Source: a virus. Taken from it: a DNA stretch of 31,500 nt. The notes beneath the pieces are model-generated. The model worked only from the letters and a program-made list of their open reading frames with translations. It was not told where the DNA came from and searched no databases. A program made the position numbers and the translations under genes. Positions 1-31,500 of this stretch are shown here, piece by piece. How positions within the stretch are numbered: position 1 is the stretch's first letter; every line of letters starts with the position of its first letter. The stretch lies in IMG/VR virus record IMGVR_UViG_3300045988_058378; one strand, written 5' to 3'.

Positions 1-157
1 CTGCATGTGGTGCAGGGTAGTACTGCATGTGGTGCAGGGTAGTACTGCATGTGGTGCAGGGTAGTACTGCATGTGGTGCAGGGTAGTACTGCATGTGGTG
101 CAGGGTAGTACTGCATGTGGTGCAGGGTAGTACTGCATGTGGTGCAGGGTAGTACTG
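1..157. repeat. Tandem array, 7.1 copies of the 22-bp unit CTGCATGTGGTGCAGGGTAGTA (iteron-like; each unit contains the dyad CTGCA-N5-TGCAG)
   Basis: Perfect 22-bp periodicity with units starting at 1, 23, 45, 67, 89, 111 and 133. Identical to 31344-31500. Confidence 0.95.
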
Positions 158-189
158 TGCGCGATATTTCCCGTACTTTTGCGATACGG

Positions 190-218
190 TTGCAATTTGT
201 CGAAATGTCGTGTATGCT
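190..218 (+). promoter_or_regulatory. Sigma-70/SigA-type promoter TTGCAA-17 nt-TATGCT driving a leaderless mRNA
   Basis: -35 TTGCAA at 190-195, a 17-nt spacer, -10 TATGCT at 213-218. The ATG at 226 lies only 7 nt after the -10 and has no Shine-Dalgarno sequence. Confidence 0.6.
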
Positions 219-225
219 ATGAGAT

Positions 226-399
226 ATGACGAAATATTACACAGTGCGACAAGTCGCCGAACACTACGCAGTAACAACGCAAACCGTCCGCAGCCTTATC
301 AAAGACGGTGAAATTCCAGCAATCAAGGTTAAAAGGGACTACCGTATCCCGGTCGAAGCCATAGAGGCTAAAGACCGAGCTGTATTTAAGGCGGCGTAA
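226..399 (+). CDS. Excisionase-family (MerR-like) helix-turn-helix DNA-binding protein, 57 aa
   Basis: Own translation: MTKYYTVRQVAEHYAVTTQTVRSLIKDGEIPAIKVKRDYRIP... This matches the Xis-type HTH pattern (YTxxEaAexLgVsxxTVrrLixxGeiPaxKvGrxyRI). The ORF is below the track length cutoff. Confidence 0.7.
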   Translation: MTKYYTVRQVAEHYAVTTQTVRSLIKDGEIPAIKVKRDYRIPVEAIEAKDRAVFKAA

Positions 400-723
400 G
401 TGAGTAGGTTAACCGCTGAAGGTGAAATAGAATGCGCGTTGAAAGCGCACATCACCCAGATGCAGGACTACGACCTTACCCCACTGCAAGAGCAAATAGA
501 GGCATTCCGAAAACCTAAACGGAAACGTCCACTAACCGCTCAACAACGCGAGCTTGAACGGGCACGTAAACGCCGATACTATCAAGCACACCGTGAGGAA
601 CGGTTACTGCATGACCGCGAACAATACGCGAGAATCAAAAAAGAATATCCCAGAAAATACGAGGAACGTTTAGCGCAGATACGCGAATACAAGCGTTCGA
701 AACGATTGGAGCAAAACAAATGA
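400..723 (+). CDS. Hypothetical highly basic protein (Arg/Lys-rich, predicted helical)
   Basis: ORF-track entry with a GTG start directly after the upstream TAA. Its stop overlaps the ssb start (ATGA). No recognisable family. Confidence 0.55.
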   Translation: MSRLTAEGEIECALKAHITQMQDYDLTPLQEQIEAFRKPKRKRPLTAQQRELERARKRRYYQAHREERLLHDREQYARIKKEYPRKYEERLAQIREYKRSKRLEQNK

Positions 724-1151
724 ACGACCCTATTCTGCTGATTGAACACGGTAGGCTTACCGGTGAGCCTGAATTGAAGACGACGAAGACGGGTAAGCAG
801 ATTCTGCAATTCACCGTGGCCGGTAATGGCTCGCATAAGGATAAGCAGACCGGCCAATATGTCGATGACTGCCAGATTTTTATCCGCTGTACCGAGTGGG
901 ATATTAACCGCGCGCAAGCCTTGCAAAAGGTATTGCACAAGGGTAGTGAGGTGCGTTTGGAGACCGCTTTCAATTACACTTGCGCGACGGATAATAACGG
1001 ACAGCCGCGCGTGTATTTCGATGCTCGATTCCCAAAGCTTACCGTGTATCCACCCCGTCCGCCGAAGCCTCAGCAACAGCAGACGGCTAATAGTCCGTCC
1101 AATTTCGACGATTTCGGCAATAGTGACGCTTGGGGTGAAACCGCATTTTGA
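720..1151 (+). CDS. ssb: Single-stranded DNA-binding protein
   Basis: OB-fold-like N-terminus (GRLTGEPELKTTKTGKQILQFTVA), a Pro/Gln-rich linker and an acidic C-terminal tip (DDFGNSDAWGETAF). Confidence 0.8.
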   Translation: MNDPILLIEHGRLTGEPELKTTKTGKQILQFTVAGNGSHKDKQTGQYVDDCQIFIRCTEWDINRAQALQKVLHKGSEVRLETAFNYTCATDNNGQPRVYFDARFPKLTVYPPRPPKPQQQQTANSPSNFDDFGNSDAWGETAF

Positions 1152-1573
1152 AAACCAAAACGCTAACGTTTAACGCGTATGGCATGACTCCCGCACCTAA
1201 AGGTAGTTACCGTTTCGTGCGGGGGCACGCCATCCCCATGAGCAAAAGGGAGAAGCCGTGGCGTAACCTCGTGGCTGATAATGCGCGTATTGCAATGAAT
1301 CGGGAACAGTTCACCCAGTTTGCCAAGGATGTTCCCGTGTCGGTGCGTATCACGTTTTTCATGTCGCGTCCTAAAACCGTGAAACGTCATATGCCTACCG
1401 TTCCGCCAGACATTGACAAACTGTGCCGTGCCGTATTGGACGCCTTGACCGATGCGGGGGTGTGGGTGGATGATAGTCAGGTGGTTGACCTAGGCGCAAC
1501 TAAAATCTACGCGTCCGGACCCCATATTGGCGCACATATCACAGTCGAAGGACTTGCCCATGAAGAAGCTTAA
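1148..1573 (+). CDS. rusA: RusA-family Holliday junction resolvase
   Basis: Motif PDIDKLCRAVLDALTDAGVWVDDSQVV is typical of RusA. The start overlaps the ssb stop. Confidence 0.8.
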   Translation: MKTKTLTFNAYGMTPAPKGSYRFVRGHAIPMSKREKPWRNLVADNARIAMNREQFTQFAKDVPVSVRITFFMSRPKTVKRHMPTVPPDIDKLCRAVLDALTDAGVWVDDSQVVDLGATKIYASGPHIGAHITVEGLAHEEA

Positions 1574-1697
1574 ACAGAACATCGGCCATATCATTGGTAG
1601 TATCGCGGCCGTGCTAGTGCTGGTTGATTTTGCGTTGGTGATGATGCTTGCTTGCATCATGCTGTTCAGACTCATTCTAAAGGCGTTAGGCTTATGA
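1560..1697 (+). CDS. Small membrane protein, 45 aa (one hydrophobic helix)
   Basis: Own translation: MKKLKQNIGHIIGSIAAVLVLVDFALVMMLACIMLFRLILKALGL. The ATG overlaps the rusA 3' end and the stop overlaps the next ATG (ATGA). Confidence 0.35.
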   Translation: MKKLKQNIGHIIGSIAAVLVLVDFALVMMLACIMLFRLILKALGL

Positions 1698-1849
1698 GTT
1701 TGACATGGAAACAGCTGGAAGCGTTGAGTATTCCGCATAATTCTACGCCGATTGACTTGAATGATCCTGAAATAAAAAGCATGATTGCGGAATGCCGTAA
1801 GCCGCATAGTGTGCAAATGGAATTGGAGGACTTTGACGATGGGTGCTAA
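1694..1849 (+). CDS. Hypothetical protein, 51 aa
   Basis: In-frame ATG within track ORF 1652..1849, coupled to the upstream stop by an ATGA overlap. Confidence 0.4.
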   Translation: MSLTWKQLEALSIPHNSTPIDLNDPEIKSMIAECRKPHSVQMELEDFDDGC

Positions 1850-2213
1850 AAAAGGAATGGTTAACAATCCGACAGGAAAAGGCGGTTTCGGTGACCATCC
1901 CGAGAACGCGTGCAATGGTAGGTGGAGGAAGGAAGACTCATACACCTACAACGTCAACCGGTATGGCCGCATGACCGATATTGAACTGCAAGAGGTTATA
2001 TTGCAAGCAAAGGGCGGCGAGCTTACACAATTCCAACGCGCCGCCTTGCAAACCGTGTTGGACATGCAGAAGCGAGAAGGTTGGAAGAAGCTAGTTGACA
2101 CTGTTGACCGCGTTGACGGCAAAGCGTTGCAACCGGTTGAACAGACAGTTAACGGCTATGTTCCACCAACCATTAATATTGAGTTCGTCAAGGGGAACGA
2201 AGATGAAAACTAG
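1839..2213 (+). CDS. Putative terminase small subunit
   Basis: GGAGGA lies 8 nt upstream of the ATG at 1839. The N-terminus NPTGKGGFGDHPENACNGRW resembles the Gly/Pro/Asn-rich N-termini of TerS proteins. Family assignment has not been verified. Confidence 0.45.
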   Translation: MGAKKGMVNNPTGKGGFGDHPENACNGRWRKEDSYTYNVNRYGRMTDIELQEVILQAKGGELTQFQRAALQTVLDMQKREGWKKLVDTVDRVDGKALQPVEQTVNGYVPPTINIEFVKGNEDEN

Positions 2214-2463
2214 CTTCTGGACGGTACGCGAATGGCTTGAATTCGTCCAACATCCAGCGGAAGACATGAGCTATGCCACAGTGCGTTTCGGCCGCTTCCT
2301 GTGGGATAATTGGCGGCTCACGCGCGGCTCGAAGACTATCCGCATGGTGAGACGTAATATTAACGGTGTCCGCTCTGGATTGATGAAAGCTTATCCGAGA
2401 GCGCAGAAGGCGTATATACTCCGTCTATACATGATTTGGCGGGATAAGGAGAGCAGAAAATGA
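2203..2463 (+). CDS. Hypothetical protein, 86 aa
   Basis: AGGGGA RBS before the ATG at 2203. The stop overlaps the next ATG (ATGA). Confidence 0.55.
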   Translation: MKTSFWTVREWLEFVQHPAEDMSYATVRFGRFLWDNWRLTRGSKTIRMVRRNINGVRSGLMKAYPRAQKAYILRLYMIWRDKESRK

Positions 2464-3228
2464 GTCTTGAAATCATTGAAACGAACGTCGCTGACCTCGT
2501 ACCCTATGCGATGAATGCCAAACAGCACCCAGCCGAGCAGGTGGCGTAGATAGCGGCCAGTATCGAAGAGTTCGGCATGAATGACCCAGTGGCCGTGTGG
2601 CATGACGCGGACGGTGTGCCTATCATTGTGGAAGGGCATGGCCGAGTGTTGGCCTTGCAGAAGCTTAAGCGTAAGACGTGTCCAGTTATTTGTCTGGATG
2701 ATTTGTCTGACGCTCAACGTCGCGCCTATACGCTTGTCCATAATCAGCTGACACTTAATTCCGGGTTCGATATAGATATGCTTAACAGCGAATTAGCCCA
2801 GATTAAAACCGATTTACCCTCGCTTGATATGGGCCAATTCGATTTACGGATTAACGATGATACGCAGGATAACGTTTATACTGCGTAAAATCGATACGCC
2901 GGTGTATACACCACAATCCGATACCCCACCCGCTCTCTCCGCGCTATATGACCATTCTAAGACCGATGAACTTTTAACGTATATTAAAGCTAACATTAAA
3001 GATACTAAGTTGCGAAAATTCTTAACGCACGCGGCTTACCGGTTCACAGTCTTTAACTACGACCAAATAGCTGAATATTATTCACACCTACCACAAAACG
3101 AACGGAAGATTTTCGAAAAACTAACCCTCGTTATCGTCAATTACGATAATGCTATTGAAAATGGGTTTATTAAAATGACCAAGACTCTACAAGCGTTAGC
3201 AGAGGAAGCGTTAACCAATGAGGAATAG
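2460..3228 (+). pseudogene. ParB/Srx-like nuclease-domain protein with C-terminal extension; the reading frame is interrupted twice
   Basis: AAGGAG RBS and ATG at 2460. The translation MSLEIIETNVADLVPYAMNAKQHPAEQVA*IAASIEEFGMNDPVAVW...IIVEGHGRVLA follows the ParB N-terminal domain pattern. The in-frame TAG is at 2547-2549. At the TAA (2886-2888) the sequence continues in the +1 frame as KIDTPVYTPQ... through 3228. Confidence 0.6.
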
Positions 3229-4072
3229 TGCTGTTTTTATTCTCACTCGTAAACGTCCGTTTAATCAAAAAACATTTAAGACACTTAAACGACAACACTA
3301 TACCGGTAAAACGTATTTTCTTTTAGACGATACTGACCCAACAATATCCGACTATATTCATGAATACGGCGAACAAAACGTTAAAATATTCAACCGTGAA
3401 AAGGTAGCCGAATATACCGATAGTATGGACAATTTCACTCCGCGTACCGGCATCCTCTACCCTCGTCAATATTCCTACGAATTAGCGCGTGATTTAGGAA
3501 TTGATTATTTTCTTCAGCTCGATGACGATTATACGAGTTTTCAATATCGTTACCCGTCCAGCGGAAAACTTAAAGGGAGAGAATATTCCGACTTTGACAG
3601 AGTCTTTGAGACTTATTACGAAGCGTTGGATGATATACCGCTTTTAACCTGTGTTGCTTTCGCTCAAGGTGGTGACCTTGTGGGTGGGCAGATTAGGAAT
3701 CCGTTTAAACGTAAGGGGATGAACGGTATTTTCTGCAAGACAGATAGAATATAAGAGTTTAAGGGTACTATCAACGAAGACGTTAACGGTTACACGACGA
3801 ACCAGCAAACCGGCGCATTATGTATGACTTATTTAAATTCCATGCTTGTTCAAACGCAAACGCAGTCAGCTAGCGGCGGGATGACGGATATTTACGTTGA
3901 TAGTGGTACGTATGTCAAAAGTTTTTACAGTGTTATTGCTAATCCTGCGGCGGTTAAGGTTAGCGTATTATGTGATTATAGTGCCGATATTCCACGACCC
4001 CGGTTCCACCATAATTGTGTTCAAAATCATTACGCACCGAAGATTATACCTTCGGCGTGTTTGCCTGTCTGA
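3218..4072 (+). pseudogene. GT-A-like glycosyltransferase candidate (DxD motif LQLDDDY) split by an in-frame TAA
   Basis: Track ORFs 3218..3754 and 3824..4072 are in the same frame. They are separated only by the TAA at 3752-3754, and the codons between them are open. The second part has no RBS. Function is inferred from the N-terminal beta-strand plus DxD pattern only. Confidence 0.45.
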
Positions 4073-4083
4073 TGTGGTATATT
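4051..4083 (+). promoter_or_regulatory. Seventh, plus-strand copy of the class-II promoter architecture (TTCGGCGTGTTT-N15-TATATT), upstream of the tRNA cluster
   Basis: Box CGGCGTGT at 4053-4060, followed by 2 nt plus a 15-nt spacer and then TATATT at 4078-4083. This is the same geometry as the six minus-strand cassettes. Confidence 0.35.
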
Positions 4084-4176
4084 ATTTCTTGGCAAGAAAA
4101 GAAATTGAGCCATCTATCTATATATATAATTTAATTCCCGTCTAGCATTCCCTTTCATTTTGCGTTAGACGGGGCT

Positions 4177-4261
4177 GGAACGTTGCGCGAGTGGTTTAAG
4201 CGGGCACCCTGCTAAGGTGCTAACTGGCAACGGTTCGGGGGTTCGAATCCCTCACGTTCCG
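4177..4261 (+). tRNA. tRNA-Ser (anticodon GCU), type II with long variable arm
   Basis: Hand fold: acceptor GGAACGT/ACGTTCC; anticodon stem GCACC/GGTGC with loop CTGCTAA; variable arm AACTG-GCAA-CGGTT; T arm GGGGG-TTCGAAT-CCCTC. Confidence 0.85.
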
Positions 4262-4447
4262 CAATCCTAACGTGAGCCTAGGATAAGCGTTAGGCGGTTG
4301 AGTACACTACTCTTGCAGTGACTCAGACGAAATATAAAAGGGCGGCTAGAGAGCATGGCCGATAGTGAGGTAACATGTGCTCTCCGGTCAACGGTTGGCG
4401 GTCGATAGGATTGCGGCGGTAACCTGCTAAAGTCCAAGCTAACCAAT
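4262..4447 (+). ncRNA. Structured inter-tRNA spacer (candidate ncRNA or processing element)
   Basis: Long-range helix CCGCAATCCT (4259-4268) with AGGATTGCGG (4407-4416). It encloses hairpins CCTAACG/CGTTAGG (4266-4294), TGAGT..ACTCA (4299-4325) and GAGAGCA/TGCTCTC (4349-4384). No tRNA cloverleaf could be fitted. Confidence 0.25.
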
Positions 4448-4519
4448 TTTCCCGTGGTGTAATAGGTAGCACGGCAGTCTTTGGAACTGCTTGTTTTGGT
4501 TCGAGTCCAGACGGGAGAG
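4448..4519 (+). tRNA. tRNA-Gln (anticodon UUG)
   Basis: Hand fold: acceptor TTTCCCG/CGGGAGA; D arm GTGT-AATAGGTA-GCAC; anticodon stem GCAGT/ACTGC with loop CTTTGGA; T arm TTTGG-TTCGAGT-CCAGA. Confidence 0.8.
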
Positions 4520-4558
4520 CGGAACATAATAGGAGCATGCGCCTATTATGTCATTGCT

Positions 4559-4662
4559 TGGGCTGTAGTTCAGTGGACAGAACGGGACGTGGCTATTTGT
4601 CGTGTCGCAACATGACTAAGTGTCACGTCTATATGTCGCGGGTTCGAGTCCCATCAGCCCCC
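4559..4662 (+). tRNA. Aberrant tRNA-like element: canonical acceptor, D and T arms, but about 30 extra nt in the anticodon arm (pseudo-tRNA or insert-bearing tRNA; anticodon undetermined)
   Basis: D arm GTTC-AGTGGACA-GAAC and T loop TTCGAGT flanked by GGG/CCC. Acceptor pairs GGGCTG/CAGCCC. Where the 17-nt anticodon arm should be, a GACGTG/CACGTC helix encloses 32 nt, including the hairpin GTCGTG-TCGCAA-CATGAC. Confidence 0.4.
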
Positions 4663-4686
4663 GAGCCGAGCGTCTATGAACATTAT

Positions 4687-4781
4687 TGGCATGAGAGATA
4701 ATGGAATGCGCCGAAATGCTCCCAGTCTGAAGCACTGGCTGGCATGAGATTGCAACTTATGCGTGTGATAATCTCATGGCA
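4687..4781 (+). promoter_or_regulatory. Repeated TGGCATGAGA motifs and a 9-bp inverted repeat around an extended -10-like element upstream of terL
   Basis: TGGCATGAGA at 4687-4696 and 4740-4749, with an inverted near-copy at 4772-4781. CATGAGATT (4743-4751) pairs with AATCTCATG (4770-4778). TTGCAA at 4750-4755 and TGTGATAAT at 4764-4772. Confidence 0.3.
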
Positions 4782-4798
4782 TGTAAAGTAAAATTACA

Positions 4799-4826
4799 GC
4801 CCCTCTAATCGCGCGACTAGAGGGGC
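4799..4826 (+). promoter_or_regulatory. GC-rich hairpin immediately 5' of terL that sequesters the only SD-like sequence (GAGGGG)
   Basis: GCCCCTCTA (4799-4807) pairs with TAGAGGGGC (4818-4826), followed by GTTTCC and the ATG at 4833. Confidence 0.5.
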
Positions 4827-4832
4827 GTTTCC

Positions 4833-6134
4833 ATGCCAATTACTAGAATACGTTGTATGAAGATTCCTGATGATTATTCTAGTCTTTTCTGGTGGACTCA
4901 CTCACTTACACCGCCCGCCCGCTATTTCGTTTTCGAGGGTGGCCGTAGTTCAGGCAAAACCACAACCATATGTCAGTCGTTAGTGTTGCGTGGAGCTGTC
5001 AAGTCTATTCGAGTCTTGTGCGCTCGTGAGTTCCAAAACTCGATTAATGAATCAGTGAAGAAGAGTCTTGAGGACTCTATACGCATGTTAGACCTTGGCG
5101 GATACACTATCACGAAAGACTCGATAGAGCACGAAAATGGGACTAGTTTCGTTTTCAAGGGCTTGCATAATGACCCCGAAACCACTGTCAAAGGTTTGGA
5201 GGGTATTGACGTTTGTTTTATCGATGAAGCGCAATTTATTTCCAAGCATTCACTGGATATTCTTCTGCCGACTATCCGCAAGGAAAACAGTACAGTCATT
5301 TTTGCCATGAATCCTCTGACACCGAAAGATGAGGTTATGGAGCGGTTCGTATGGGATGCTAACGAGCAGGTGAAAGCGCGAACCATCCACAGGCACGTCA
5401 CCTATCGTACTGCGCTCAAGGCTGGACTACTGCCGCGGGAAGTGTTGCAACAAGTGCAGGAGGCTAAAGGGTCTCCCGACTTCGCGCACATCTGGGAGGG
5501 CAAGCCGACCGATAACGTGCTTAACCGCATCATGTCGTGGCAACAATTGCAGTCCGCAGAAACCACCATCATGCCTGACGGTGGCATAACCTTTGGTGTT
5601 GACGTTGCACGACTTGGAGCCGACAGGACAGCCGTAGCAGTCAATAGGGGCGGCACTATTATCGATTTAGTCAGTTGGAACCACACGCGTTTAACGGACT
5701 CGGCGCAGACCATTAGACAACTGGCAGACCGATACAATCCAGTCGCCATTAATATTGATGACTGTGGTGTTGGCGGTGGTCTAACCGACATGCTTATTGC
5801 TGACGGAGTACCCATTCAGCCGATTAATTCCGCGTCGCGCGCGAAAGACAATACGAAATATCCCAACATCAATAGCGAAATGTGGTTTACTTTCGCTGAG
5901 AAACTAGTAGCCGGTGACATACATTTCATTCATTCACTGCCTGATAAAAACGACTTGTTCGAAGAATTAAGCACGCGTGAATGGAAACTCACGACGAAGA
6001 ATCAACGCCAAGTGCAAGCGAAAGCGGATTACAAGGCGGCAAATAATGTTGGCTCACCTGACCTTGCGGACGCGGTTTTATTGAGCGTGTACACGCCGGT
6101 TAAGTTGACAAGTTGGGATGTTGAAGTATTATAG
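4833..6134 (+). CDS. terL: Terminase large subunit
   Basis: Walker A-like FEGGRSSGKTT, then CFIDEAQ (Walker B). The C-terminal nuclease-like region has GVDVARLGADRTAV. Length 433 aa. Confidence 0.9.
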   Translation: MPITRIRCMKIPDDYSSLFWWTHSLTPPARYFVFEGGRSSGKTTTICQSLVLRGAVKSIRVLCAREFQNSINESVKKSLEDSIRMLDLGGYTITKDSIEHENGTSFVFKGLHNDPETTVKGLEGIDVCFIDEAQFISKHSLDILLPTIRKENSTVIFAMNPLTPKDEVMERFVWDANEQVKARTIHRHVTYRTALKAGLLPREVLQQVQEAKGSPDFAHIWEGKPTDNVLNRIMSWQQLQSAETTIMPDGGITFGVDVARLGADRTAVAVNRGGTIIDLVSWNHTRLTDSAQTIRQLADRYNPVAINIDDCGVGGGLTDMLIADGVPIQPINSASRAKDNTKYPNINSEMWFTFAEKLVAGDIHFIHSLPDKNDLFEELSTREWKLTTKNQRQVQAKADYKAANNVGSPDLADAVLLSVYTPVKLTSWDVEVL

Positions 6135-6140
6135 ATAGAG

Positions 6141-6171
6141 CCGGTAAAGCTTTGTTCTTTTTCTTTACCGG
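6141..6171 (+). terminator. Hairpin after terL (CCGGTAAAG/CTTTACCGG)
   Basis: 9-bp stem with a 13-nt T-rich loop and a weak downstream T tract (TGGTTGGTT). Confidence 0.35.
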
Positions 6172-6266
6172 TGGTTGGTTGACTGGGATAAGCCCTCGCA
6201 GTGATTGCGGGGGCTTCCTAGTATAATGGGAACCGTTATCAATAAGCCTATTGAAAGACGGTAACA

Positions 6267-8402
6267 TTGTTTAAACTCGGATATAAAATCAGAAGTTTCT
6301 TTACCCGTCCAACGTCCCCAGCATTGACTGAAGGATGGACTAGGGTTAGCGGCAGTGGAACGCAGGTAATTCCACCTTATGATGCGTACGCGCAGATTTT
6401 CCCATATTCCAACGCGATTGCGGGACGTTTCGCCACTATCATCCCCTACGCTGTTGACGCTCAAGGCGAGCGTATCAACCCGGCACCTCCCGCGCTCAAA
6501 GCATTGTACGCGCCTAATGACCAATTCTCGTGCCTTGAATTCCTGAAATTCATCGCCAATAGTATTCTCACCCAGTCGCATCTTGACATTCTGGTGTGGA
6601 CGAATCAAGGCGGATATATTCAGCCGGGCGGCGAGATTACGCCGGACAATATCGCGGGCTATACGTTCCTCCCACAAGATAGCAGACAGTGGGATAGCAG
6701 TCACACGACTTGGACGCATCGCGTCACCATGACCATTAACGGACGTTTGGAAACTCGTACTTTTACTCGTAATGAGACTATTGCCCTCAGCTATTCCACA
6801 CATCCGCTTGACCCGTCGCGTGGCATCAGTCCCGCGCAGACTATCCGCAAGTGGGCAAACGTCGATGACATGATAGCGGATTACGAGCGTGGCTTCTTCG
6901 CCAACGGCGCTGTCCCAGCTGGCATGATGGGCATTGTGTCCGCTACCGCCGACAATTTCACACGCACAAAAAATCAGCTTGAACAGGCGTTCCAAGGCGC
7001 CGGACACAATAACGGCGTGGTCTATAACATGATTCCGGTAGACCCCCTGAGCGGTAAACCGTCAGATATCGGTAAATTGGTGTGGGTACCTTTCCAACAG
7101 TCCAATAATTCGCTCGACTTATCCAGTCTTAACGACGTGGTAAACACTCGGCTTGCAAGCGCCCTCGCGGTGCCGGATATTGTGCGCGGTATCGATAATG
7201 GACAGACCTATGCCAATGCCGAGCAGGCCGAACGAGCCTTTATCGAAAATACCTTGAAACCGCTCTGCATGACGGTGTGGGACAAATTTCAGTTCGAGCT
7301 TGACCGAATCACGGGTGGGCTTGGATACGGCATAAATTTCACCCTCGATATTCCGGCACAGACTGATGTGCGCAAGGTGCAGGCCGACACTCAGGCAGTG
7401 CAGGTCGATACGCTTATCAAGCTTATCAATGCGGGGGCGAGCGTTGAAACTGCTGTGAAGGCATTGCGTTTGCCCGAAGAATATAGTGCGTTGGAACTGG
7501 AACCGGCTACACCGTCTCTTTTCGTGAAGCCGGAAGCCCCGCAGATTGTGCCACAGATTCAGGCCTCGAAAGATGATGACGTTAAGACGGAACCGGTAAA
7601 ACCGGACGTTGAAGAATCAACCGTAAGTAAGGCATCTAAGCTAGTCCGCAAGTTCTACCGTGACTTGATTGACCTTAATCTAGCGGCGCATAGTTTTGCT
7701 AAGCCTGACGTGGATAGTGTGGAAATTCAAGCCGAACTCGTTGATGGTCTTTTCTCGGTCTACGAGCCGCAAATAGTCGCATACGCCAACTCCACAGGCA
7801 AGACGATTATTCAAGCAATGCAGGAACTAGCCAAAACTAATCCAGACATTGCCAAGATTCTTGACGCTTGGACGCCCTCGCAGATTGCCCAACTTGTCGG
7901 CTGGGAGACCCTGCCGGATACGTTTGAAAAGGCGTACCGCAAGCAACTGACCAAGACAGTGACCGCTGTCACCGGTACCGCGAATAAGAGTATTGCCAAG
8001 ATTATCTCGCAAGGTATCAAGGATAAACTGGATTACAAGGAACTTGTACATGAATTGTACGGATTGCTTGACGATGACCGAGCCGAATTGCTGGCCGGGA
8101 ACGAGTTGAGGAATGCGGAACGCTTGGGCAATCTCTACAGTGCGCAGAATCTAAGTAAGAAAACCGGAGTGACCTTGAAAAAGGTCTGGCACACTAGCGG
8201 CCTTGACGCTGGCAGTGAGCAGAAGCCGTGCCCATTTTGCGAGCATATGAATGGCAAGGTGGTCGGCCTCGCGGAAAGCTTCATGGACGAGGGTGATTCC
8301 GTGGATATTGACGGTGAGACCTTCACCAATGATTATATTTCAATGATTACGGCGGCGGCTCACCCGCGCTGTCGCTGCACCCAGACATACGAGGTGGCGT
8401 GA
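6267..8402 (+). CDS. Portal protein fused to a MuF/SPP1 gp7-like head morphogenesis domain
   Basis: 711 aa. The N-terminal ~430 aa look portal-like in size and position after terL. The C-terminus carries the MuF signature (KVWHTSGLD...CPFCEHMNGKVV...AAAHPRCRCTQTYEV). Confidence 0.8.
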   Translation: MFKLGYKIRSFFTRPTSPALTEGWTRVSGSGTQVIPPYDAYAQIFPYSNAIAGRFATIIPYAVDAQGERINPAPPALKALYAPNDQFSCLEFLKFIANSILTQSHLDILVWTNQGGYIQPGGEITPDNIAGYTFLPQDSRQWDSSHTTWTHRVTMTINGRLETRTFTRNETIALSYSTHPLDPSRGISPAQTIRKWANVDDMIADYERGFFANGAVPAGMMGIVSATADNFTRTKNQLEQAFQGAGHNNGVVYNMIPVDPLSGKPSDIGKLVWVPFQQSNNSLDLSSLNDVVNTRLASALAVPDIVRGIDNGQTYANAEQAERAFIENTLKPLCMTVWDKFQFELDRITGGLGYGINFTLDIPAQTDVRKVQADTQAVQVDTLIKLINAGASVETAVKALRLPEEYSALELEPATPSLFVKPEAPQIVPQIQASKDDDVKTEPVKPDVEESTVSKASKLVRKFYRDLIDLNLAAHSFAKPDVDSVEIQAELVDGLFSVYEPQIVAYANSTGKTIIQAMQELAKTNPDIAKILDAWTPSQIAQLVGWETLPDTFEKAYRKQLTKTVTAVTGTANKSIAKIISQGIKDKLDYKELVHELYGLLDDDRAELLAGNELRNAERLGNLYSAQNLSKKTGVTLKKVWHTSGLDAGSEQKPCPFCEHMNGKVVGLAESFMDEGDSVDIDGETFTNDYISMITAAAHPRCRCTQTYEVA

Positions 8403-8404
8403 AA

Positions 8405-8542
8405 ATGGAAATCAAGTGCAAGAAGTGCGGGAGGTTTTTAGGCGAGACGGAGCATAGTATCCGCCTTATGCTCAAGTGTCCTAACTGCCGTGCCTATCTG
8501 CTTTATCACATCACCATGCTTAGTGAGAATCATTCTTATTAA
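8405..8542 (+). CDS. Small zinc-ribbon protein, 45 aa (Mu Com-like CxxC...CxxC)
   Basis: Own translation: MEIKCKKCGRFLGETEHSIRLMLKCPNCRAYLLYHITMLSENHSY. GAGGTGG lies 7 nt upstream of the ATG. Confidence 0.55.
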   Translation: MEIKCKKCGRFLGETEHSIRLMLKCPNCRAYLLYHITMLSENHSY

Positions 8543-8607
8543 TAGTGTTAGAATCAGTGTAGAGCAATAAAGCCCCGTAAGGACGCTCAAAACGTAAGGA
8601 AATAGGA

Positions 8608-10368
8608 ATGCAACAGACACTCACATGCGACGCGAACAATGTCAGCAGTGACGGCCACACGTTGACGTTCCTTGCCAACTCCGGTACGCGCATGACCAAT
8701 GGCTACACGGTAGACCTTGCAACACTGCAAGCCCCCGTGAACGACGGCCACCTCAAGCTCGTAGCCGACCTGACCGACTCTGACCGACTGACCTTGCCGC
8801 TACTGCTCGACCATATGCCGAGTATCACGGCTCAAGTCGGCATCATCGAGAAACTTTGGTTTGATGATGACGGATTAATGGCTCAGGCTCGACTAAGCGA
8901 CAATGAGCAAGGCCAGAACGTACAACAGTTGGCAAGTGAAGGAATGCTAACCAACTCTTTCAGTATCACAATCGACTTCGATTCTGACCCCGACGAAAAC
9001 GGTGTAATCCATAACGCCGAACTCGTTGAGATTAGCGTGGTCTACCGTGGTGCCGATAGCAAGGCGGTTTTCCGTAGTCTAAACGATATCGAAGGAAAAA
9101 TAATGGAACTTAAGAACAATCTCACCAAGGATGAAGCACAAACCTTGATTGACCAAATCACGGACGCTATCAATGGACTGACCGAAAAGAACGGTGACAA
9201 CACCGAACCGGAAGAACCGGTACAGTCCAACGAGGCAGAAAACAGTAAGGATGGTGACACCGTGGCTAATGGTCGAACCAACATCATCATCAACAGTGCG
9301 GGCGGTGCTCGTCAGTCTCTCGCCAAGGCCAGTGACCCGCTGAAGGACTGGCTGAAGAGTGAGGACGCTACCAAGGCGTACGAGCAAGCATTGTGGCGTA
9401 CCGATAATCAGGGCATGGAGGGCTTTAAGAATGCTTGGCGTGAGGAACTGGCACGTCACGCCTATTCCGACAACTCTTCCATCGATGAAGCTAGTGTTGG
9501 CAAGCTTGTCCCGACTTCGGTTATTACCGAGATTGAAGACGTACTCAACAAGGCTTCTGAGCTGTGGCCGCTGTATCGCAAGCTCGACGTTGACAGCTTC
9601 ACCGTTGGCGCTCAGCTGGCAGGCTTGACCGATGACACTCGCGCCCACGGCTACAAGGTGGCAGACTATGGCACCTCGAAGAAGACGCAGAAGTTTAATC
9701 TTGTGGAACGTAAGCTTGCCGCCGATTTCGTGGTTAAGTATGCAGTGCTTAACAAGGGTGATATTCGTCGTACCGATAAGCCGGGCGCACTCGTGAAGTA
9801 CCTGCTAGCTGAAATGCCGAACTATATTCTGCACGCTATCGACCGTCAGATTATTCTTGGCGGCTATACTGACCTTGATTTCTTCCGCTCCGTGCAGACC
9901 GATGCTAAGGACACTTCCAGCGAGTTCGCGGGCAAGAATTTCGTTCTGAGTGCGGCCGAGGGTACTCGTGCTAATCTCGTGCTCGATGTGGTTGGCCTTG
10001 CATCCAAGATTACGGCAACCGGCACTAAGGTGCTTGTGCTCAGCCCTGATACCAAGGTGGATATTATCACTGCGGCCGATGGTATTGGCCGTCCGCTCGT
10101 CGGCTACGGCAATGATAACCTCGCCGCCTACTTGGGCGTGGATAAGGTTATCACGCCTGATTGGTGGACTGATACCGATGACGCTAAGACTCGCGCAGTG
10201 ATTATTGTGCCGGAAGCTTTCGGTGTGGTTGGTGATACGTCTATCGGTGCTTTCACCAATTTCGCTCTGAAGACTAACGAGCAGGAATATCTGTCGGAGA
10301 TTTTCGCGGGTGGTGCTCTGATGAAGGTTAAGAGTGCTGGCGTGCTGACTCCGAAGGCCGGGGAGTGA
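8608..10368 (+). CDS. Prohead protease (HK97 gp4/S78-like) - acidic linker - HK97-fold major capsid protein, as a single fusion ORF
   Basis: The N-terminal 160 aa carry LLLDH...NSFSITIDF...AELVEISVVYRGADSKA (protease His and Ser contexts). An acidic coiled segment follows, then a ~290-aa capsid-like C-terminus. Confidence 0.75.
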   Translation: MQQTLTCDANNVSSDGHTLTFLANSGTRMTNGYTVDLATLQAPVNDGHLKLVADLTDSDRLTLPLLLDHMPSITAQVGIIEKLWFDDDGLMAQARLSDNEQGQNVQQLASEGMLTNSFSITIDFDSDPDENGVIHNAELVEISVVYRGADSKAVFRSLNDIEGKIMELKNNLTKDEAQTLIDQITDAINGLTEKNGDNTEPEEPVQSNEAENSKDGDTVANGRTNIIINSAGGARQSLAKASDPLKDWLKSEDATKAYEQALWRTDNQGMEGFKNAWREELARHAYSDNSSIDEASVGKLVPTSVITEIEDVLNKASELWPLYRKLDVDSFTVGAQLAGLTDDTRAHGYKVADYGTSKKTQKFNLVERKLAADFVVKYAVLNKGDIRRTDKPGALVKYLLAEMPNYILHAIDRQIILGGYTDLDFFRSVQTDAKDTSSEFAGKNFVLSAAEGTRANLVLDVVGLASKITATGTKVLVLSPDTKVDIITAADGIGRPLVGYGNDNLAAYLGVDKVITPDWWTDTDDAKTRAVIIVPEAFGVVGDTSIGAFTNFALKTNEQEYLSEIFAGGALMKVKSAGVLTPKAGE

Positions 10369-10381
10369 CCGACTAACTAAC

Positions 10382-10415
10382 GGGGTAGAGTTAAATACTC
10401 TACCCCTCGTTAATT
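10382..10415 (+). terminator. Intrinsic terminator-like hairpin after the capsid gene
   Basis: GGGGTAGAG (10382-10390) pairs with CTCTACCCC (10398-10406), followed by TCGTTAATT. Confidence 0.5.
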
Positions 10416-10426
10416 GAGGATTGAAT

Positions 10427-10657
10427 ATGACTAATATTTACGCACATCTCGCGGACGGTGATGCACCGAAGAATCAACATGTTACCGAAGTAAGTTTTGT
10501 TGACGAGACCGGAAAGCACATCGACGTTGGAACAACCGGCGAAACCGGCGCTGTTTTAACCAAGCTACGCGCAATTCCCGCACTTGCAAGTGACGCGGAC
10601 TTAGCTACTGTCACTGCTAAGGTTAACGAGATTCTGGCCGCTGTAGCTAAGGAATAG
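10427..10657 (+). CDS. Hypothetical small structural-region protein, 76 aa
   Basis: GAGGA lies 6 nt before the ATG at 10427 (the track ORF starts at the TTG at 10421). Confidence 0.6.
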   Translation: MTNIYAHLADGDAPKNQHVTEVSFVDETGKHIDVGTTGETGAVLTKLRAIPALASDADLATVTAKVNEILAAVAKE

Positions 10658-10668
10658 CAGACGGTAGA

Positions 10669-10706
10669 ATAGGGGTATCACAATAGTGGTACCCCTATTT
10701 CTATTT
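10669..10706 (+). terminator. Intrinsic terminator
   Basis: AATAGGGGTA/TACCCCTAT stem (extended by CAC/GTG), followed by the T-rich TTCTATTTCG. Confidence 0.55.
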
Positions 10707-10720
10707 CGAAAGGAAATAAA

Positions 10721-11362
10721 GTGTCTTTTATCCCGATTGAGAATATTGGCGGCGAGAACGCTCGTAAATGGTTGCCGACTATACTGCCTGCATTGCAGAA
10801 ACTTTTATGTGGCGCAATGGTGTCTCAAGCTACCGGAGTCAACCCAGCCATCGTGAGTGAAGATGGTCAAACAATTGTTCTAGCCGCATGGTATAGCAGT
10901 ATTACCAGAGTGACGGTTAACGATAATCCAGTCGCATTCACATTCAATCCGACTGTGGGCGACATGGATTACACTACCGGCCAAGTCGAACAAATGTACG
11001 GCAATACGCTCACCATCGAAACCAAGATTGAGCCGGGCACTGTAGCAACCGTCGCAGGAACATACGGTTTCGACACCATCCCGGCTAGTCTGCAAGCCGT
11101 GTTGTCAGGCATGGTTAGTGCAATGCAACGACATGCGGACGAAACGGATATTATCACCAGCAAGAGTATCGAAGATGTTAGCGTGTCCTACCAACGGAAC
11201 ACAGCCACCGACACGCTCACTCAGGCAATCCAACCATATCTAACCGTCATTAACATGTGGAGCCTCTGTGGGAAGCCGTTAGGTGTGGGAGGTATCGCGA
11301 CACCCAACACACTCCCAGTAGTACCGTATTGGATTGGGGACGGTGACGGTCTTGGATTGTAA
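10721..11362 (+). CDS. Hypothetical head-tail joining region protein, 213 aa
   Basis: GAAAGGA RBS and a GTG start. Assigned by position between capsid and tail genes. No motif recognised. Confidence 0.6.
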   Translation: MSFIPIENIGGENARKWLPTILPALQKLLCGAMVSQATGVNPAIVSEDGQTIVLAAWYSSITRVTVNDNPVAFTFNPTVGDMDYTTGQVEQMYGNTLTIETKIEPGTVATVAGTYGFDTIPASLQAVLSGMVSAMQRHADETDIITSKSIEDVSVSYQRNTATDTLTQAIQPYLTVINMWSLCGKPLGVGGIATPNTLPVVPYWIGDGDGLGL

Positions 11363-11711
11363 TCCATTCAAACTTTTTCCCGACCAAGTGGAAACCGTCG
11401 GACTATGGAAGTATGCGAGTAGTGAACGAAACAATAAGAAGCTAGCGGACGTACACGCGATAATCAAGCGTTCAACCAACTCCGACGCGTTCGGAGATTA
11501 TGGCGTGCGTATCGCCACACGCCGATTCCATTTGCAAGCCGAAGACATCCCAGCAGACCTACGCGACCCGGACATGCTATTAGACCTGATAGTCAAAACC
11601 AAAAACCGAGCGTTCAAAATCACTCAAGCAAGCCAAGGCGACGACATGACCACTGGGAAAACACGGTTCATCACCGTCTACGCTCAACCCTACGGAAGGA
11701 GCACACTATGA
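11334..11711 (+). CDS. Putative head closure or head-tail connector protein
   Basis: Track ORF; the start is uncertain (TTG 11334, GTG 11343 or GTG 11388). The stop overlaps the next ATG. Confidence 0.5.
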   Translation: MGTVTVLDCNPFKLFPDQVETVGLWKYASSERNNKKLADVHAIIKRSTNSDAFGDYGVRIATRRFHLQAEDIPADLRDPDMLLDLIVKTKNRAFKITQASQGDDMTTGKTRFITVYAQPYGRSTL

Positions 11712-12052
11712 GCCTACACGTCACAATCAATAAAGGCGTGTATGAGCAAGGCCGTCAAGCCATGCGCAATGGTTTAGCCCACATGCTCACCGATATCCAC
11801 AAGGATGCAGTAACCAACGCCCCAATCGGCAAAACACCAGAAGACAAACACCCCGGACTATTGAAAGATTCAGGCCGTTTCAAACTCCAAGGCATGAAAG
11901 GCTATGTCGCCTTCGGTGGCGGCAGCGTCCCATACGCCAAACGACGAGAATACGAAAACCATCGCCACCCCGGCACAAGACTCTACCTACATCGTGCAGT
12001 AGCTAAAGCCCAAGCACACGCGGACAATTACTTCCAAAGGATACTAAAATGA
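11708..12052 (+). CDS. HK97 gp10-like tail component or neck protein
   Basis: 114 aa. The pattern APIGKTPEDKHPGLLKDSG...VPYAKRREYEN resembles the gp10 family. ATGA coupling on both sides. Confidence 0.55.
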   Translation: MSLHVTINKGVYEQGRQAMRNGLAHMLTDIHKDAVTNAPIGKTPEDKHPGLLKDSGRFKLQGMKGYVAFGGGSVPYAKRREYENHRHPGTRLYLHRAVAKAQAHADNYFQRILK

Positions 12053-12489
12053 TTGAACTGGCAGTAGCATTAGACCTAGCAGAACACGGCTTCGGCACCT
12101 ATGGGGAAACCATCTTCGTAAACGAAAGCCCCATATTAGACACTGGCGCAGTCAGCAGTAAAGACGGCATATGGATAACCTCAACCACAGTAAGCAACGG
12201 CAACGGGCATTACACTGACCAACTCACCATAAGCACCCGCTTCTACGATGTAATCCGACAAGGCGAATACCTCCTAAAACTCATGGAATACATCAACACA
12301 CAGTTGGTAGACCAATGCACGCTAAGCTGTCAACCCGAAAGCCCAATAGTGTACGAGAAGTTAAACATAAGCCCAGCAAGCAGTATAGACCTAGACGCGG
12401 TAGACAATGAAGGCCACTACGTGAAAAGCATCCACTTCACCATTACCTACCCACTCCCAGACTTAAGCGGGGTAAAAGTGATAAACTAG
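12049..12489 (+). CDS. Putative tail terminator or tail completion protein
   Basis: 146 aa, positioned just before the major tail protein. The N-terminus (LAEHGFGTYGETIFVNESP) resembles this class. Confidence 0.5.
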   Translation: MIELAVALDLAEHGFGTYGETIFVNESPILDTGAVSSKDGIWITSTTVSNGNGHYTDQLTISTRFYDVIRQGEYLLKLMEYINTQLVDQCTLSCQPESPIVYEKLNISPASSIDLDAVDNEGHYVKSIHFTITYPLPDLSGVKVIN

Positions 12490-12536
12490 GAACTAAGCAG
12501 AGAACGATAATCATTCTCAATAAGGAGTAACACAAT

Positions 12537-13112
12537 ATGGCCACCACAGACTACAGTCTAATCGGCAAGAAAACCGTATACATCGGGCAAGAAGAATTCG
12601 CACCCGAACTCGTCGGCTCCGATGGTATCACCATCACACTCACCCCGAACACGGTGGACGTGGAAAGTCAAGCCGGAACTATTAGTATTCCTACCGGCAC
12701 CTATAGCGAAATCAGTGCCACTATTCCACTCATCATTCCGAACATGGCAGTGCTTGGCCGCATCTTTCCAAGTCTTGCTGCTAAGGGCACGGCAGGCACC
12801 AAGGTCACTTTCGGTGCGGGAGAATGCTCCGCAATCACTAGCGAGCCTATCGTTATTCATAACACTTGTGACGCGGATAGTACTAACGACGTGTATATTC
12901 CCGCCGCTCTAATTCAAAACGGTGGCGAGTTCACTATCGGTAGCACGAGTGACCCGGTGACTATCGAACTGAACGTTACCATGCTCCCTGACGAGAAGGG
13001 TTACGTTAACTTCGGGTGCAGTGACCCGTCTAAGCGCACCAAGTATGACCCGGAACAGCAGAAGTACGTTAACGTGGTGGACGCGGGTGAAGCTAACACC
13101 GTTCAGAAGTGA
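12537..13112 (+). CDS. Major tail protein
   Basis: Strong AAGGAG RBS, 191 aa, positioned upstream of the chaperone-like genes and the tape measure. Confidence 0.65.
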   Translation: MATTDYSLIGKKTVYIGQEEFAPELVGSDGITITLTPNTVDVESQAGTISIPTGTYSEISATIPLIIPNMAVLGRIFPSLAAKGTAGTKVTFGAGECSAITSEPIVIHNTCDADSTNDVYIPAALIQNGGEFTIGSTSDPVTIELNVTMLPDEKGYVNFGCSDPSKRTKYDPEQQKYVNVVDAGEANTVQK

Positions 13113-13120
13113 GGTAAACC

Positions 13121-13474
13121 ATGACAGACATTATTACCATTGACACCCGCGAACAGACAGAGGAACACTCCTTCAAACTGATTACCTCCAACAATCCAGA
13201 AGGCATGGTGTTCACCGTGAATCCTATGGGTGCGGGCACATATCTGAAGTTCATGGACAAGGTGAAAACGCTTCAGGCGTTGAACGCTCAGGACATGAGT
13301 AGTAAGCAATTGTTGAAGATTCAAAACGACTTGTGCAATCTGCTTATCCCGCTCGTCTCCCCGACCGACGAGTTTAAAACGTGGGCTGAGGAAGCGGAAC
13401 AGAAATACCCGCTAGCATATCAGGCGGTTATGCGGCAGATTATGCGTTTCGTTTTCGGCAAAACGTATTTCTAA
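13121..13474 (+). CDS. Putative tail assembly chaperone
   Basis: 117 aa, acidic, in the syntenic position before the tape measure. Confidence 0.5.
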   Translation: MTDIITIDTREQTEEHSFKLITSNNPEGMVFTVNPMGAGTYLKFMDKVKTLQALNAQDMSSKQLLKIQNDLCNLLIPLVSPTDEFKTWAEEAEQKYPLAYQAVMRQIMRFVFGKTYF

Positions 13475-13486
13475 CGGGGGTAGTCA

Positions 13487-13834
13487 ATGACGGTGCATAA
13501 GGTCATTGACGATTTTACGCCGGAGCAGTTAGCGAAGCTTAAAGCCATGCGGCAGGCTGAAAGCAAGTCTAAGGCTTCGGCGTTTTTTCGTGATGATGAA
13601 CTACTACTGGCCGAGTTCGGCAAATATTACGGTTGGCAGGCTGTCCGAGACGTGCTAGCTGACGAGGTGAGTTACGAGACTTTCATAGCCTTACTTAACG
13701 CTGGGCGGAGTCTCGCAATCCGGGAACGCATACTACACGTGAATGACATGTATGTTGCGTTTGGTGCGTCGCAAGCCAAAAAGGGAGACAAAGTGTTGAA
13801 ACAATATGTGAAGCAGTTGGAACGGAGTATGTGA
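13487..13834 (+). CDS. Putative second tail assembly protein
   Basis: 115 aa, immediately upstream of the tape measure. It is in the same frame as 13121..13474, separated by TAA and TAG. No slippery heptamer was found. Confidence 0.45.
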   Translation: MTVHKVIDDFTPEQLAKLKAMRQAESKSKASAFFRDDELLLAEFGKYYGWQAVRDVLADEVSYETFIALLNAGRSLAIRERILHVNDMYVAFGASQAKKGDKVLKQYVKQLERSM

Positions 13835-13835
13835 T

Positions 13836-16235
13836 ATGGCGCAAGCGGGTGAGATTCGTTTCGATGCTGTTATTGACACTAGCGGCTACGAAAAAGGTGT
13901 GAAGGACATCCAGGACGCTACCGACGAGATTAAAGAATCAGCGGAGCAGGCGGACAAGGCCACCGAAGATGTTGGCAAGAACGGTGGTAAGAACGCGCCA
14001 AGTATTAAGGACGCGTTTAGTAAAACGTTCGACGGGATTAGTGACCTTGCGGACGGGTTAGGCTTGAGTCTGCCTAGCAAGCTTGTGAAAGTCGCGAGTA
14101 TTGGTGGCGCTCTTGCCGCTGTGGGTGGCGTGTTCAAAACCGGTATTGACTCGGCGCTTAGTCAGATTGATGTGCAAGGCACTTTGGACGCCCAACTGGG
14201 TAAGGGTAGTGTGGCCGCTCAAAACGCTGGCAAGGTGGCGGGCGAACTCTACCGGCAAGGCTGGGGTGAGAGTTTGGAAGACGTGGCTAATGTCGCGTCT
14301 AATGTCAGTCAGGTGATTCGTGGTATCGGTGATGGTGATTTAAACACTGTCACGAAGGCTACGGAAGTGTGGGCTCAAACGTTTGACGCGGACGCGGGTG
14401 AGAGCGTACGTGGTGTGAAAGTCCTTATGGAAAAATTCGGTTTGAGCGCTCAGGATGCTACCGACCTTATGACCAAGGGTATGCAGAATGGTCTGAACTA
14501 TACGGACGAACTCGCTGATAATCTTAGCGAGTATGGTGGCCGGTGGGCTGAAGCCGGTACGTCCGCGCAAGAATATTTCTCACTGCTTCAGGCTGGCGTG
14601 GATAGTGGCGCCTACCAACTGGACAAGGTGGGAGACTTCCTTAATGAGTTCCTTACCTCTCTGACGGACGGGCGTATCGAGCAGAGTATTGGAGAGTTTT
14701 CGAAGGGGACTCAGGACGTTTTCAACAATTTCAAGAGTGGTAAGGCCACTGCGGAAGACGTGTTGAATGCTGTTATCGGTGAAATGGGCACCATGACCGA
14801 TAAAACCAAGGAAGCTAGTCTAGCGTCAACTTTATGGTCTAGTCTTGGTGAGGATAATGCGCTTGGTATGATTGAAGCTCTCGGCAACGTGCCGAACAGT
14901 TATGAAAATATCAAGGGTGCTACAGATGAAGCCGCAGACAGCACAATGAGCATCGGTCAACAGTGGGAAGCGTTCAAACGTACCATGAGTGGCACACTGG
15001 GTGACGCGTTCACACCATTTGTTAAGGGCTTCTTAGACGGTTTGACTGATATGACGAAGAAGTTTACCGACTTCGTTAATAACACTGATTGGAGTGGGTT
15101 AGCCAATATTCTGGGTAGTGTTGGTAGTGTTGTCGGCAAGGCGTTCGAAGCAGTCGGCAATTCAATCCAGCCAGCGCTTGACCTCCTGAAAGCATTTTCC
15201 GATTGGTTTAGTGCGAATAGTACGTGGATTGTTTCGGCACTTGTTGGTATCGGCGCCGGTTTTGCCGTGTTCAAGACAGCGCAAATCATTAGTACCGTGG
15301 TCGGTTTTCTTCAGTCGTTCAGTCTTGCGGAGACTGCCGCCACAGTAGTGCAATGGTTGTTTAACGCGGCTATGGCGGCTAATCCGATGGTGTTGGTTAT
15401 CACGCTATTGGCGGCGCTTGTGGCTGGGTTGGTTTACTTTTTCACGCAGACTGACGCGGGTAAGCAAGCATGGCAGGACTTCTGTCAGACCATGCAAGAC
15501 TTGTGGCAAAACCTTTGCGACTTCTTCCAAAACATTTGGGATAGTATCACCAAGTTTTTCACCGACGCCGGAACAAATATTACGAACGCGTGGAATGCTG
15601 TCACTGATTGGTTTAGTGGTATCCCCGACAGAATTAAGGGTTTCTTCAATAATATTGGCGCATGGTTCGGTAGTAAGTTCCAAGAAGTCAAGGATGCGAT
15701 TGTGAACAGATTCAATGAGGCTGTGGAGTTCATCACGGGTATTCCCGGCAGAGTCAGGGATTGTTTCAATGGCGCGGTGAATTGGCTTAAGGATGCTGGC
15801 GGTAATATCGTTCGCGGCTTGTGGAATGGTATCAGTGACATGTTTAATTGGGTGCGTAATAAGATTCTTGGCTTCGGTAAGAATATCGTCAAGTGGGCTA
15901 AGCAAGCGTTGGGTATTCATTCCCCGTCGCGAGTCATGGCCGAAGAGGTTGGCAAGTATATTCCGTCCGGTATCGAAATGGGTATCAAGGCTAACACTAG
16001 TGGTTTGATGGACTCGTTGGACTCGTTGAGTTTGGATATGGTTGACGCTGTAAAGGTGCCGACTACTACTACTGGCTCACTGCCGGTGTTTGATAGTTCT
16101 GCTAGTGGTGTCACGTCCGCGATGCCGCAGACTAGTATTGTTATTCAGAGTATGCAGGTGCGTTCGGATAATGATATTCGTCTGATTGCGCAAGAGTTGA
16201 ATCGTTTGCAACGTCGTGACTTGAAGAGGGTGTGA
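13836..16235 (+). CDS. Tape measure protein
   Basis: 799 aa, Ala/Gly-rich, with hydrophobic central helices, after the chaperones. Confidence 0.85.
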   Translation: MAQAGEIRFDAVIDTSGYEKGVKDIQDATDEIKESAEQADKATEDVGKNGGKNAPSIKDAFSKTFDGISDLADGLGLSLPSKLVKVASIGGALAAVGGVFKTGIDSALSQIDVQGTLDAQLGKGSVAAQNAGKVAGELYRQGWGESLEDVANVASNVSQVIRGIGDGDLNTVTKATEVWAQTFDADAGESVRGVKVLMEKFGLSAQDATDLMTKGMQNGLNYTDELADNLSEYGGRWAEAGTSAQEYFSLLQAGVDSGAYQLDKVGDFLNEFLTSLTDGRIEQSIGEFSKGTQDVFNNFKSGKATAEDVLNAVIGEMGTMTDKTKEASLASTLWSSLGEDNALGMIEALGNVPNSYENIKGATDEAADSTMSIGQQWEAFKRTMSGTLGDAFTPFVKGFLDGLTDMTKKFTDFVNNTDWSGLANILGSVGSVVGKAFEAVGNSIQPALDLLKAFSDWFSANSTWIVSALVGIGAGFAVFKTAQIISTVVGFLQSFSLAETAATVVQWLFNAAMAANPMVLVITLLAALVAGLVYFFTQTDAGKQAWQDFCQTMQDLWQNLCDFFQNIWDSITKFFTDAGTNITNAWNAVTDWFSGIPDRIKGFFNNIGAWFGSKFQEVKDAIVNRFNEAVEFITGIPGRVRDCFNGAVNWLKDAGGNIVRGLWNGISDMFNWVRNKILGFGKNIVKWAKQALGIHSPSRVMAEEVGKYIPSGIEMGIKANTSGLMDSLDSLSLDMVDAVKVPTTTTGSLPVFDSSASGVTSAMPQTSIVIQSMQVRSDNDIRLIAQELNRLQRRDLKRV

Positions 16236-16954
16236 AATTGAGAATCGTTTTCAATAACACTGATTTGGCTACCGTCCTACCTGATACCGTGCTTTATATT
16301 GGTAACGTTACGGGGCGTGAGTTCGTAAGCCCGGACGTTACCACGGTAGCGTATAAGGGCGCGCACGGTAGCCGATTCGTAGGCAATCGTTATCCCGCGC
16401 GTGATATTCAAGTGGAAGTAACCGTTATCGGCTATTGTTTCCAAATGATGCCATCTTACGCGTCTAAGCTTATGAGCGTGCTTGCTACCGACGTGCCCGC
16501 TAGCCTGTCTTTCAGTGACCAAGAGGGCACGTATCAGGCTATCGTTAGTGCGATTAACTTGGAAGAGCATGAGACTTACGCGACCGGTACTATCACGTTC
16601 ACGTGTCCTGACCCGTTCCGTTATGGTGCCCTGTATGATATTGATTTCGACACGCTCCCGACTGACACGTTGCACACCAATTACAATGTCGAACCGGTTT
16701 TTAATCTTGTGGTGAACAAGTCCGCCAACAATTTCAGTATGAATGTTAACGGCTACGTGCTCACTTTGGACATGCAAGTCGCTCAGGGTGACGTGATAGT
16801 GGTCAACAGTGAGACGCGTACTGTTACCGTCAATAACAAGCTGACAGTATTGGAAACGTCCGGCACGTTTCCGAAATTAAGGCAGTCGGGGAATACGGTT
16901 AGGTTCTATCCTGACTGTGGGGGCAATGGTTCGTATACTGCAAGGTGGCTGTGA
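16232..16954 (+). CDS. Distal tail protein (Dit-like)
   Basis: 240 aa directly after the tape measure. The start is either GTG 16232 or TTG 16238. Confidence 0.6.
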   Translation: MKLRIVFNNTDLATVLPDTVLYIGNVTGREFVSPDVTTVAYKGAHGSRFVGNRYPARDIQVEVTVIGYCFQMMPSYASKLMSVLATDVPASLSFSDQEGTYQAIVSAINLEEHETYATGTITFTCPDPFRYGALYDIDFDTLPTDTLHTNYNVEPVFNLVVNKSANNFSMNVNGYVLTLDMQVAQGDVIVVNSETRTVTVNNKLTVLETSGTFPKLRQSGNTVRFYPDCGGNGSYTARWL

Positions 16955-18732
16955 TGCTGGCAGAAGACACTATCACCCTTGTGGGATTGCAAGGGCATGA
17001 ACTTCGTACGCTCAGCCCGCGCGCGGAATGGACGTTCGACCAACGTTCCGACTCCACTAATCAGCTTACCGTCACTGTTGGCACGGATGAAGCAACCGAC
17101 GTTGTGGGCGACATGGAACTATTATTCCAACACCGTCGATTTGTCATTAACGAAGTGAACCGCACGCGCGACACGGAGACGTGTGAGATTATCGCGGATG
17201 AAGCGCAGGCTGAAATGGCTTCAATTGAGGTTGAGTCATTCCAAGTTGAGAAGGCGAAGTTGAGCGCGGCAGTCACGCAATTGTTGTCTAACACGCTTTG
17301 GACGGTTGGAACGATTGAGGATGATACGCGCACGATTTACGCCGACCTGCAAGGCAAGAAGGTCACGGAATTGTTGACGTGGTTGGCGAATCAGTCTAAC
17401 CAAGTGTTATCGTTCGATTCCGCGCATCGTAAAGTTTCGTTTATCAAACGGGATATGACGCCTTCCGGTGTCGTGTTTAATTATGATGTCAACATGGCGA
17501 ATCTTAAGAAGACTGAGACGCCGCCGACTTGCACGGTATTGCATCCTATCGGCGCTAACGGGCTGACTGTGGCGAACGTGAATCATGGCAGTGAGTTGGT
17601 TGAGGACTTCGGCTGGTACACGTCTTTGGGCATGAGTGAGAATGAGGCGCGTGCCCGATTCACGAAACGGCAGGAATGGCAGGACGAACGTTACACCGTC
17701 GTGCAGAATCTACTGGATGATGCGAGGAAGAAACTCTCCGTGTCCGCCTATCCGACGCTATCTTACGATTTAACAGCTGTTGACGGTATCAGTGATTTAC
17801 GTTTGGGTCAGCAAGCGTACGTTTGGGATAATGTGCTTGACGTGCGCGTGTTGACAACGGTTAGTGTTATTCACACGTCCAGCGTTCACGATGACGATAG
17901 TGTGACATTGGATTACGTGCCACCATCGTTTACGATTGCTACCGATGATACTACCGGCGATACTACATCCACGACGGAGGCTAGCGTATTCCAAGCATTC
18001 AACTACACGGAATATGCGCTAGGTGATACGGCTACGCGAGTCCTGCCGTTGAGCATCAATGTTTACTCGGATACCATGCTTGAGTGCAATCTATGTCTAA
18101 CAGTCAAAACCACGACTGCTGGACTGCTTGAAGGCTATTTTCTTTTGAACGGTGAGAAGGCGGGCCCGCGTATCATGCAGACATGCGCTGAAGGGTATGT
18201 CACTATCGGACTCCCATTCCTGATTACAAACGTTTCGAGCAATGACCAAACCACGCTTGACTTGTATCTTAAGCATGGTGGGGCTGGTAGTCTCGCTATC
18301 AATGACGCGCAAATTTATATTTCAGCTAAGGGTGCGTATGGTGGTGTCACTAACGAACGTCCTGACCGGCGTGTGGTTGACGCTGTGGAACGTTTTAAAC
18401 GCGAATGGCGTAACGTTGAGGATGCAACGTCTATCATATTCCCGGAACGTAACGACACTACTGTTGCTGAAACTGTGGAACGGTTTAAGACGGAGTGGCG
18501 TGAATCTGAAGACGTTGTTAATCCGATTGTGTGGCTTGAGGATAAGACGCTCACAATCACTAACGCCGAGGATGATGCCGTGTTTACGCTTATTCTGCCG
18601 GACAAGAGTCAACGTGAAATGTCTGCTGTTGTTGACGGGTCTACCTCGTTTGACTTGAGTACGCTTGGTTTGTCCGGTTCGACTAAAATTAAGATAAAGG
18701 AACTTGACGTGAGTGTCACGGTGAAGCTTTGA
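16954..18732 (+). CDS. Tail-associated (Tal-like) baseplate or minor structural protein
   Basis: AAGGTGG RBS; the ATG at 16954 overlaps the upstream TGA. About 590 aa after Dit. Contains an internal 30-aa repeat (ERFKREWRNVED / ERFKTEWRESED). Confidence 0.6.
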   Translation: MLAEDTITLVGLQGHELRTLSPRAEWTFDQRSDSTNQLTVTVGTDEATDVVGDMELLFQHRRFVINEVNRTRDTETCEIIADEAQAEMASIEVESFQVEKAKLSAAVTQLLSNTLWTVGTIEDDTRTIYADLQGKKVTELLTWLANQSNQVLSFDSAHRKVSFIKRDMTPSGVVFNYDVNMANLKKTETPPTCTVLHPIGANGLTVANVNHGSELVEDFGWYTSLGMSENEARARFTKRQEWQDERYTVVQNLLDDARKKLSVSAYPTLSYDLTAVDGISDLRLGQQAYVWDNVLDVRVLTTVSVIHTSSVHDDDSVTLDYVPPSFTIATDDTTGDTTSTTEASVFQAFNYTEYALGDTATRVLPLSINVYSDTMLECNLCLTVKTTTAGLLEGYFLLNGEKAGPRIMQTCAEGYVTIGLPFLITNVSSNDQTTLDLYLKHGGAGSLAINDAQIYISAKGAYGGVTNERPDRRVVDAVERFKREWRNVEDATSIIFPERNDTTVAETVERFKTEWRESEDVVNPIVWLEDKTLTITNAEDDAVFTLILPDKSQREMSAVVDGSTSFDLSTLGLSGSTKIKIKELDVSVTVKL

Positions 18733-19949
18733 AAGTGAGGGGAAATATTTTGAACGAGTCAGTGGAACGGTTGAATATCATGCCGCATGTGAAAGGTCAC
18801 GTGGCTGTTGATGTGATGGAGGACGGGCGGATTGTAACCCATGCTGAGCATGATAATTACGTTAGCCCGTTCGTTTATGACGCGTTACGCAAGTACGTTA
18901 ACGCACATTTCATGATGTTGCATGATGAAATGAACTTGTACAGTCAAGGTTCACTATTTAACCAATATGCGCTGAATAGTGCGTTTATCCTGACAGACTA
19001 CGCGGGGCCTGTCAATACTCGGGAACGTGTGATTCATGGGACTCCACTGAGCTACGGTTATCACCAATATGTTTCCAATGATGTGAATGAGTGCAGTTTC
19101 AATCAGGATGAATCATATCGCAAGGCGAACTCGTTGCGTTTCGTGTTTGATTTTTCAACATCGCAAGGCAATGGCACGTTCCAAAGCATTTATAGTGGCC
19201 CATCCACACATAATCCAAACTATTATGCAGGATACGACCTTTTGGTCAGTAGTGATGCTAATTGGCCTGCTACTTACTGTGATGGCAAAATTTACGTGTC
19301 GAGCGCGGATAGTCTTACCGTGTTCACGGTGGATGATTGGATTACACGACTTAACGGTGGCGCGTGGGATAGGCAAACCGTGCGAGTTCCTAACGTCGGA
19401 TTATACGACTATACACGTTTAACCGCGTATAACCATTCTATTTATTGGGCTAACGACCGGTCTGTTTACAGTGCGCCGGTGTCTGATTTAACTAACGTGA
19501 CAACGTATAATATCGGAGATTATTGTCAAGGGATTTCTTACTCCGCGATTCGTAACTCGTTTTTCATCTCTATTTCGGATACCGAGGTAAGGGAATATTC
19601 AACCTCGTTCGAGCTTAAGAAAACCTTCACTGGCAATTATGGGAGTCCTTATATTTCTGCCATGCCGGAGGAAAACAGTGTCCTAATCGGCACTCGCGTA
19701 TATGATATTGATGATAATGCCAACGCGTTGAACCCATGCGCCCGATGGCAAAGTTCAGAAACATTTTATAGCATGTCGTTTATAAGCGGGTTCGTGTTAG
19801 CCTATGGCACTTTCGCGCATACTGGGTTGTATCTTGGCACCCAGTATTTCAGTCGTGCCCGATTGGATAAGCCGGTGACGAAGAACAGCAGGCAGACAAT
19901 GAAAATCACTTACGATTTCAACATGCCCCCGATTGATTGGGAACATTGA
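18729..19949 (+). CDS. Candidate receptor-binding or tail tip protein
   Basis: Last large structural ORF before the lysis genes. The likely real start is the TTG at 18750 (GAGGGGA 6 nt upstream) or the ATG at 18780. No motif recognised. Confidence 0.5.
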   Translation: MKVRGNILNESVERLNIMPHVKGHVAVDVMEDGRIVTHAEHDNYVSPFVYDALRKYVNAHFMMLHDEMNLYSQGSLFNQYALNSAFILTDYAGPVNTRERVIHGTPLSYGYHQYVSNDVNECSFNQDESYRKANSLRFVFDFSTSQGNGTFQSIYSGPSTHNPNYYAGYDLLVSSDANWPATYCDGKIYVSSADSLTVFTVDDWITRLNGGAWDRQTVRVPNVGLYDYTRLTAYNHSIYWANDRSVYSAPVSDLTNVTTYNIGDYCQGISYSAIRNSFFISISDTEVREYSTSFELKKTFTGNYGSPYISAMPEENSVLIGTRVYDIDDNANALNPCARWQSSETFYSMSFISGFVLAYGTFAHTGLYLGTQYFSRARLDKPVTKNSRQTMKITYDFNMPPIDWEH

Positions 19950-20248
19950 TGGAAACGGCATTATTGTGCGCCATCCTCGGCAGTCAGACGGTGACTATTG
20001 TCGTGCAATGGTTGTTAAGCAAAATCGATGCGAAACGCAATCCGTTACGCGATGGTGTGAAAGAACTCTTGTTTTGCAAGCTGAAACAGTTTGACGAACA
20101 GCGGGAGCATAACGGGTTCATGCCAATTGCGGACAAGGAAATCGTTGAACGTGTCTACACCGCCTATCATGCTTTAGGGGGTAATGGTGTTGGTACGGAG
20201 ATAGTGAATAAGATTCGTGCTTGCGCGAGTAGTAGGGAGGAAAAATGA
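19949..20248 (+). CDS. N-terminally membrane-anchored small protein (holin, antiholin or lysis accessory candidate)
   Basis: METALLCAILGSQTVTIVVQWLL forms one TM helix. The ATG overlaps the upstream TGA, and the gene lies immediately 5' of the endolysin. Confidence 0.5.
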   Translation: METALLCAILGSQTVTIVVQWLLSKIDAKRNPLRDGVKELLFCKLKQFDEQREHNGFMPIADKEIVERVYTAYHALGGNGVGTEIVNKIRACASSREEK

Positions 20249-21483
20249 AACGAACACCGAAGCATAAGCGTATCAAGCGGAGCATGATCAAGCCGGTTGC
20301 CGGTTTGACATTGAGCACAGTTATCATGCTCGCGCCTAGCGTGGCTATGGCGGACATGAACGGTGTGGATGTGAGCGGTTGGCAACCGGCTAACATTACG
20401 CGCGTTATCCCGGCTGATTTTGCTATCGTCAAGGCCACCGAGGGTGTGGACTTCACTAACGGTTCGTGGGTTAGTCAGATTACTGGCGCTATCGAAACTG
20501 GCAAGATTCATGGATTGTACCATTATGCGAATGGTGGCAGTGCGATTGCGGAAGCCGACTACTTTGTTAACACGGTGGGCTCTTATGTTGGCCGTTCCAT
20601 GCTCGTGTTGGACTGGGAGAGTTACCGTAATGTCTCGTGGGGTAATGGTAATTGGGTTCGCGAGTGGGTTAATCGCGTGCATGAACGTACTAGTGTTTGG
20701 CCGGTGGTTTACGTGCAAGCGTCTGCCGTGTGGCAGATTCCGCAGGACGTGCGTCAACATTGCATGCTGTGGAAGGCGCAGTATGCGAGCAATGCCGTTA
20801 CCGGTTATCAGTCTCAGCCGTGGAATGCTGGCAGTGCTGGCGAGGGCATGTTGCAATACACGTCTCATGGAATGTTGAATGGGTATGGTGGGTTCCTTGA
20901 CCTTGACTTGTTCTTCGGTGATAAAACTGCTTGGGGTCGGATTGCTTGCGGTGAACGTAGTGGGTGCGTACCTAATTCGTTTGCTAATACTGGCACCACT
21001 ACCACGGTGAAGCATGATACGCCGAACACTACGTCTAATGGTGATGTGAATCAGATGGCGAACGACGTTATCGCGGGCAGATACGGTAATGGTGCGACGC
21101 GTCGCGCACTCTTGGGCGGCTATTATGATTCGGTTATGAGGATTGTGAATAATCGTCTTGGGTGTGGTACGTCTCAATCGTCTGCGCAATGCGTTTACGT
21201 TCAGTCTGGTGACACGTTGAGTTCGATTGCATCACGCTATGGTGGTAGTTGGAATGAGTGGACGGGCTACCGTAGCGGCAATCCGAACATCATTTATGCT
21301 GGTGAGCGTGTTTGCCGTCGCAGTTCTAGCGTTTCCACTGGGGGAGCACGCCGTTATACTGTGCGGTCTGGTGACACGTTGAGCGGTATCGCGTCACGAT
21401 ATAAGATTAACGTGGGTCAGATTAAGGGCTATCGTTCAGGCAATCCTAACGTGATTTACCCGGGTGAAACCTTGTATTGGTGA
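20245..21483 (+). CDS. Endolysin: signal peptide + GH25 muramidase + two LysM repeats
   Basis: GGGAGGA RBS. The N-terminus is KHKRIKRS...LTLSTVIMLAPSVAMA|D. GVDVSGWQ...IVKATEG...DWE fits the GH25 pattern. The C-terminus has YVQSGDTLSSIASRYG and YTVRSGDTLSGIASRY (LysM). Confidence 0.85.
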   Translation: MKRTPKHKRIKRSMIKPVAGLTLSTVIMLAPSVAMADMNGVDVSGWQPANITRVIPADFAIVKATEGVDFTNGSWVSQITGAIETGKIHGLYHYANGGSAIAEADYFVNTVGSYVGRSMLVLDWESYRNVSWGNGNWVREWVNRVHERTSVWPVVYVQASAVWQIPQDVRQHCMLWKAQYASNAVTGYQSQPWNAGSAGEGMLQYTSHGMLNGYGGFLDLDLFFGDKTAWGRIACGERSGCVPNSFANTGTTTTVKHDTPNTTSNGDVNQMANDVIAGRYGNGATRRALLGGYYDSVMRIVNNRLGCGTSQSSAQCVYVQSGDTLSSIASRYGGSWNEWTGYRSGNPNIIYAGERVCRRSSSVSTGGARRYTVRSGDTLSGIASRYKINVGQIKGYRSGNPNVIYPGETLYW

Positions 21484-21495
21484 TTGGAGTAAATT

Positions 21496-21795
21496 ATGAA
21501 CATTACTCAGGCTGAGACTATCGCGGTTGCTATCGTCGGTTTGGTTGCTCCCGTATTCGTGCAGGTTGTTAAACCTATTCTGCCGGATAACATGACCGCC
21601 TTGTTTAGTCTCGCGGTCAGTATTGTGTTGGGCATGTTGGCTATCGCGGCGGTGGGCGGTTTTAATCACGGTTATACGTGGGGTGTACTGCTTGTTGCTG
21701 TGGTGGGTGTCTCTCAGACGGTTTACACTGCTGTCAATCAGGTGATGGGCGGCAAACTTGGTAAAACGTTCGTTGACGAAAATAAGTTGCCCTAG
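21496..21795 (+). CDS. Holin candidate (three predicted TM helices)
   Basis: 99 aa with hydrophobic segments AIVGLVAPVFVQVV, LFSLAVSIVLGMLAIAAVGG and WGVLLVAVVGV. Adjacent to the endolysin. Confidence 0.6.
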   Translation: MNITQAETIAVAIVGLVAPVFVQVVKPILPDNMTALFSLAVSIVLGMLAIAAVGGFNHGYTWGVLLVAVVGVSQTVYTAVNQVMGGKLGKTFVDENKLP

Positions 21796-21801
21796 TATAA
21801 T
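21773..21801 (+). promoter_or_regulatory. Near-consensus promoter TTGACG-17 nt-TATAAT at the 3' end of the holin gene
   Basis: -35 at 21773-21778, -10 at 21796-21801. Only about 90 nt remain before the terminator at 21851-21896. Confidence 0.5.
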
Positions 21802-21850
21802 GTGAAGTGCTGAAAGTTTTGGCGATTGACTTTTAGTGCTGTCATTGATA

Positions 21851-21896
21851 AAGCCGCACGGGTTCATTTTCTTCCCAGTGCGGCTTATCCTTTTTT
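21851..21896. terminator. Bidirectional terminator between the convergent arms
   Basis: AAGCCGCAC(GGG)...(CCC)AGTGCGGCTT stem followed by ATCCTTTTTT on the plus strand. It lies between the holin stop and the HNH stop. Confidence 0.7.
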
Positions 21897-22236
21897 AAAT
21901 GGTTTTCAACCCGTCCCACGTTTGAACTGGAATGTTTTCAGGTCTGGCGAAACCTGACACGATTAATCCCAGTCGTTCGGCTTCCTTCACATTCTCATGT
22001 ACCCACCCGTGGCAACCGGTTGTGCCTGACCCGCAGAGGGTTATGAGGTTTGGACTGGAATGCATTTCAGCGTATGGGTGCGAGCGTAGCCTACGGTGGT
22101 GGATGGAGTAGCCGAATGGTGTGTATCTCACGTCCCGCCCGCATCTCACGCACCGGTAGTGGTCGCGTTCCAACACGAGTTGACGTGTTTCTTCGGTCGG
22201 GTTTTTCTTTTTTGGCTTGCCTTCTTTCGCTAACAT
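21895..22236 (-). CDS. HNH endonuclease
   Basis: RDHYRCVRCG...HHRRLRS...NLITLCGSGTTGCHGWVH fits the HNH/zinc-finger pattern. The ATG at 22236 overlaps the upstream TAA. Confidence 0.8.
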   Translation of the reverse strand: MLAKEGKPKKKNPTEETRQLVLERDHYRCVRCGRDVRYTPFGYSIHHRRLRSHPYAEMHSSPNLITLCGSGTTGCHGWVHENVKEAERLGLIVSGFARPENIPVQTWDGLKTI

Positions 22237-22433
22237 TATTTTTCCGATTGCTCCATACAAAATTCTGCTAATTGCGCGAGTACAGTTCCAAACATGACGT
22301 AGCTGTCCTTGCTGAGGGTTGCGGCTTCCCCAATCGTGTAGGTTTGGTTTTCCTTATTGGTGGTGTAGCGTAGTTTTTCTTCCACCATTGAGTCGGCTAG
22401 TTCAACGCTGACATGCACGATAAATTCTGGCAT
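22236..22433 (-). CDS. Hypothetical protein, 65 aa
   Basis: GGGAGGAA RBS before the ATG at 22433 (MPEFIVHVSV...). Confidence 0.55.
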   Translation of the reverse strand: MPEFIVHVSVELADSMVEEKLRYTTNKENQTYTIGEAATLSKDSYVMFGTVLAQLAEFCMEQSEK

Positions 22434-22437
22434 TTTT

Positions 22438-22599
22438 TCATTTTGTTTCCTCCCTTGGTTGGAATGATGCGACTTGTTCGCCTTCATCGTCAAAAATGGT
22501 TGCGGTTTCTCCGTGTTCCACTGTTTTTCTTGCCATGGCTACGGCTTGGCTGAATGTGACGCATACATAATCGACACCGTTGAATCTTACTGTATACAT
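22438..22599 (-). CDS. Hypothetical protein, 53 aa
   Basis: Own translation: MYTVRFNGVDYVCVTFSQAVAMARKTVEHGETATIFDDEGEQVASFQPREETK. GAAAGGA RBS. First gene after hairpin H1. Below the track cutoff. Confidence 0.5.
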   Translation of the reverse strand: MYTVRFNGVDYVCVTFSQAVAMARKTVEHGETATIFDDEGEQVASFQPREETK

Positions 22600-22624
22600 G
22601 TTTTATTCCTTTCGTTAGTTGTGT

Positions 22625-22642
22625 CCCGCCCTTGCGGACGGG
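22625..22642 (-). promoter_or_regulatory. Intercistronic GC-rich hairpin H1 (minus sense CCCGUCC-GCAA-GGGCGGG)
   Basis: 7-bp stem with a GNRA loop. The U-G wobble is valid only in minus-sense RNA. It sits between the stop at 22651 and the ATG at 22599. Confidence 0.6.
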
Positions 22643-22650
22643 GCTGTTGT

Positions 22651-22899
22651 TTAAAGATATTTTATTTCTGCCTCGTAGACTGCGCACTGGTCTAATCCTT
22701 GATGCCATGTGAAATCGTCTACAAGACAGACTCGGCCGAACGTGAAATTTTCGTCGCGCTTGAGGATGTTGCGCATGTTTGCCAATTGGTTTTTAAATTC
22801 CACTGCTTCGCTGTGGAAATCGTAGACTTCTCCGGTTTCTTTTATTACGAGACGTTGTGTGCAGATGCGATAGCTGAGGTAGATGATTGCGGTGGCCAT
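22651..22899 (-). CDS. Hypothetical protein, 82 aa (first ORF of module 1)
   Basis: Track ORF. The ATG is preceded by the cassette SD GAAAGGA. Confidence 0.65.
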   Translation of the reverse strand: MATAIIYLSYRICTQRLVIKETGEVYDFHSEAVEFKNQLANMRNILKRDENFTFGRVCLVDDFTWHQGLDQCAVYEAEIKYL

Positions 22900-22966
22900 T
22901 TTGGTTTGTCCTTTCTTATCGGTTGGTAATTACATAATACATCATTGTTGAGTACGACACGCCGAA
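22900..22966 (-). promoter_or_regulatory. Class-II promoter/5'UTR cassette C1
   Basis: Minus sense: TTCGGCGTGTCG-N15-TATTAT-GTAATTACC-...-GAAAGGA-N9-ATG. Near-identical to C4 and C5. Confidence 0.6.
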
Positions 22967-23232
22967 CGTTCGACAAACACGCCCCAGCACATAGGAATTT
23001 TCAGCGGCACCAACCGGGACACGCGATAGTCAGCGCCATAACGCACTTCAGCAAGCCGAGCAATAACCGCGTGCGCTCTCTCCCTTGCTTCGGCAATCCG
23101 CTTGCCATAGCCACGCTTGCGCTTCTGCCAACCGTCGCTAGTCCTCTCATATACCTCCCATACGACACCGTTTTCCGAATAATGAGACTGCACGCGATAA
23201 TCGTAAGCGTCAACGTTCCTATATTTCACCAT
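22942..23232 (-). CDS. Hypothetical protein, 96 aa
   Basis: AAGGGGG RBS. The C-terminal residues SACRTQQ are encoded by cassette C1. Confidence 0.6.
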   Translation of the reverse strand: MVKYRNVDAYDYRVQSHYSENGVVWEVYERTSDGWQKRKRGYGKRIAEARERAHAVIARLAEVRYGADYRVSRLVPLKIPMCWGVFVERSACRTQQ

Positions 23233-23242
23233 ATCCCCCTTT

Positions 23243-23572
23243 TTAGTACATTTCCGCGATGTGTCGAGTGAACGCGCATACGCTGACTGCCGTCATATAG
23301 CCGCGTAATCCCGTCTTCCTCGCCATGAGAAGCCACACGGGGAAAGTGATGAATGGTGCGAGACACCAACCACATGTAGCGAGATTACGCAGACTGAAGG
23401 CTTGCAGTGCTTCGCGTCTCTGCCCCTTCGTTTCGTACTGCGTTTCGACTGTGTTGAGAGCGTCTAACCATACTCTGCGCGCATTCTTTAAGGACATGCC
23501 GAAACCGTCCGTTGTCTGGATGCAAGTATTGAGGTACCCGGCGACTAGTCCGGCCTGCACTGCCTTGTTCAT
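23243..23572 (-). CDS. Hypothetical protein, 109 aa (hydrophobic C-terminus)
   Basis: ATG at 23572 (MNKAVQAGLV...), coupled to the upstream stop by ATGA. The longer track ORF 23243..23845 overlaps other genes. Confidence 0.5.
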   Translation of the reverse strand: MNKAVQAGLVAGYLNTCIQTTDGFGMSLKNARRVWLDALNTVETQYETKGQRREALQAFSLRNLATCGWCLAPFITFPVWLLMARKTGLRGYMTAVSVCAFTRHIAEMY

Positions 23573-23715
23573 TTCTTTGCTCCTTTGCGGTAGACGTAGA
23601 GTGCCGCCAGCATGCACGCGACACCGATAATATTGATGAAGTTCATGTTTTCGTTCGCGGATAATACGATTCCGAAGAGAAAGAGTATTGCCACGAAGCC
23701 GTCGTTTTTGTTCAT
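23569..23715 (-). CDS. Small membrane protein, 48 aa
   Basis: MNKNDGFVAILFLFGIVLSANENMNFINIIGVACMLAALYVYRKGAKK has two hydrophobic helices. GAAAGGA RBS after hairpin H2. Confidence 0.5.
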   Translation of the reverse strand: MNKNDGFVAILFLFGIVLSANENMNFINIIGVACMLAALYVYRKGAKK

Positions 23716-23972
23716 TGCTGGTTCCTTTCGATTGGCGCCCCGCCCTTGCGGGCGGGGCGGGGGGGGCATTCTCCGATGATTTCCGCAAACTTGTCGGTGA
23801 GCCACTTGAGGTATTCTTTTCTGGTGTTAAACTTGCCTTGTGCATGTTCGGTACCGTTCCACCATGCTCCCGTGGTGTTCTCGTTCCACTATGTTTCGAC
23901 GTTTACCGTGCCGTCTTCGTTGGTGGTGGCCTTGATGTTGTATCCCTTGAAGCAGTTGGTTTCGGTGTTCAT
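23712..23972 (-). CDS. Hypothetical protein (first ORF of module 2) carrying an in-frame TAG
   Basis: Own translation from the cassette ATG at 23972: MNTETNCFKGYNIKATTNEDGTVNVET*WNENTTGAWWNGTEHAQGKFNTRKEYLKWLTDKFAEIIGE... The TAG is at 23889-23891. The frame stays open for 58 more codons and ends in a TGA overlapping the next ATG. Confidence 0.45.
23737..23758 (-). promoter_or_regulatory. GC-rich hairpin H2 (GCCCCGCCC-GCAA-GGGCGGGGC)
   Basis: Perfect 9-bp stem with a GNRA loop, about 20 nt upstream of the ATG at 23715. Confidence 0.6.
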
Positions 23973-24035
23973 TTTGTTTGTCCTTTCTTTGTTTGGTAAT
24001 TACATAATACACTACTTGTGTACACGACACGCCGA
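23973..24035 (-). promoter_or_regulatory. Class-II promoter/5'UTR cassette C2
   Basis: Minus sense: TTCGGCGTGTCG-N15-TATTAT-GTAATTACC-AAACAAAGAAAGGACAAACAAA-ATG. Confidence 0.6.
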
Positions 24036-24078
24036 AAAATAAAAAAAGGGAATCTACAAAATTTCTTCGTAGATTCCC
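24035..24078 (-). terminator. Canonical rho-independent terminator (minus strand)
   Basis: 10-bp stem GGGAATCTAC/GTAGATTCCC followed on the minus strand by TTTTTTTATTTTT. It lies just after the stop at 24086. Confidence 0.8.
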
Positions 24079-24085
24079 TGAATTT

Positions 24086-24367
24086 TCATCGACTGCAATA
24101 CGCTAAGCACTGCACCTCAAGCGCATCCACATGACGGTAGCACACTCCATCAAACACGAAAAAAGGCGCGGTAGAATACTTGTGAGCCTTTCGCAAAGTC
24201 CAGTAACGACTGTTACCCGGCTGAACTACCATGAGAGCAACCATAACGCCCGTTTTCTTCTTGATTCGCACCACCATTTTTCGTAGTCCGTCAATCAATT
24301 CCCGGTGCTTGCATCCCGCGCAATCATCGAAAACCGCGTAAATGACACGTCTTGAAATGCTCACCAA
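24086..24367 (-). CDS. Thioredoxin/glutaredoxin-fold protein candidate (CAGC redox motif)
   Basis: VIYAVFDDCAGCKH...TAPFFVFDG resembles NrdH/Grx-like architecture. TTG or GTG start overlapping the upstream stop. Confidence 0.4.
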   Translation of the reverse strand: MVSISRRVIYAVFDDCAGCKHRELIDGLRKMVVRIKKKTGVMVALMVVQPGNSRYWTLRKAHKYSTAPFFVFDGVCYRHVDALEVQCLAYCSR

Positions 24368-25245
24368 TCCACACCTCCCAGTTTTTGCAGTCCGTCAATG
24401 AGTGCCAATGTCTGCAATTCCTTTGTCTCCTGCGCTTCGATTTCACTTGCAACGCTCTGCCGTTCCACCGCGAACACCTCATGTTGCAGACTGCCATACA
24501 CCCTATCATCTAACATAGTGAAATACACCGTGTGCAAGTCAGGGTTGACGACAAAATACTGAAGCACTTGAGACTGATACTGCTCCGGAATGAAGTCGAA
24601 CTCCCGACGCGTTTCCAGAATCTCCGGGAACAACTTGAGGGCCAACGACTGCAATTCATTCCGCTGACTATCCGGAGTTTCCGAATAGTTGAGCATCTGG
24701 TATACGCGGAATGGAACAACCGTTTGAAGATGGTATTTCGTTCCCAGACTTTTCGCTTCGAATGCGAACGTGGGATTATGTTCCAGCCCGTTAAAGATTC
24801 GCGGTTTGGCGTGAGCGTCAGGACTGACCGCAATTCGGTCATCCACGTCACTTACCCACATTCCCGTGTTAAACTCAACTACGTTAGGCGAAATGTCGAA
24901 TTTTTCGCACGCCATCATGATATTAGTGTTTTCCAAACGGTGACCGCGTTCCATTGGCGGTTCCCCGTCCGGCTGTTCCGCAATCATATCAGCGAGGAAC
25001 TGCCAAAAATCAAGGTTGACTTTCAACCGTTCGTTATCTCGTTTTGCTTGCCGTGCCTTCTCTCGGTATTCTTCGGCCTTTTCTTCGGTCTTTGCCTTGT
25101 CTGCCATGGCTTCGAGTTTGGCTACGTCCTTTTGGGCGTAATGTTCGAGCGCGAGTGTTCCGGCTTTGGTGCCCGTGATTTTACCAATTCGCGCGTCCAA
25201 CCATGCTTCAGTGTCCTGCGCTTGAGAAACGTTCAGAATCTTCAT
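24361..25245 (-). CDS. YqaJ/lambda-Exo-like PD-(D/E)XK recombination exonuclease
   Basis: N-terminal QDTEAWLDARIGKITGTKAG (YqaJ signature). Catalytic-type SPD...FEAKS motifs. A coiled-coil insert is present. Confidence 0.7.
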   Translation of the reverse strand: MKILNVSQAQDTEAWLDARIGKITGTKAGTLALEHYAQKDVAKLEAMADKAKTEEKAEEYREKARQAKRDNERLKVNLDFWQFLADMIAEQPDGEPPMERGHRLENTNIMMACEKFDISPNVVEFNTGMWVSDVDDRIAVSPDAHAKPRIFNGLEHNPTFAFEAKSLGTKYHLQTVVPFRVYQMLNYSETPDSQRNELQSLALKLFPEILETRREFDFIPEQYQSQVLQYFVVNPDLHTVYFTMLDDRVYGSLQHEVFAVERQSVASEIEAQETKELQTLALIDGLQKLGGVDW

Positions 25246-25246
25246 T

Positions 25247-25654
25247 TTAGTTTTCCTTTCTTACCGGTAATCCGTTTTCCGTTGTTGCGAGCATGTATGA
25301 TTTCAGTAGTGTGTCCGCTATTTTTTGCCGTCGTGCGGGCGGGATGCGTCTGAGGTTGGTTTCCCAGTGCGCGACTTGGCATTGGCGTACACCGTACATT
25401 TTTGCTATTTCACGTTGGCTGATGCCGAACGCGTTGCGCAAATATTTCAACAATTCGCTATCATCCAAAGAGTCAAGATAAGTATTTCGACTGTTGACGG
25501 TGCGGAGATTGTTTTCGTGGTCGAGCGTGAATAGATTGCCGTTTTTTGACTGGATAAGGTAGGCGTAAACGTCTTCCTTAATTCGGTATTCTCGCTCTCC
25601 GGCGACGGTTTTGAATGTGATGGGCATGGCTTCCGGCCATAGTGTGAGTCTCAT
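25247..25654 (-). CDS. DNA-binding protein with C-terminal XRE-type HTH
   Basis: LRNAFGISQREIAKMYGVRQCQVAHWETNLRRIP is a classic HTH_3 pattern. GAGAGAGGA RBS. Confidence 0.6.
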   Translation of the reverse strand: MRLTLWPEAMPITFKTVAGEREYRIKEDVYAYLIQSKNGNLFTLDHENNLRTVNSRNTYLDSLDDSELLKYLRNAFGISQREIAKMYGVRQCQVAHWETNLRRIPPARRQKIADTLLKSYMLATTENGLPVRKEN

Positions 25655-25666
25655 TTATCCTCTCTC

Positions 25667-25933
25667 TCACGCAATCTCTTCATCATAGAAGACGTATGCG
25701 ATTCCGTTGACAGTGTTGAATTTTCCCTGCACAACGTCTTTGTGAATTGTCGGTTCGATTTCAGCCAAGTAGAGCAAGTCTAGTGCGTCTTCTCTTGAAT
25801 TTGGGTAGATTGCGATTTGTGGCGTGTAGTCTTTTAGTTCAATGTCCGGTGAGTCTTCAGCCACTTCGTCGAGCTTGGTTAGTGTCTCTTTGAGGAATGT
25901 GACGTATTGGGTGAGGGTTATTGTATCTTCCAT
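25667..25933 (-). CDS. Highly acidic hypothetical protein, 88 aa
   Basis: 19 Asp/Glu versus 6 Lys/Arg by direct count. First gene after hairpin H3. Confidence 0.6.
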   Translation of the reverse strand: MEDTITLTQYVTFLKETLTKLDEVAEDSPDIELKDYTPQIAIYPNSREDALDLLYLAEIEPTIHKDVVQGKFNTVNGIAYVFYDEEIA

Positions 25934-25955
25934 TATTGTTCCTTTGGTTAGGGGT

Positions 25956-25977
25956 GCCCCGCCCTTGCGGGCGGGGC
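25956..25977 (-). promoter_or_regulatory. GC-rich hairpin H3 (GCCCCGCCC-GCAA-GGGCGGGGC)
   Basis: Perfect 9-bp stem with a GNRA loop, between the stop at 25989 and the ATG at 25933. Confidence 0.6.
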
Positions 25978-25988
25978 TGTGGTTTGGT

Positions 25989-26183
25989 TTAGAGTGCGTG
26001 TTCCTTGAGCAGTTCGGTGAATTCGTCGGGGTCTACCTGCTCATAATCGGTGTAGCCGTTCATGTCGCAGATGTCGCGGAGGTCTTTCGCGGCTCCGTAG
26101 GTATTCCAATCGCCGTCATCCTGCCCGCTGTTTTGAAGGTAGTTGACGATGTAGGTTTCTGCTGTGCTGAGGTTGATTTCCAT
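25989..26183 (-). CDS. Highly acidic hypothetical protein, 64 aa (first ORF of module 3)
   Basis: 15 Asp/Glu versus 3 Lys/Arg by direct count. The ATG is preceded by the cassette SD. Confidence 0.6.
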   Translation of the reverse strand: MEINLSTAETYIVNYLQNSGQDDGDWNTYGAAKDLRDICDMNGYTDYEQVDPDEFTELLKEHAL

Positions 26184-26246
26184 TTTGTTTGTCCTTTCTT
26201 TGTTTGGTAATTACATAATACAACAGTTTTGGTTACGACACGCCGG
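26184..26246 (-). promoter_or_regulatory. Class-II promoter/5'UTR cassette C3
   Basis: Minus sense: CCGGCGTGTCG-N15-TATTAT-GTAATTACC-AAACAAAGAAAGGACAAACAAA-ATG. Confidence 0.6.
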
Positions 26247-26247
26247 A

Positions 26248-26415
26248 CTAGAGATAATCCATGACAACGAAACCAATACCCGCCAAACCAATAAGGATGT
26301 TAGCCAATGCGAGAAGAATCATAAGGCTATCCTCGCATTGAAATGCCACTCCCAAAGCGACAGCGGCCACAATCGTAAGCACTAAGAAGACACAGAATAT
26401 AGCAACCTTTTTCAC
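26248..26415 (-). CDS. Small two-helix membrane protein, 55 aa
   Basis: Own translation: (GTG)KKVAIFCVFLVLTIVAAVALGVAFQCEDSLMILLALANILIGLAGIGFVVMDYL. The GTG overlaps the ERF TGA, and AAGGGTGG lies 6 nt upstream. Confidence 0.45.
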   Translation of the reverse strand: MKKVAIFCVFLVLTIVAAVALGVAFQCEDSLMILLALANILIGLAGIGFVVMDYL

Positions 26416-27005
26416 TTATTGCCACCCTTGTTGATAGCCTGACGGAGAAGCATAACGTCATGCTCGGTCAAGTCCTGAGGCTTACGCACCTCATGGCCGA
26501 ACTGTGATGCCAGAGCGCTGACGTAGAAGCCCAGATTTGTTCCAGCGGCCTGAGCCATATCGTTAAGTTCGTTGACTTCTTGTGCCGTGGCCTTACGTGG
26601 TTGCTTTGGGGTGGAATAGTCGCGCATGGCGGCACCGTCGTCGTCCTTGTCTGGGAAGATACCAAGGGCGGCGTAGAGGGAGTAGCGGCGCGCGTAGGTT
26701 ACTGCGGAGCCGATTGCCTGAGGGTCGGGCACCACAATGAATGGATAGTCGCCCACGTTCAGGGTTTTTTCGGCGTCGAAAATGATTGTTTCTACCGTAC
26801 CGTAGCTCATTTTGTCGCCTACCGTGCCCATGCGTACCACCTGCCGGAATGCCAAGTCATACTTGGCAAAAATAGGCTTGATGGTTTTGAGAATGGTAGC
26901 AAGATTAAGGTACTTGTAGGTGCGTTGTCCAGCGTTGGCTGTCAGGTCGGTGACGAAGTTGGGGACTTCGTTGAGGACTGCCATATATTTTTCTTCGAGT
27001 TTCAT
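26412..27005 (-). CDS. ERF-family single-strand annealing protein
   Basis: YLNLATILKTIKPIFAKYDL...QAIGSAVTYARRYSLYAALGI is the ERF core signature. Confidence 0.8.
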   Translation of the reverse strand: MKLEEKYMAVLNEVPNFVTDLTANAGQRTYKYLNLATILKTIKPIFAKYDLAFRQVVRMGTVGDKMSYGTVETIIFDAEKTLNVGDYPFIVVPDPQAIGSAVTYARRYSLYAALGIFPDKDDDGAAMRDYSTPKQPRKATAQEVNELNDMAQAAGTNLGFYVSALASQFGHEVRKPQDLTEHDVMLLRQAINKGGNK

Positions 27006-27028
27006 TATTGTTTCCTTTAATTAATGGT

Positions 27029-27050
27029 GCCCCACCCGCGTGGGCGGGGC
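27029..27050 (-). promoter_or_regulatory. GC-rich hairpin H4 (GCCCCGCCC-ACGC-GGGUGGGGC)
   Basis: 9-bp stem whose G-U pair exists only in minus-sense RNA. It lies between the stop at 27061 and the ATG at 27005. Confidence 0.6.
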
Positions 27051-27060
27051 TGGATGTCGT

Positions 27061-27360
27061 TTATAATGCGTTTTCGGGGAGGGTGTCGAGGTAGTCTATC
27101 GCATCGTACATTCCTTCGGTGGTGTATGGGAAAAGCTTCTCATAGCAGTGACTAGAATAGTGTTGGCCGCGCTTGCGGTAATCCCTGCGAAGTTCTTCGT
27201 CGGTCTTGGCGACTTCCCAGTGAACGCGAATTACTCGATGTATGTTTCCCTTGCGGGTAGTGTACACGTCAAGATTTTTAGTGATGTAGAGCTTCTTCTT
27301 GGGGCCCATCATGTTATCGAAGATTTCGAAGAGGTTGAAGCGGAGGTTTTCGGTGGTCAT
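27061..27360 (-). CDS. Hypothetical protein, 99 aa (first ORF of module 4)
   Basis: Track ORF. The ATG is preceded by the cassette SD. Confidence 0.65.
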   Translation of the reverse strand: MTTENLRFNLFEIFDNMMGPKKKLYITKNLDVYTTRKGNIHRVIRVHWEVAKTDEELRRDYRKRGQHYSSHCYEKLFPYTTEGMYDAIDYLDTLPENAL

Positions 27361-27424
27361 TTTGGTTTGTCCTTTCTTGGTTGGTAATTACATAATACAT
27401 CATTGTTGAGTGCGACACGCCGAA
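27361..27424 (-). promoter_or_regulatory. Class-II promoter/5'UTR cassette C4
   Basis: Minus sense: TTCGGCGTGTCG-N15-TATTAT-GTAATTACC-AACCAAGAAAGGACAAACCAAA-ATG. Confidence 0.6.
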
Positions 27425-27843
27425 CTAGGCAGAATCTCACCCAAACGACTCAACCCACGCGCGCTATCAAGCCCACGGAACCGTTTAGCGGACTGTGCGG
27501 CTTCATCGAGACTACGCCCGCTCAACCTATTCCGCCGATACTCCCAACTCGCCTCACCCTCAATACCCAGTGCGCGCATTTCACGCGTAATGTCGGCTTC
27601 GGAAGGCTTATGGTCACGTTTCCACTTGGCCCAAAAGCTGTTAACGTCGGCGGGCATGAGATACGGCCGCTTCTTCGCATATTCCGGGCTTGCGAAAAAT
27701 TGGCGTATGGCTTCTTTCGCCACGTCCAATCGCATGTCAGTGGCTAACGCTTCCATCCATGCGGCCACCTGCATATCGGTCACAAGACGGTTATCAAAGG
27801 CGCTGGCATAAGTTAGTAGTGCTTGCACTTGCAGTTTATTCAT
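27400..27843 (-). CDS. Hypothetical protein, 147 aa
   Basis: AAGGAA RBS. The ATG at 27843 overlaps the upstream gene by 8 nt. The C-terminal SACRTQQ is encoded by cassette C4. Confidence 0.6.
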   Translation of the reverse strand: MNKLQVQALLTYASAFDNRLVTDMQVAAWMEALATDMRLDVAKEAIRQFFASPEYAKKRPYLMPADVNSFWAKWKRDHKPSEADITREMRALGIEGEASWEYRRNRLSGRSLDEAAQSAKRFRGLDSARGLSRLGEILPSSACRTQQ

Positions 27844-28252
27844 TTCTCGATTCCTTGAATTCAAGTTGCATTAATTTCACGACTTTCAACATGCCGTCCA
27901 AGTCACTTTTTCTAAGGTACAGCCAGAAGAGACCTTCCGTATAGGTGGTGGCTTGGCGGGCAAGGTCTAGCATGGTATCCATGTAGAGACAGCACTTCCC
28001 CACTTGCTTGAGATTGTGTGCGTCCAAGGGTTCGCCATCAATTTCCATGTGGCATTTCTCCCCATTGTCGATAGCCTTCCGCAGATACCATTCCGCTTTC
28101 TGCAAGTCCTCCAATGGGCGCCCCTTAAGCCGGTACCGCCACACGTATTTTATGGCGTTGCCTACGCAAAAACTGTGATATTGCGCGACTTCAATGCATT
28201 CGCAAGGTTTCGTATCGTCAGTGTAGTGTGCTGGATGATTGATATTGCCCAT
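27836..28252 (-). CDS. DUF3310-family protein
   Basis: INHPAHYT...CECIEVAQ...GNAIKYVWRYRLKGRPLEDLQKAEWYL matches my recollection of the DUF3310 signature. Confidence 0.6.
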   Translation of the reverse strand: MGNINHPAHYTDDTKPCECIEVAQYHSFCVGNAIKYVWRYRLKGRPLEDLQKAEWYLRKAIDNGEKCHMEIDGEPLDAHNLKQVGKCCLYMDTMLDLARQATTYTEGLFWLYLRKSDLDGMLKVVKLMQLEFKESRNE

Positions 28253-28263
28253 GAGTGTTTCCC

Positions 28264-28671
28264 TTAGAAGTTTGGTGTGATTGAGTCCAGAAAATCGTCA
28301 AGGTAAAGTATGTAGTCTTCTTGGGCGGAATCGTGCGCCTGTGTCTGGTAGTCACCGTGTTGCCATTGAATTCCGCTTGAGAATTTCAGCCGACTGATTC
28401 CAGCGAGATATACGAGTATCGTATTGTGGACTTTATCAGTCGTCCAGTCTGAGGGAGCTACAACGTCCAGCATGTAGGTTTTAGATTGTGCACCGCTTCT
28501 CTGCCGGTTTTCTAAGCCTTTCCATGCTGACAGCCATACGCGATAGCGGACTATTTTGGGATTGTCTTGCACGGTCACGGCTGTCTCGAATATGGCAGTG
28601 TCCTTGTCTTTGTCGCATTCCACGACAGAATGCATGTCATATGGTGGAATGTCGCTGAATAGTGTCAACAT
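28264..28671 (-). CDS. Hypothetical protein, 135 aa
   Basis: ATG at 28671 (MLTLFSDIPP...) with a GGAAGGGAA RBS. First gene after hairpin H5. Confidence 0.55.
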   Translation of the reverse strand: MLTLFSDIPPYDMHSVVECDKDKDTAIFETAVTVQDNPKIVRYRVWLSAWKGLENRQRSGAQSKTYMLDVVAPSDWTTDKVHNTILVYLAGISRLKFSSGIQWQHGDYQTQAHDSAQEDYILYLDDFLDSITPNF

Positions 28672-28694
28672 TATGAGTTCCCTTCCAATTGGGT

Positions 28695-28716
28695 GCCCCA
28701 CCCTTGCGGGTGGAGC
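28695..28716 (-). promoter_or_regulatory. GC-rich hairpin H5 (GCUCCACCC-GCAA-GGGUGGGGC)
   Basis: 9-bp stem with a U-G pair valid only in minus-sense RNA, and a GNRA loop. It lies between the stop at 28726 and the ATG at 28671. Confidence 0.6.
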
Positions 28717-28725
28717 AGGTGTTTT

Positions 28726-28986
28726 TCATGCTTTGCGTTCGTAAACGTCTACGTCATAGCCACCTTCAGTGGTGTAGTCTGGCTTGAATTTGCCGAGCCG
28801 GTAGCCTCGTTTGAGCATTTCAAGTCGGAGGGTGAATAGGATGCCTCCCACACGGTTCAGGTTTTCAATGTCGAAGTTGATTCCGTTATCGATGTTGCGG
28901 ACGTGTGCGGTTGCGTTTTCTTCGTCGATGATGACGTATGCGTCACAGATGTATTCGCCTTGGTTGTACGGCTGGAGTTTAACCAT
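28726..28986 (-). CDS. Hypothetical protein, 86 aa (first ORF of module 5)
   Basis: Cassette ATG at 28986 (MVKLQPYNQG...). The longer track ORF would run through the promoter and terminator. Confidence 0.6.
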   Translation of the reverse strand: MVKLQPYNQGEYICDAYVIIDEENATAHVRNIDNGINFDIENLNRVGGILFTLRLEMLKRGYRLGKFKPDYTTEGGYDVDVYERKA

Positions 28987-29050
28987 TTTAGATTCCTTTC
29001 TTATCGGTTGGTAATTACATAATACATCATTGTTGAGTACGACACGCCGG
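28987..29050 (-). promoter_or_regulatory. Class-II promoter/5'UTR cassette C5
   Basis: Minus sense: CCGGCGTGTCG-N15-TATTAT-GTAATTACC-AACCGATAAGAAAGGAATCTAAA-ATG. Confidence 0.6.
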
Positions 29051-29088
29051 AAAACAGAAAATGCCCGCCGAAACAAATCAGCGGGCAT
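29051..29088 (-). terminator. Rho-independent terminator (minus strand) after the paralog triplet
   Basis: ATGCCCGC/GCGGGCAT stem followed on the minus strand by TTTCTGTTTT. Confidence 0.7.
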
Positions 29089-29102
29089 AATGAGAATCAT
29101 TA

Positions 29103-29522
29103 TCAATAGGCGAACTTGACCGGCACTAGCGGGAGCGCCCCAGCACCAAACGTCGAGATAACAAGAGGCCATGTAACATGTAACGCGGATGATCCATCGC
29201 TCCAAACACGGTTTAGCGGCTCAGTCCCATACTTTCCGTCATCAAGAGTAGGACGGCGCACACTCCAATCACCTGCTCCGTCACTGTAGAGCAGTGTGCC
29301 GGTCTGGGTGATGTAATAGCCCTCCTCTGTTGGCATTTCCTGCATTGTCCTCATATTTTCTGGGAAACGATAATTGAGTGCGTCTTGCAATGCTTTCATC
29401 TCGTTTTCATCCCGGAACCTTAGCACGACATTCCACCCGTCTTCCGTCGTAGTGGCGGCCAAGTCTCGCAATGAGTTGATAACAATAGATTCCGGATTTG
29501 TATACGCTGTGACCTTAATCAT
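29103..29522 (-). CDS. Paralog family member C, 139 aa, unknown function
   Basis: Shares L-x-x-L-N-x-x-FPEN, EEGYY-x-TQTG-LL, DWSVR and a C-terminal PL-x-V motif with the two upstream genes. Confidence 0.7.
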   Translation of the reverse strand: MIKVTAYTNPESIVINSLRDLAATTTEDGWNVVLRFRDENEMKALQDALNYRFPENMRTMQEMPTEEGYYITQTGTLLYSDGAGDWSVRRPTLDDGKYGTEPLNRVWSDGSSALHVTWPLVISTFGAGALPLVPVKFAY

Positions 29523-29532
29523 TTTTGTCCTT

Positions 29533-29982
29533 TCACTGATAAATTGGGGTGACGCTCACACGAGTCAGCGGGAACGCCTTGGCGCCAAGCTTCTTAATTA
29601 CCTTGAGCCAATCGGTCTCGTAATCGTCGTTTTCTCCCAGCCAATTACAATGCGCTGGGCTGGTATATGGGTCTCCCTCGTCGTATGCTCTGATACTCCA
29701 ATCGCCTTCCGTATCCTTGCATAGAAGTAGTCCGGTGGAGGTAAGGTATAGGCCTTCTTCTTCGGGCTCCTTGAATTTCTTGTCAAGTTTGATATTTTCC
29801 GGGAAAATATTGTTTAATCCGTCTTGGAGTGCCTGTAAATCTTCCGTGGAGTAAAACCCAATGTCCAAACACCTTGTATGGTCTTGGTTGAGTCGTTCGT
29901 CTATGGATGCCGATTTAACGCCATCGATACGTAGGCTGTTGATGCCATTCTCGTAAGCGTAACGGGATACTGTGATAATCAT
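29533..29982 (-). CDS. Paralog family member B, 149 aa, unknown function
   Basis: AAAGGA RBS before the ATG at 29982. Motifs LNNIFPEN, EEGLYLTSTGLLL, DWSIR and FPLTRV. Confidence 0.7.
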   Translation of the reverse strand: MIITVSRYAYENGINSLRIDGVKSASIDERLNQDHTRCLDIGFYSTEDLQALQDGLNNIFPENIKLDKKFKEPEEEGLYLTSTGLLLCKDTEGDWSIRAYDEGDPYTSPAHCNWLGENDDYETDWLKVIKKLGAKAFPLTRVSVTPIYQ

Positions 29983-29993
29983 TTTTTGTCCTT

Positions 29994-30410
29994 TCATTCT
30001 GAAAATGGGGTAATGTTTACACGAGTTAGTGGCAGTGCGACTTTAGTTAATTTTTCGATGACATTTTGCCATTTCTCGTTGATTAAATGTAAGTGTGTTG
30101 GGTCCCATGCCAAGTATGGTGTAGTTGAGTCTTTGAATCGTATGACGCTCCACCCCCATTCATCTTTTAAGAGCAGTATTCCAGTTTGCGAGAGGTAATA
30201 CCCTTCTTCTTTTGGTTCTCTGAATTTTTCGTCTACGGTGACGTTTTCGGGGAAAAGATTATTTAACTCGTTTTGGAATTCTTTCAAATCGTCCAAGTTG
30301 CTGAATTGCAGTCGCACGGTGTTCGTGGGATTGCATTTGCCTCGTTTTACTCCGTGAATGGTCAGTGTTTCGCAGTCTGCGAATGATTGGTGGCTTACTT
30401 TTATTGACAT
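29994..30410 (-). CDS. Paralog family member A, 138 aa, unknown function
   Basis: AAAGGGG RBS. Motifs LNNLFPEN, EEGYYLSQTGILLL, WSVIR and LPLTRV. Confidence 0.7.
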   Translation of the reverse strand: MSIKVSHQSFADCETLTIHGVKRGKCNPTNTVRLQFSNLDDLKEFQNELNNLFPENVTVDEKFREPKEEGYYLSQTGILLLKDEWGWSVIRFKDSTTPYLAWDPTHLHLINEKWQNVIEKLTKVALPLTRVNITPFSE

Positions 30411-30477
30411 TTCATGCCCCTTTCATTGGTTGGCCTCACATTATCGATTATATATGATTACGGACGCGACACGCCGG
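30411..30477 (-). promoter_or_regulatory. Divergent class-II promoter cassette C6
   Basis: Minus sense: CCGGCGTGTCG-N14-TATAAT-CGAT... then AAAGGGG-N6-ATG. The box overlaps the last codons of the replication gene (SGVSRP*). Confidence 0.5.
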
Positions 30478-31228
30478 ACTCAATCTGAAAGCCGAAGAGG
30501 TCAGTTTGCGACTGCATCGCTTGGGCTAGATTCTGCATATTCCGTTCCGCGTTCGTGGCGGGCTTGCGTGCTCGCGGAGGGTCTGGACGGTATTCGTCGT
30601 TCCATCTTTCCCCGTTGAGCCATGTGGCGAAATTTGGAATAAATCTGGTTTCCGTGTTGGCGCACTGCGCGGCGAATGCTTGCACCTTGGCCATGAGGAA
30701 GGCACTGTTCATACCTACTTTTGCTTTACGCCATGCCTTGTAAGCTGCCATCTTGGCTACATGCTTCGGGTAGATTGTCCACAGTTGTTCGAACGCTGTC
30801 GGGTATTCTTCGCGCTTGTGTGGTGCTGGTTCCGTCGGTGCGGGTTCGCGTGTGGGTTCTACCGTGGTAGTCGATTCTGGAGCTTGGTAAAGCGTTTTAT
30901 CAAGCGTATCAGGCTTAGAGGAATCAGACTGGACATTACGTTCTTCGGTGGTCACATGGTAGACGGTTGATTTACGCACGCCATTTGCCGCATATCTTGG
31001 CTCACGAGTAATAAGCCCTTTGGCCTCTAGCGATTTCAGCGCGGTATAGACGCTACGTTCTCCGCACATTGCTTCGGCGGCTATCGTGGCCACTGACGGG
31101 AAGCACTGCCCGTTATCGTCAGTGTGGTCTACTAGAACGATGTAGACGAGTTTTTCCAAAGTGTTGTCAAAGTGCTTTCCTCTGATGACCCAGTGGCGCA
31201 TAGCACAAAAACCTTGAATATCTTGCAT
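30458..31228 (-). CDS. Replication initiator or replisome organiser with winged-helix HTH N-terminal domain
   Basis: LVYIVLVDHTDDNGQCFPSVATIAAEAMCGERSVYTALKSLEAKGLITRE is a wHTH pattern. The C-terminus FEQLWTIYPKHVAKMAAYKAWRKA is a motif common in phage replication proteins. The gene is adjacent to the iterons. The start is set at the leaderless ATG at 31228, because the longer track ORF translates the repeats. Confidence 0.6.
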   Translation of the reverse strand: MQDIQGFCAMRHWVIRGKHFDNTLEKLVYIVLVDHTDDNGQCFPSVATIAAEAMCGERSVYTALKSLEAKGLITREPRYAANGVRKSTVYHVTTEERNVQSDSSKPDTLDKTLYQAPESTTTVEPTREPAPTEPAPHKREEYPTAFEQLWTIYPKHVAKMAAYKAWRKAKVGMNSAFLMAKVQAFAAQCANTETRFIPNFATWLNGERWNDEYRPDPPRARKPATNAERNMQNLAQAMQSQTDLFGFQIESGVSRP

Positions 31229-31235
31229 AGATAAT

Positions 31236-31264
31236 ACTATAACACAAGATTGACGACGTTGCAA
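31236..31264 (-). promoter_or_regulatory. Sigma-70/SigA-type promoter TTGCAA-17 nt-TATAGT driving a leaderless rep mRNA
   Basis: Minus sense: -35 at 31264-31259 and -10 at 31241-31236. The ATG at 31228 is 7 nt downstream, with no SD. Confidence 0.6.
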
Positions 31265-31292
31265 AATTTTTTCTTTTAGTATTTTCTTTTTC

Positions 31293-31339
31293 TTACTATG
31301 GTTATACTTCCATTGGTTATTTTTACTATGGTTATACTT
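31293..31339. repeat. AT-rich region with two 17-bp direct repeats TTACTATGGTTATACTT (candidate DNA unwinding or accessory binding element)
   Basis: Copies at 31293-31309 and 31323-31339, with a third TGGTTAT between them. They lie between the rep promoter and the iteron array. Confidence 0.6.
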
Positions 31340-31343
31340 ATCC

Positions 31344-31500
31344 CTGCATGTGGTGCAGGGTAGTACTGCATGTGGTGCAGGGTAGTACTGCATGTGGTGC
31401 AGGGTAGTACTGCATGTGGTGCAGGGTAGTACTGCATGTGGTGCAGGGTAGTACTGCATGTGGTGCAGGGTAGTACTGCATGTGGTGCAGGGTAGTACTG
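31344..31500. repeat. Second view of the 22-bp iteron array (7.1 copies), identical to 1-157
   Basis: Units start at 31344, 31366, 31388, 31410, 31432, 31454 and 31476. Confidence 0.95.

Follow-up and report, generated by a model that had tools for sequence, protein, structure and literature searches.

Why would a phage build its early arm by repeating a single arrangement, and what does the repeated part do? The window, the whole 31,500-nucleotide stretch of DNA that was analyzed, contains on its minus strand, between positions 22438 and 30477, five early gene blocks, each of which consists of a conserved cassette, a small open reading frame (ORF), a GC-rich hairpin, and further genes. The source is a small siphovirus, apparently lytic, and neither an integrase nor an immunity repressor was seen in the phage. 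Its host is probably a Bifidobacterium: TerL shares 52% identity with the TerL of Bifidobacterium asteroides phages, and the named homologues of the endolysin sit in Bifidobacterium chromosomes. Profile matches downstream of the small ORFs identify DUF3310, ERF (which starts at 27005, downstream of hairpin H4), HTH_3, YqaJ exonuclease, and HNH genes, as a first-pass annotation of the sequence had proposed, but its labels "Trx-like" and "membrane" lack family support, and the HNH gene, although confirmed, is the third gene downstream of hairpin H1 and not the first.

The same annotation had reported five cassettes and five GC hairpins on the minus strand; both sets are present where it placed them, far above chance. 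The cassettes, in minus-strand order, are the following.

28987..29050, minus strand: cassette C5, with box CGGCGTGTCG at 29040-29049, a 15-nt spacer, TATTAT at 29019-29024, GTAATTAC at 29011-29018, and ATG at 28986.
27361..27424, minus strand: cassette C4, with box at 27413-27422 and 18-mer core at 27381-27398.
26184..26246, minus strand: cassette C3, with box at 26236-26245 and core at 26204-26221.
23973..24035, minus strand: cassette C2, with box at 24025-24034 and core at 23993-24010.
22900..22966, minus strand: cassette C1, with box at 22955-22964 and core at 22923-22940.

The exact 18-mer GTATTATGTAATTACCAA is found in five copies, on the minus strand only (at 22923, 23993, 26204, 27381, and 29008), against a chance expectation of ~0.01 copies with up to three mismatches allowed. 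The box is found in six exact copies, again only on the minus strand, and the palindrome GTAATTAC is limited to the five cassettes. Alignment agrees with the conservation over ~65 bp claimed earlier, which reaches as far as the ATG; C1 and C5 share 100% identity across 56 nt. Each cassette reads from the box through a variable 15-nt spacer, TATTAT, and GTAATTAC into an A/C-rich 5′UTR and an SD, and conservation along it follows a bipartite pattern. The spacer is 15 nt long in 131 of 133 cassettes and varies in sequence, whereas the box is invariant, as are the −10 TATTAT and, among the cassettes, TATTATGTAATTACCAA; the T content of the UTR is 2%.

From these elements it is plausible that the cassette is a promoter joined to a translation leader. 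A scan with a sigma-70/SigA-type consensus (TTGACA-like −35, ~17 bp, TATAAT-like −10) missed the cassettes because the −35 position is occupied by GCGTGT, with only one of six matches to the consensus. Since the −35 region is noncanonical, the cassettes may need an extra factor; the box might just as well bind a repressor. Family searches turned up neither a sigma factor nor an RNA polymerase gene. Away from the cassettes, canonical TTGCAA-17-TATNNT promoters flank the origin repeats, and the putative box promoters therefore form a distinct class. The middle promoters of T4 (reviewed in PMC2988021) consist of a MotA box at −30 and a sigma70 −10, and they resemble the cassettes in pairing a good −10 hexamer with a conserved element, peculiar to the phage, in place of the −35; however, no MotA/AsiA-like genes were detected in this phage.

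One small ORF had been assigned to each cassette. This stands for C5, C4, C3, and C1, but the 86-aa ORF assigned to C2 is a pseudogene. The leader ORFs are listed here.

28726..28986, minus strand: Ld5, 86 aa, downstream of C5, with a C3/(C3+T3) codon ratio of 0.82.
27061..27360, minus strand: Ld4, 99 aa, downstream of C4.
25989..26183, minus strand: Ld1, 64 aa, acidic, downstream of C3.
23766..23972, minus strand: Ld2, a pseudogene in this genome, downstream of C2.
22651..22899, minus strand: Ld3, 82 aa, downstream of C1.

Ld2 has an in-frame amber codon (TAG at 23891-23889, codon 28) where its relatives have TGG, and its natural TGA stop, adjoining a poly-C run, has been lost by mutation, so that the reading frame extends through H2; in relatives, Ld2 is an intact 68-aa ORF ending 7-8 nt upstream of the hairpin. 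Searches of the leader ORFs against Pfam and PHROG matched no family, Ld1 and Ld3 have no PDB match by sequence, and comparison of an AF2 model of Ld4 with PDB returned nothing significant; homologues of Ld4 are confined to this ~30-kb phage clade. The C3/(C3+T3) ratio of the leaders, which are short ORFs, is 0.75-0.89, whereas the remaining early genes have a median of ~0.66 (Mann-Whitney p = 0.0012). Such a strongly C-ending codon bias suggests high expression, and the leader products may be takeover or accessory proteins made in quantity.

A hairpin follows each of these leaders.

28695..28716, minus strand: H5, 9-10 bp stem, GCAA loop, no U-tract, 8 nt past the Ld5 stop.
27029..27050, minus strand: H4, 9 bp stem, ACGC loop, 10 nt past the Ld4 stop.
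25956..25977, minus strand: H3, 9 bp stem, GCAA loop, 11 nt past the Ld1 stop.
23737..23758, minus strand: H2, 9-10 bp stem, GCAA loop.
22623..22644, minus strand: H1, 7-bp core stem, GCAA loop, −14.5 kcal/mol.

The loops are those first described, GCAA in four hairpins and ACGC in H4, and the free energies range from −14.5 to −26 kcal/mol. When the stop codon plus 45 nt was folded for all 24 early-arm genes, structures at or below −14.5 kcal/mol appeared only past the five leaders and at three operon-end terminators, and the folds after the remaining stops were all weaker than −9 kcal/mol. In 98 unique hairpin sequences, the bases 3′ of the stem are chiefly A and C (consensus CACCAnTAA...), and T is nearly absent; the absence of a U-tract in this set led us to reject canonical intrinsic (L-shaped) terminators as the identity of the leader hairpins.

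T-run terminators are found only at three operon ends, one of which closes an operon headed by a sixth, diverged cassette.

30411..30477, minus strand: sixth, diverged cassette, with box CGGCGTGTCG at 30467-30476 and TATAAT at 30447-30452, without the GTAATTAC palindrome.
29061..29088, minus strand: canonical intrinsic terminator (hairpin plus T-run) that closes the paralogue operon, directly upstream of C5.
24047..24079, minus strand: canonical intrinsic terminator (hairpin plus T-run) after a 92-aa gene, directly upstream of C2.
21850..21885, minus strand: hairpin GCCGCAC...GTGCGGC followed by TTTAT, at the end of the early arm, after HNH.

The five-fold reiteration noted earlier thus describes the five full units, but it omits this extra box promoter (30447-30477), which has neither leader ORF nor hairpin. 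It lies upstream of the ATG at 30410 and, as a predicted promoter, drives the three tandem paralogues behind it (30410-29103). No internal terminator or antiterminator was found within the five units, and the attenuator with conditional termination suggested in the first-pass annotation is not supported.

That annotation had also proposed a modular recombination scaffold and a comparison of relatives for different cargo at the unit borders. Across ~27 related viral contigs of ~30 kb, the order of cassette, single small ORF, hairpin, and SD plus next gene recurs in 131 units, with ~19 noncanonical pairings of leader and downstream gene. The gap from leader stop to hairpin is 6-19 nt, the distance from hairpin to the next SD is tightly kept at 8-12 nt, and the 45 nt past the leader stop fold at −12 kcal/mol or below in 114 of 121 units. 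The structure found there is not always the same: Ld8, a foreign unit, brings its own distinct hairpin, an unrelated 8-bp GC stem, and Ld6 and Ld9 are followed by a pseudoknot-like element whose two stems each show compensatory changes. At the post-leader position, structure would seem to matter more than sequence. Ten leader families alternate among the slots, the same families preceding different genes in different relatives, as a modular scaffold predicts. The leader keeps its hairpin 5′ flank and 5′ arm, the downstream gene keeps its 3′ arm and SD, and the spacer variant stays with the slot although the ORF changes. At the level of sequence, these junctions directly show exchange of leader ORFs between slots, with crossovers inside the −10/UTR segment of the cassette and inside the hairpin.

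We read the repeated parts as reiterated heads of early transcription units, each made up of a promoter cassette, a leader ORF, a leaky RNA hairpin, and crossover borders, and rate this account at somewhat better than an even chance. The box, at about −37 to −28, would substitute for a canonical −35 and be followed by a 15-nt free spacer and the TATTAT −10; the perfect palindrome GTAATTAC near +1 is a candidate operator for a phage HTH protein; and the A/C-rich, unstructured 5′UTR and strong SD would complete a cassette that drives a single small, lineage-restricted ORF. The GC stem-loop, lacking a U-tract, would be a leaky 3′-end former, acting by RNA polymerase pausing or partial termination and/or by keeping out 3′ exonucleases. 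The leader would build up as a short, abundant mRNA, the hairpin thereby boosting the codon-optimized leader ORFans, and read-through transcripts would supply the downstream replication and recombination genes, which have no promoter of their own. Because they are repeated 5-6 times per genome, the cassette and hairpin borders serve as crossover sites, with the phage Erf and YqaJ recombination genes as plausible catalysts, and the comparison shows that leader ORFans are swapped between slots and genomes through them.

The hairpin itself is open to other interpretations. Pairing is kept in 94.5% of cells, with double changes at three pairs; covariation is thin because the hairpin is almost invariant, and concerted evolution through recombination could account for this conservation without any RNA function. 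If the units were pure recombination linkers, the cassette would be a promoter and the hairpin a homology patch or DNA structure targeting ORFan exchange. The crossover points within the hairpin, the slight covariation, and a wobble test that was symmetric for both strands (12 G.T versus 13 C.A cases among unique sequences) all accord with such linkers, for which the GGGG...CCCC stem-loops of promoter-early stem-loop (PeSL) cassettes offer a precedent (PMC2839356). We nevertheless think linkers of this kind unlikely: behind leaders of other families the hairpin site is taken up by stable structures of another kind, among them a pseudoknot-like fold that is sensible only in RNA; the placement 6-19 nt past the stop and 8-12 nt ahead of the SD is tightly kept; and pairing of −20 kcal/mol is unnecessary for homology alone. 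That the hairpin acts on RNA downstream of the first cistron is plausible.

Such an action might also be to stabilize the 5′ end of a processed transcript. Here the polycistronic RNA would be cut just upstream of the hairpin, which would cap the 5′ end of the downstream mRNA against 5′-end-dependent decay by RNase E or RNase J, both of which Actinobacteria possess. The short and conserved distance from hairpin to SD/ATG, the motif GGGGCACC after the stem, and the A/C-rich, single-stranded 5′ flank are consistent with a role of this kind, but it leaves unexplained why only the first intercistronic gap in each unit has a hairpin, and we judge it improbable to a like degree. It is very unlikely that the hairpins instead terminate antisense (plus-strand) transcription, shielding early promoters and leaders from convergent late-operon read-through. 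Three of the five pass a permissive plus-strand filter, with T-rich tails TGTGGTTTGG, TGTTGTTTAA, and TGTTTTTCAT, and the 5′ flank is A-rich on the sense strand; however, 81% of sequences have C at the sense −2 position, so that the plus-strand bases after the stem are mostly G and make a poor U-tract, a T-tail is missing from H2 and H4, the region around 21.85-21.9 kb already contains a convergent terminator, and the placement after each leader ORF finds no explanation. Least credible are processive antitermination sites of the nut/put type, where hairpin RNA, with or without a phage protein, would modify RNA polymerase for terminator read-through: the succession of promoter, small first ORF, short GC hairpin whose loop is mostly of the GNRA type (GCAA in the majority), and main genes does resemble pR-cro-nutR of lambda and putR of HK022, but here there are five copies and not two, the loops vary (GCAA, ACGC, ACAA, ACAC, GTAA), canonical terminators lie only at operon ends, ahead of a fresh promoter, family searches found no boxA-like element or N/Q-like gene, and an Rfam search gave no match, on which grounds membership of the lambda-type nut or HK022 put class was rejected.

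The leaky-hairpin transcription heads that we favor are a genuine variation on regulatory cassettes already known from phages and do not amount to a novel type of system; early promoters in repeated copies, units resembling morons, and shuffling via regulatory cassettes are all familiar. The start-associated sequences (SAS) of cluster K mycobacteriophages, to which the locus had been likened, are ~13-bp motifs at the RBS of many genes, without promoter or hairpin, and the stoperators of cluster A are repressor sites of temperate phages. Both resemble the cassettes as short, asymmetric, orientation-specific motifs repeated beside gene starts in actinobacteriophages, but the SAS analogy is weak, and SAS membership was rejected, the element here being a full 65-bp promoter and UTR with a −10 and an upstream box, limited to five unit heads. 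Morons of lambdoid phages, reportedly described by Juhala and Hendrix, correspond in layout. They are units of promoter, gene, and terminator (summarized in PMC2839356). Like them, the present units place a self-contained promoter, a small accessory gene of differing composition, and a hairpin between core genes, with promoter and terminator functions that are putative. The flanks of morons, however, are unrelated, expression typically takes place in the prophage, and transcriptional insulation is usual, whereas here the flanks are common to all units, the setting is a lytic early arm, and the downstream genes are also fed, depending on read-through.

By analogy, the closest counterpart is the PeSL of T4-type myoviruses (Arbiol et al. 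2010, PMC2839356; Comeau et al. 2014, PMC4122927), a single composite element per intergenic gap in which the stem-loop lies between or overlaps the −35 and −10 and has been demonstrated to terminate efficiently; the formation of circular mini-circles is a further PeSL trait. The comparison, drawn in the first-pass annotation, holds for how the two work: in both, the motif of a strong promoter is conserved and, like a GC-rich stem-loop of the GGGG...CCCC type, repeated many times; these elements flank ORFans (here the leader ORFs without Pfam or PHROG family) and recombine between copies to shuffle, insert, or delete ORFs, with crossovers that fall within the stem-loop or between the −10 and the SD. 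It does not extend to membership, which was rejected because promoter and stem-loop are not one intergenic element but are split around a cargo ORF of 64-99 aa. The present system also has only 5-6 copies, in fixed slots of a 31-kb siphovirus of a Gram-positive host, and a specific 10-bp box in place of the −35. An SD and gene, not a promoter, come after the hairpin, and the stem-loop would have to be leaky because promoterless core genes directly adjoin its 3′ side.

The five cassettes of about 65 bp proposed in the first-pass annotation are present in the early arm in minus sense, at 22.4-30.5 kb: the 18-mer GTATTATGTAATTACCAA is exact in 5/5 copies (C1 to C5), as against about 0.01 chance copies expected even with 3 mismatches allowed, and alignment shows conservation from the upstream box to the ATG. 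C1 and C5 are identical across 56 nt. The box itself, CGGCGTGTCG, has six exact copies in the window, every one on the minus strand, and also marks a further, diverged cassette:

30411-30477, minus strand: sixth, diverged cassette with the same box and TATAAT, without leader ORF and without hairpin

This predicted sixth box-type promoter heads a block of three tandem paralogues (29103-30410, minus strand; 138, 149 and 139 aa; no family match) that ends in a canonical terminator. In L080, a locus from a related viral contig that lacks the paralogue block, the sixth box is fused to a terminator remnant.

Cassette anatomy was derived from 96 unique cassettes, in all of which the box and TATTATGTAATTACCAA are invariant. 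The spacer between box and TATTAT is 15 nt long in 131 of 133 cassettes and free in sequence except for A..T..TG; the last 24 nt or so before the ATG are rich in A and C, have 2% T and contain GAAAGGA. Directly after the -10 lies a perfect palindrome, GTAATTAC, found in the five cassettes only, which we consider a candidate operator for a phage HTH protein. The succession of conserved, variable and conserved segments at fixed spacing has, at the sequence level, the look of a bipartite promoter. Its -35 position reads GCGTGT and is not TTGACA-like, which explains why a consensus promoter scan missed the cassettes. Canonical promoters of the type TTGCAA-17-TATNNT do exist at the repeat array near the window ends, so the box promoters would form a separate class, perhaps a factor-dependent one:

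31236-31264, minus strand: canonical promoter, TTGCAA-17-TATAGT or TTGCAA-17-TATGCT, diverging from the repeat array
190-218, plus strand: canonical promoter, TTGCAA-17-TATAGT or TTGCAA-17-TATGCT, diverging from the repeat array

Folding of the stop codon plus 45 nt for all 24 early-arm genes identified strong structure after the five leader ORFs (the small ORFs behind the cassettes) and at three operon ends only, all other early-arm genes being weaker than -9 kcal/mol. The leader hairpins have a 9-bp consensus GCCCCGCCC-GCAA-GGGCGGGGC and, as originally described, an ACGC loop in H4, and fold at -14.5 to -26 kcal/mol:

22623-22644, minus strand: H1
23737-23758, minus strand: H2
25956-25977, minus strand: H3
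27029-27050, minus strand: H4
28695-28716, minus strand: H5

On their 3' side the consensus reads CACC-A-n-TAA-n-GAAAGGAAC, with no U-tract. The second class of post-gene structure does carry T-runs:

29061-29088, minus strand: operon-end hairpin with T-run
24047-24079, minus strand: operon-end hairpin with T-run
about 21850, minus strand: operon-end hairpin with T-run

The presence of T-runs at operon ends and their absence after leader hairpins indicate that the phage uses canonical terminators for stops and a different element after leaders. Since the genes that follow the leader hairpins have neither a cassette nor room for a promoter, these hairpins must pass a good share of transcription; a 5' stabiliser or a nut/put-like site would be rival explanations of such an element. 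Stem pairing is kept in 94.5% of alignment cells and three pairs are changed on both sides, a covariation signal that is weak because the element is so highly conserved. Searches of Rfam by gathering threshold and by E-value returned no known RNA family at cassettes or hairpins. G.U pairs in H1, H4 and H5 had been considered as a sign of function in the sense RNA, an argument that we dropped when 12 G.T and 13 C.A cases were counted over all unique hairpins, a result that does not single out the functional strand; an antisense terminator is another of the rivals.

Scanning IMG/VR with the 18-mer GTATTATGTAATTACCAA recovered 48 stretches that derive from about 27 contigs of approximately 30 kb, and 131 cassette units were found in the loci of these relatives; a scan with a 25-mer of the hairpin returned the same clade with a few extra members and nothing beyond. 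Cassette and hairpin are tied to gene boundaries in the relatives and accompany different cargo, and the order is conserved across units: the cassette, a single 59-115-aa ORF with its stop, a gap of 6-19 nt, the hairpin and, about 20-25 nt further on, the SD and ATG of the next gene. Of 121 scorable units, 114 have a fold of -12 kcal/mol or lower in the 45 nt past the leader stop. BlindBasel1 and BlindUri1, the nearest cultured phages, are without repeated cassettes or hairpins and have unique intergenic hairpins only. Short metagenomic contigs that start inside a cassette were entertained as transcript ends and rejected as assembly breaks at the repeat.

Some leader families of the relatives are followed by other structures. 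Ld8 has an unrelated 8-bp GC hairpin in place of the usual one, and behind Ld6 and Ld9 there is a pseudoknot-like element (e.g., GCGG-C-GGAGG-CAA-CCGC-ACAAA-CCTCC) in which a 4-bp stem is interleaved with a 5-bp stem and which replaces the GC hairpin:

L007:5893-5925: pseudoknot-like element
L046:1593-1625: pseudoknot-like element
L080, about 1289, minus strand: pseudoknot-like element
L016:7037-7065: pseudoknot-like element
L018:1767-1795: pseudoknot-like element

Three or four variants of this element exist, with compensatory changes that touch both stems (GCGG/CCGC versus GGGG/CCCC in the 4-bp stem; GGAGG/CCTCC versus GGGGG/CCCCC versus GGCGG/CCGCC in the 5-bp stem). From the Ld8 hairpin and the Ld6/Ld9 element we argue that the structure after the leader would be selected as such, at the RNA level; the rival here is that the hairpin is a linker only.

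Of the genes assigned earlier downstream of the hairpins, DUF3310, ERF, HTH_3, YqaJ exonuclease and HNH are confirmed. The HTH_3 protein, of 135 aa, is encoded at 25247-25654. Among the leaders, the 86-aa ORF attributed to C2 is not intact: in the window it is a pseudogene, with an amber stop as codon 28 (TGG in relatives) and the natural TGA lost, whereas Ld2 in relatives is an intact ORF of 68 aa. No leader ORF matched Pfam, PHROGs or PDB sequences. Homologues of Ld4 are confined to this phage clade, and a Foldseek search with its AF2 model (pLDDT 70) gave no significant structural neighbour (best E = 0.7). Nowhere in the early arm are C-ending codons favoured over T-ending ones as strongly as in the leaders (0.75-0.89, compared with 0.37-0.44 in the last genes of units that run into the next cassette or terminator); for these short ORFs, leaders differ from other early genes at p = 0.0012 (Mann-Whitney). 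This bias would fit high expression in a GC-rich host, host codon usage being assumed. Along the C5, C4, C3 and C2 units the preference falls from about 0.8 in the promoter-proximal genes to about 0.4 in the last, and T content climbs in step.

Ten families of leaders and eight of next genes were distinguished. Most pairings are syntenic, namely Ld5 with the 135-aa gene, Ld4 with ERF, Ld1 with the 88-aa gene, Ld2 with the 48-aa gene and Ld3 with the 53-aa gene, and about 19 units depart from them: ERF is preceded by Ld3, Ld7, Ld2, Ld1 or Ld6, the 135-aa gene by Ld4, Ld2 or Ld6, and the 53-aa gene by Ld7. Tandem double units are also present. At the junctions, sequence through the 5' arm of the hairpin goes with the leader, and the 3' arm and SD region go with the downstream gene; at the other border the spacer variant stays with the slot while the ORF differs, which places the crossover within the -10/UTR segment. 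Among the genes of the phage are those for an Erf annealase and a YqaJ exonuclease, and enzymes of this type are able to use such short homologies.

We propose that each cassette combines a strong early promoter and an efficient leader, that phage regulators may bind the box and/or the palindrome, and that the hairpin would make or protect a 3' end for a short leader mRNA, yet be leaky. More tentatively, and with some doubt, the arrangement might be an integron-like platform of five fixed docking slots with promoter/UTR and RNA-hairpin borders, giving instant over-expression and joint switching of ORFans. An ORFan would enter by short-homology (Erf/YqaJ) recombination and be over-expressed from a short early mRNA that the hairpin stabilises, leaving the core operon behind it undisturbed, and one phage factor, by way of the box and +1 palindrome, would switch all slots on or off together. 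Should the leader ORFans act in anti-defence or host takeover, such a platform would give gut Bifidobacterium phages a dedicated route by which to replace counter-defence genes rapidly.

No description of an identical layout turned up in literature searches, which returned the PeSL papers and a B. breve transcriptome paper. The closest known system is the PeSL cassettes of T4-type phages, in which a conserved promoter and stem-loop border shuffled ORFans (PMC2839356, PMC4122927). In both systems promoter and stem-loop borders round ORFans mediate modular shuffling; however, the window units lack the composite architecture that defines PeSL, their stem-loop must be leaky, their slots are few and fixed, and the phage and its host are of other types. 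Partial analogues are provided by morons, lambda nutR and T4 middle promoters. The genomic pattern is well supported and constitutes no new category of mechanism. It provides a clean natural example outside T4-like phages, set in a Gram-positive gut host and with about 130 comparable units already in metagenomes, of regulatory borders that are at the same time the recombination borders at which ORFans are exchanged. The system should be useful for Bifidobacterium phage biology. The five small proteins per genome are the likeliest early, highly expressed candidates for host takeover or anti-defence. For Bifidobacterium genetics, which to our knowledge has few such parts, the system also offers candidate strong promoter/5'UTR parts and a hairpin that may serve as insulator or stabiliser.

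The host is probably a Bifidobacterium, an indirect assignment from the resemblance of two proteins: the large terminase shares 52% identity with its counterparts in two Bifidobacterium asteroides phages, and the GH25-CW_7-LysM endolysin has named homologues (46-48% identity) in chromosomes of Bifidobacterium longum, B. scardovii and Bifidobacterium sp. A megablast search of the early arm against INPHARED phages gave 0 matches, and no near-identical phage is present in GenBank. Scanning GTDB genomes with the 18-mer gave 22 single matches in unrelated taxa, approximately the chance level by our own estimate, so that neither a prophage nor a host follows from that scan. Contigs of the clade have been deposited within "Acutalibacteraceae bacterium" MAGs, one of 29.9 kb with a 95% identical endolysin (protein match P0044) and one of 18 kb carrying the 18-mer (locus L053); this placement is probably mis-binning and no host evidence.

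The window is a complete, circularly permuted phage genome of about 31.3 kb with identical ends (1-157 = 31344-31500). The terminal array is a perfect 22-bp tandem repeat, CTGCATGTGGTGCAGGGTAGTA, with its own inverted repeat inside, present 7.1 times; how many copies there really are is uncertain, the contig being cut within the array. It adjoins an O/DnaD-like replication initiator (rep) gene, lies between the divergent rep and plus-arm genes, and is probably an iteron-type origin:

158-223 and 31278-31343: flanks of the repeat array

The plus-strand promoter at 190-218 stops 7 nt before the ATG at 226 of a 57-aa HTH_17 protein encoded at 226-399, and the mRNA is therefore predicted to be leaderless, as is common in Actinobacteria. 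Neither an integrase nor a sigma factor nor an RNA polymerase was detected among annotated ORFs of the window. A relative represented by loci L073/L074 (ENA ERZ1761048 contig_8494, 59.7 kb) is assembled as a head-to-tail dimer of a genome of about 29.9 kb, whose two copies differ by apparent frameshifts and hence likely reflect assembly of a long-read concatemer; this relative has DNA methylase genes that are absent from the window. The plus-strand arm of the window encodes the HTH_17 protein, SSB, RusA, a ParB-like protein, a TET-associated glycosyltransferase (TAGT, PF20691) and two tRNAs, then terminase, structural and lysis proteins:

4177-4262, plus strand: tRNA-Ser(GCT) gene, upstream of the terminase gene
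4448-4520, plus strand: tRNA-Gln(TTG) gene, upstream of the terminase gene
2577-2888 and 2824-3228, plus strand: ParB-like nuclease-domain gene, apparently split in two ORFs
3218-3754 and 3824-4072, plus strand: TAGT gene, apparently split in two ORFs

No TET/JBP gene was recognised. The apparently split genes, in 2577-4072, lie in a stretch of low GC (0.40) and could be a DNA hypermodification module, pseudogenes or frameshifts.

Follow-up and report, generated by a model that had tools for sequence, protein, structure and literature searches.

Promoter-early stem-loop (PeSL) cassettes of T4-like phages (Arbiol et al. 2010, PMC2839356; Comeau et al. 2014, PMC4122927) consist of a repeated conserved early promoter, a GC (polyG/polyC) stem-loop and a Shine-Dalgarno (SD) sequence with a start codon. 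They are situated in the early non-structural region, where they flank small genes of unknown function, and the junctions of replacements and indels that distinguish close relatives fall at these motifs. Stem-loop termination or attenuation and the formation of mini-circles are among their traits (PMC2839356; PMC4122927). A second related group comprises the protective 3' structures exemplified by malE-malF (Dar & Sorek 2018, PMC5927463), which are stable hairpins lacking a U tract, located directly after the gene nearest the 5' end of a polycistronic unit and conserved among relatives. Among 34 E. coli operons whose first gene is stabilised, 26 have such a hairpin at the end of the stabilised segment (PMC5927463).

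The window, i.e. the whole 31,500-nucleotide stretch of DNA analysed here (IMG/VR virus record IMGVR_UViG_3300045988_058378), shares those features of both groups that can be read from sequence, except that its promoter is a predicted one, and the PeSL cassettes are the closest known system. The phages of this family are from human gut metagenomes and are assigned a probable Bifidobacterium host by lysin and terminase similarity. In contrast to PeSL, the window belongs to a small, siphovirus-sized genome with an actinobacterial host, and its sequences are unrelated. Its promoter and stem-loop are non-contiguous and bracket the cassette from opposite sides, its -35 region is non-canonical, and its core genes behind the stem-loop would depend on read-through. 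The window hairpins differ from the malE-malF type in being intergenic, multicopy and nearly identical at five sites, in a Gram-positive, high-GC host with a different RNase set.

The five hairpins claimed by the sequence-only reading are present, all on the minus strand (Table 1). A search for GCCCCGCCC-N4-GGGCGGGGC allowing up to three mismatches found five copies in the window, against a chance expectation of 0.01, and a window scan placed them, at -19.5 to -24.8 kcal/mol, among the most stable minus-strand hairpins. H2 and H3 are perfect as claimed, with 9-bp stems devoid of mismatches, and the GCAA loop was correctly attributed to four of the five. The further claim that H1, H4 and H5 each carry one substitution preserving a G-U pair holds for H4 and for H5, which has a compensated pair in addition, but not for H1, where the earlier 7-bp reading trimmed off a C2.A21 mismatch that is seen in the full 9-bp homologue. 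An Rfam covariance-model search of the window returned only tRNAs at E<=1, plus two chance-level matches elsewhere, and no hairpin family.

Table 1 Features of the early-gene cassettes in the window.
Feature	Position	Strand	Description
Spacer with AAAGGAA Shine-Dalgarno and g1a ATG	22597..22622	-	Repeat family, alignment
H1 hairpin	22623..22644	-	GCCCCGUCC-GCAA-GGGCGGGAC; U7.G16 wobble and C2.A21 mismatch
L1	22651..22899	-	82 aa, conserved protein family; first gene after P1
Promoter-like repeat P1	22909..22964	-	Repeat family, conserved over 108 distinct family copies
L2, disrupted	23712..23972	-	In-frame TAG at 23889-23891; natural stop lost, frame crosses H2
H2 hairpin	23737..23758	-	Perfect 9 bp (10 bp with 23736/23759), loop GCAA
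Homologous spacers	23713-23736, 25931-25955, 27003-27028, 28669-28694	-	
Other promoter-like repeat copies	23979-24034, 26190-26245, 27367-27422, 28994-29049	-	
Canonical intrinsic terminator	24047..24079	-	15-bp stem, then TTTTTTTATTT
H3 hairpin	25956..25977	-	Perfect 9 bp, loop GCAA
L3	25989..26183	-	64-aa acidic protein gene, after P3
Erf single-strand annealing protein	26412..27005	-	First core gene after H4
H4 hairpin	27029..27050	-	G6.U17 wobble, loop ACGC (not GNRA)
L4	27061..27360	-	99-aa protein gene, after P4
H5 hairpin	28695..28716	-	U3.G20 wobble and compensated A6-U17, loop GCAA
L5	28726..28986	-	86-aa protein gene, after P5
Canonical intrinsic terminator	29061..29088	-	11-bp stem, then TTTCTGTTTT

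A comparison of 129 homologous hairpins, drawn from 29 contigs of related phages, confirms the elements and shows that their pairing is under selection. Double changes occur at four of the nine stem pairs and yield seven compensated cells, as many as were reached in 0 of 500 shuffles, and the variants found in nature fold more stably than random variants matched for substitutions (P<0.001 in sense, 0.004 in antisense). Single mismatches that cost 5-7 kcal/mol in the sense RNA persist in 6-11 contigs, a point against the reading favoured below. Stems of different sequence occupy the same position in relatives: an unrelated hairpin, GGGGCGTG-N8-CACGCCCC, is located behind a different small gene in two of them, and the B. 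asteroides phages BlindBasel1 and BlindUri1 show the order stop, hairpin, ACC..GAAAGGAAC-ATG with stems unrelated to those of the window. These replacements suggest that structure, not sequence, is what matters at the hairpin position. When 111-nt contexts were folded, the stem stayed at 9-10 bp without extension, the flanks were unstructured and the SD remained free.

The proposal that strand-specific wobble pairing reveals selection at the RNA level was not borne out, as the 129 homologous hairpins exhibit no strand bias. The window tally of three G.U to one C.A in the sense strand, the latter arising from the C2.A21 pair of full-length H1, is not significant. Sense G.U pairs occur in 30 and sense C.A pairs in 25 of the family copies; among distinct 22-mers each occurs in 11, or in 13 and 15, respectively, when metagenome copies are added. 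The mean ddG per copy is +2.7 kcal/mol in sense and +3.0 kcal/mol in antisense, so on average both strands are destabilised to the same extent. Since the stems carry no strand signal, a role at the RNA level rests on location and physics rather than on asymmetry of covariation.

The location is highly regular. The promoter-like repeat has an invariant core, CGGCGTGTCG-N13-TGTATTAT, common to the five window copies and 108 distinct family copies, with a sigma-70-like -10 element and a -35 element that is not, and is followed by a 5'UTR with AAAGGA. A consensus hairpin is found 220-360 nt downstream of 118 of the 125 family promoters (two at ~660 nt), and most of the hairpins first listed as promoter-less have a variant promoter or adjoin the edge of the locus. 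Where the promoter directly abuts Erf or g2a and the small gene is absent, the hairpin is absent too. In most copies the stem begins 6-14 nt after the stop codon of the small gene. Hairpin and spacer form a single repeat unit of ~50 nt, and a model of this unit finds exactly five copies in the window. The tight spacing to the next start codon noted earlier was upheld, at 21-23 nt from stem end to ATG in the window and 20-25 nt among the 129 family copies. The cassette thus reads conserved promoter-like repeat, small accessory gene, hairpin, 20-25-nt SD spacer and first core early gene, the core genes including Erf, a YqaJ-type exonuclease and an HTH protein; no promoter was found in the window between a hairpin and the start of any of these or the other core genes. 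Each hairpin is the 3' boundary of a gene cassette proximal to a predicted promoter.

The small genes had been taken for leader ORFs but are conserved protein genes of eight families, 64-114 aa in length. Their variation concentrates at third codon positions and their lengths are conserved, which indicates that they code for protein. Their codon usage has the highest C3 content in every module. The four window small genes scanned have no Pfam or PHROG matches; L4, which also has no fold matches, has homologues only in this window's phage family. The placement of H2 inside its leader ORF is true of this genome, where L2 is broken by a TGG->TAG change at codon 28 and by loss of the stop (TGA->TGC), but in relatives L2 stops 7 nt before the hairpin. 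The idea that translation unwinds H2 consequently rests on a pseudogene.

Morons (promoter-gene-terminator units; PMC3594210) resemble the cassettes in that one accessory gene, with a promoter and 3' stem-loop of its own and a deviating (C3-rich) composition, sits among core genes. The window departs from them in carrying five such units, nearly identical in their flanks, in one genome, with no evident prophage context, a stem-loop that lacks a U tract and a promoter that would also feed downstream core genes.

The absence of a U tract at all five hairpins, as first described, is a family-wide property: the first 8 nt after the stem contain 0-2 U in 129/129 copies, and the first 3 nt contain no U in 126/129. 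A canonical intrinsic terminator was rejected on this ground, as the GC-rich hairpin is present but the U tract of 7-9 nt is missing in the 129 copies. The two genuine U-tract terminators reported for this arm were recovered, at the positions in Table 1, as the only strong ones in a minus-strand scan for a stem plus T run, which flagged none of the H hairpins. An end of the transcription unit was likewise rejected, since an SD but no promoter precedes the next genes, whose starts lie 20-25 nt further on, as was an RNase III processing site of the T7 early type, which needs ~20 bp of double-stranded RNA (two helical turns) where the hairpins offer 9-10 bp. The initial shortlist of attenuator, processing site or stabiliser is a reasonable set of candidate roles.

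Tentatively, we favour a reading in which the hairpin, as the 3' boundary of the cassette, serves as a barrier to mRNA 3' decay or as a weak attenuator with read-through, and the linkers serve as exchange junctions. The conserved early promoter would drive one gene for a small accessory protein. In the mRNA the hairpin would be too stable to remain unfolded, and as it has no U tract, RNA polymerase would mostly read through into the core genes, which, having no promoter of their own, would depend on this. The hairpin would most likely block 3'->5' exonucleolytic decay and perhaps weakly attenuate transcription; the first gene would gain a transcript end that is stable and abundant, whereas the distal part of the message would decay, a role of the malE-malF 'protective 3' structure' type. 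The conserved tight spacing to the ATG is unnecessary for a pure 3' protector and counts against one; possible reasons for it are a function in the downstream gene or simply the shared ancestry of the repeat copies.

That the hairpins are instead U-tract-less terminators or regulated attenuators, with the core genes expressed through leak or phage-controlled antitermination, appears unlikely. Such a function would suit very stable stems that always directly follow the first ORF behind a strong-looking promoter, and in unrelated viral contigs the identical stem-loop, there with a T run behind it, acts as a canonical terminator. PeSL stem-loops cut reporter expression like a strong terminator (PMC2839356), and the mccA-mccB hairpin yields a short, abundant first-gene transcript (PMC4231749). 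Terminators of this kind, GC hairpins without a U tract, have been proposed for Actinobacteria and were tested by Czyz et al. (2014, PMC3993855), but such sequences failed to terminate purified mycobacterial RNA polymerase, whether NusA or NusG was present or not, and the polymerase required a U tract (PMC3993855). The near absence of U after the window stems, the promoter-less Erf, exonuclease and other core genes that need read-through, and the proper U-tract terminators with which the same phage ends operons all argue against termination. Regulated antitermination is reminiscent of the lambda nut site (boxA/boxB, downstream of cro), which shares the order of promoter, small gene and GC hairpin with a GNRA-type loop; the window stem, however, has 9 bp rather than 5 bp, no N-like protein or other antiterminator candidate is evident, and downstream terminators that would need overriding are few. 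A lambda-type nut site was rejected because no conserved boxA-like motif was found, the upstream flank varying with the small gene, and because the GNRA loop, although seen in four of the five window copies, gives way to ACGC, ACAA, ACAC and similar loops in 25% of the family (GCAA 96, ACGC 21, others 12; n=129).

Less likely still is a service to the downstream gene, either as a 5' stem-loop protector after cleavage in an A/C-rich flank (papBA/gapA type) or as an insulator of the ribosome-binding site. The narrow distance to the ATG in 129 copies, the ACC..GAAAGGAA spacer kept even in BlindBasel1 and BlindUri1, and the unstructured flanks with a free SD are consistent with this; 5' protective structures after RNase E sites are documented (PMC5927463), and an insulator would suit a slot whose upstream gene is ever-changing. 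However, a cleavage motif was not found, conservation of the spacer may stem simply from its SD and from its being part of one duplicated repeat, and the occurrence of Erf and g2a behind a promoter without a hairpin, a point against this role, is also expected under it and hence does not discriminate.

An element acting only as DNA, be it a GC-rich palindrome to which a protein of phage or host binds (operator, roadblock) or a mere recombination hotspot, is improbable: the equal G.U and C.A frequencies and energetic costs on the two strands, the high conservation of primary sequence over five paralogous slots, the inverted loops (TTGC and GCGT copies; BlindBasel1 versus BlindUri1) and the recombination junctions that map to the element would fit it, but compensatory double changes preserve pairing rather than sequence, unrelated stems take the same position in relatives, all copies are in transcribed intercistronic gaps in one orientation (flipped loops in 2/129), and an RNA stem of about -20 kcal/mol forms regardless. 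The precedent for such an element is the SAS/ESAS of Cluster K mycobacteriophages (Pope et al. 2011, PMC3203893), whose inverted repeats were judged likelier protein sites; these repeats are similarly confined to the non-structural arm, just upstream of a conserved SD motif and start codon. The variation of ESAS arms does not support base pairing whereas that of the window arms does, and the window arms comprise 9 bp with a 4-nt loop, always after the promoter-proximal ORF. Membership in SAS/ESAS was rejected, as their sequences (13-bp SAS GGGATAGGAGCCC; 17-bp imperfect inverted repeats) are unrelated to the window.

Returning to the favoured reading of a cassette boundary with exchange junctions, the slot between the end of g5c and Erf is the most variable and holds seven different small-gene families, so cassettes are swapped at the linkers. 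Breakpoints between relatives fall at either edge of the hairpin-spacer unit, some family genomes lack both small gene and hairpin, and BlindUri1 has one extra ORF-plus-hairpin unit compared with BlindBasel1. These comparisons show that the promoter repeat (~56 nt) and the hairpin-spacer repeat (~50 nt) are the junctions of small-gene exchange, loss and gain between related phages, and the linkers most likely also act as homology patches. At ~50-56 nt the linkers have a length suited to annealing by the Erf/YqaJ recombination module of the phage itself, and Erf is located directly behind the most variable slot. It is conceivable, if doubtful, that the repeats are maintained as a dedicated cassette-exchange system beyond their use as regulatory signals. 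If so, co-infecting relatives could swap early accessory genes, possibly for host takeover or anti-defence, at fixed, expression-ready slots, an integron-like function without an integrase.

Structural genes occupy the plus strand; the minus strand carries the early arm, which contains five repeated modules with one hairpin each, in the order 56-nt promoter-like repeat, small ORF, hairpin, AAAGGAA spacer and core-gene ATG. Among the core genes are those for Erf, a YqaJ-type exonuclease, an HTH protein and a DUF3310 protein. Searching the window with the pattern GCCCCGCCC-N4-GGGCGGGGC, allowing at most three mismatches, yielded exactly five sites (H1-H5) against an expectation of 0.01 from shuffles. 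At -19.5 to -24.8 kcal/mol they are among the most stable minus-strand hairpins, and the end of each stem lies 21-23 nt from the next ATG. No T run follows any of the five in the minus-strand reading of 22400-29300, and the terminator scan located only two clear stem-plus-T-run terminators on this strand. The five GC-rich stem-loops, their fixed distance of about 20-30 nt from the next start, and the absence from them of the U tract that the two true terminators possess are as the sequence-only reading described. Its statement that each imperfect stem carries one G-U substitution is correct for H4 but not for H1, which, placed in register with the other four, includes a mismatch that the 7-bp stem of that reading dropped. 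A covariance model built from the five copies, as had been proposed, recovered only those five in the window, and its matches at the analogous sites of the Bifidobacterium phages BlindBasel1 and BlindUri1 were weak and driven by the Shine-Dalgarno (SD) sequence. Rfam at E ≤ 1 returned the tRNAs and two chance-level matches elsewhere in the window, with none at the hairpins, and megablast of the region against 50,697 phage records gave no match.

Coordinates of the features discussed; stem positions are numbered 1-22, with arms 1-9 and 14-22 and loop 10-13
Feature	Position	Strand	Remarks
Hairpin H1	22623-22644	minus	pattern search; U7.G16 and mismatch C2.A21
Hairpin H2	23737-23758	minus	pattern search; perfect stem
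Hairpin H3	25956-25977	minus	pattern search; perfect stem
Hairpin H4	27029-27050	minus	pattern search; loop ACGC, wobble G6.U17
Hairpin H5	28695-28716	minus	pattern search; U3.G20 and pair A6-U17 (double change relative to G-C)
Terminators	24047-24079, 29061-29088	minus	terminator scan
Promoter-like repeat	22909-22964, 23979-24034, 26190-26245, 27367-27422, 28994-29049	minus	
Second start-associated repeat (..ACTCGTGTRARCRTYACCCCAWTT..GAAAGGACAAAAATG)	29522-29571, 29983-30032	minus	
Small gene L2, disrupted	23712-23972	minus	codon 28 TGG to TAG; stop TGA to TGC within a run of eight C
HTH_36/DnaD-like gene	30458-31228	minus	beside the 22-bp tandem units
Identical ends	1-157, 31344-31500		157 nt
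22-bp tandem units (CTGCATGTGGTGCAGGGTAGTA)	1-223		about seven copies make up the end overlap
tRNA region	4177-4262, 4448-4520, 4559-4662		
12-bp hairpin	4799-4826		6 nt separate its end from the terminase ATG (4833)
Late-arm hairpins	10382-10406, 10667-10700	plus	
78-aa gene	10421-10657	plus	follows a 586-aa gene
Lysin gene (GH25/CW_7/LysM)	20245-21483	plus	last plus-strand gene
Last minus-strand ORF	21436-21867	minus	
Loop inversion, L088 (contig 059318)	offset 8138	promoter-oriented	
Loop inversion, L041 (contig 037893)	offset 1427		
Loop inversion, L001 versus L002	816-821 versus about 11700		
BlindBasel1 promoter (L001)	2225-2290		canonical TTGACA promoter, with GGCGTGTCGG 17 nt upstream

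Strand-specific wobble pairing in these hairpins had been read as a sign of selection at the RNA level. Two exact-pattern scans of IMG/VR provided 29 related contigs of 17-32 kb, from which 135 hairpins were extracted at a Hamming distance of up to 4 from the palindromic arm consensus, a criterion equal for both strands; the loop is 4 nt long in 129 of them. Scanning metagenomes for the promoter core supplied a further 76 copies, partly from the same genomes. In sense (minus-strand mRNA) orientation the 129 copies contain 30 G.U pairs, 25 C.A pairs and 24 other mismatches; the corresponding numbers are 11, 11 and 19 for the 42 distinct 22-mers, and 13, 15 and 22 for the 40 distinct stems when metagenome copies are included. 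Since G.U and C.A counts are alike, the fraction of standard pairs is equal on either strand (92.1%, distinct sequences). For a fixed loop, the average destabilisation of a copy amounts to +2.7 kcal/mol in sense and +3.0 kcal/mol in antisense RNA. Variants disruptive in the sense strand are not rare, as C2.A21 is present in 11 contigs and C8.A15, at a cost of 6.9 kcal/mol in sense RNA, in six. The 3:1 ratio of G.U to C.A in the window is not significant. Given these counts, energies and variants, strand-specific wobble is unsupported and the original claim is largely refuted; with the failure of the wobble-asymmetry proof, the finding is not to be cited as covariation support for an RNA element that is strand-specific. 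Of the frequent variants, the two main G.U ones sit inside the stem (positions 6 and 7) and the two main C.A ones close to its ends (2 and 8). This arrangement fits the prediction for a sense-RNA signal, but it reflects about four ancestral events and the cost per copy is equal on both strands, and it was rejected as such a signal.

Both-sided changes are seen at four of the nine stem pairs (A6-U17, U8-A15, U2-A21 and A4-U19). They amount to seven compensated cells, a number reached in none of 500 shuffles, and the covariation score exceeds that of every shuffle. The observed stem variants are also more stable than random ones with equal number and type of substitutions (P<0.001). A non-homologous hairpin, GGGGCGTG-N8-CACGCCCC, stands behind another small gene in two relatives. 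BlindBasel1 and BlindUri1 share the layout of stop codon, 6-13 nt, hairpin, ACC..GAAAGGAAC and ATG, with unrelated stems in which the G-rich arm comes first (GGGCGGGAG/CTCCCGCCC and GGCGGGGU/ACCCCGCC). On these comparative grounds, the stems are shown to be under selection for base pairing.

The small "leader ORFs" upstream of the hairpins are protein genes of eight families (64-114 aa), whose lengths are kept and whose variation falls mostly at the third codon position. The consensus hairpin lies downstream of 118 of 125 promoters, and most hairpins first listed as promoterless either have a variant promoter with the core CGGCGTGTCG-N13-TGTATTAT or lie at a locus edge. Where the promoter stands directly on Erf or on the core gene g2a, neither small gene nor hairpin is present. 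The slot bounded by the same upstream gene end and by Erf is filled by seven different small-gene families across genomes, and exchange junctions fall at either edge of the hairpin-spacer unit; compared with BlindBasel1, BlindUri1 has one additional ORF-plus-hairpin unit. It follows that the small genes are cassettes with a conserved linker on either side, and the genome comparison shows that they have been exchanged at these linkers. L2, the small gene upstream of H2, is intact (68 aa) in all close relatives. TAG recoding was rejected for its in-frame TAG, as relatives have TGG at this site and the natural stop is also lost here; L2 is therefore a pseudogene. H2 does lie inside a leader ORF in this window, as had been noted, but only for this reason. 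Homologues of L4 are restricted to this phage family; its AlphaFold model has a pLDDT of 71, and Foldseek against the PDB found no match with E<0.6. Small-gene codons are the most C3-rich of each module (0.42-0.61, against 0.21-0.23 in the last gene), which is consistent with high expression. Along the minus strand (21436-29000), C3 drops stepwise through each promoter-to-promoter module while G3 and T3 climb, and resets at each promoter.

The promoter-like repeat has two invariant blocks 13 nt apart, CGGCGTGTCG and TGTATTAT(GTAATTACC). Its -10 (TATTAT) is sigma-70-like, with GCGTGT at the -35 position, and the 8-bp palindrome GTAATTAC lies in the block after the -10, a block replaced by AAAACTATC in a variant class. 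About 30 single matches to the 18-base promoter pattern in unrelated long metagenome contigs, approximately the chance number, were ignored. The second start-associated repeat stands before each of two consecutive genes that lie upstream of the first cassette, with no hairpin evident.

Across all 129 copies, the 8 nt 3' of the stem contain 0-2 U, and the genes that follow the hairpins lack a promoter of their own. As the same stem-loop with a T run forms an ordinary terminator in unrelated viral contigs, the missing U tail is specific to this phage family. The hairpins are not terminators in the usual sense. Instead, we infer that in the mRNA the hairpin would serve as a barrier to 3'→5' decay or as a weak attenuator, so that the first gene would gain a stable transcript end and polymerase would still read through. 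Protective 3' structures of the malE-malF type are a precedent, and in 26 of 34 E. coli operons the stabilised first-gene segment ends at a stable hairpin without a U tract (PMC5927463). Alternatively, the hairpin may serve the downstream gene as a 5' stabiliser or by insulating its ribosome-binding site, which would explain the fixed spacing to the next ATG. A real terminator or attenuator lacking the U tract is a further reading, against which stands the U-tract requirement of mycobacterial RNA polymerase: the purified enzyme does not terminate without one, whether or not NusA or NusG is added (PMC3993855). As the main role, an antisense terminator was discarded; H1, H3 and H5 are flagged in the plus-strand scan, and antisense tails hold 0-6 U in 8 nt, yet no copy has the three or more stem-adjacent U required for termination (PMC3993855). 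The stem is too short for an RNase III site, and nut/boxB-like antitermination was dismissed on the absence of boxA and the variable loops. ACCA lies directly 3' of the stem in 70 of 129 copies; a tRNA-like minihelix (RNase P/CCA-type signal) was noted and set aside, as ACCA is inherited with the repeat and missing in the slot of the core gene g1a.

The hairpin might, lastly, be a palindrome in DNA only. The loop is the sole strand-asymmetric feature of the hairpins, being GNRA (GCAA or GUAA, worth about 0.9 kcal/mol) in 97 of 129 copies. One quarter of the loops are ACGC, ACAA, ACAC, AAGC or CCAA, and two are inverted; the loop is also inverted between BlindBasel1 and BlindUri1. Occasional exact inversions with the stem unchanged (GCAA to TTGC, ACGC to GCGT, AAACAG to TTGTTT) are what template switching inside a palindrome would produce.

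As the window ends are identical, it represents a complete circular or terminally redundant genome of about 31,343 bp; the 22-bp tandem units could be iterons or a packaging signal. An ENA contig of 59.7 kb (L089/L090) is a head-to-tail genome dimer. The closest isolates are the Bifidobacterium asteroides phages BlindBasel1 and BlindUri1 (terminase identity 52%), and the nearest relatives of the lysin occur in Bifidobacterium genomes (43-59% identity). Together with the human gut metagenome contigs, these relatives make a gut Bifidobacterium the most likely host. The family is present in many assemblies labelled human gut metagenome (L106, L135, L139, L151-L154, L165 and others), and its nearest cultured relatives are phages of honeybee-gut Bifidobacterium. 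An Erf query against genome_contigs found no prophage relative. In the late arm, the stop-hairpin-SD-ATG layout recurs on both sides of the 78-aa gene. The tRNA region holds genes for tRNA-Ser(GCU) and tRNA-Gln(UUG) and a third tRNA-like stretch of 104 nt, just under the Rfam threshold and without an ARAGORN call. The lysin gene and the last minus-strand ORF are convergent and overlap by 48 nt (21436-21483), and between the two arms no terminator-like site was flagged.

Among described systems, the PeSL cassette of T4-like phages comes closest; in it an early promoter that is repeated, together with a GC stem-loop and an SD, flanks small unknown genes and mediates modular shuffling (PMC2839356, PMC4122927). 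Here, in contrast, neither the sequence nor the phage lineage is related, the promoter lies on one side of the cassette and the stem-loop on the other, the core genes rely on read-through and the stem-loop lacks a U tract. The Cluster K SAS/ESAS repeats, whose arms do not covary (PMC3203893), are a looser analogue. What is left standing is a clean, well-populated natural example, with about 130 copies in 29 related contigs. If the hairpins are decay barriers, a small phage would set the expression ratio of first gene to core gene without terminators. If the linkers drive exchange, PeSL-type shuffling would reach beyond the T4-like myoviruses of Gram-negative hosts to include small phages of gut Actinobacteria, and the eight uncharacterised early protein families would be candidates for host takeover or anti-defence.

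Follow-up and report, generated by a model that had tools for sequence, protein, structure and literature searches.

The question raised by this locus is what reads a set of phage promoters in which a good -10 element is preceded, at a set distance, by a conserved box unlike any sigma-70 element. The window (the whole stretch of DNA analysed, ~31.5 kb long) appears to be a complete phage genome. Genes for head, tail and lysis occupy the plus strand up to ~21.8 kb; the minus strand carries ~25 small genes of early type over the stretch 31.2–21.9 kb. An iteron array with a 22-bp unit is divided between the two window ends; its 14 iterons and Rep form a plasmid-like replicon. A ParB-like gene is also present, and no integrase or CI was found among the window ORFs scanned. 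No GenBank phage gave a megablast match to 25 kb of the window. By protein, the closest GenBank phages are BlindBasel1 and BlindUri1, which infect Bifidobacterium asteroides from the bee gut (TerL 52% identical, overall architecture alike). IMG/VR contains about 40 close relative contigs of ~30 kb, with 1–5 of the promoter cassettes described below on each, and 1147 sequences fall into the TerL cluster formed at 99% identity, indicating that this phage is frequent in public datasets. The host is plausibly actinobacterial and probably a Bifidobacterium (Bifidobacteriaceae); the nearest isolated phages infect this genus, and the ribosome-binding site of the cassettes, AGAAAGGA, is complementary to the published 3' end of Bifidobacterium 16S rRNA.

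The first-pass annotation divided the promoters of this genome into two classes, and this division holds: TTGCAA or TTGACG promoters with a 17-nt spacing stand apart from cassettes in which a box lies 15 nt from the -10 element. The canonical promoters that it placed at the origin flanks and at 21773 are indeed of the TTGCAA (two promoters) and TTGACG (one promoter) types, all with 17-nt spacing:

190–228 (promoter 190–218), plus strand: class I promoter TTGCAA-17-TATGCT, with the ATG 7 nt after the -10 element, serving the 57-aa HTH_17 gene
31236–31264, minus strand: class I promoter TTGCAA-17-TATAGT, upstream of rep
21773–21801, plus strand: sequence read as a canonical promoter, TTGACG-17-TATAAT

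In the class I promoters (TTGCAA-17-TAnnnT), the ATG lies 6–7 nt after the -10 element, which points to leaderless-type mRNAs. Leaderless mRNAs are a common trait in Actinobacteria, and these promoters thus add to the case for an actinobacterial host.

The second class was claimed to be bipartite, and a conserved upstream box of a non-sigma-70 type was found at a set distance from a good -10 element. Five cassettes (C1–C5) had been described as YCGGCGTGTCG-N15-TATTAT-GTAATTACC, and a search for CGGCGTGTCG-N15-TATWAT found five exact matches in the window, all on the minus strand (22934–22964, 24004–24034, 26215–26245, 27392–27422 and 29019–29049), against a mean of 0.04 matches expected from shuffled sequences (0/100 shuffles reached 5). 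The exact 10-mer box occurs in six copies in the window, each at a cassette and each on the minus strand. The features of the six cassettes are as follows:

22955–22964, minus strand: C1 box CGGCGTGTCG, at about -37 to -28; its reverse complement, CGACACGCCG, is the WhiA consensus
22934–22939, minus strand: C1 -10 element TATTAT, 15 nt downstream of the box
22897–22933, minus strand: C1 start region and leader, with GTAATTAC at 22926–22933, an A/C-rich 5'UTR, the ribosome-binding site AGAAAGGA and the ATG at 22897–22899 of an 82-aa gene
24047–24079, minus strand: hairpin and T-run resembling an intrinsic terminator, directly upstream of the C2 box
24025–24034, minus strand: C2 box CGGCGTGTCG, exact match
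23970–24009, minus strand: C2 from -10 element to ATG, with TATTAT at 24004–24009, GTAATTAC at 23996–24003, leader, ribosome-binding site and ATG at 23970–23972; the ORF has a stop after 27 codons in the window
26236–26245, minus strand: C3 box CGGCGTGTCG, exact match
26181–26220, minus strand: C3 from -10 element to ATG, with TATTAT at 26215–26220, GTAATTAC at 26207–26214, leader, ribosome-binding site and ATG at 26181–26183 of a gene for a 64-aa acidic protein
27413–27422, minus strand: C4 box CGGCGTGTCG, overlapping ORF 27400–27864 at its 3' end
27358–27397, minus strand: C4 from -10 element to ATG, with TATTAT at 27392–27397, GTAATTAC at 27384–27391, leader, ribosome-binding site and ATG at 27358–27360 of a 99-aa gene
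29061–29088, minus strand: hairpin ATGCCCGC...GCGGGCAT and T-run resembling an intrinsic terminator, directly upstream of the C5 box
29040–29049, minus strand: C5 box CGGCGTGTCG, exact match
28984–29024, minus strand: C5 from -10 element to ATG, with TATTAT at 29019–29024, GTAATTAC at 29011–29018, leader, ribosome-binding site and ATG at 28984–28986
30467–30476, minus strand: C6 box CGGCGTGTCG, within the 3' end of the rep ORF
30408–30452, minus strand: C6 from -10 element to ATG, with TATAAT at 30447–30452, ATCGAT at 30443–30448, a different leader and ATG at 30408–30410; the downstream gene is the first of three paralogous genes

Alignment of C1–C5 gives a single conserved unit, in which the box is followed by TATTAT, GTAATTACC, an A/C-rich leader, AGAAAGGA and the ATG; the leader is ~30 nt long and ends with a strong Shine-Dalgarno sequence. 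The spacer between the box and the -10 element was said to differ in sequence between subfamilies (C1/C4/C5, C2 and C3) while keeping its length, and this is what the spacers show: TACTCAACAATGATG in C1 and C5, CACTCAACAATGATG in C4, TGTACACAAGTAGTG in C2 and TAACCAAAACTGTTG in C3. C6 reads CCGGCGTGTCG-CGTCCGTAATCATA-TATAAT-CGAT; it has the box, the TATAAT and the ATCGAT palindrome attributed to it, but not the conserved spacing, its spacer being 14 nt rather than 15 nt long. With this one-base correction, the sequence features given in the first-pass annotation are confirmed. A -10 hexamer of the form TAnnnT is present in all six cassettes (TATTAT in five, TATAAT in one). If TATTAT occupies positions -12 to -7, the box spans about -37 to -28, with GTGTC (GACAC on the template strand) at -33 to -29. 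Read as a -35 element, GCGTGT matches TTGACA at one position of six, as previously noted, and CGTGTC and GGCGTG match it at none. TTGNNN is absent at 16–18 nt from the -10 element in the cassettes, which a consensus promoter scan missed. Alternative readings of the -10 element (ATTATG, TAATTA, TATGTA) and a -35 element hidden in the spacer were rejected, no TTG being found at a usable distance. Primary-sigma promoters in Bifidobacterium have the consensus TTGNNN / TANNNT, with a -35 element that contributes less than the -10 element, is weakly conserved and shows smaller effects on mutation. The box is therefore not the ordinary -35 element of this host. When 185,579 species genomes were scanned for the full pattern, 59 scattered single matches were obtained, with no prophage, no enriched taxon and no host regulon of exactly this architecture, and the scan thus gives no indication of the host. 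The sole match in Gardnerella, in an AT-rich intergenic region of the chromosome, could be due to chance.

Comparison of close relatives separates the parts of the cassette that are constrained from those that are not. A profile was used to gather 109 distinct cassette sequences from related ~30-kb IMG/VR contigs. The box is intact in 103 of these and TATTAT is present in 107, and the 45 different spacer sequences that they contain are all 15 nt long. The box, the spacing and the -10 element are, thus, under selection, and the sequence of the spacer is not. Most of the box variants in the family have changes at flanking positions or at the R position of GAYACRCY, and this core is kept in four of the six variant types (TGGCGTGTCG, CGGTGTGTCG, CGGCGTGTCT and CGGCGTGTCA). 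The orientation of the box is also strict: in the whole IMG/VR viral collection, the forward pattern was found in 67 stretches, and the reverse complement of the box, placed equally far from TATWATG, gave three matches.

The palindrome next to the -10 element is under loose constraint only. GTAATTAC is found in about 89 of the 109 cassettes, and about a fifth of the relatives carry replacements (GTAATTAT in 11 cassettes, AAAACTAT in six, GTAATCAT and others), the three named ones breaking the symmetry without compensation; in more distant box-bearing promoters, the sequence at this position is unrelated. The role of operator over the start site that the first-pass annotation gave to the palindrome is, in view of these asymmetric replacements and unrelated sequences, unlikely. 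The simplest reading of GTAATTAC is an AT-rich discriminator and start region that is shared by descent, and transcription is expected to start at its A.

The box is not restricted to this phage family. A siphophage lineage (contigs L043, L068 and L157) has only TerL (47%), SSB, ERF and DUF3310 in common with the window and differs from it in its genes for replication and regulation. Four boxes were found in this lineage (L043/L157, two isolates), at orthologous promoter sites, and three of these four lie 14–15 nt from TATTAT, TATTGT, TACACT or TATAGT. Three phi29-like podophage contigs (L005, L030 and L050) have the box at their genome-end early promoters; their DNA polymerase shares 92.5% identity with its counterpart in BP1, an isolated Bifidobacterium phage with B. 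pseudocatenulatum as its host, and 76% identity with the polymerases of the B. dentium phages BD811P1-3. The early end of BP1 consists of a terminator followed by CGGCGTGTCG-N15-TATAAT, a ribosome-binding site and an ATG, and the terminal repeats of this phage contain a perfect box and then a degenerate box, GGGCGTGTTG, 15 nt before TATAGT. The same arrangement was found in divergent podophage contigs with a G+C content of 50–64% (L203, L206 and L062) and in a further siphophage lineage (L193 and L186). In the contig parts compared, no proteins common to the window and the other box lineages were found beyond SSB, ERF, DUF3310, terminase and an endolysin domain. When the distance between the box and TATAAT was varied from N9 to N21, a peak was obtained at N15 (at least 15 unique sequences, against a background of ~4); outside the family, the preference for N15 is weak when counted by independent lineage (at least ~9 against a background of ~4–5, among the matches listed). 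BlindBasel1 and BlindUri1 lack both the exact box and the cassettes, and each has one site containing the core, located upstream of a canonical promoter (box, 17 nt, TTGACA-17-TACTAT). In contig L064, the box is separated from TTGACA by 2 nt. Boxes accompanied by a canonical -35 element, in the Blind phages and L064, therefore lie upstream of that element, as in the sepX promoter of Streptomyces.

The annotation had taken the box for a protein recognition site, which is very probable, and the identity of the protein is suggested by its sequence. The reverse complement of the box, CGACACGCCG, matches the WhiA consensus of M. tuberculosis, a consensus that does not come from Bifidobacterium, at 10 of 10 positions, and contains the WhiA motif in the forms GACACGCC, GACAC, cGACACGc and GAYACRCY. 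The match to the WhiA motif is exact in all six window copies and in 103 of the 109 unique family cassettes. The chance of a 10/10 match in either orientation is ~2e-6 per motif tried, and about a dozen known motifs were tried. Of these, the motifs of LexA, DnaA, CRP/GlxR, ECF sigma factors and Spo0A did not fit the box. A literature search with the box sequence as query text found nothing but primers. In PMC13473873, CGACACGCCGn is quoted as the top WhiA motif of an earlier M. tuberculosis ChIP-seq atlas, and the 8-bp motif GACACGCC is given from ChIP-seq and in vitro IDAP-seq. Streptomyces WhiA binds GACAC (PMC3781837), and cGACACGc, upstream of the -10 element, is needed for activation of the mycobacterial mcdR gene by WhiB2 (PMC9040748). 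GAYACRCY is found upstream of rpsJ across WhiA-bearing bacteria, with a G+C-rich form in G+C-rich genomes (PMC11701221). The C-terminal HTH domain of WhiA is similar to sigma region 4, and its contacts with GACA correspond to those of region 4 with TTGACA; WhiB bridges WhiA and region 4 of sigma-A. In the one activation complex solved, at sepX, a normal -35 element is present downstream of the WhiA motif, with WhiB between the two (PMC10243135). WhiA and WhiB2 together activate transcription in vitro. Among the actinobacteria of one survey, in which Bifidobacterium and Gardnerella were represented, Acidimicrobium is the only one for which WhiA is not reported (PMC4255298). Binding of the box as such by WhiA is, on this match, probable. 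As the box is identical to a WhiA site, the phage probably makes use of a host factor for these genes, rather than one of its own.

A phage-encoded reader had been proposed instead, with the HTH proteins at 226–399 and 25247–25654, the basic protein at 400–723 and Rep as candidates. In searches against Pfam and PHROGs, the ~45 window ORFs were found to include Rep (HTH_36), ERF, a YqaJ-type exonuclease, DUF3310, HNH, SSB, RusA, a ParB-like protein, a TET-associated glycosyltransferase, one HTH_3 protein and one 57-aa HTH_17 protein. A Pfam search of ~30 ORFs and the Pfam/PHROGs search of ~45, a set outside which some small ORFs lie, detected no sigma factor, RNA polymerase or MotA/AsiA-like protein. 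No phage ORF resembling the C-terminal domain of WhiA and no WhiB-like phage protein (Cys pattern and GxWGG) was found. The 57-aa protein (226–399) has a strong match to HTH_17, with a weak match to Sigma70_r4 beneath it (E=0.005), and its gene has orthologues at the corresponding position in all lineages, among them the cassette-less BlindBasel1 and BlindUri1. Its recognition helix diverges strongly among phages with an identical box, and this protein was rejected as the box binder because the helix varies and the box does not. In the contig parts compared, homologues of the basic protein (400–723), the HTH_3 protein (25247–25654) and Rep are absent from the other lineages with the box, and no regulator-like protein family is common to these lineages. 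A phage-encoded binder is, thus, unlikely: the box is invariant across phages in which, over those parts, no common regulator was detected, and it equals the consensus of host WhiA.

We give about an even chance to the reading in which the cassettes are sigma-A promoters with a host WhiA site in place of the -35 element, at which WhiA, probably with WhiB, activates transcription. Host RNA polymerase with its primary sigma factor would read the good -10 element of each cassette (TATTAT or TATAAT); WhiA, a conserved regulator of cell division and development in Gram-positive bacteria that has the Fe-S protein WhiB as its partner in Actinobacteria, would occupy GACACGCC on the template strand at the -35 position and, probably with WhiB, would supply the upstream contact normally given by the -35 element. 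Downstream of the -10 element, the start site at GTAATTAC, an unstructured 5'UTR and the strong ribosome-binding site AGAAAGGA would complete the unit. The leftward early operons would then fire on host proteins alone, with an early output tracking host WhiA/WhiB activity and, hence, the state of growth and division; both promoter classes could fire with host proteins alone, and the two-tier cascade proposed in the first-pass annotation is not supported. We lean towards activation because spacing and orientation are strict across unrelated spacers and lineages, as is typical of an element facing the polymerase, because no TTG is present at -35 and the genome-end early genes of the podophages must fire on host proteins, and because the motif is needed for WhiB2-dependent activation in mycobacteria. 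It is possible, more tentatively, that the cassettes represent a new class of actinobacterial promoter, adopted by several unrelated Bifidobacterium phages for their early genes, in which the region 4-like domain of WhiA sits inverted on GACACGCC at the -35 position and serves the sigma-A holoenzyme as its -35 reader. We infer that WhiA of Bifidobacterium binds the box, that its effect is activating and that this genus is the host. The box lies on the -35 position, where sigma region 4 would sit, an arrangement that speaks against activation; in sepX the motif is upstream of the -35 element.

By ordinary rules, a motif on the -35 position itself implies repression, and WhiA might keep the early promoters quiet for as long as it is bound to DNA, such that infection is deferred or silenced; once WhiA has left, the -10 element alone, with the actinobacterial RbpA/CarD, would drive transcription. 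Spo0A defers or silences phi29 in a comparable way. Repression by WhiA is about as frequent as activation, many targets being repressed through promoter occlusion according to the authors concerned, and direct reading places the box over the binding position of sigma region 4. The -35 element is weakly conserved in Bifidobacterium, mutations there being milder, so the cassettes might even work without any upstream factor. A carrier state is also conceivable, given Rep and its 14 iterons, the ParB-like gene and the lack of a detected integrase or CI. Repressor sites nevertheless tolerate variable placement, whereas the distance here is 15 nt (rarely 14 or 16) over 45 spacers and several lineages; the consensus is perfect at every early promoter, including the first-firing genome-end promoters of virulent podophages, and no -35-like TTG is left under or next to the box. 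Repression by WhiA is, on balance, somewhat unlikely. A phage activator or sigma-remodelling factor, produced from the canonical origin promoters and reading the box to turn on a second tier, with the palindrome as operator, would account for the existence of two promoter classes; the canonical rightward operon opens with the small HTH gene that has the weak Sigma70_r4 match, and the MotA-box promoters of T4 are a precedent for such a design. This model is nonetheless improbable, since the HTH_17 protein has differing recognition helices under an identical box and homologues in the cassette-less Blind phages, the other candidates lack homologues in the contig parts compared of other box lineages, no ORF resembles the WhiA C-terminal domain, WhiB, a sigma factor or RNA polymerase (the last two by Pfam, ~30 ORFs), and the palindrome is not conserved. 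Direct reading of the box by a host sigma factor without WhiA, either an alternative sigma or the primary one with an unusual -35 specificity, is very improbable: the distance to the -10 element is constant, as for a true -35 element, and the WhiA C-terminal domain and region 4 recognize overlapping GACA, but the primary sigma factor of Bifidobacterium uses TTGNNN / TANNNT, the same phages use TTGCAA-17-TAnnnT, region 4 would need GACA on the opposite strand for the polymerase to head towards TATTAT, and a TATAAT-like -10 element is not typical of ECF sigma factors. That the box has no transcriptional role, and is a repeat kept for the recombination of modules or by gene conversion, is hardly credible. 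Cassettes do lie at mosaic junctions in relatives, where one upstream context is joined to differing downstream genes, but the spacer should then be as conserved as the box, which it is not, and the box and its spacing recur at non-homologous promoters of unrelated phages.

The proposed activation by WhiA can be set against several known systems. The promoters controlled by WhiA and WhiB (WhiB2) in Streptomyces (sepX, ftsZ and ftsW) and mycobacteria (mcdR, dnaE1 and sepF) have an identical motif (GACAC, GACACGCC, CGACACGCCG) and, like the cassettes, a -10 element for the primary sigma factor, with the motif upstream of the -10 element in mcdR. The motif is found in either orientation at known WhiA targets. 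In sepX, it lies upstream of a normal -35 element, whereas in the cassettes it takes the place of that element, at about -36 to -29, with a strict 15-nt distance of the box from the -10 element, and the sepX order of motif, WhiB-contacted stretch and -35 element is not seen. The cassettes also differ from the known WhiA/WhiB promoters in being viral and present in five or six copies per genome, and the role of WhiA is, in their case, predicted from the motif. The middle promoters of T4 similarly combine a good -10 element, no -35 element and a non-sigma box near -30 at a set distance, and their TGCTT-type box is read by the phage protein MotA after AsiA has remodelled sigma region 4. The likeness is one of architecture only: no MotA, AsiA or common phage factor was found here, and the box is the site of a host factor. 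Spo0A boxes in the early promoters of phi29, CtrA boxes in alphaproteobacterial phages and LexA sites in GIL01 and CTXphi provide examples, like the one proposed here, of sites for host master regulators that tie infection to host physiology, and phi29-like Bifidobacterium phages are among the carriers of the WhiA box. These cases are mostly repressive or deferring, with variable site positions; the cassettes involve another regulator (WhiA), another host phylum and a perfect consensus at a constant position. The exploitation of host master regulators by phages is, thus, a known theme, of which a WhiA box replacing the -35 element is a new form. Actinobacteriophages also have short, asymmetric intergenic repeats in one orientation, the stoperators of Cluster A and the start-associated sequences of Cluster K. 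Stoperators are cluster-specific and bound by the phage's own repressor; the box resembles them in being short, asymmetric and in one orientation, but it is common to unrelated phages and equals the consensus of a host factor.

A full-text literature search on WhiA, phage and promoter returned no phage early genes controlled by WhiA/WhiB. If the reading of WhiA as an activator is correct, it would be the first case found of phages wiring their early genes to WhiA/WhiB, a pair essential for cell division in mycobacteria, and the geometry of the promoter, with a WhiA site replacing the -35 element, would lie outside the sole activation complex solved. As both BP1 and its host, B. pseudocatenulatum, have been cultured, the idea of a role for WhiA is directly testable. 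The cassettes would also provide compact and strong promoter-leader units, responsive to host state, for the engineering of Bifidobacterium, and a sequence signature for linking uncultured gut phages to actinobacterial hosts. For the phages themselves, infection would be tied to the cell-division programme of the host without the need for a phage regulator.

A G+C-rich hairpin, CCCCGCCC-TTGC-GGGCGGGG, forms the second repeat family of the window, with one copy for each of C1 to C5, the minus-strand promoter cassettes with a TATTAT -10 element. Each copy is located directly 3' of the first small gene after its cassette and directly 5' of the next ribosome-binding site. These repeats and a nearby promoter occupy the following positions:

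21773-21801, plus strand: promoter, TTGACG-17-TATAAT
22620-22649: G+C-rich hairpin repeat
23734-23763: G+C-rich hairpin repeat
25953-25982: G+C-rich hairpin repeat
27026-27055: G+C-rich hairpin repeat
28692-28721: G+C-rich hairpin repeat

The hairpin repeats look like terminators of antisense (plus-strand) transcription, because their T-rich tail is on the plus strand; on the sense strand, they could serve as 3'-end or processing structures. The promoter, which is the top sigma-70-type match of the early region (11/12), is located at the holin gene's end and faces rightwards, antisense to the leftward early genes, and may give rise to an antisense transcript; the first plus-strand hairpin terminator downstream from it is at about 22628.

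A canonical TTGCAA-type promoter precedes the small HTH_17 gene in every lineage compared (window 190-228, with orthologous sites in the phage loci L009, L032, L048, L060, L043 and L157). The -10 element is just 6-7 nt from the ATG in all these lineages, and the HTH_17 mRNA is therefore predicted to be leaderless, whereas the box promoters have long leaders bearing a Shine-Dalgarno sequence.

The box motif also occurs in other phages. In L064 (IMGVR_UViG_3300032309_001318), an unrelated low-G+C phage contig (84.5 kb, 35% G+C), the stretch at about 225-370 has GGCGTGTCG three times in tandem, flanked by inverted repeats, and two further copies that each lie 2 nt upstream of a -35 hexamer (TTGACA, TTGATA). 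In another phage lineage (L178, L214 and L250), TGTGTATAAT is preceded, at a distance of 14 nt, by an inverted motif pair, GACACGCTA-CGGCGTGTC. The bee Bifidobacterium phages have an intergenic repeat of their own, TGTTA-N9-TAACA, present at three early-region sites in BlindUri1 (L002; 9826-9844, 12120-12138 and 15266-15284), which may be the equivalent regulatory element of that lineage.

The ends of the record carry the origin:

1-154 and 31344-31497: exact 22-bp iterons, CTGCATGTGGTGCAGGGTAGTA
30458-31459: rep ORF as listed, 333 aa

The 14 iterons are divided equally between the two ends (7 + 7), and the record is therefore a circularly permuted assembly with its break point within the origin. 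The N-terminal 77 or so codons of the listed rep ORF are translated iterons; the true start is probably near 31228. Some window genes that are intact in relatives look split (2577-3228, 3218-4072 and 23889-23972): the ParB-like gene (103 + 134 aa, versus 255 aa in the phage locus L153), the TET-associated glycosyltransferase gene (178 + 82 aa, versus 284 aa) and the first gene after C2 (23889-23972), with a stop after 27 codons. These would be frameshifts, pseudogenes or assembly errors. The ParB-like (nuclease or methyltransferase-associated) gene adjoins the glycosyltransferase gene (2577-4072), a pairing that hints at DNA hypermodification; no TET or C5-methyltransferase was seen among the window ORFs scanned. 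Downstream of C6, the TATAAT-type cassette, three paralogous genes lie in tandem (29103-30410; 138, 154 and 139 aa), sharing the pattern ...FPEN...EEGYY.TQTG.LL... and matching no family in protein-family scans of the window ORFs.

The cassettes are mosaic junction points, as illustrated by the comparison of the phage loci L047, L059, L016 and L003 with C1/C4 of the window. A single upstream context leads, through the cassette, to a first gene that varies from relative to relative; this suggests that modules are exchanged by recombination inside the conserved promoter-leader.
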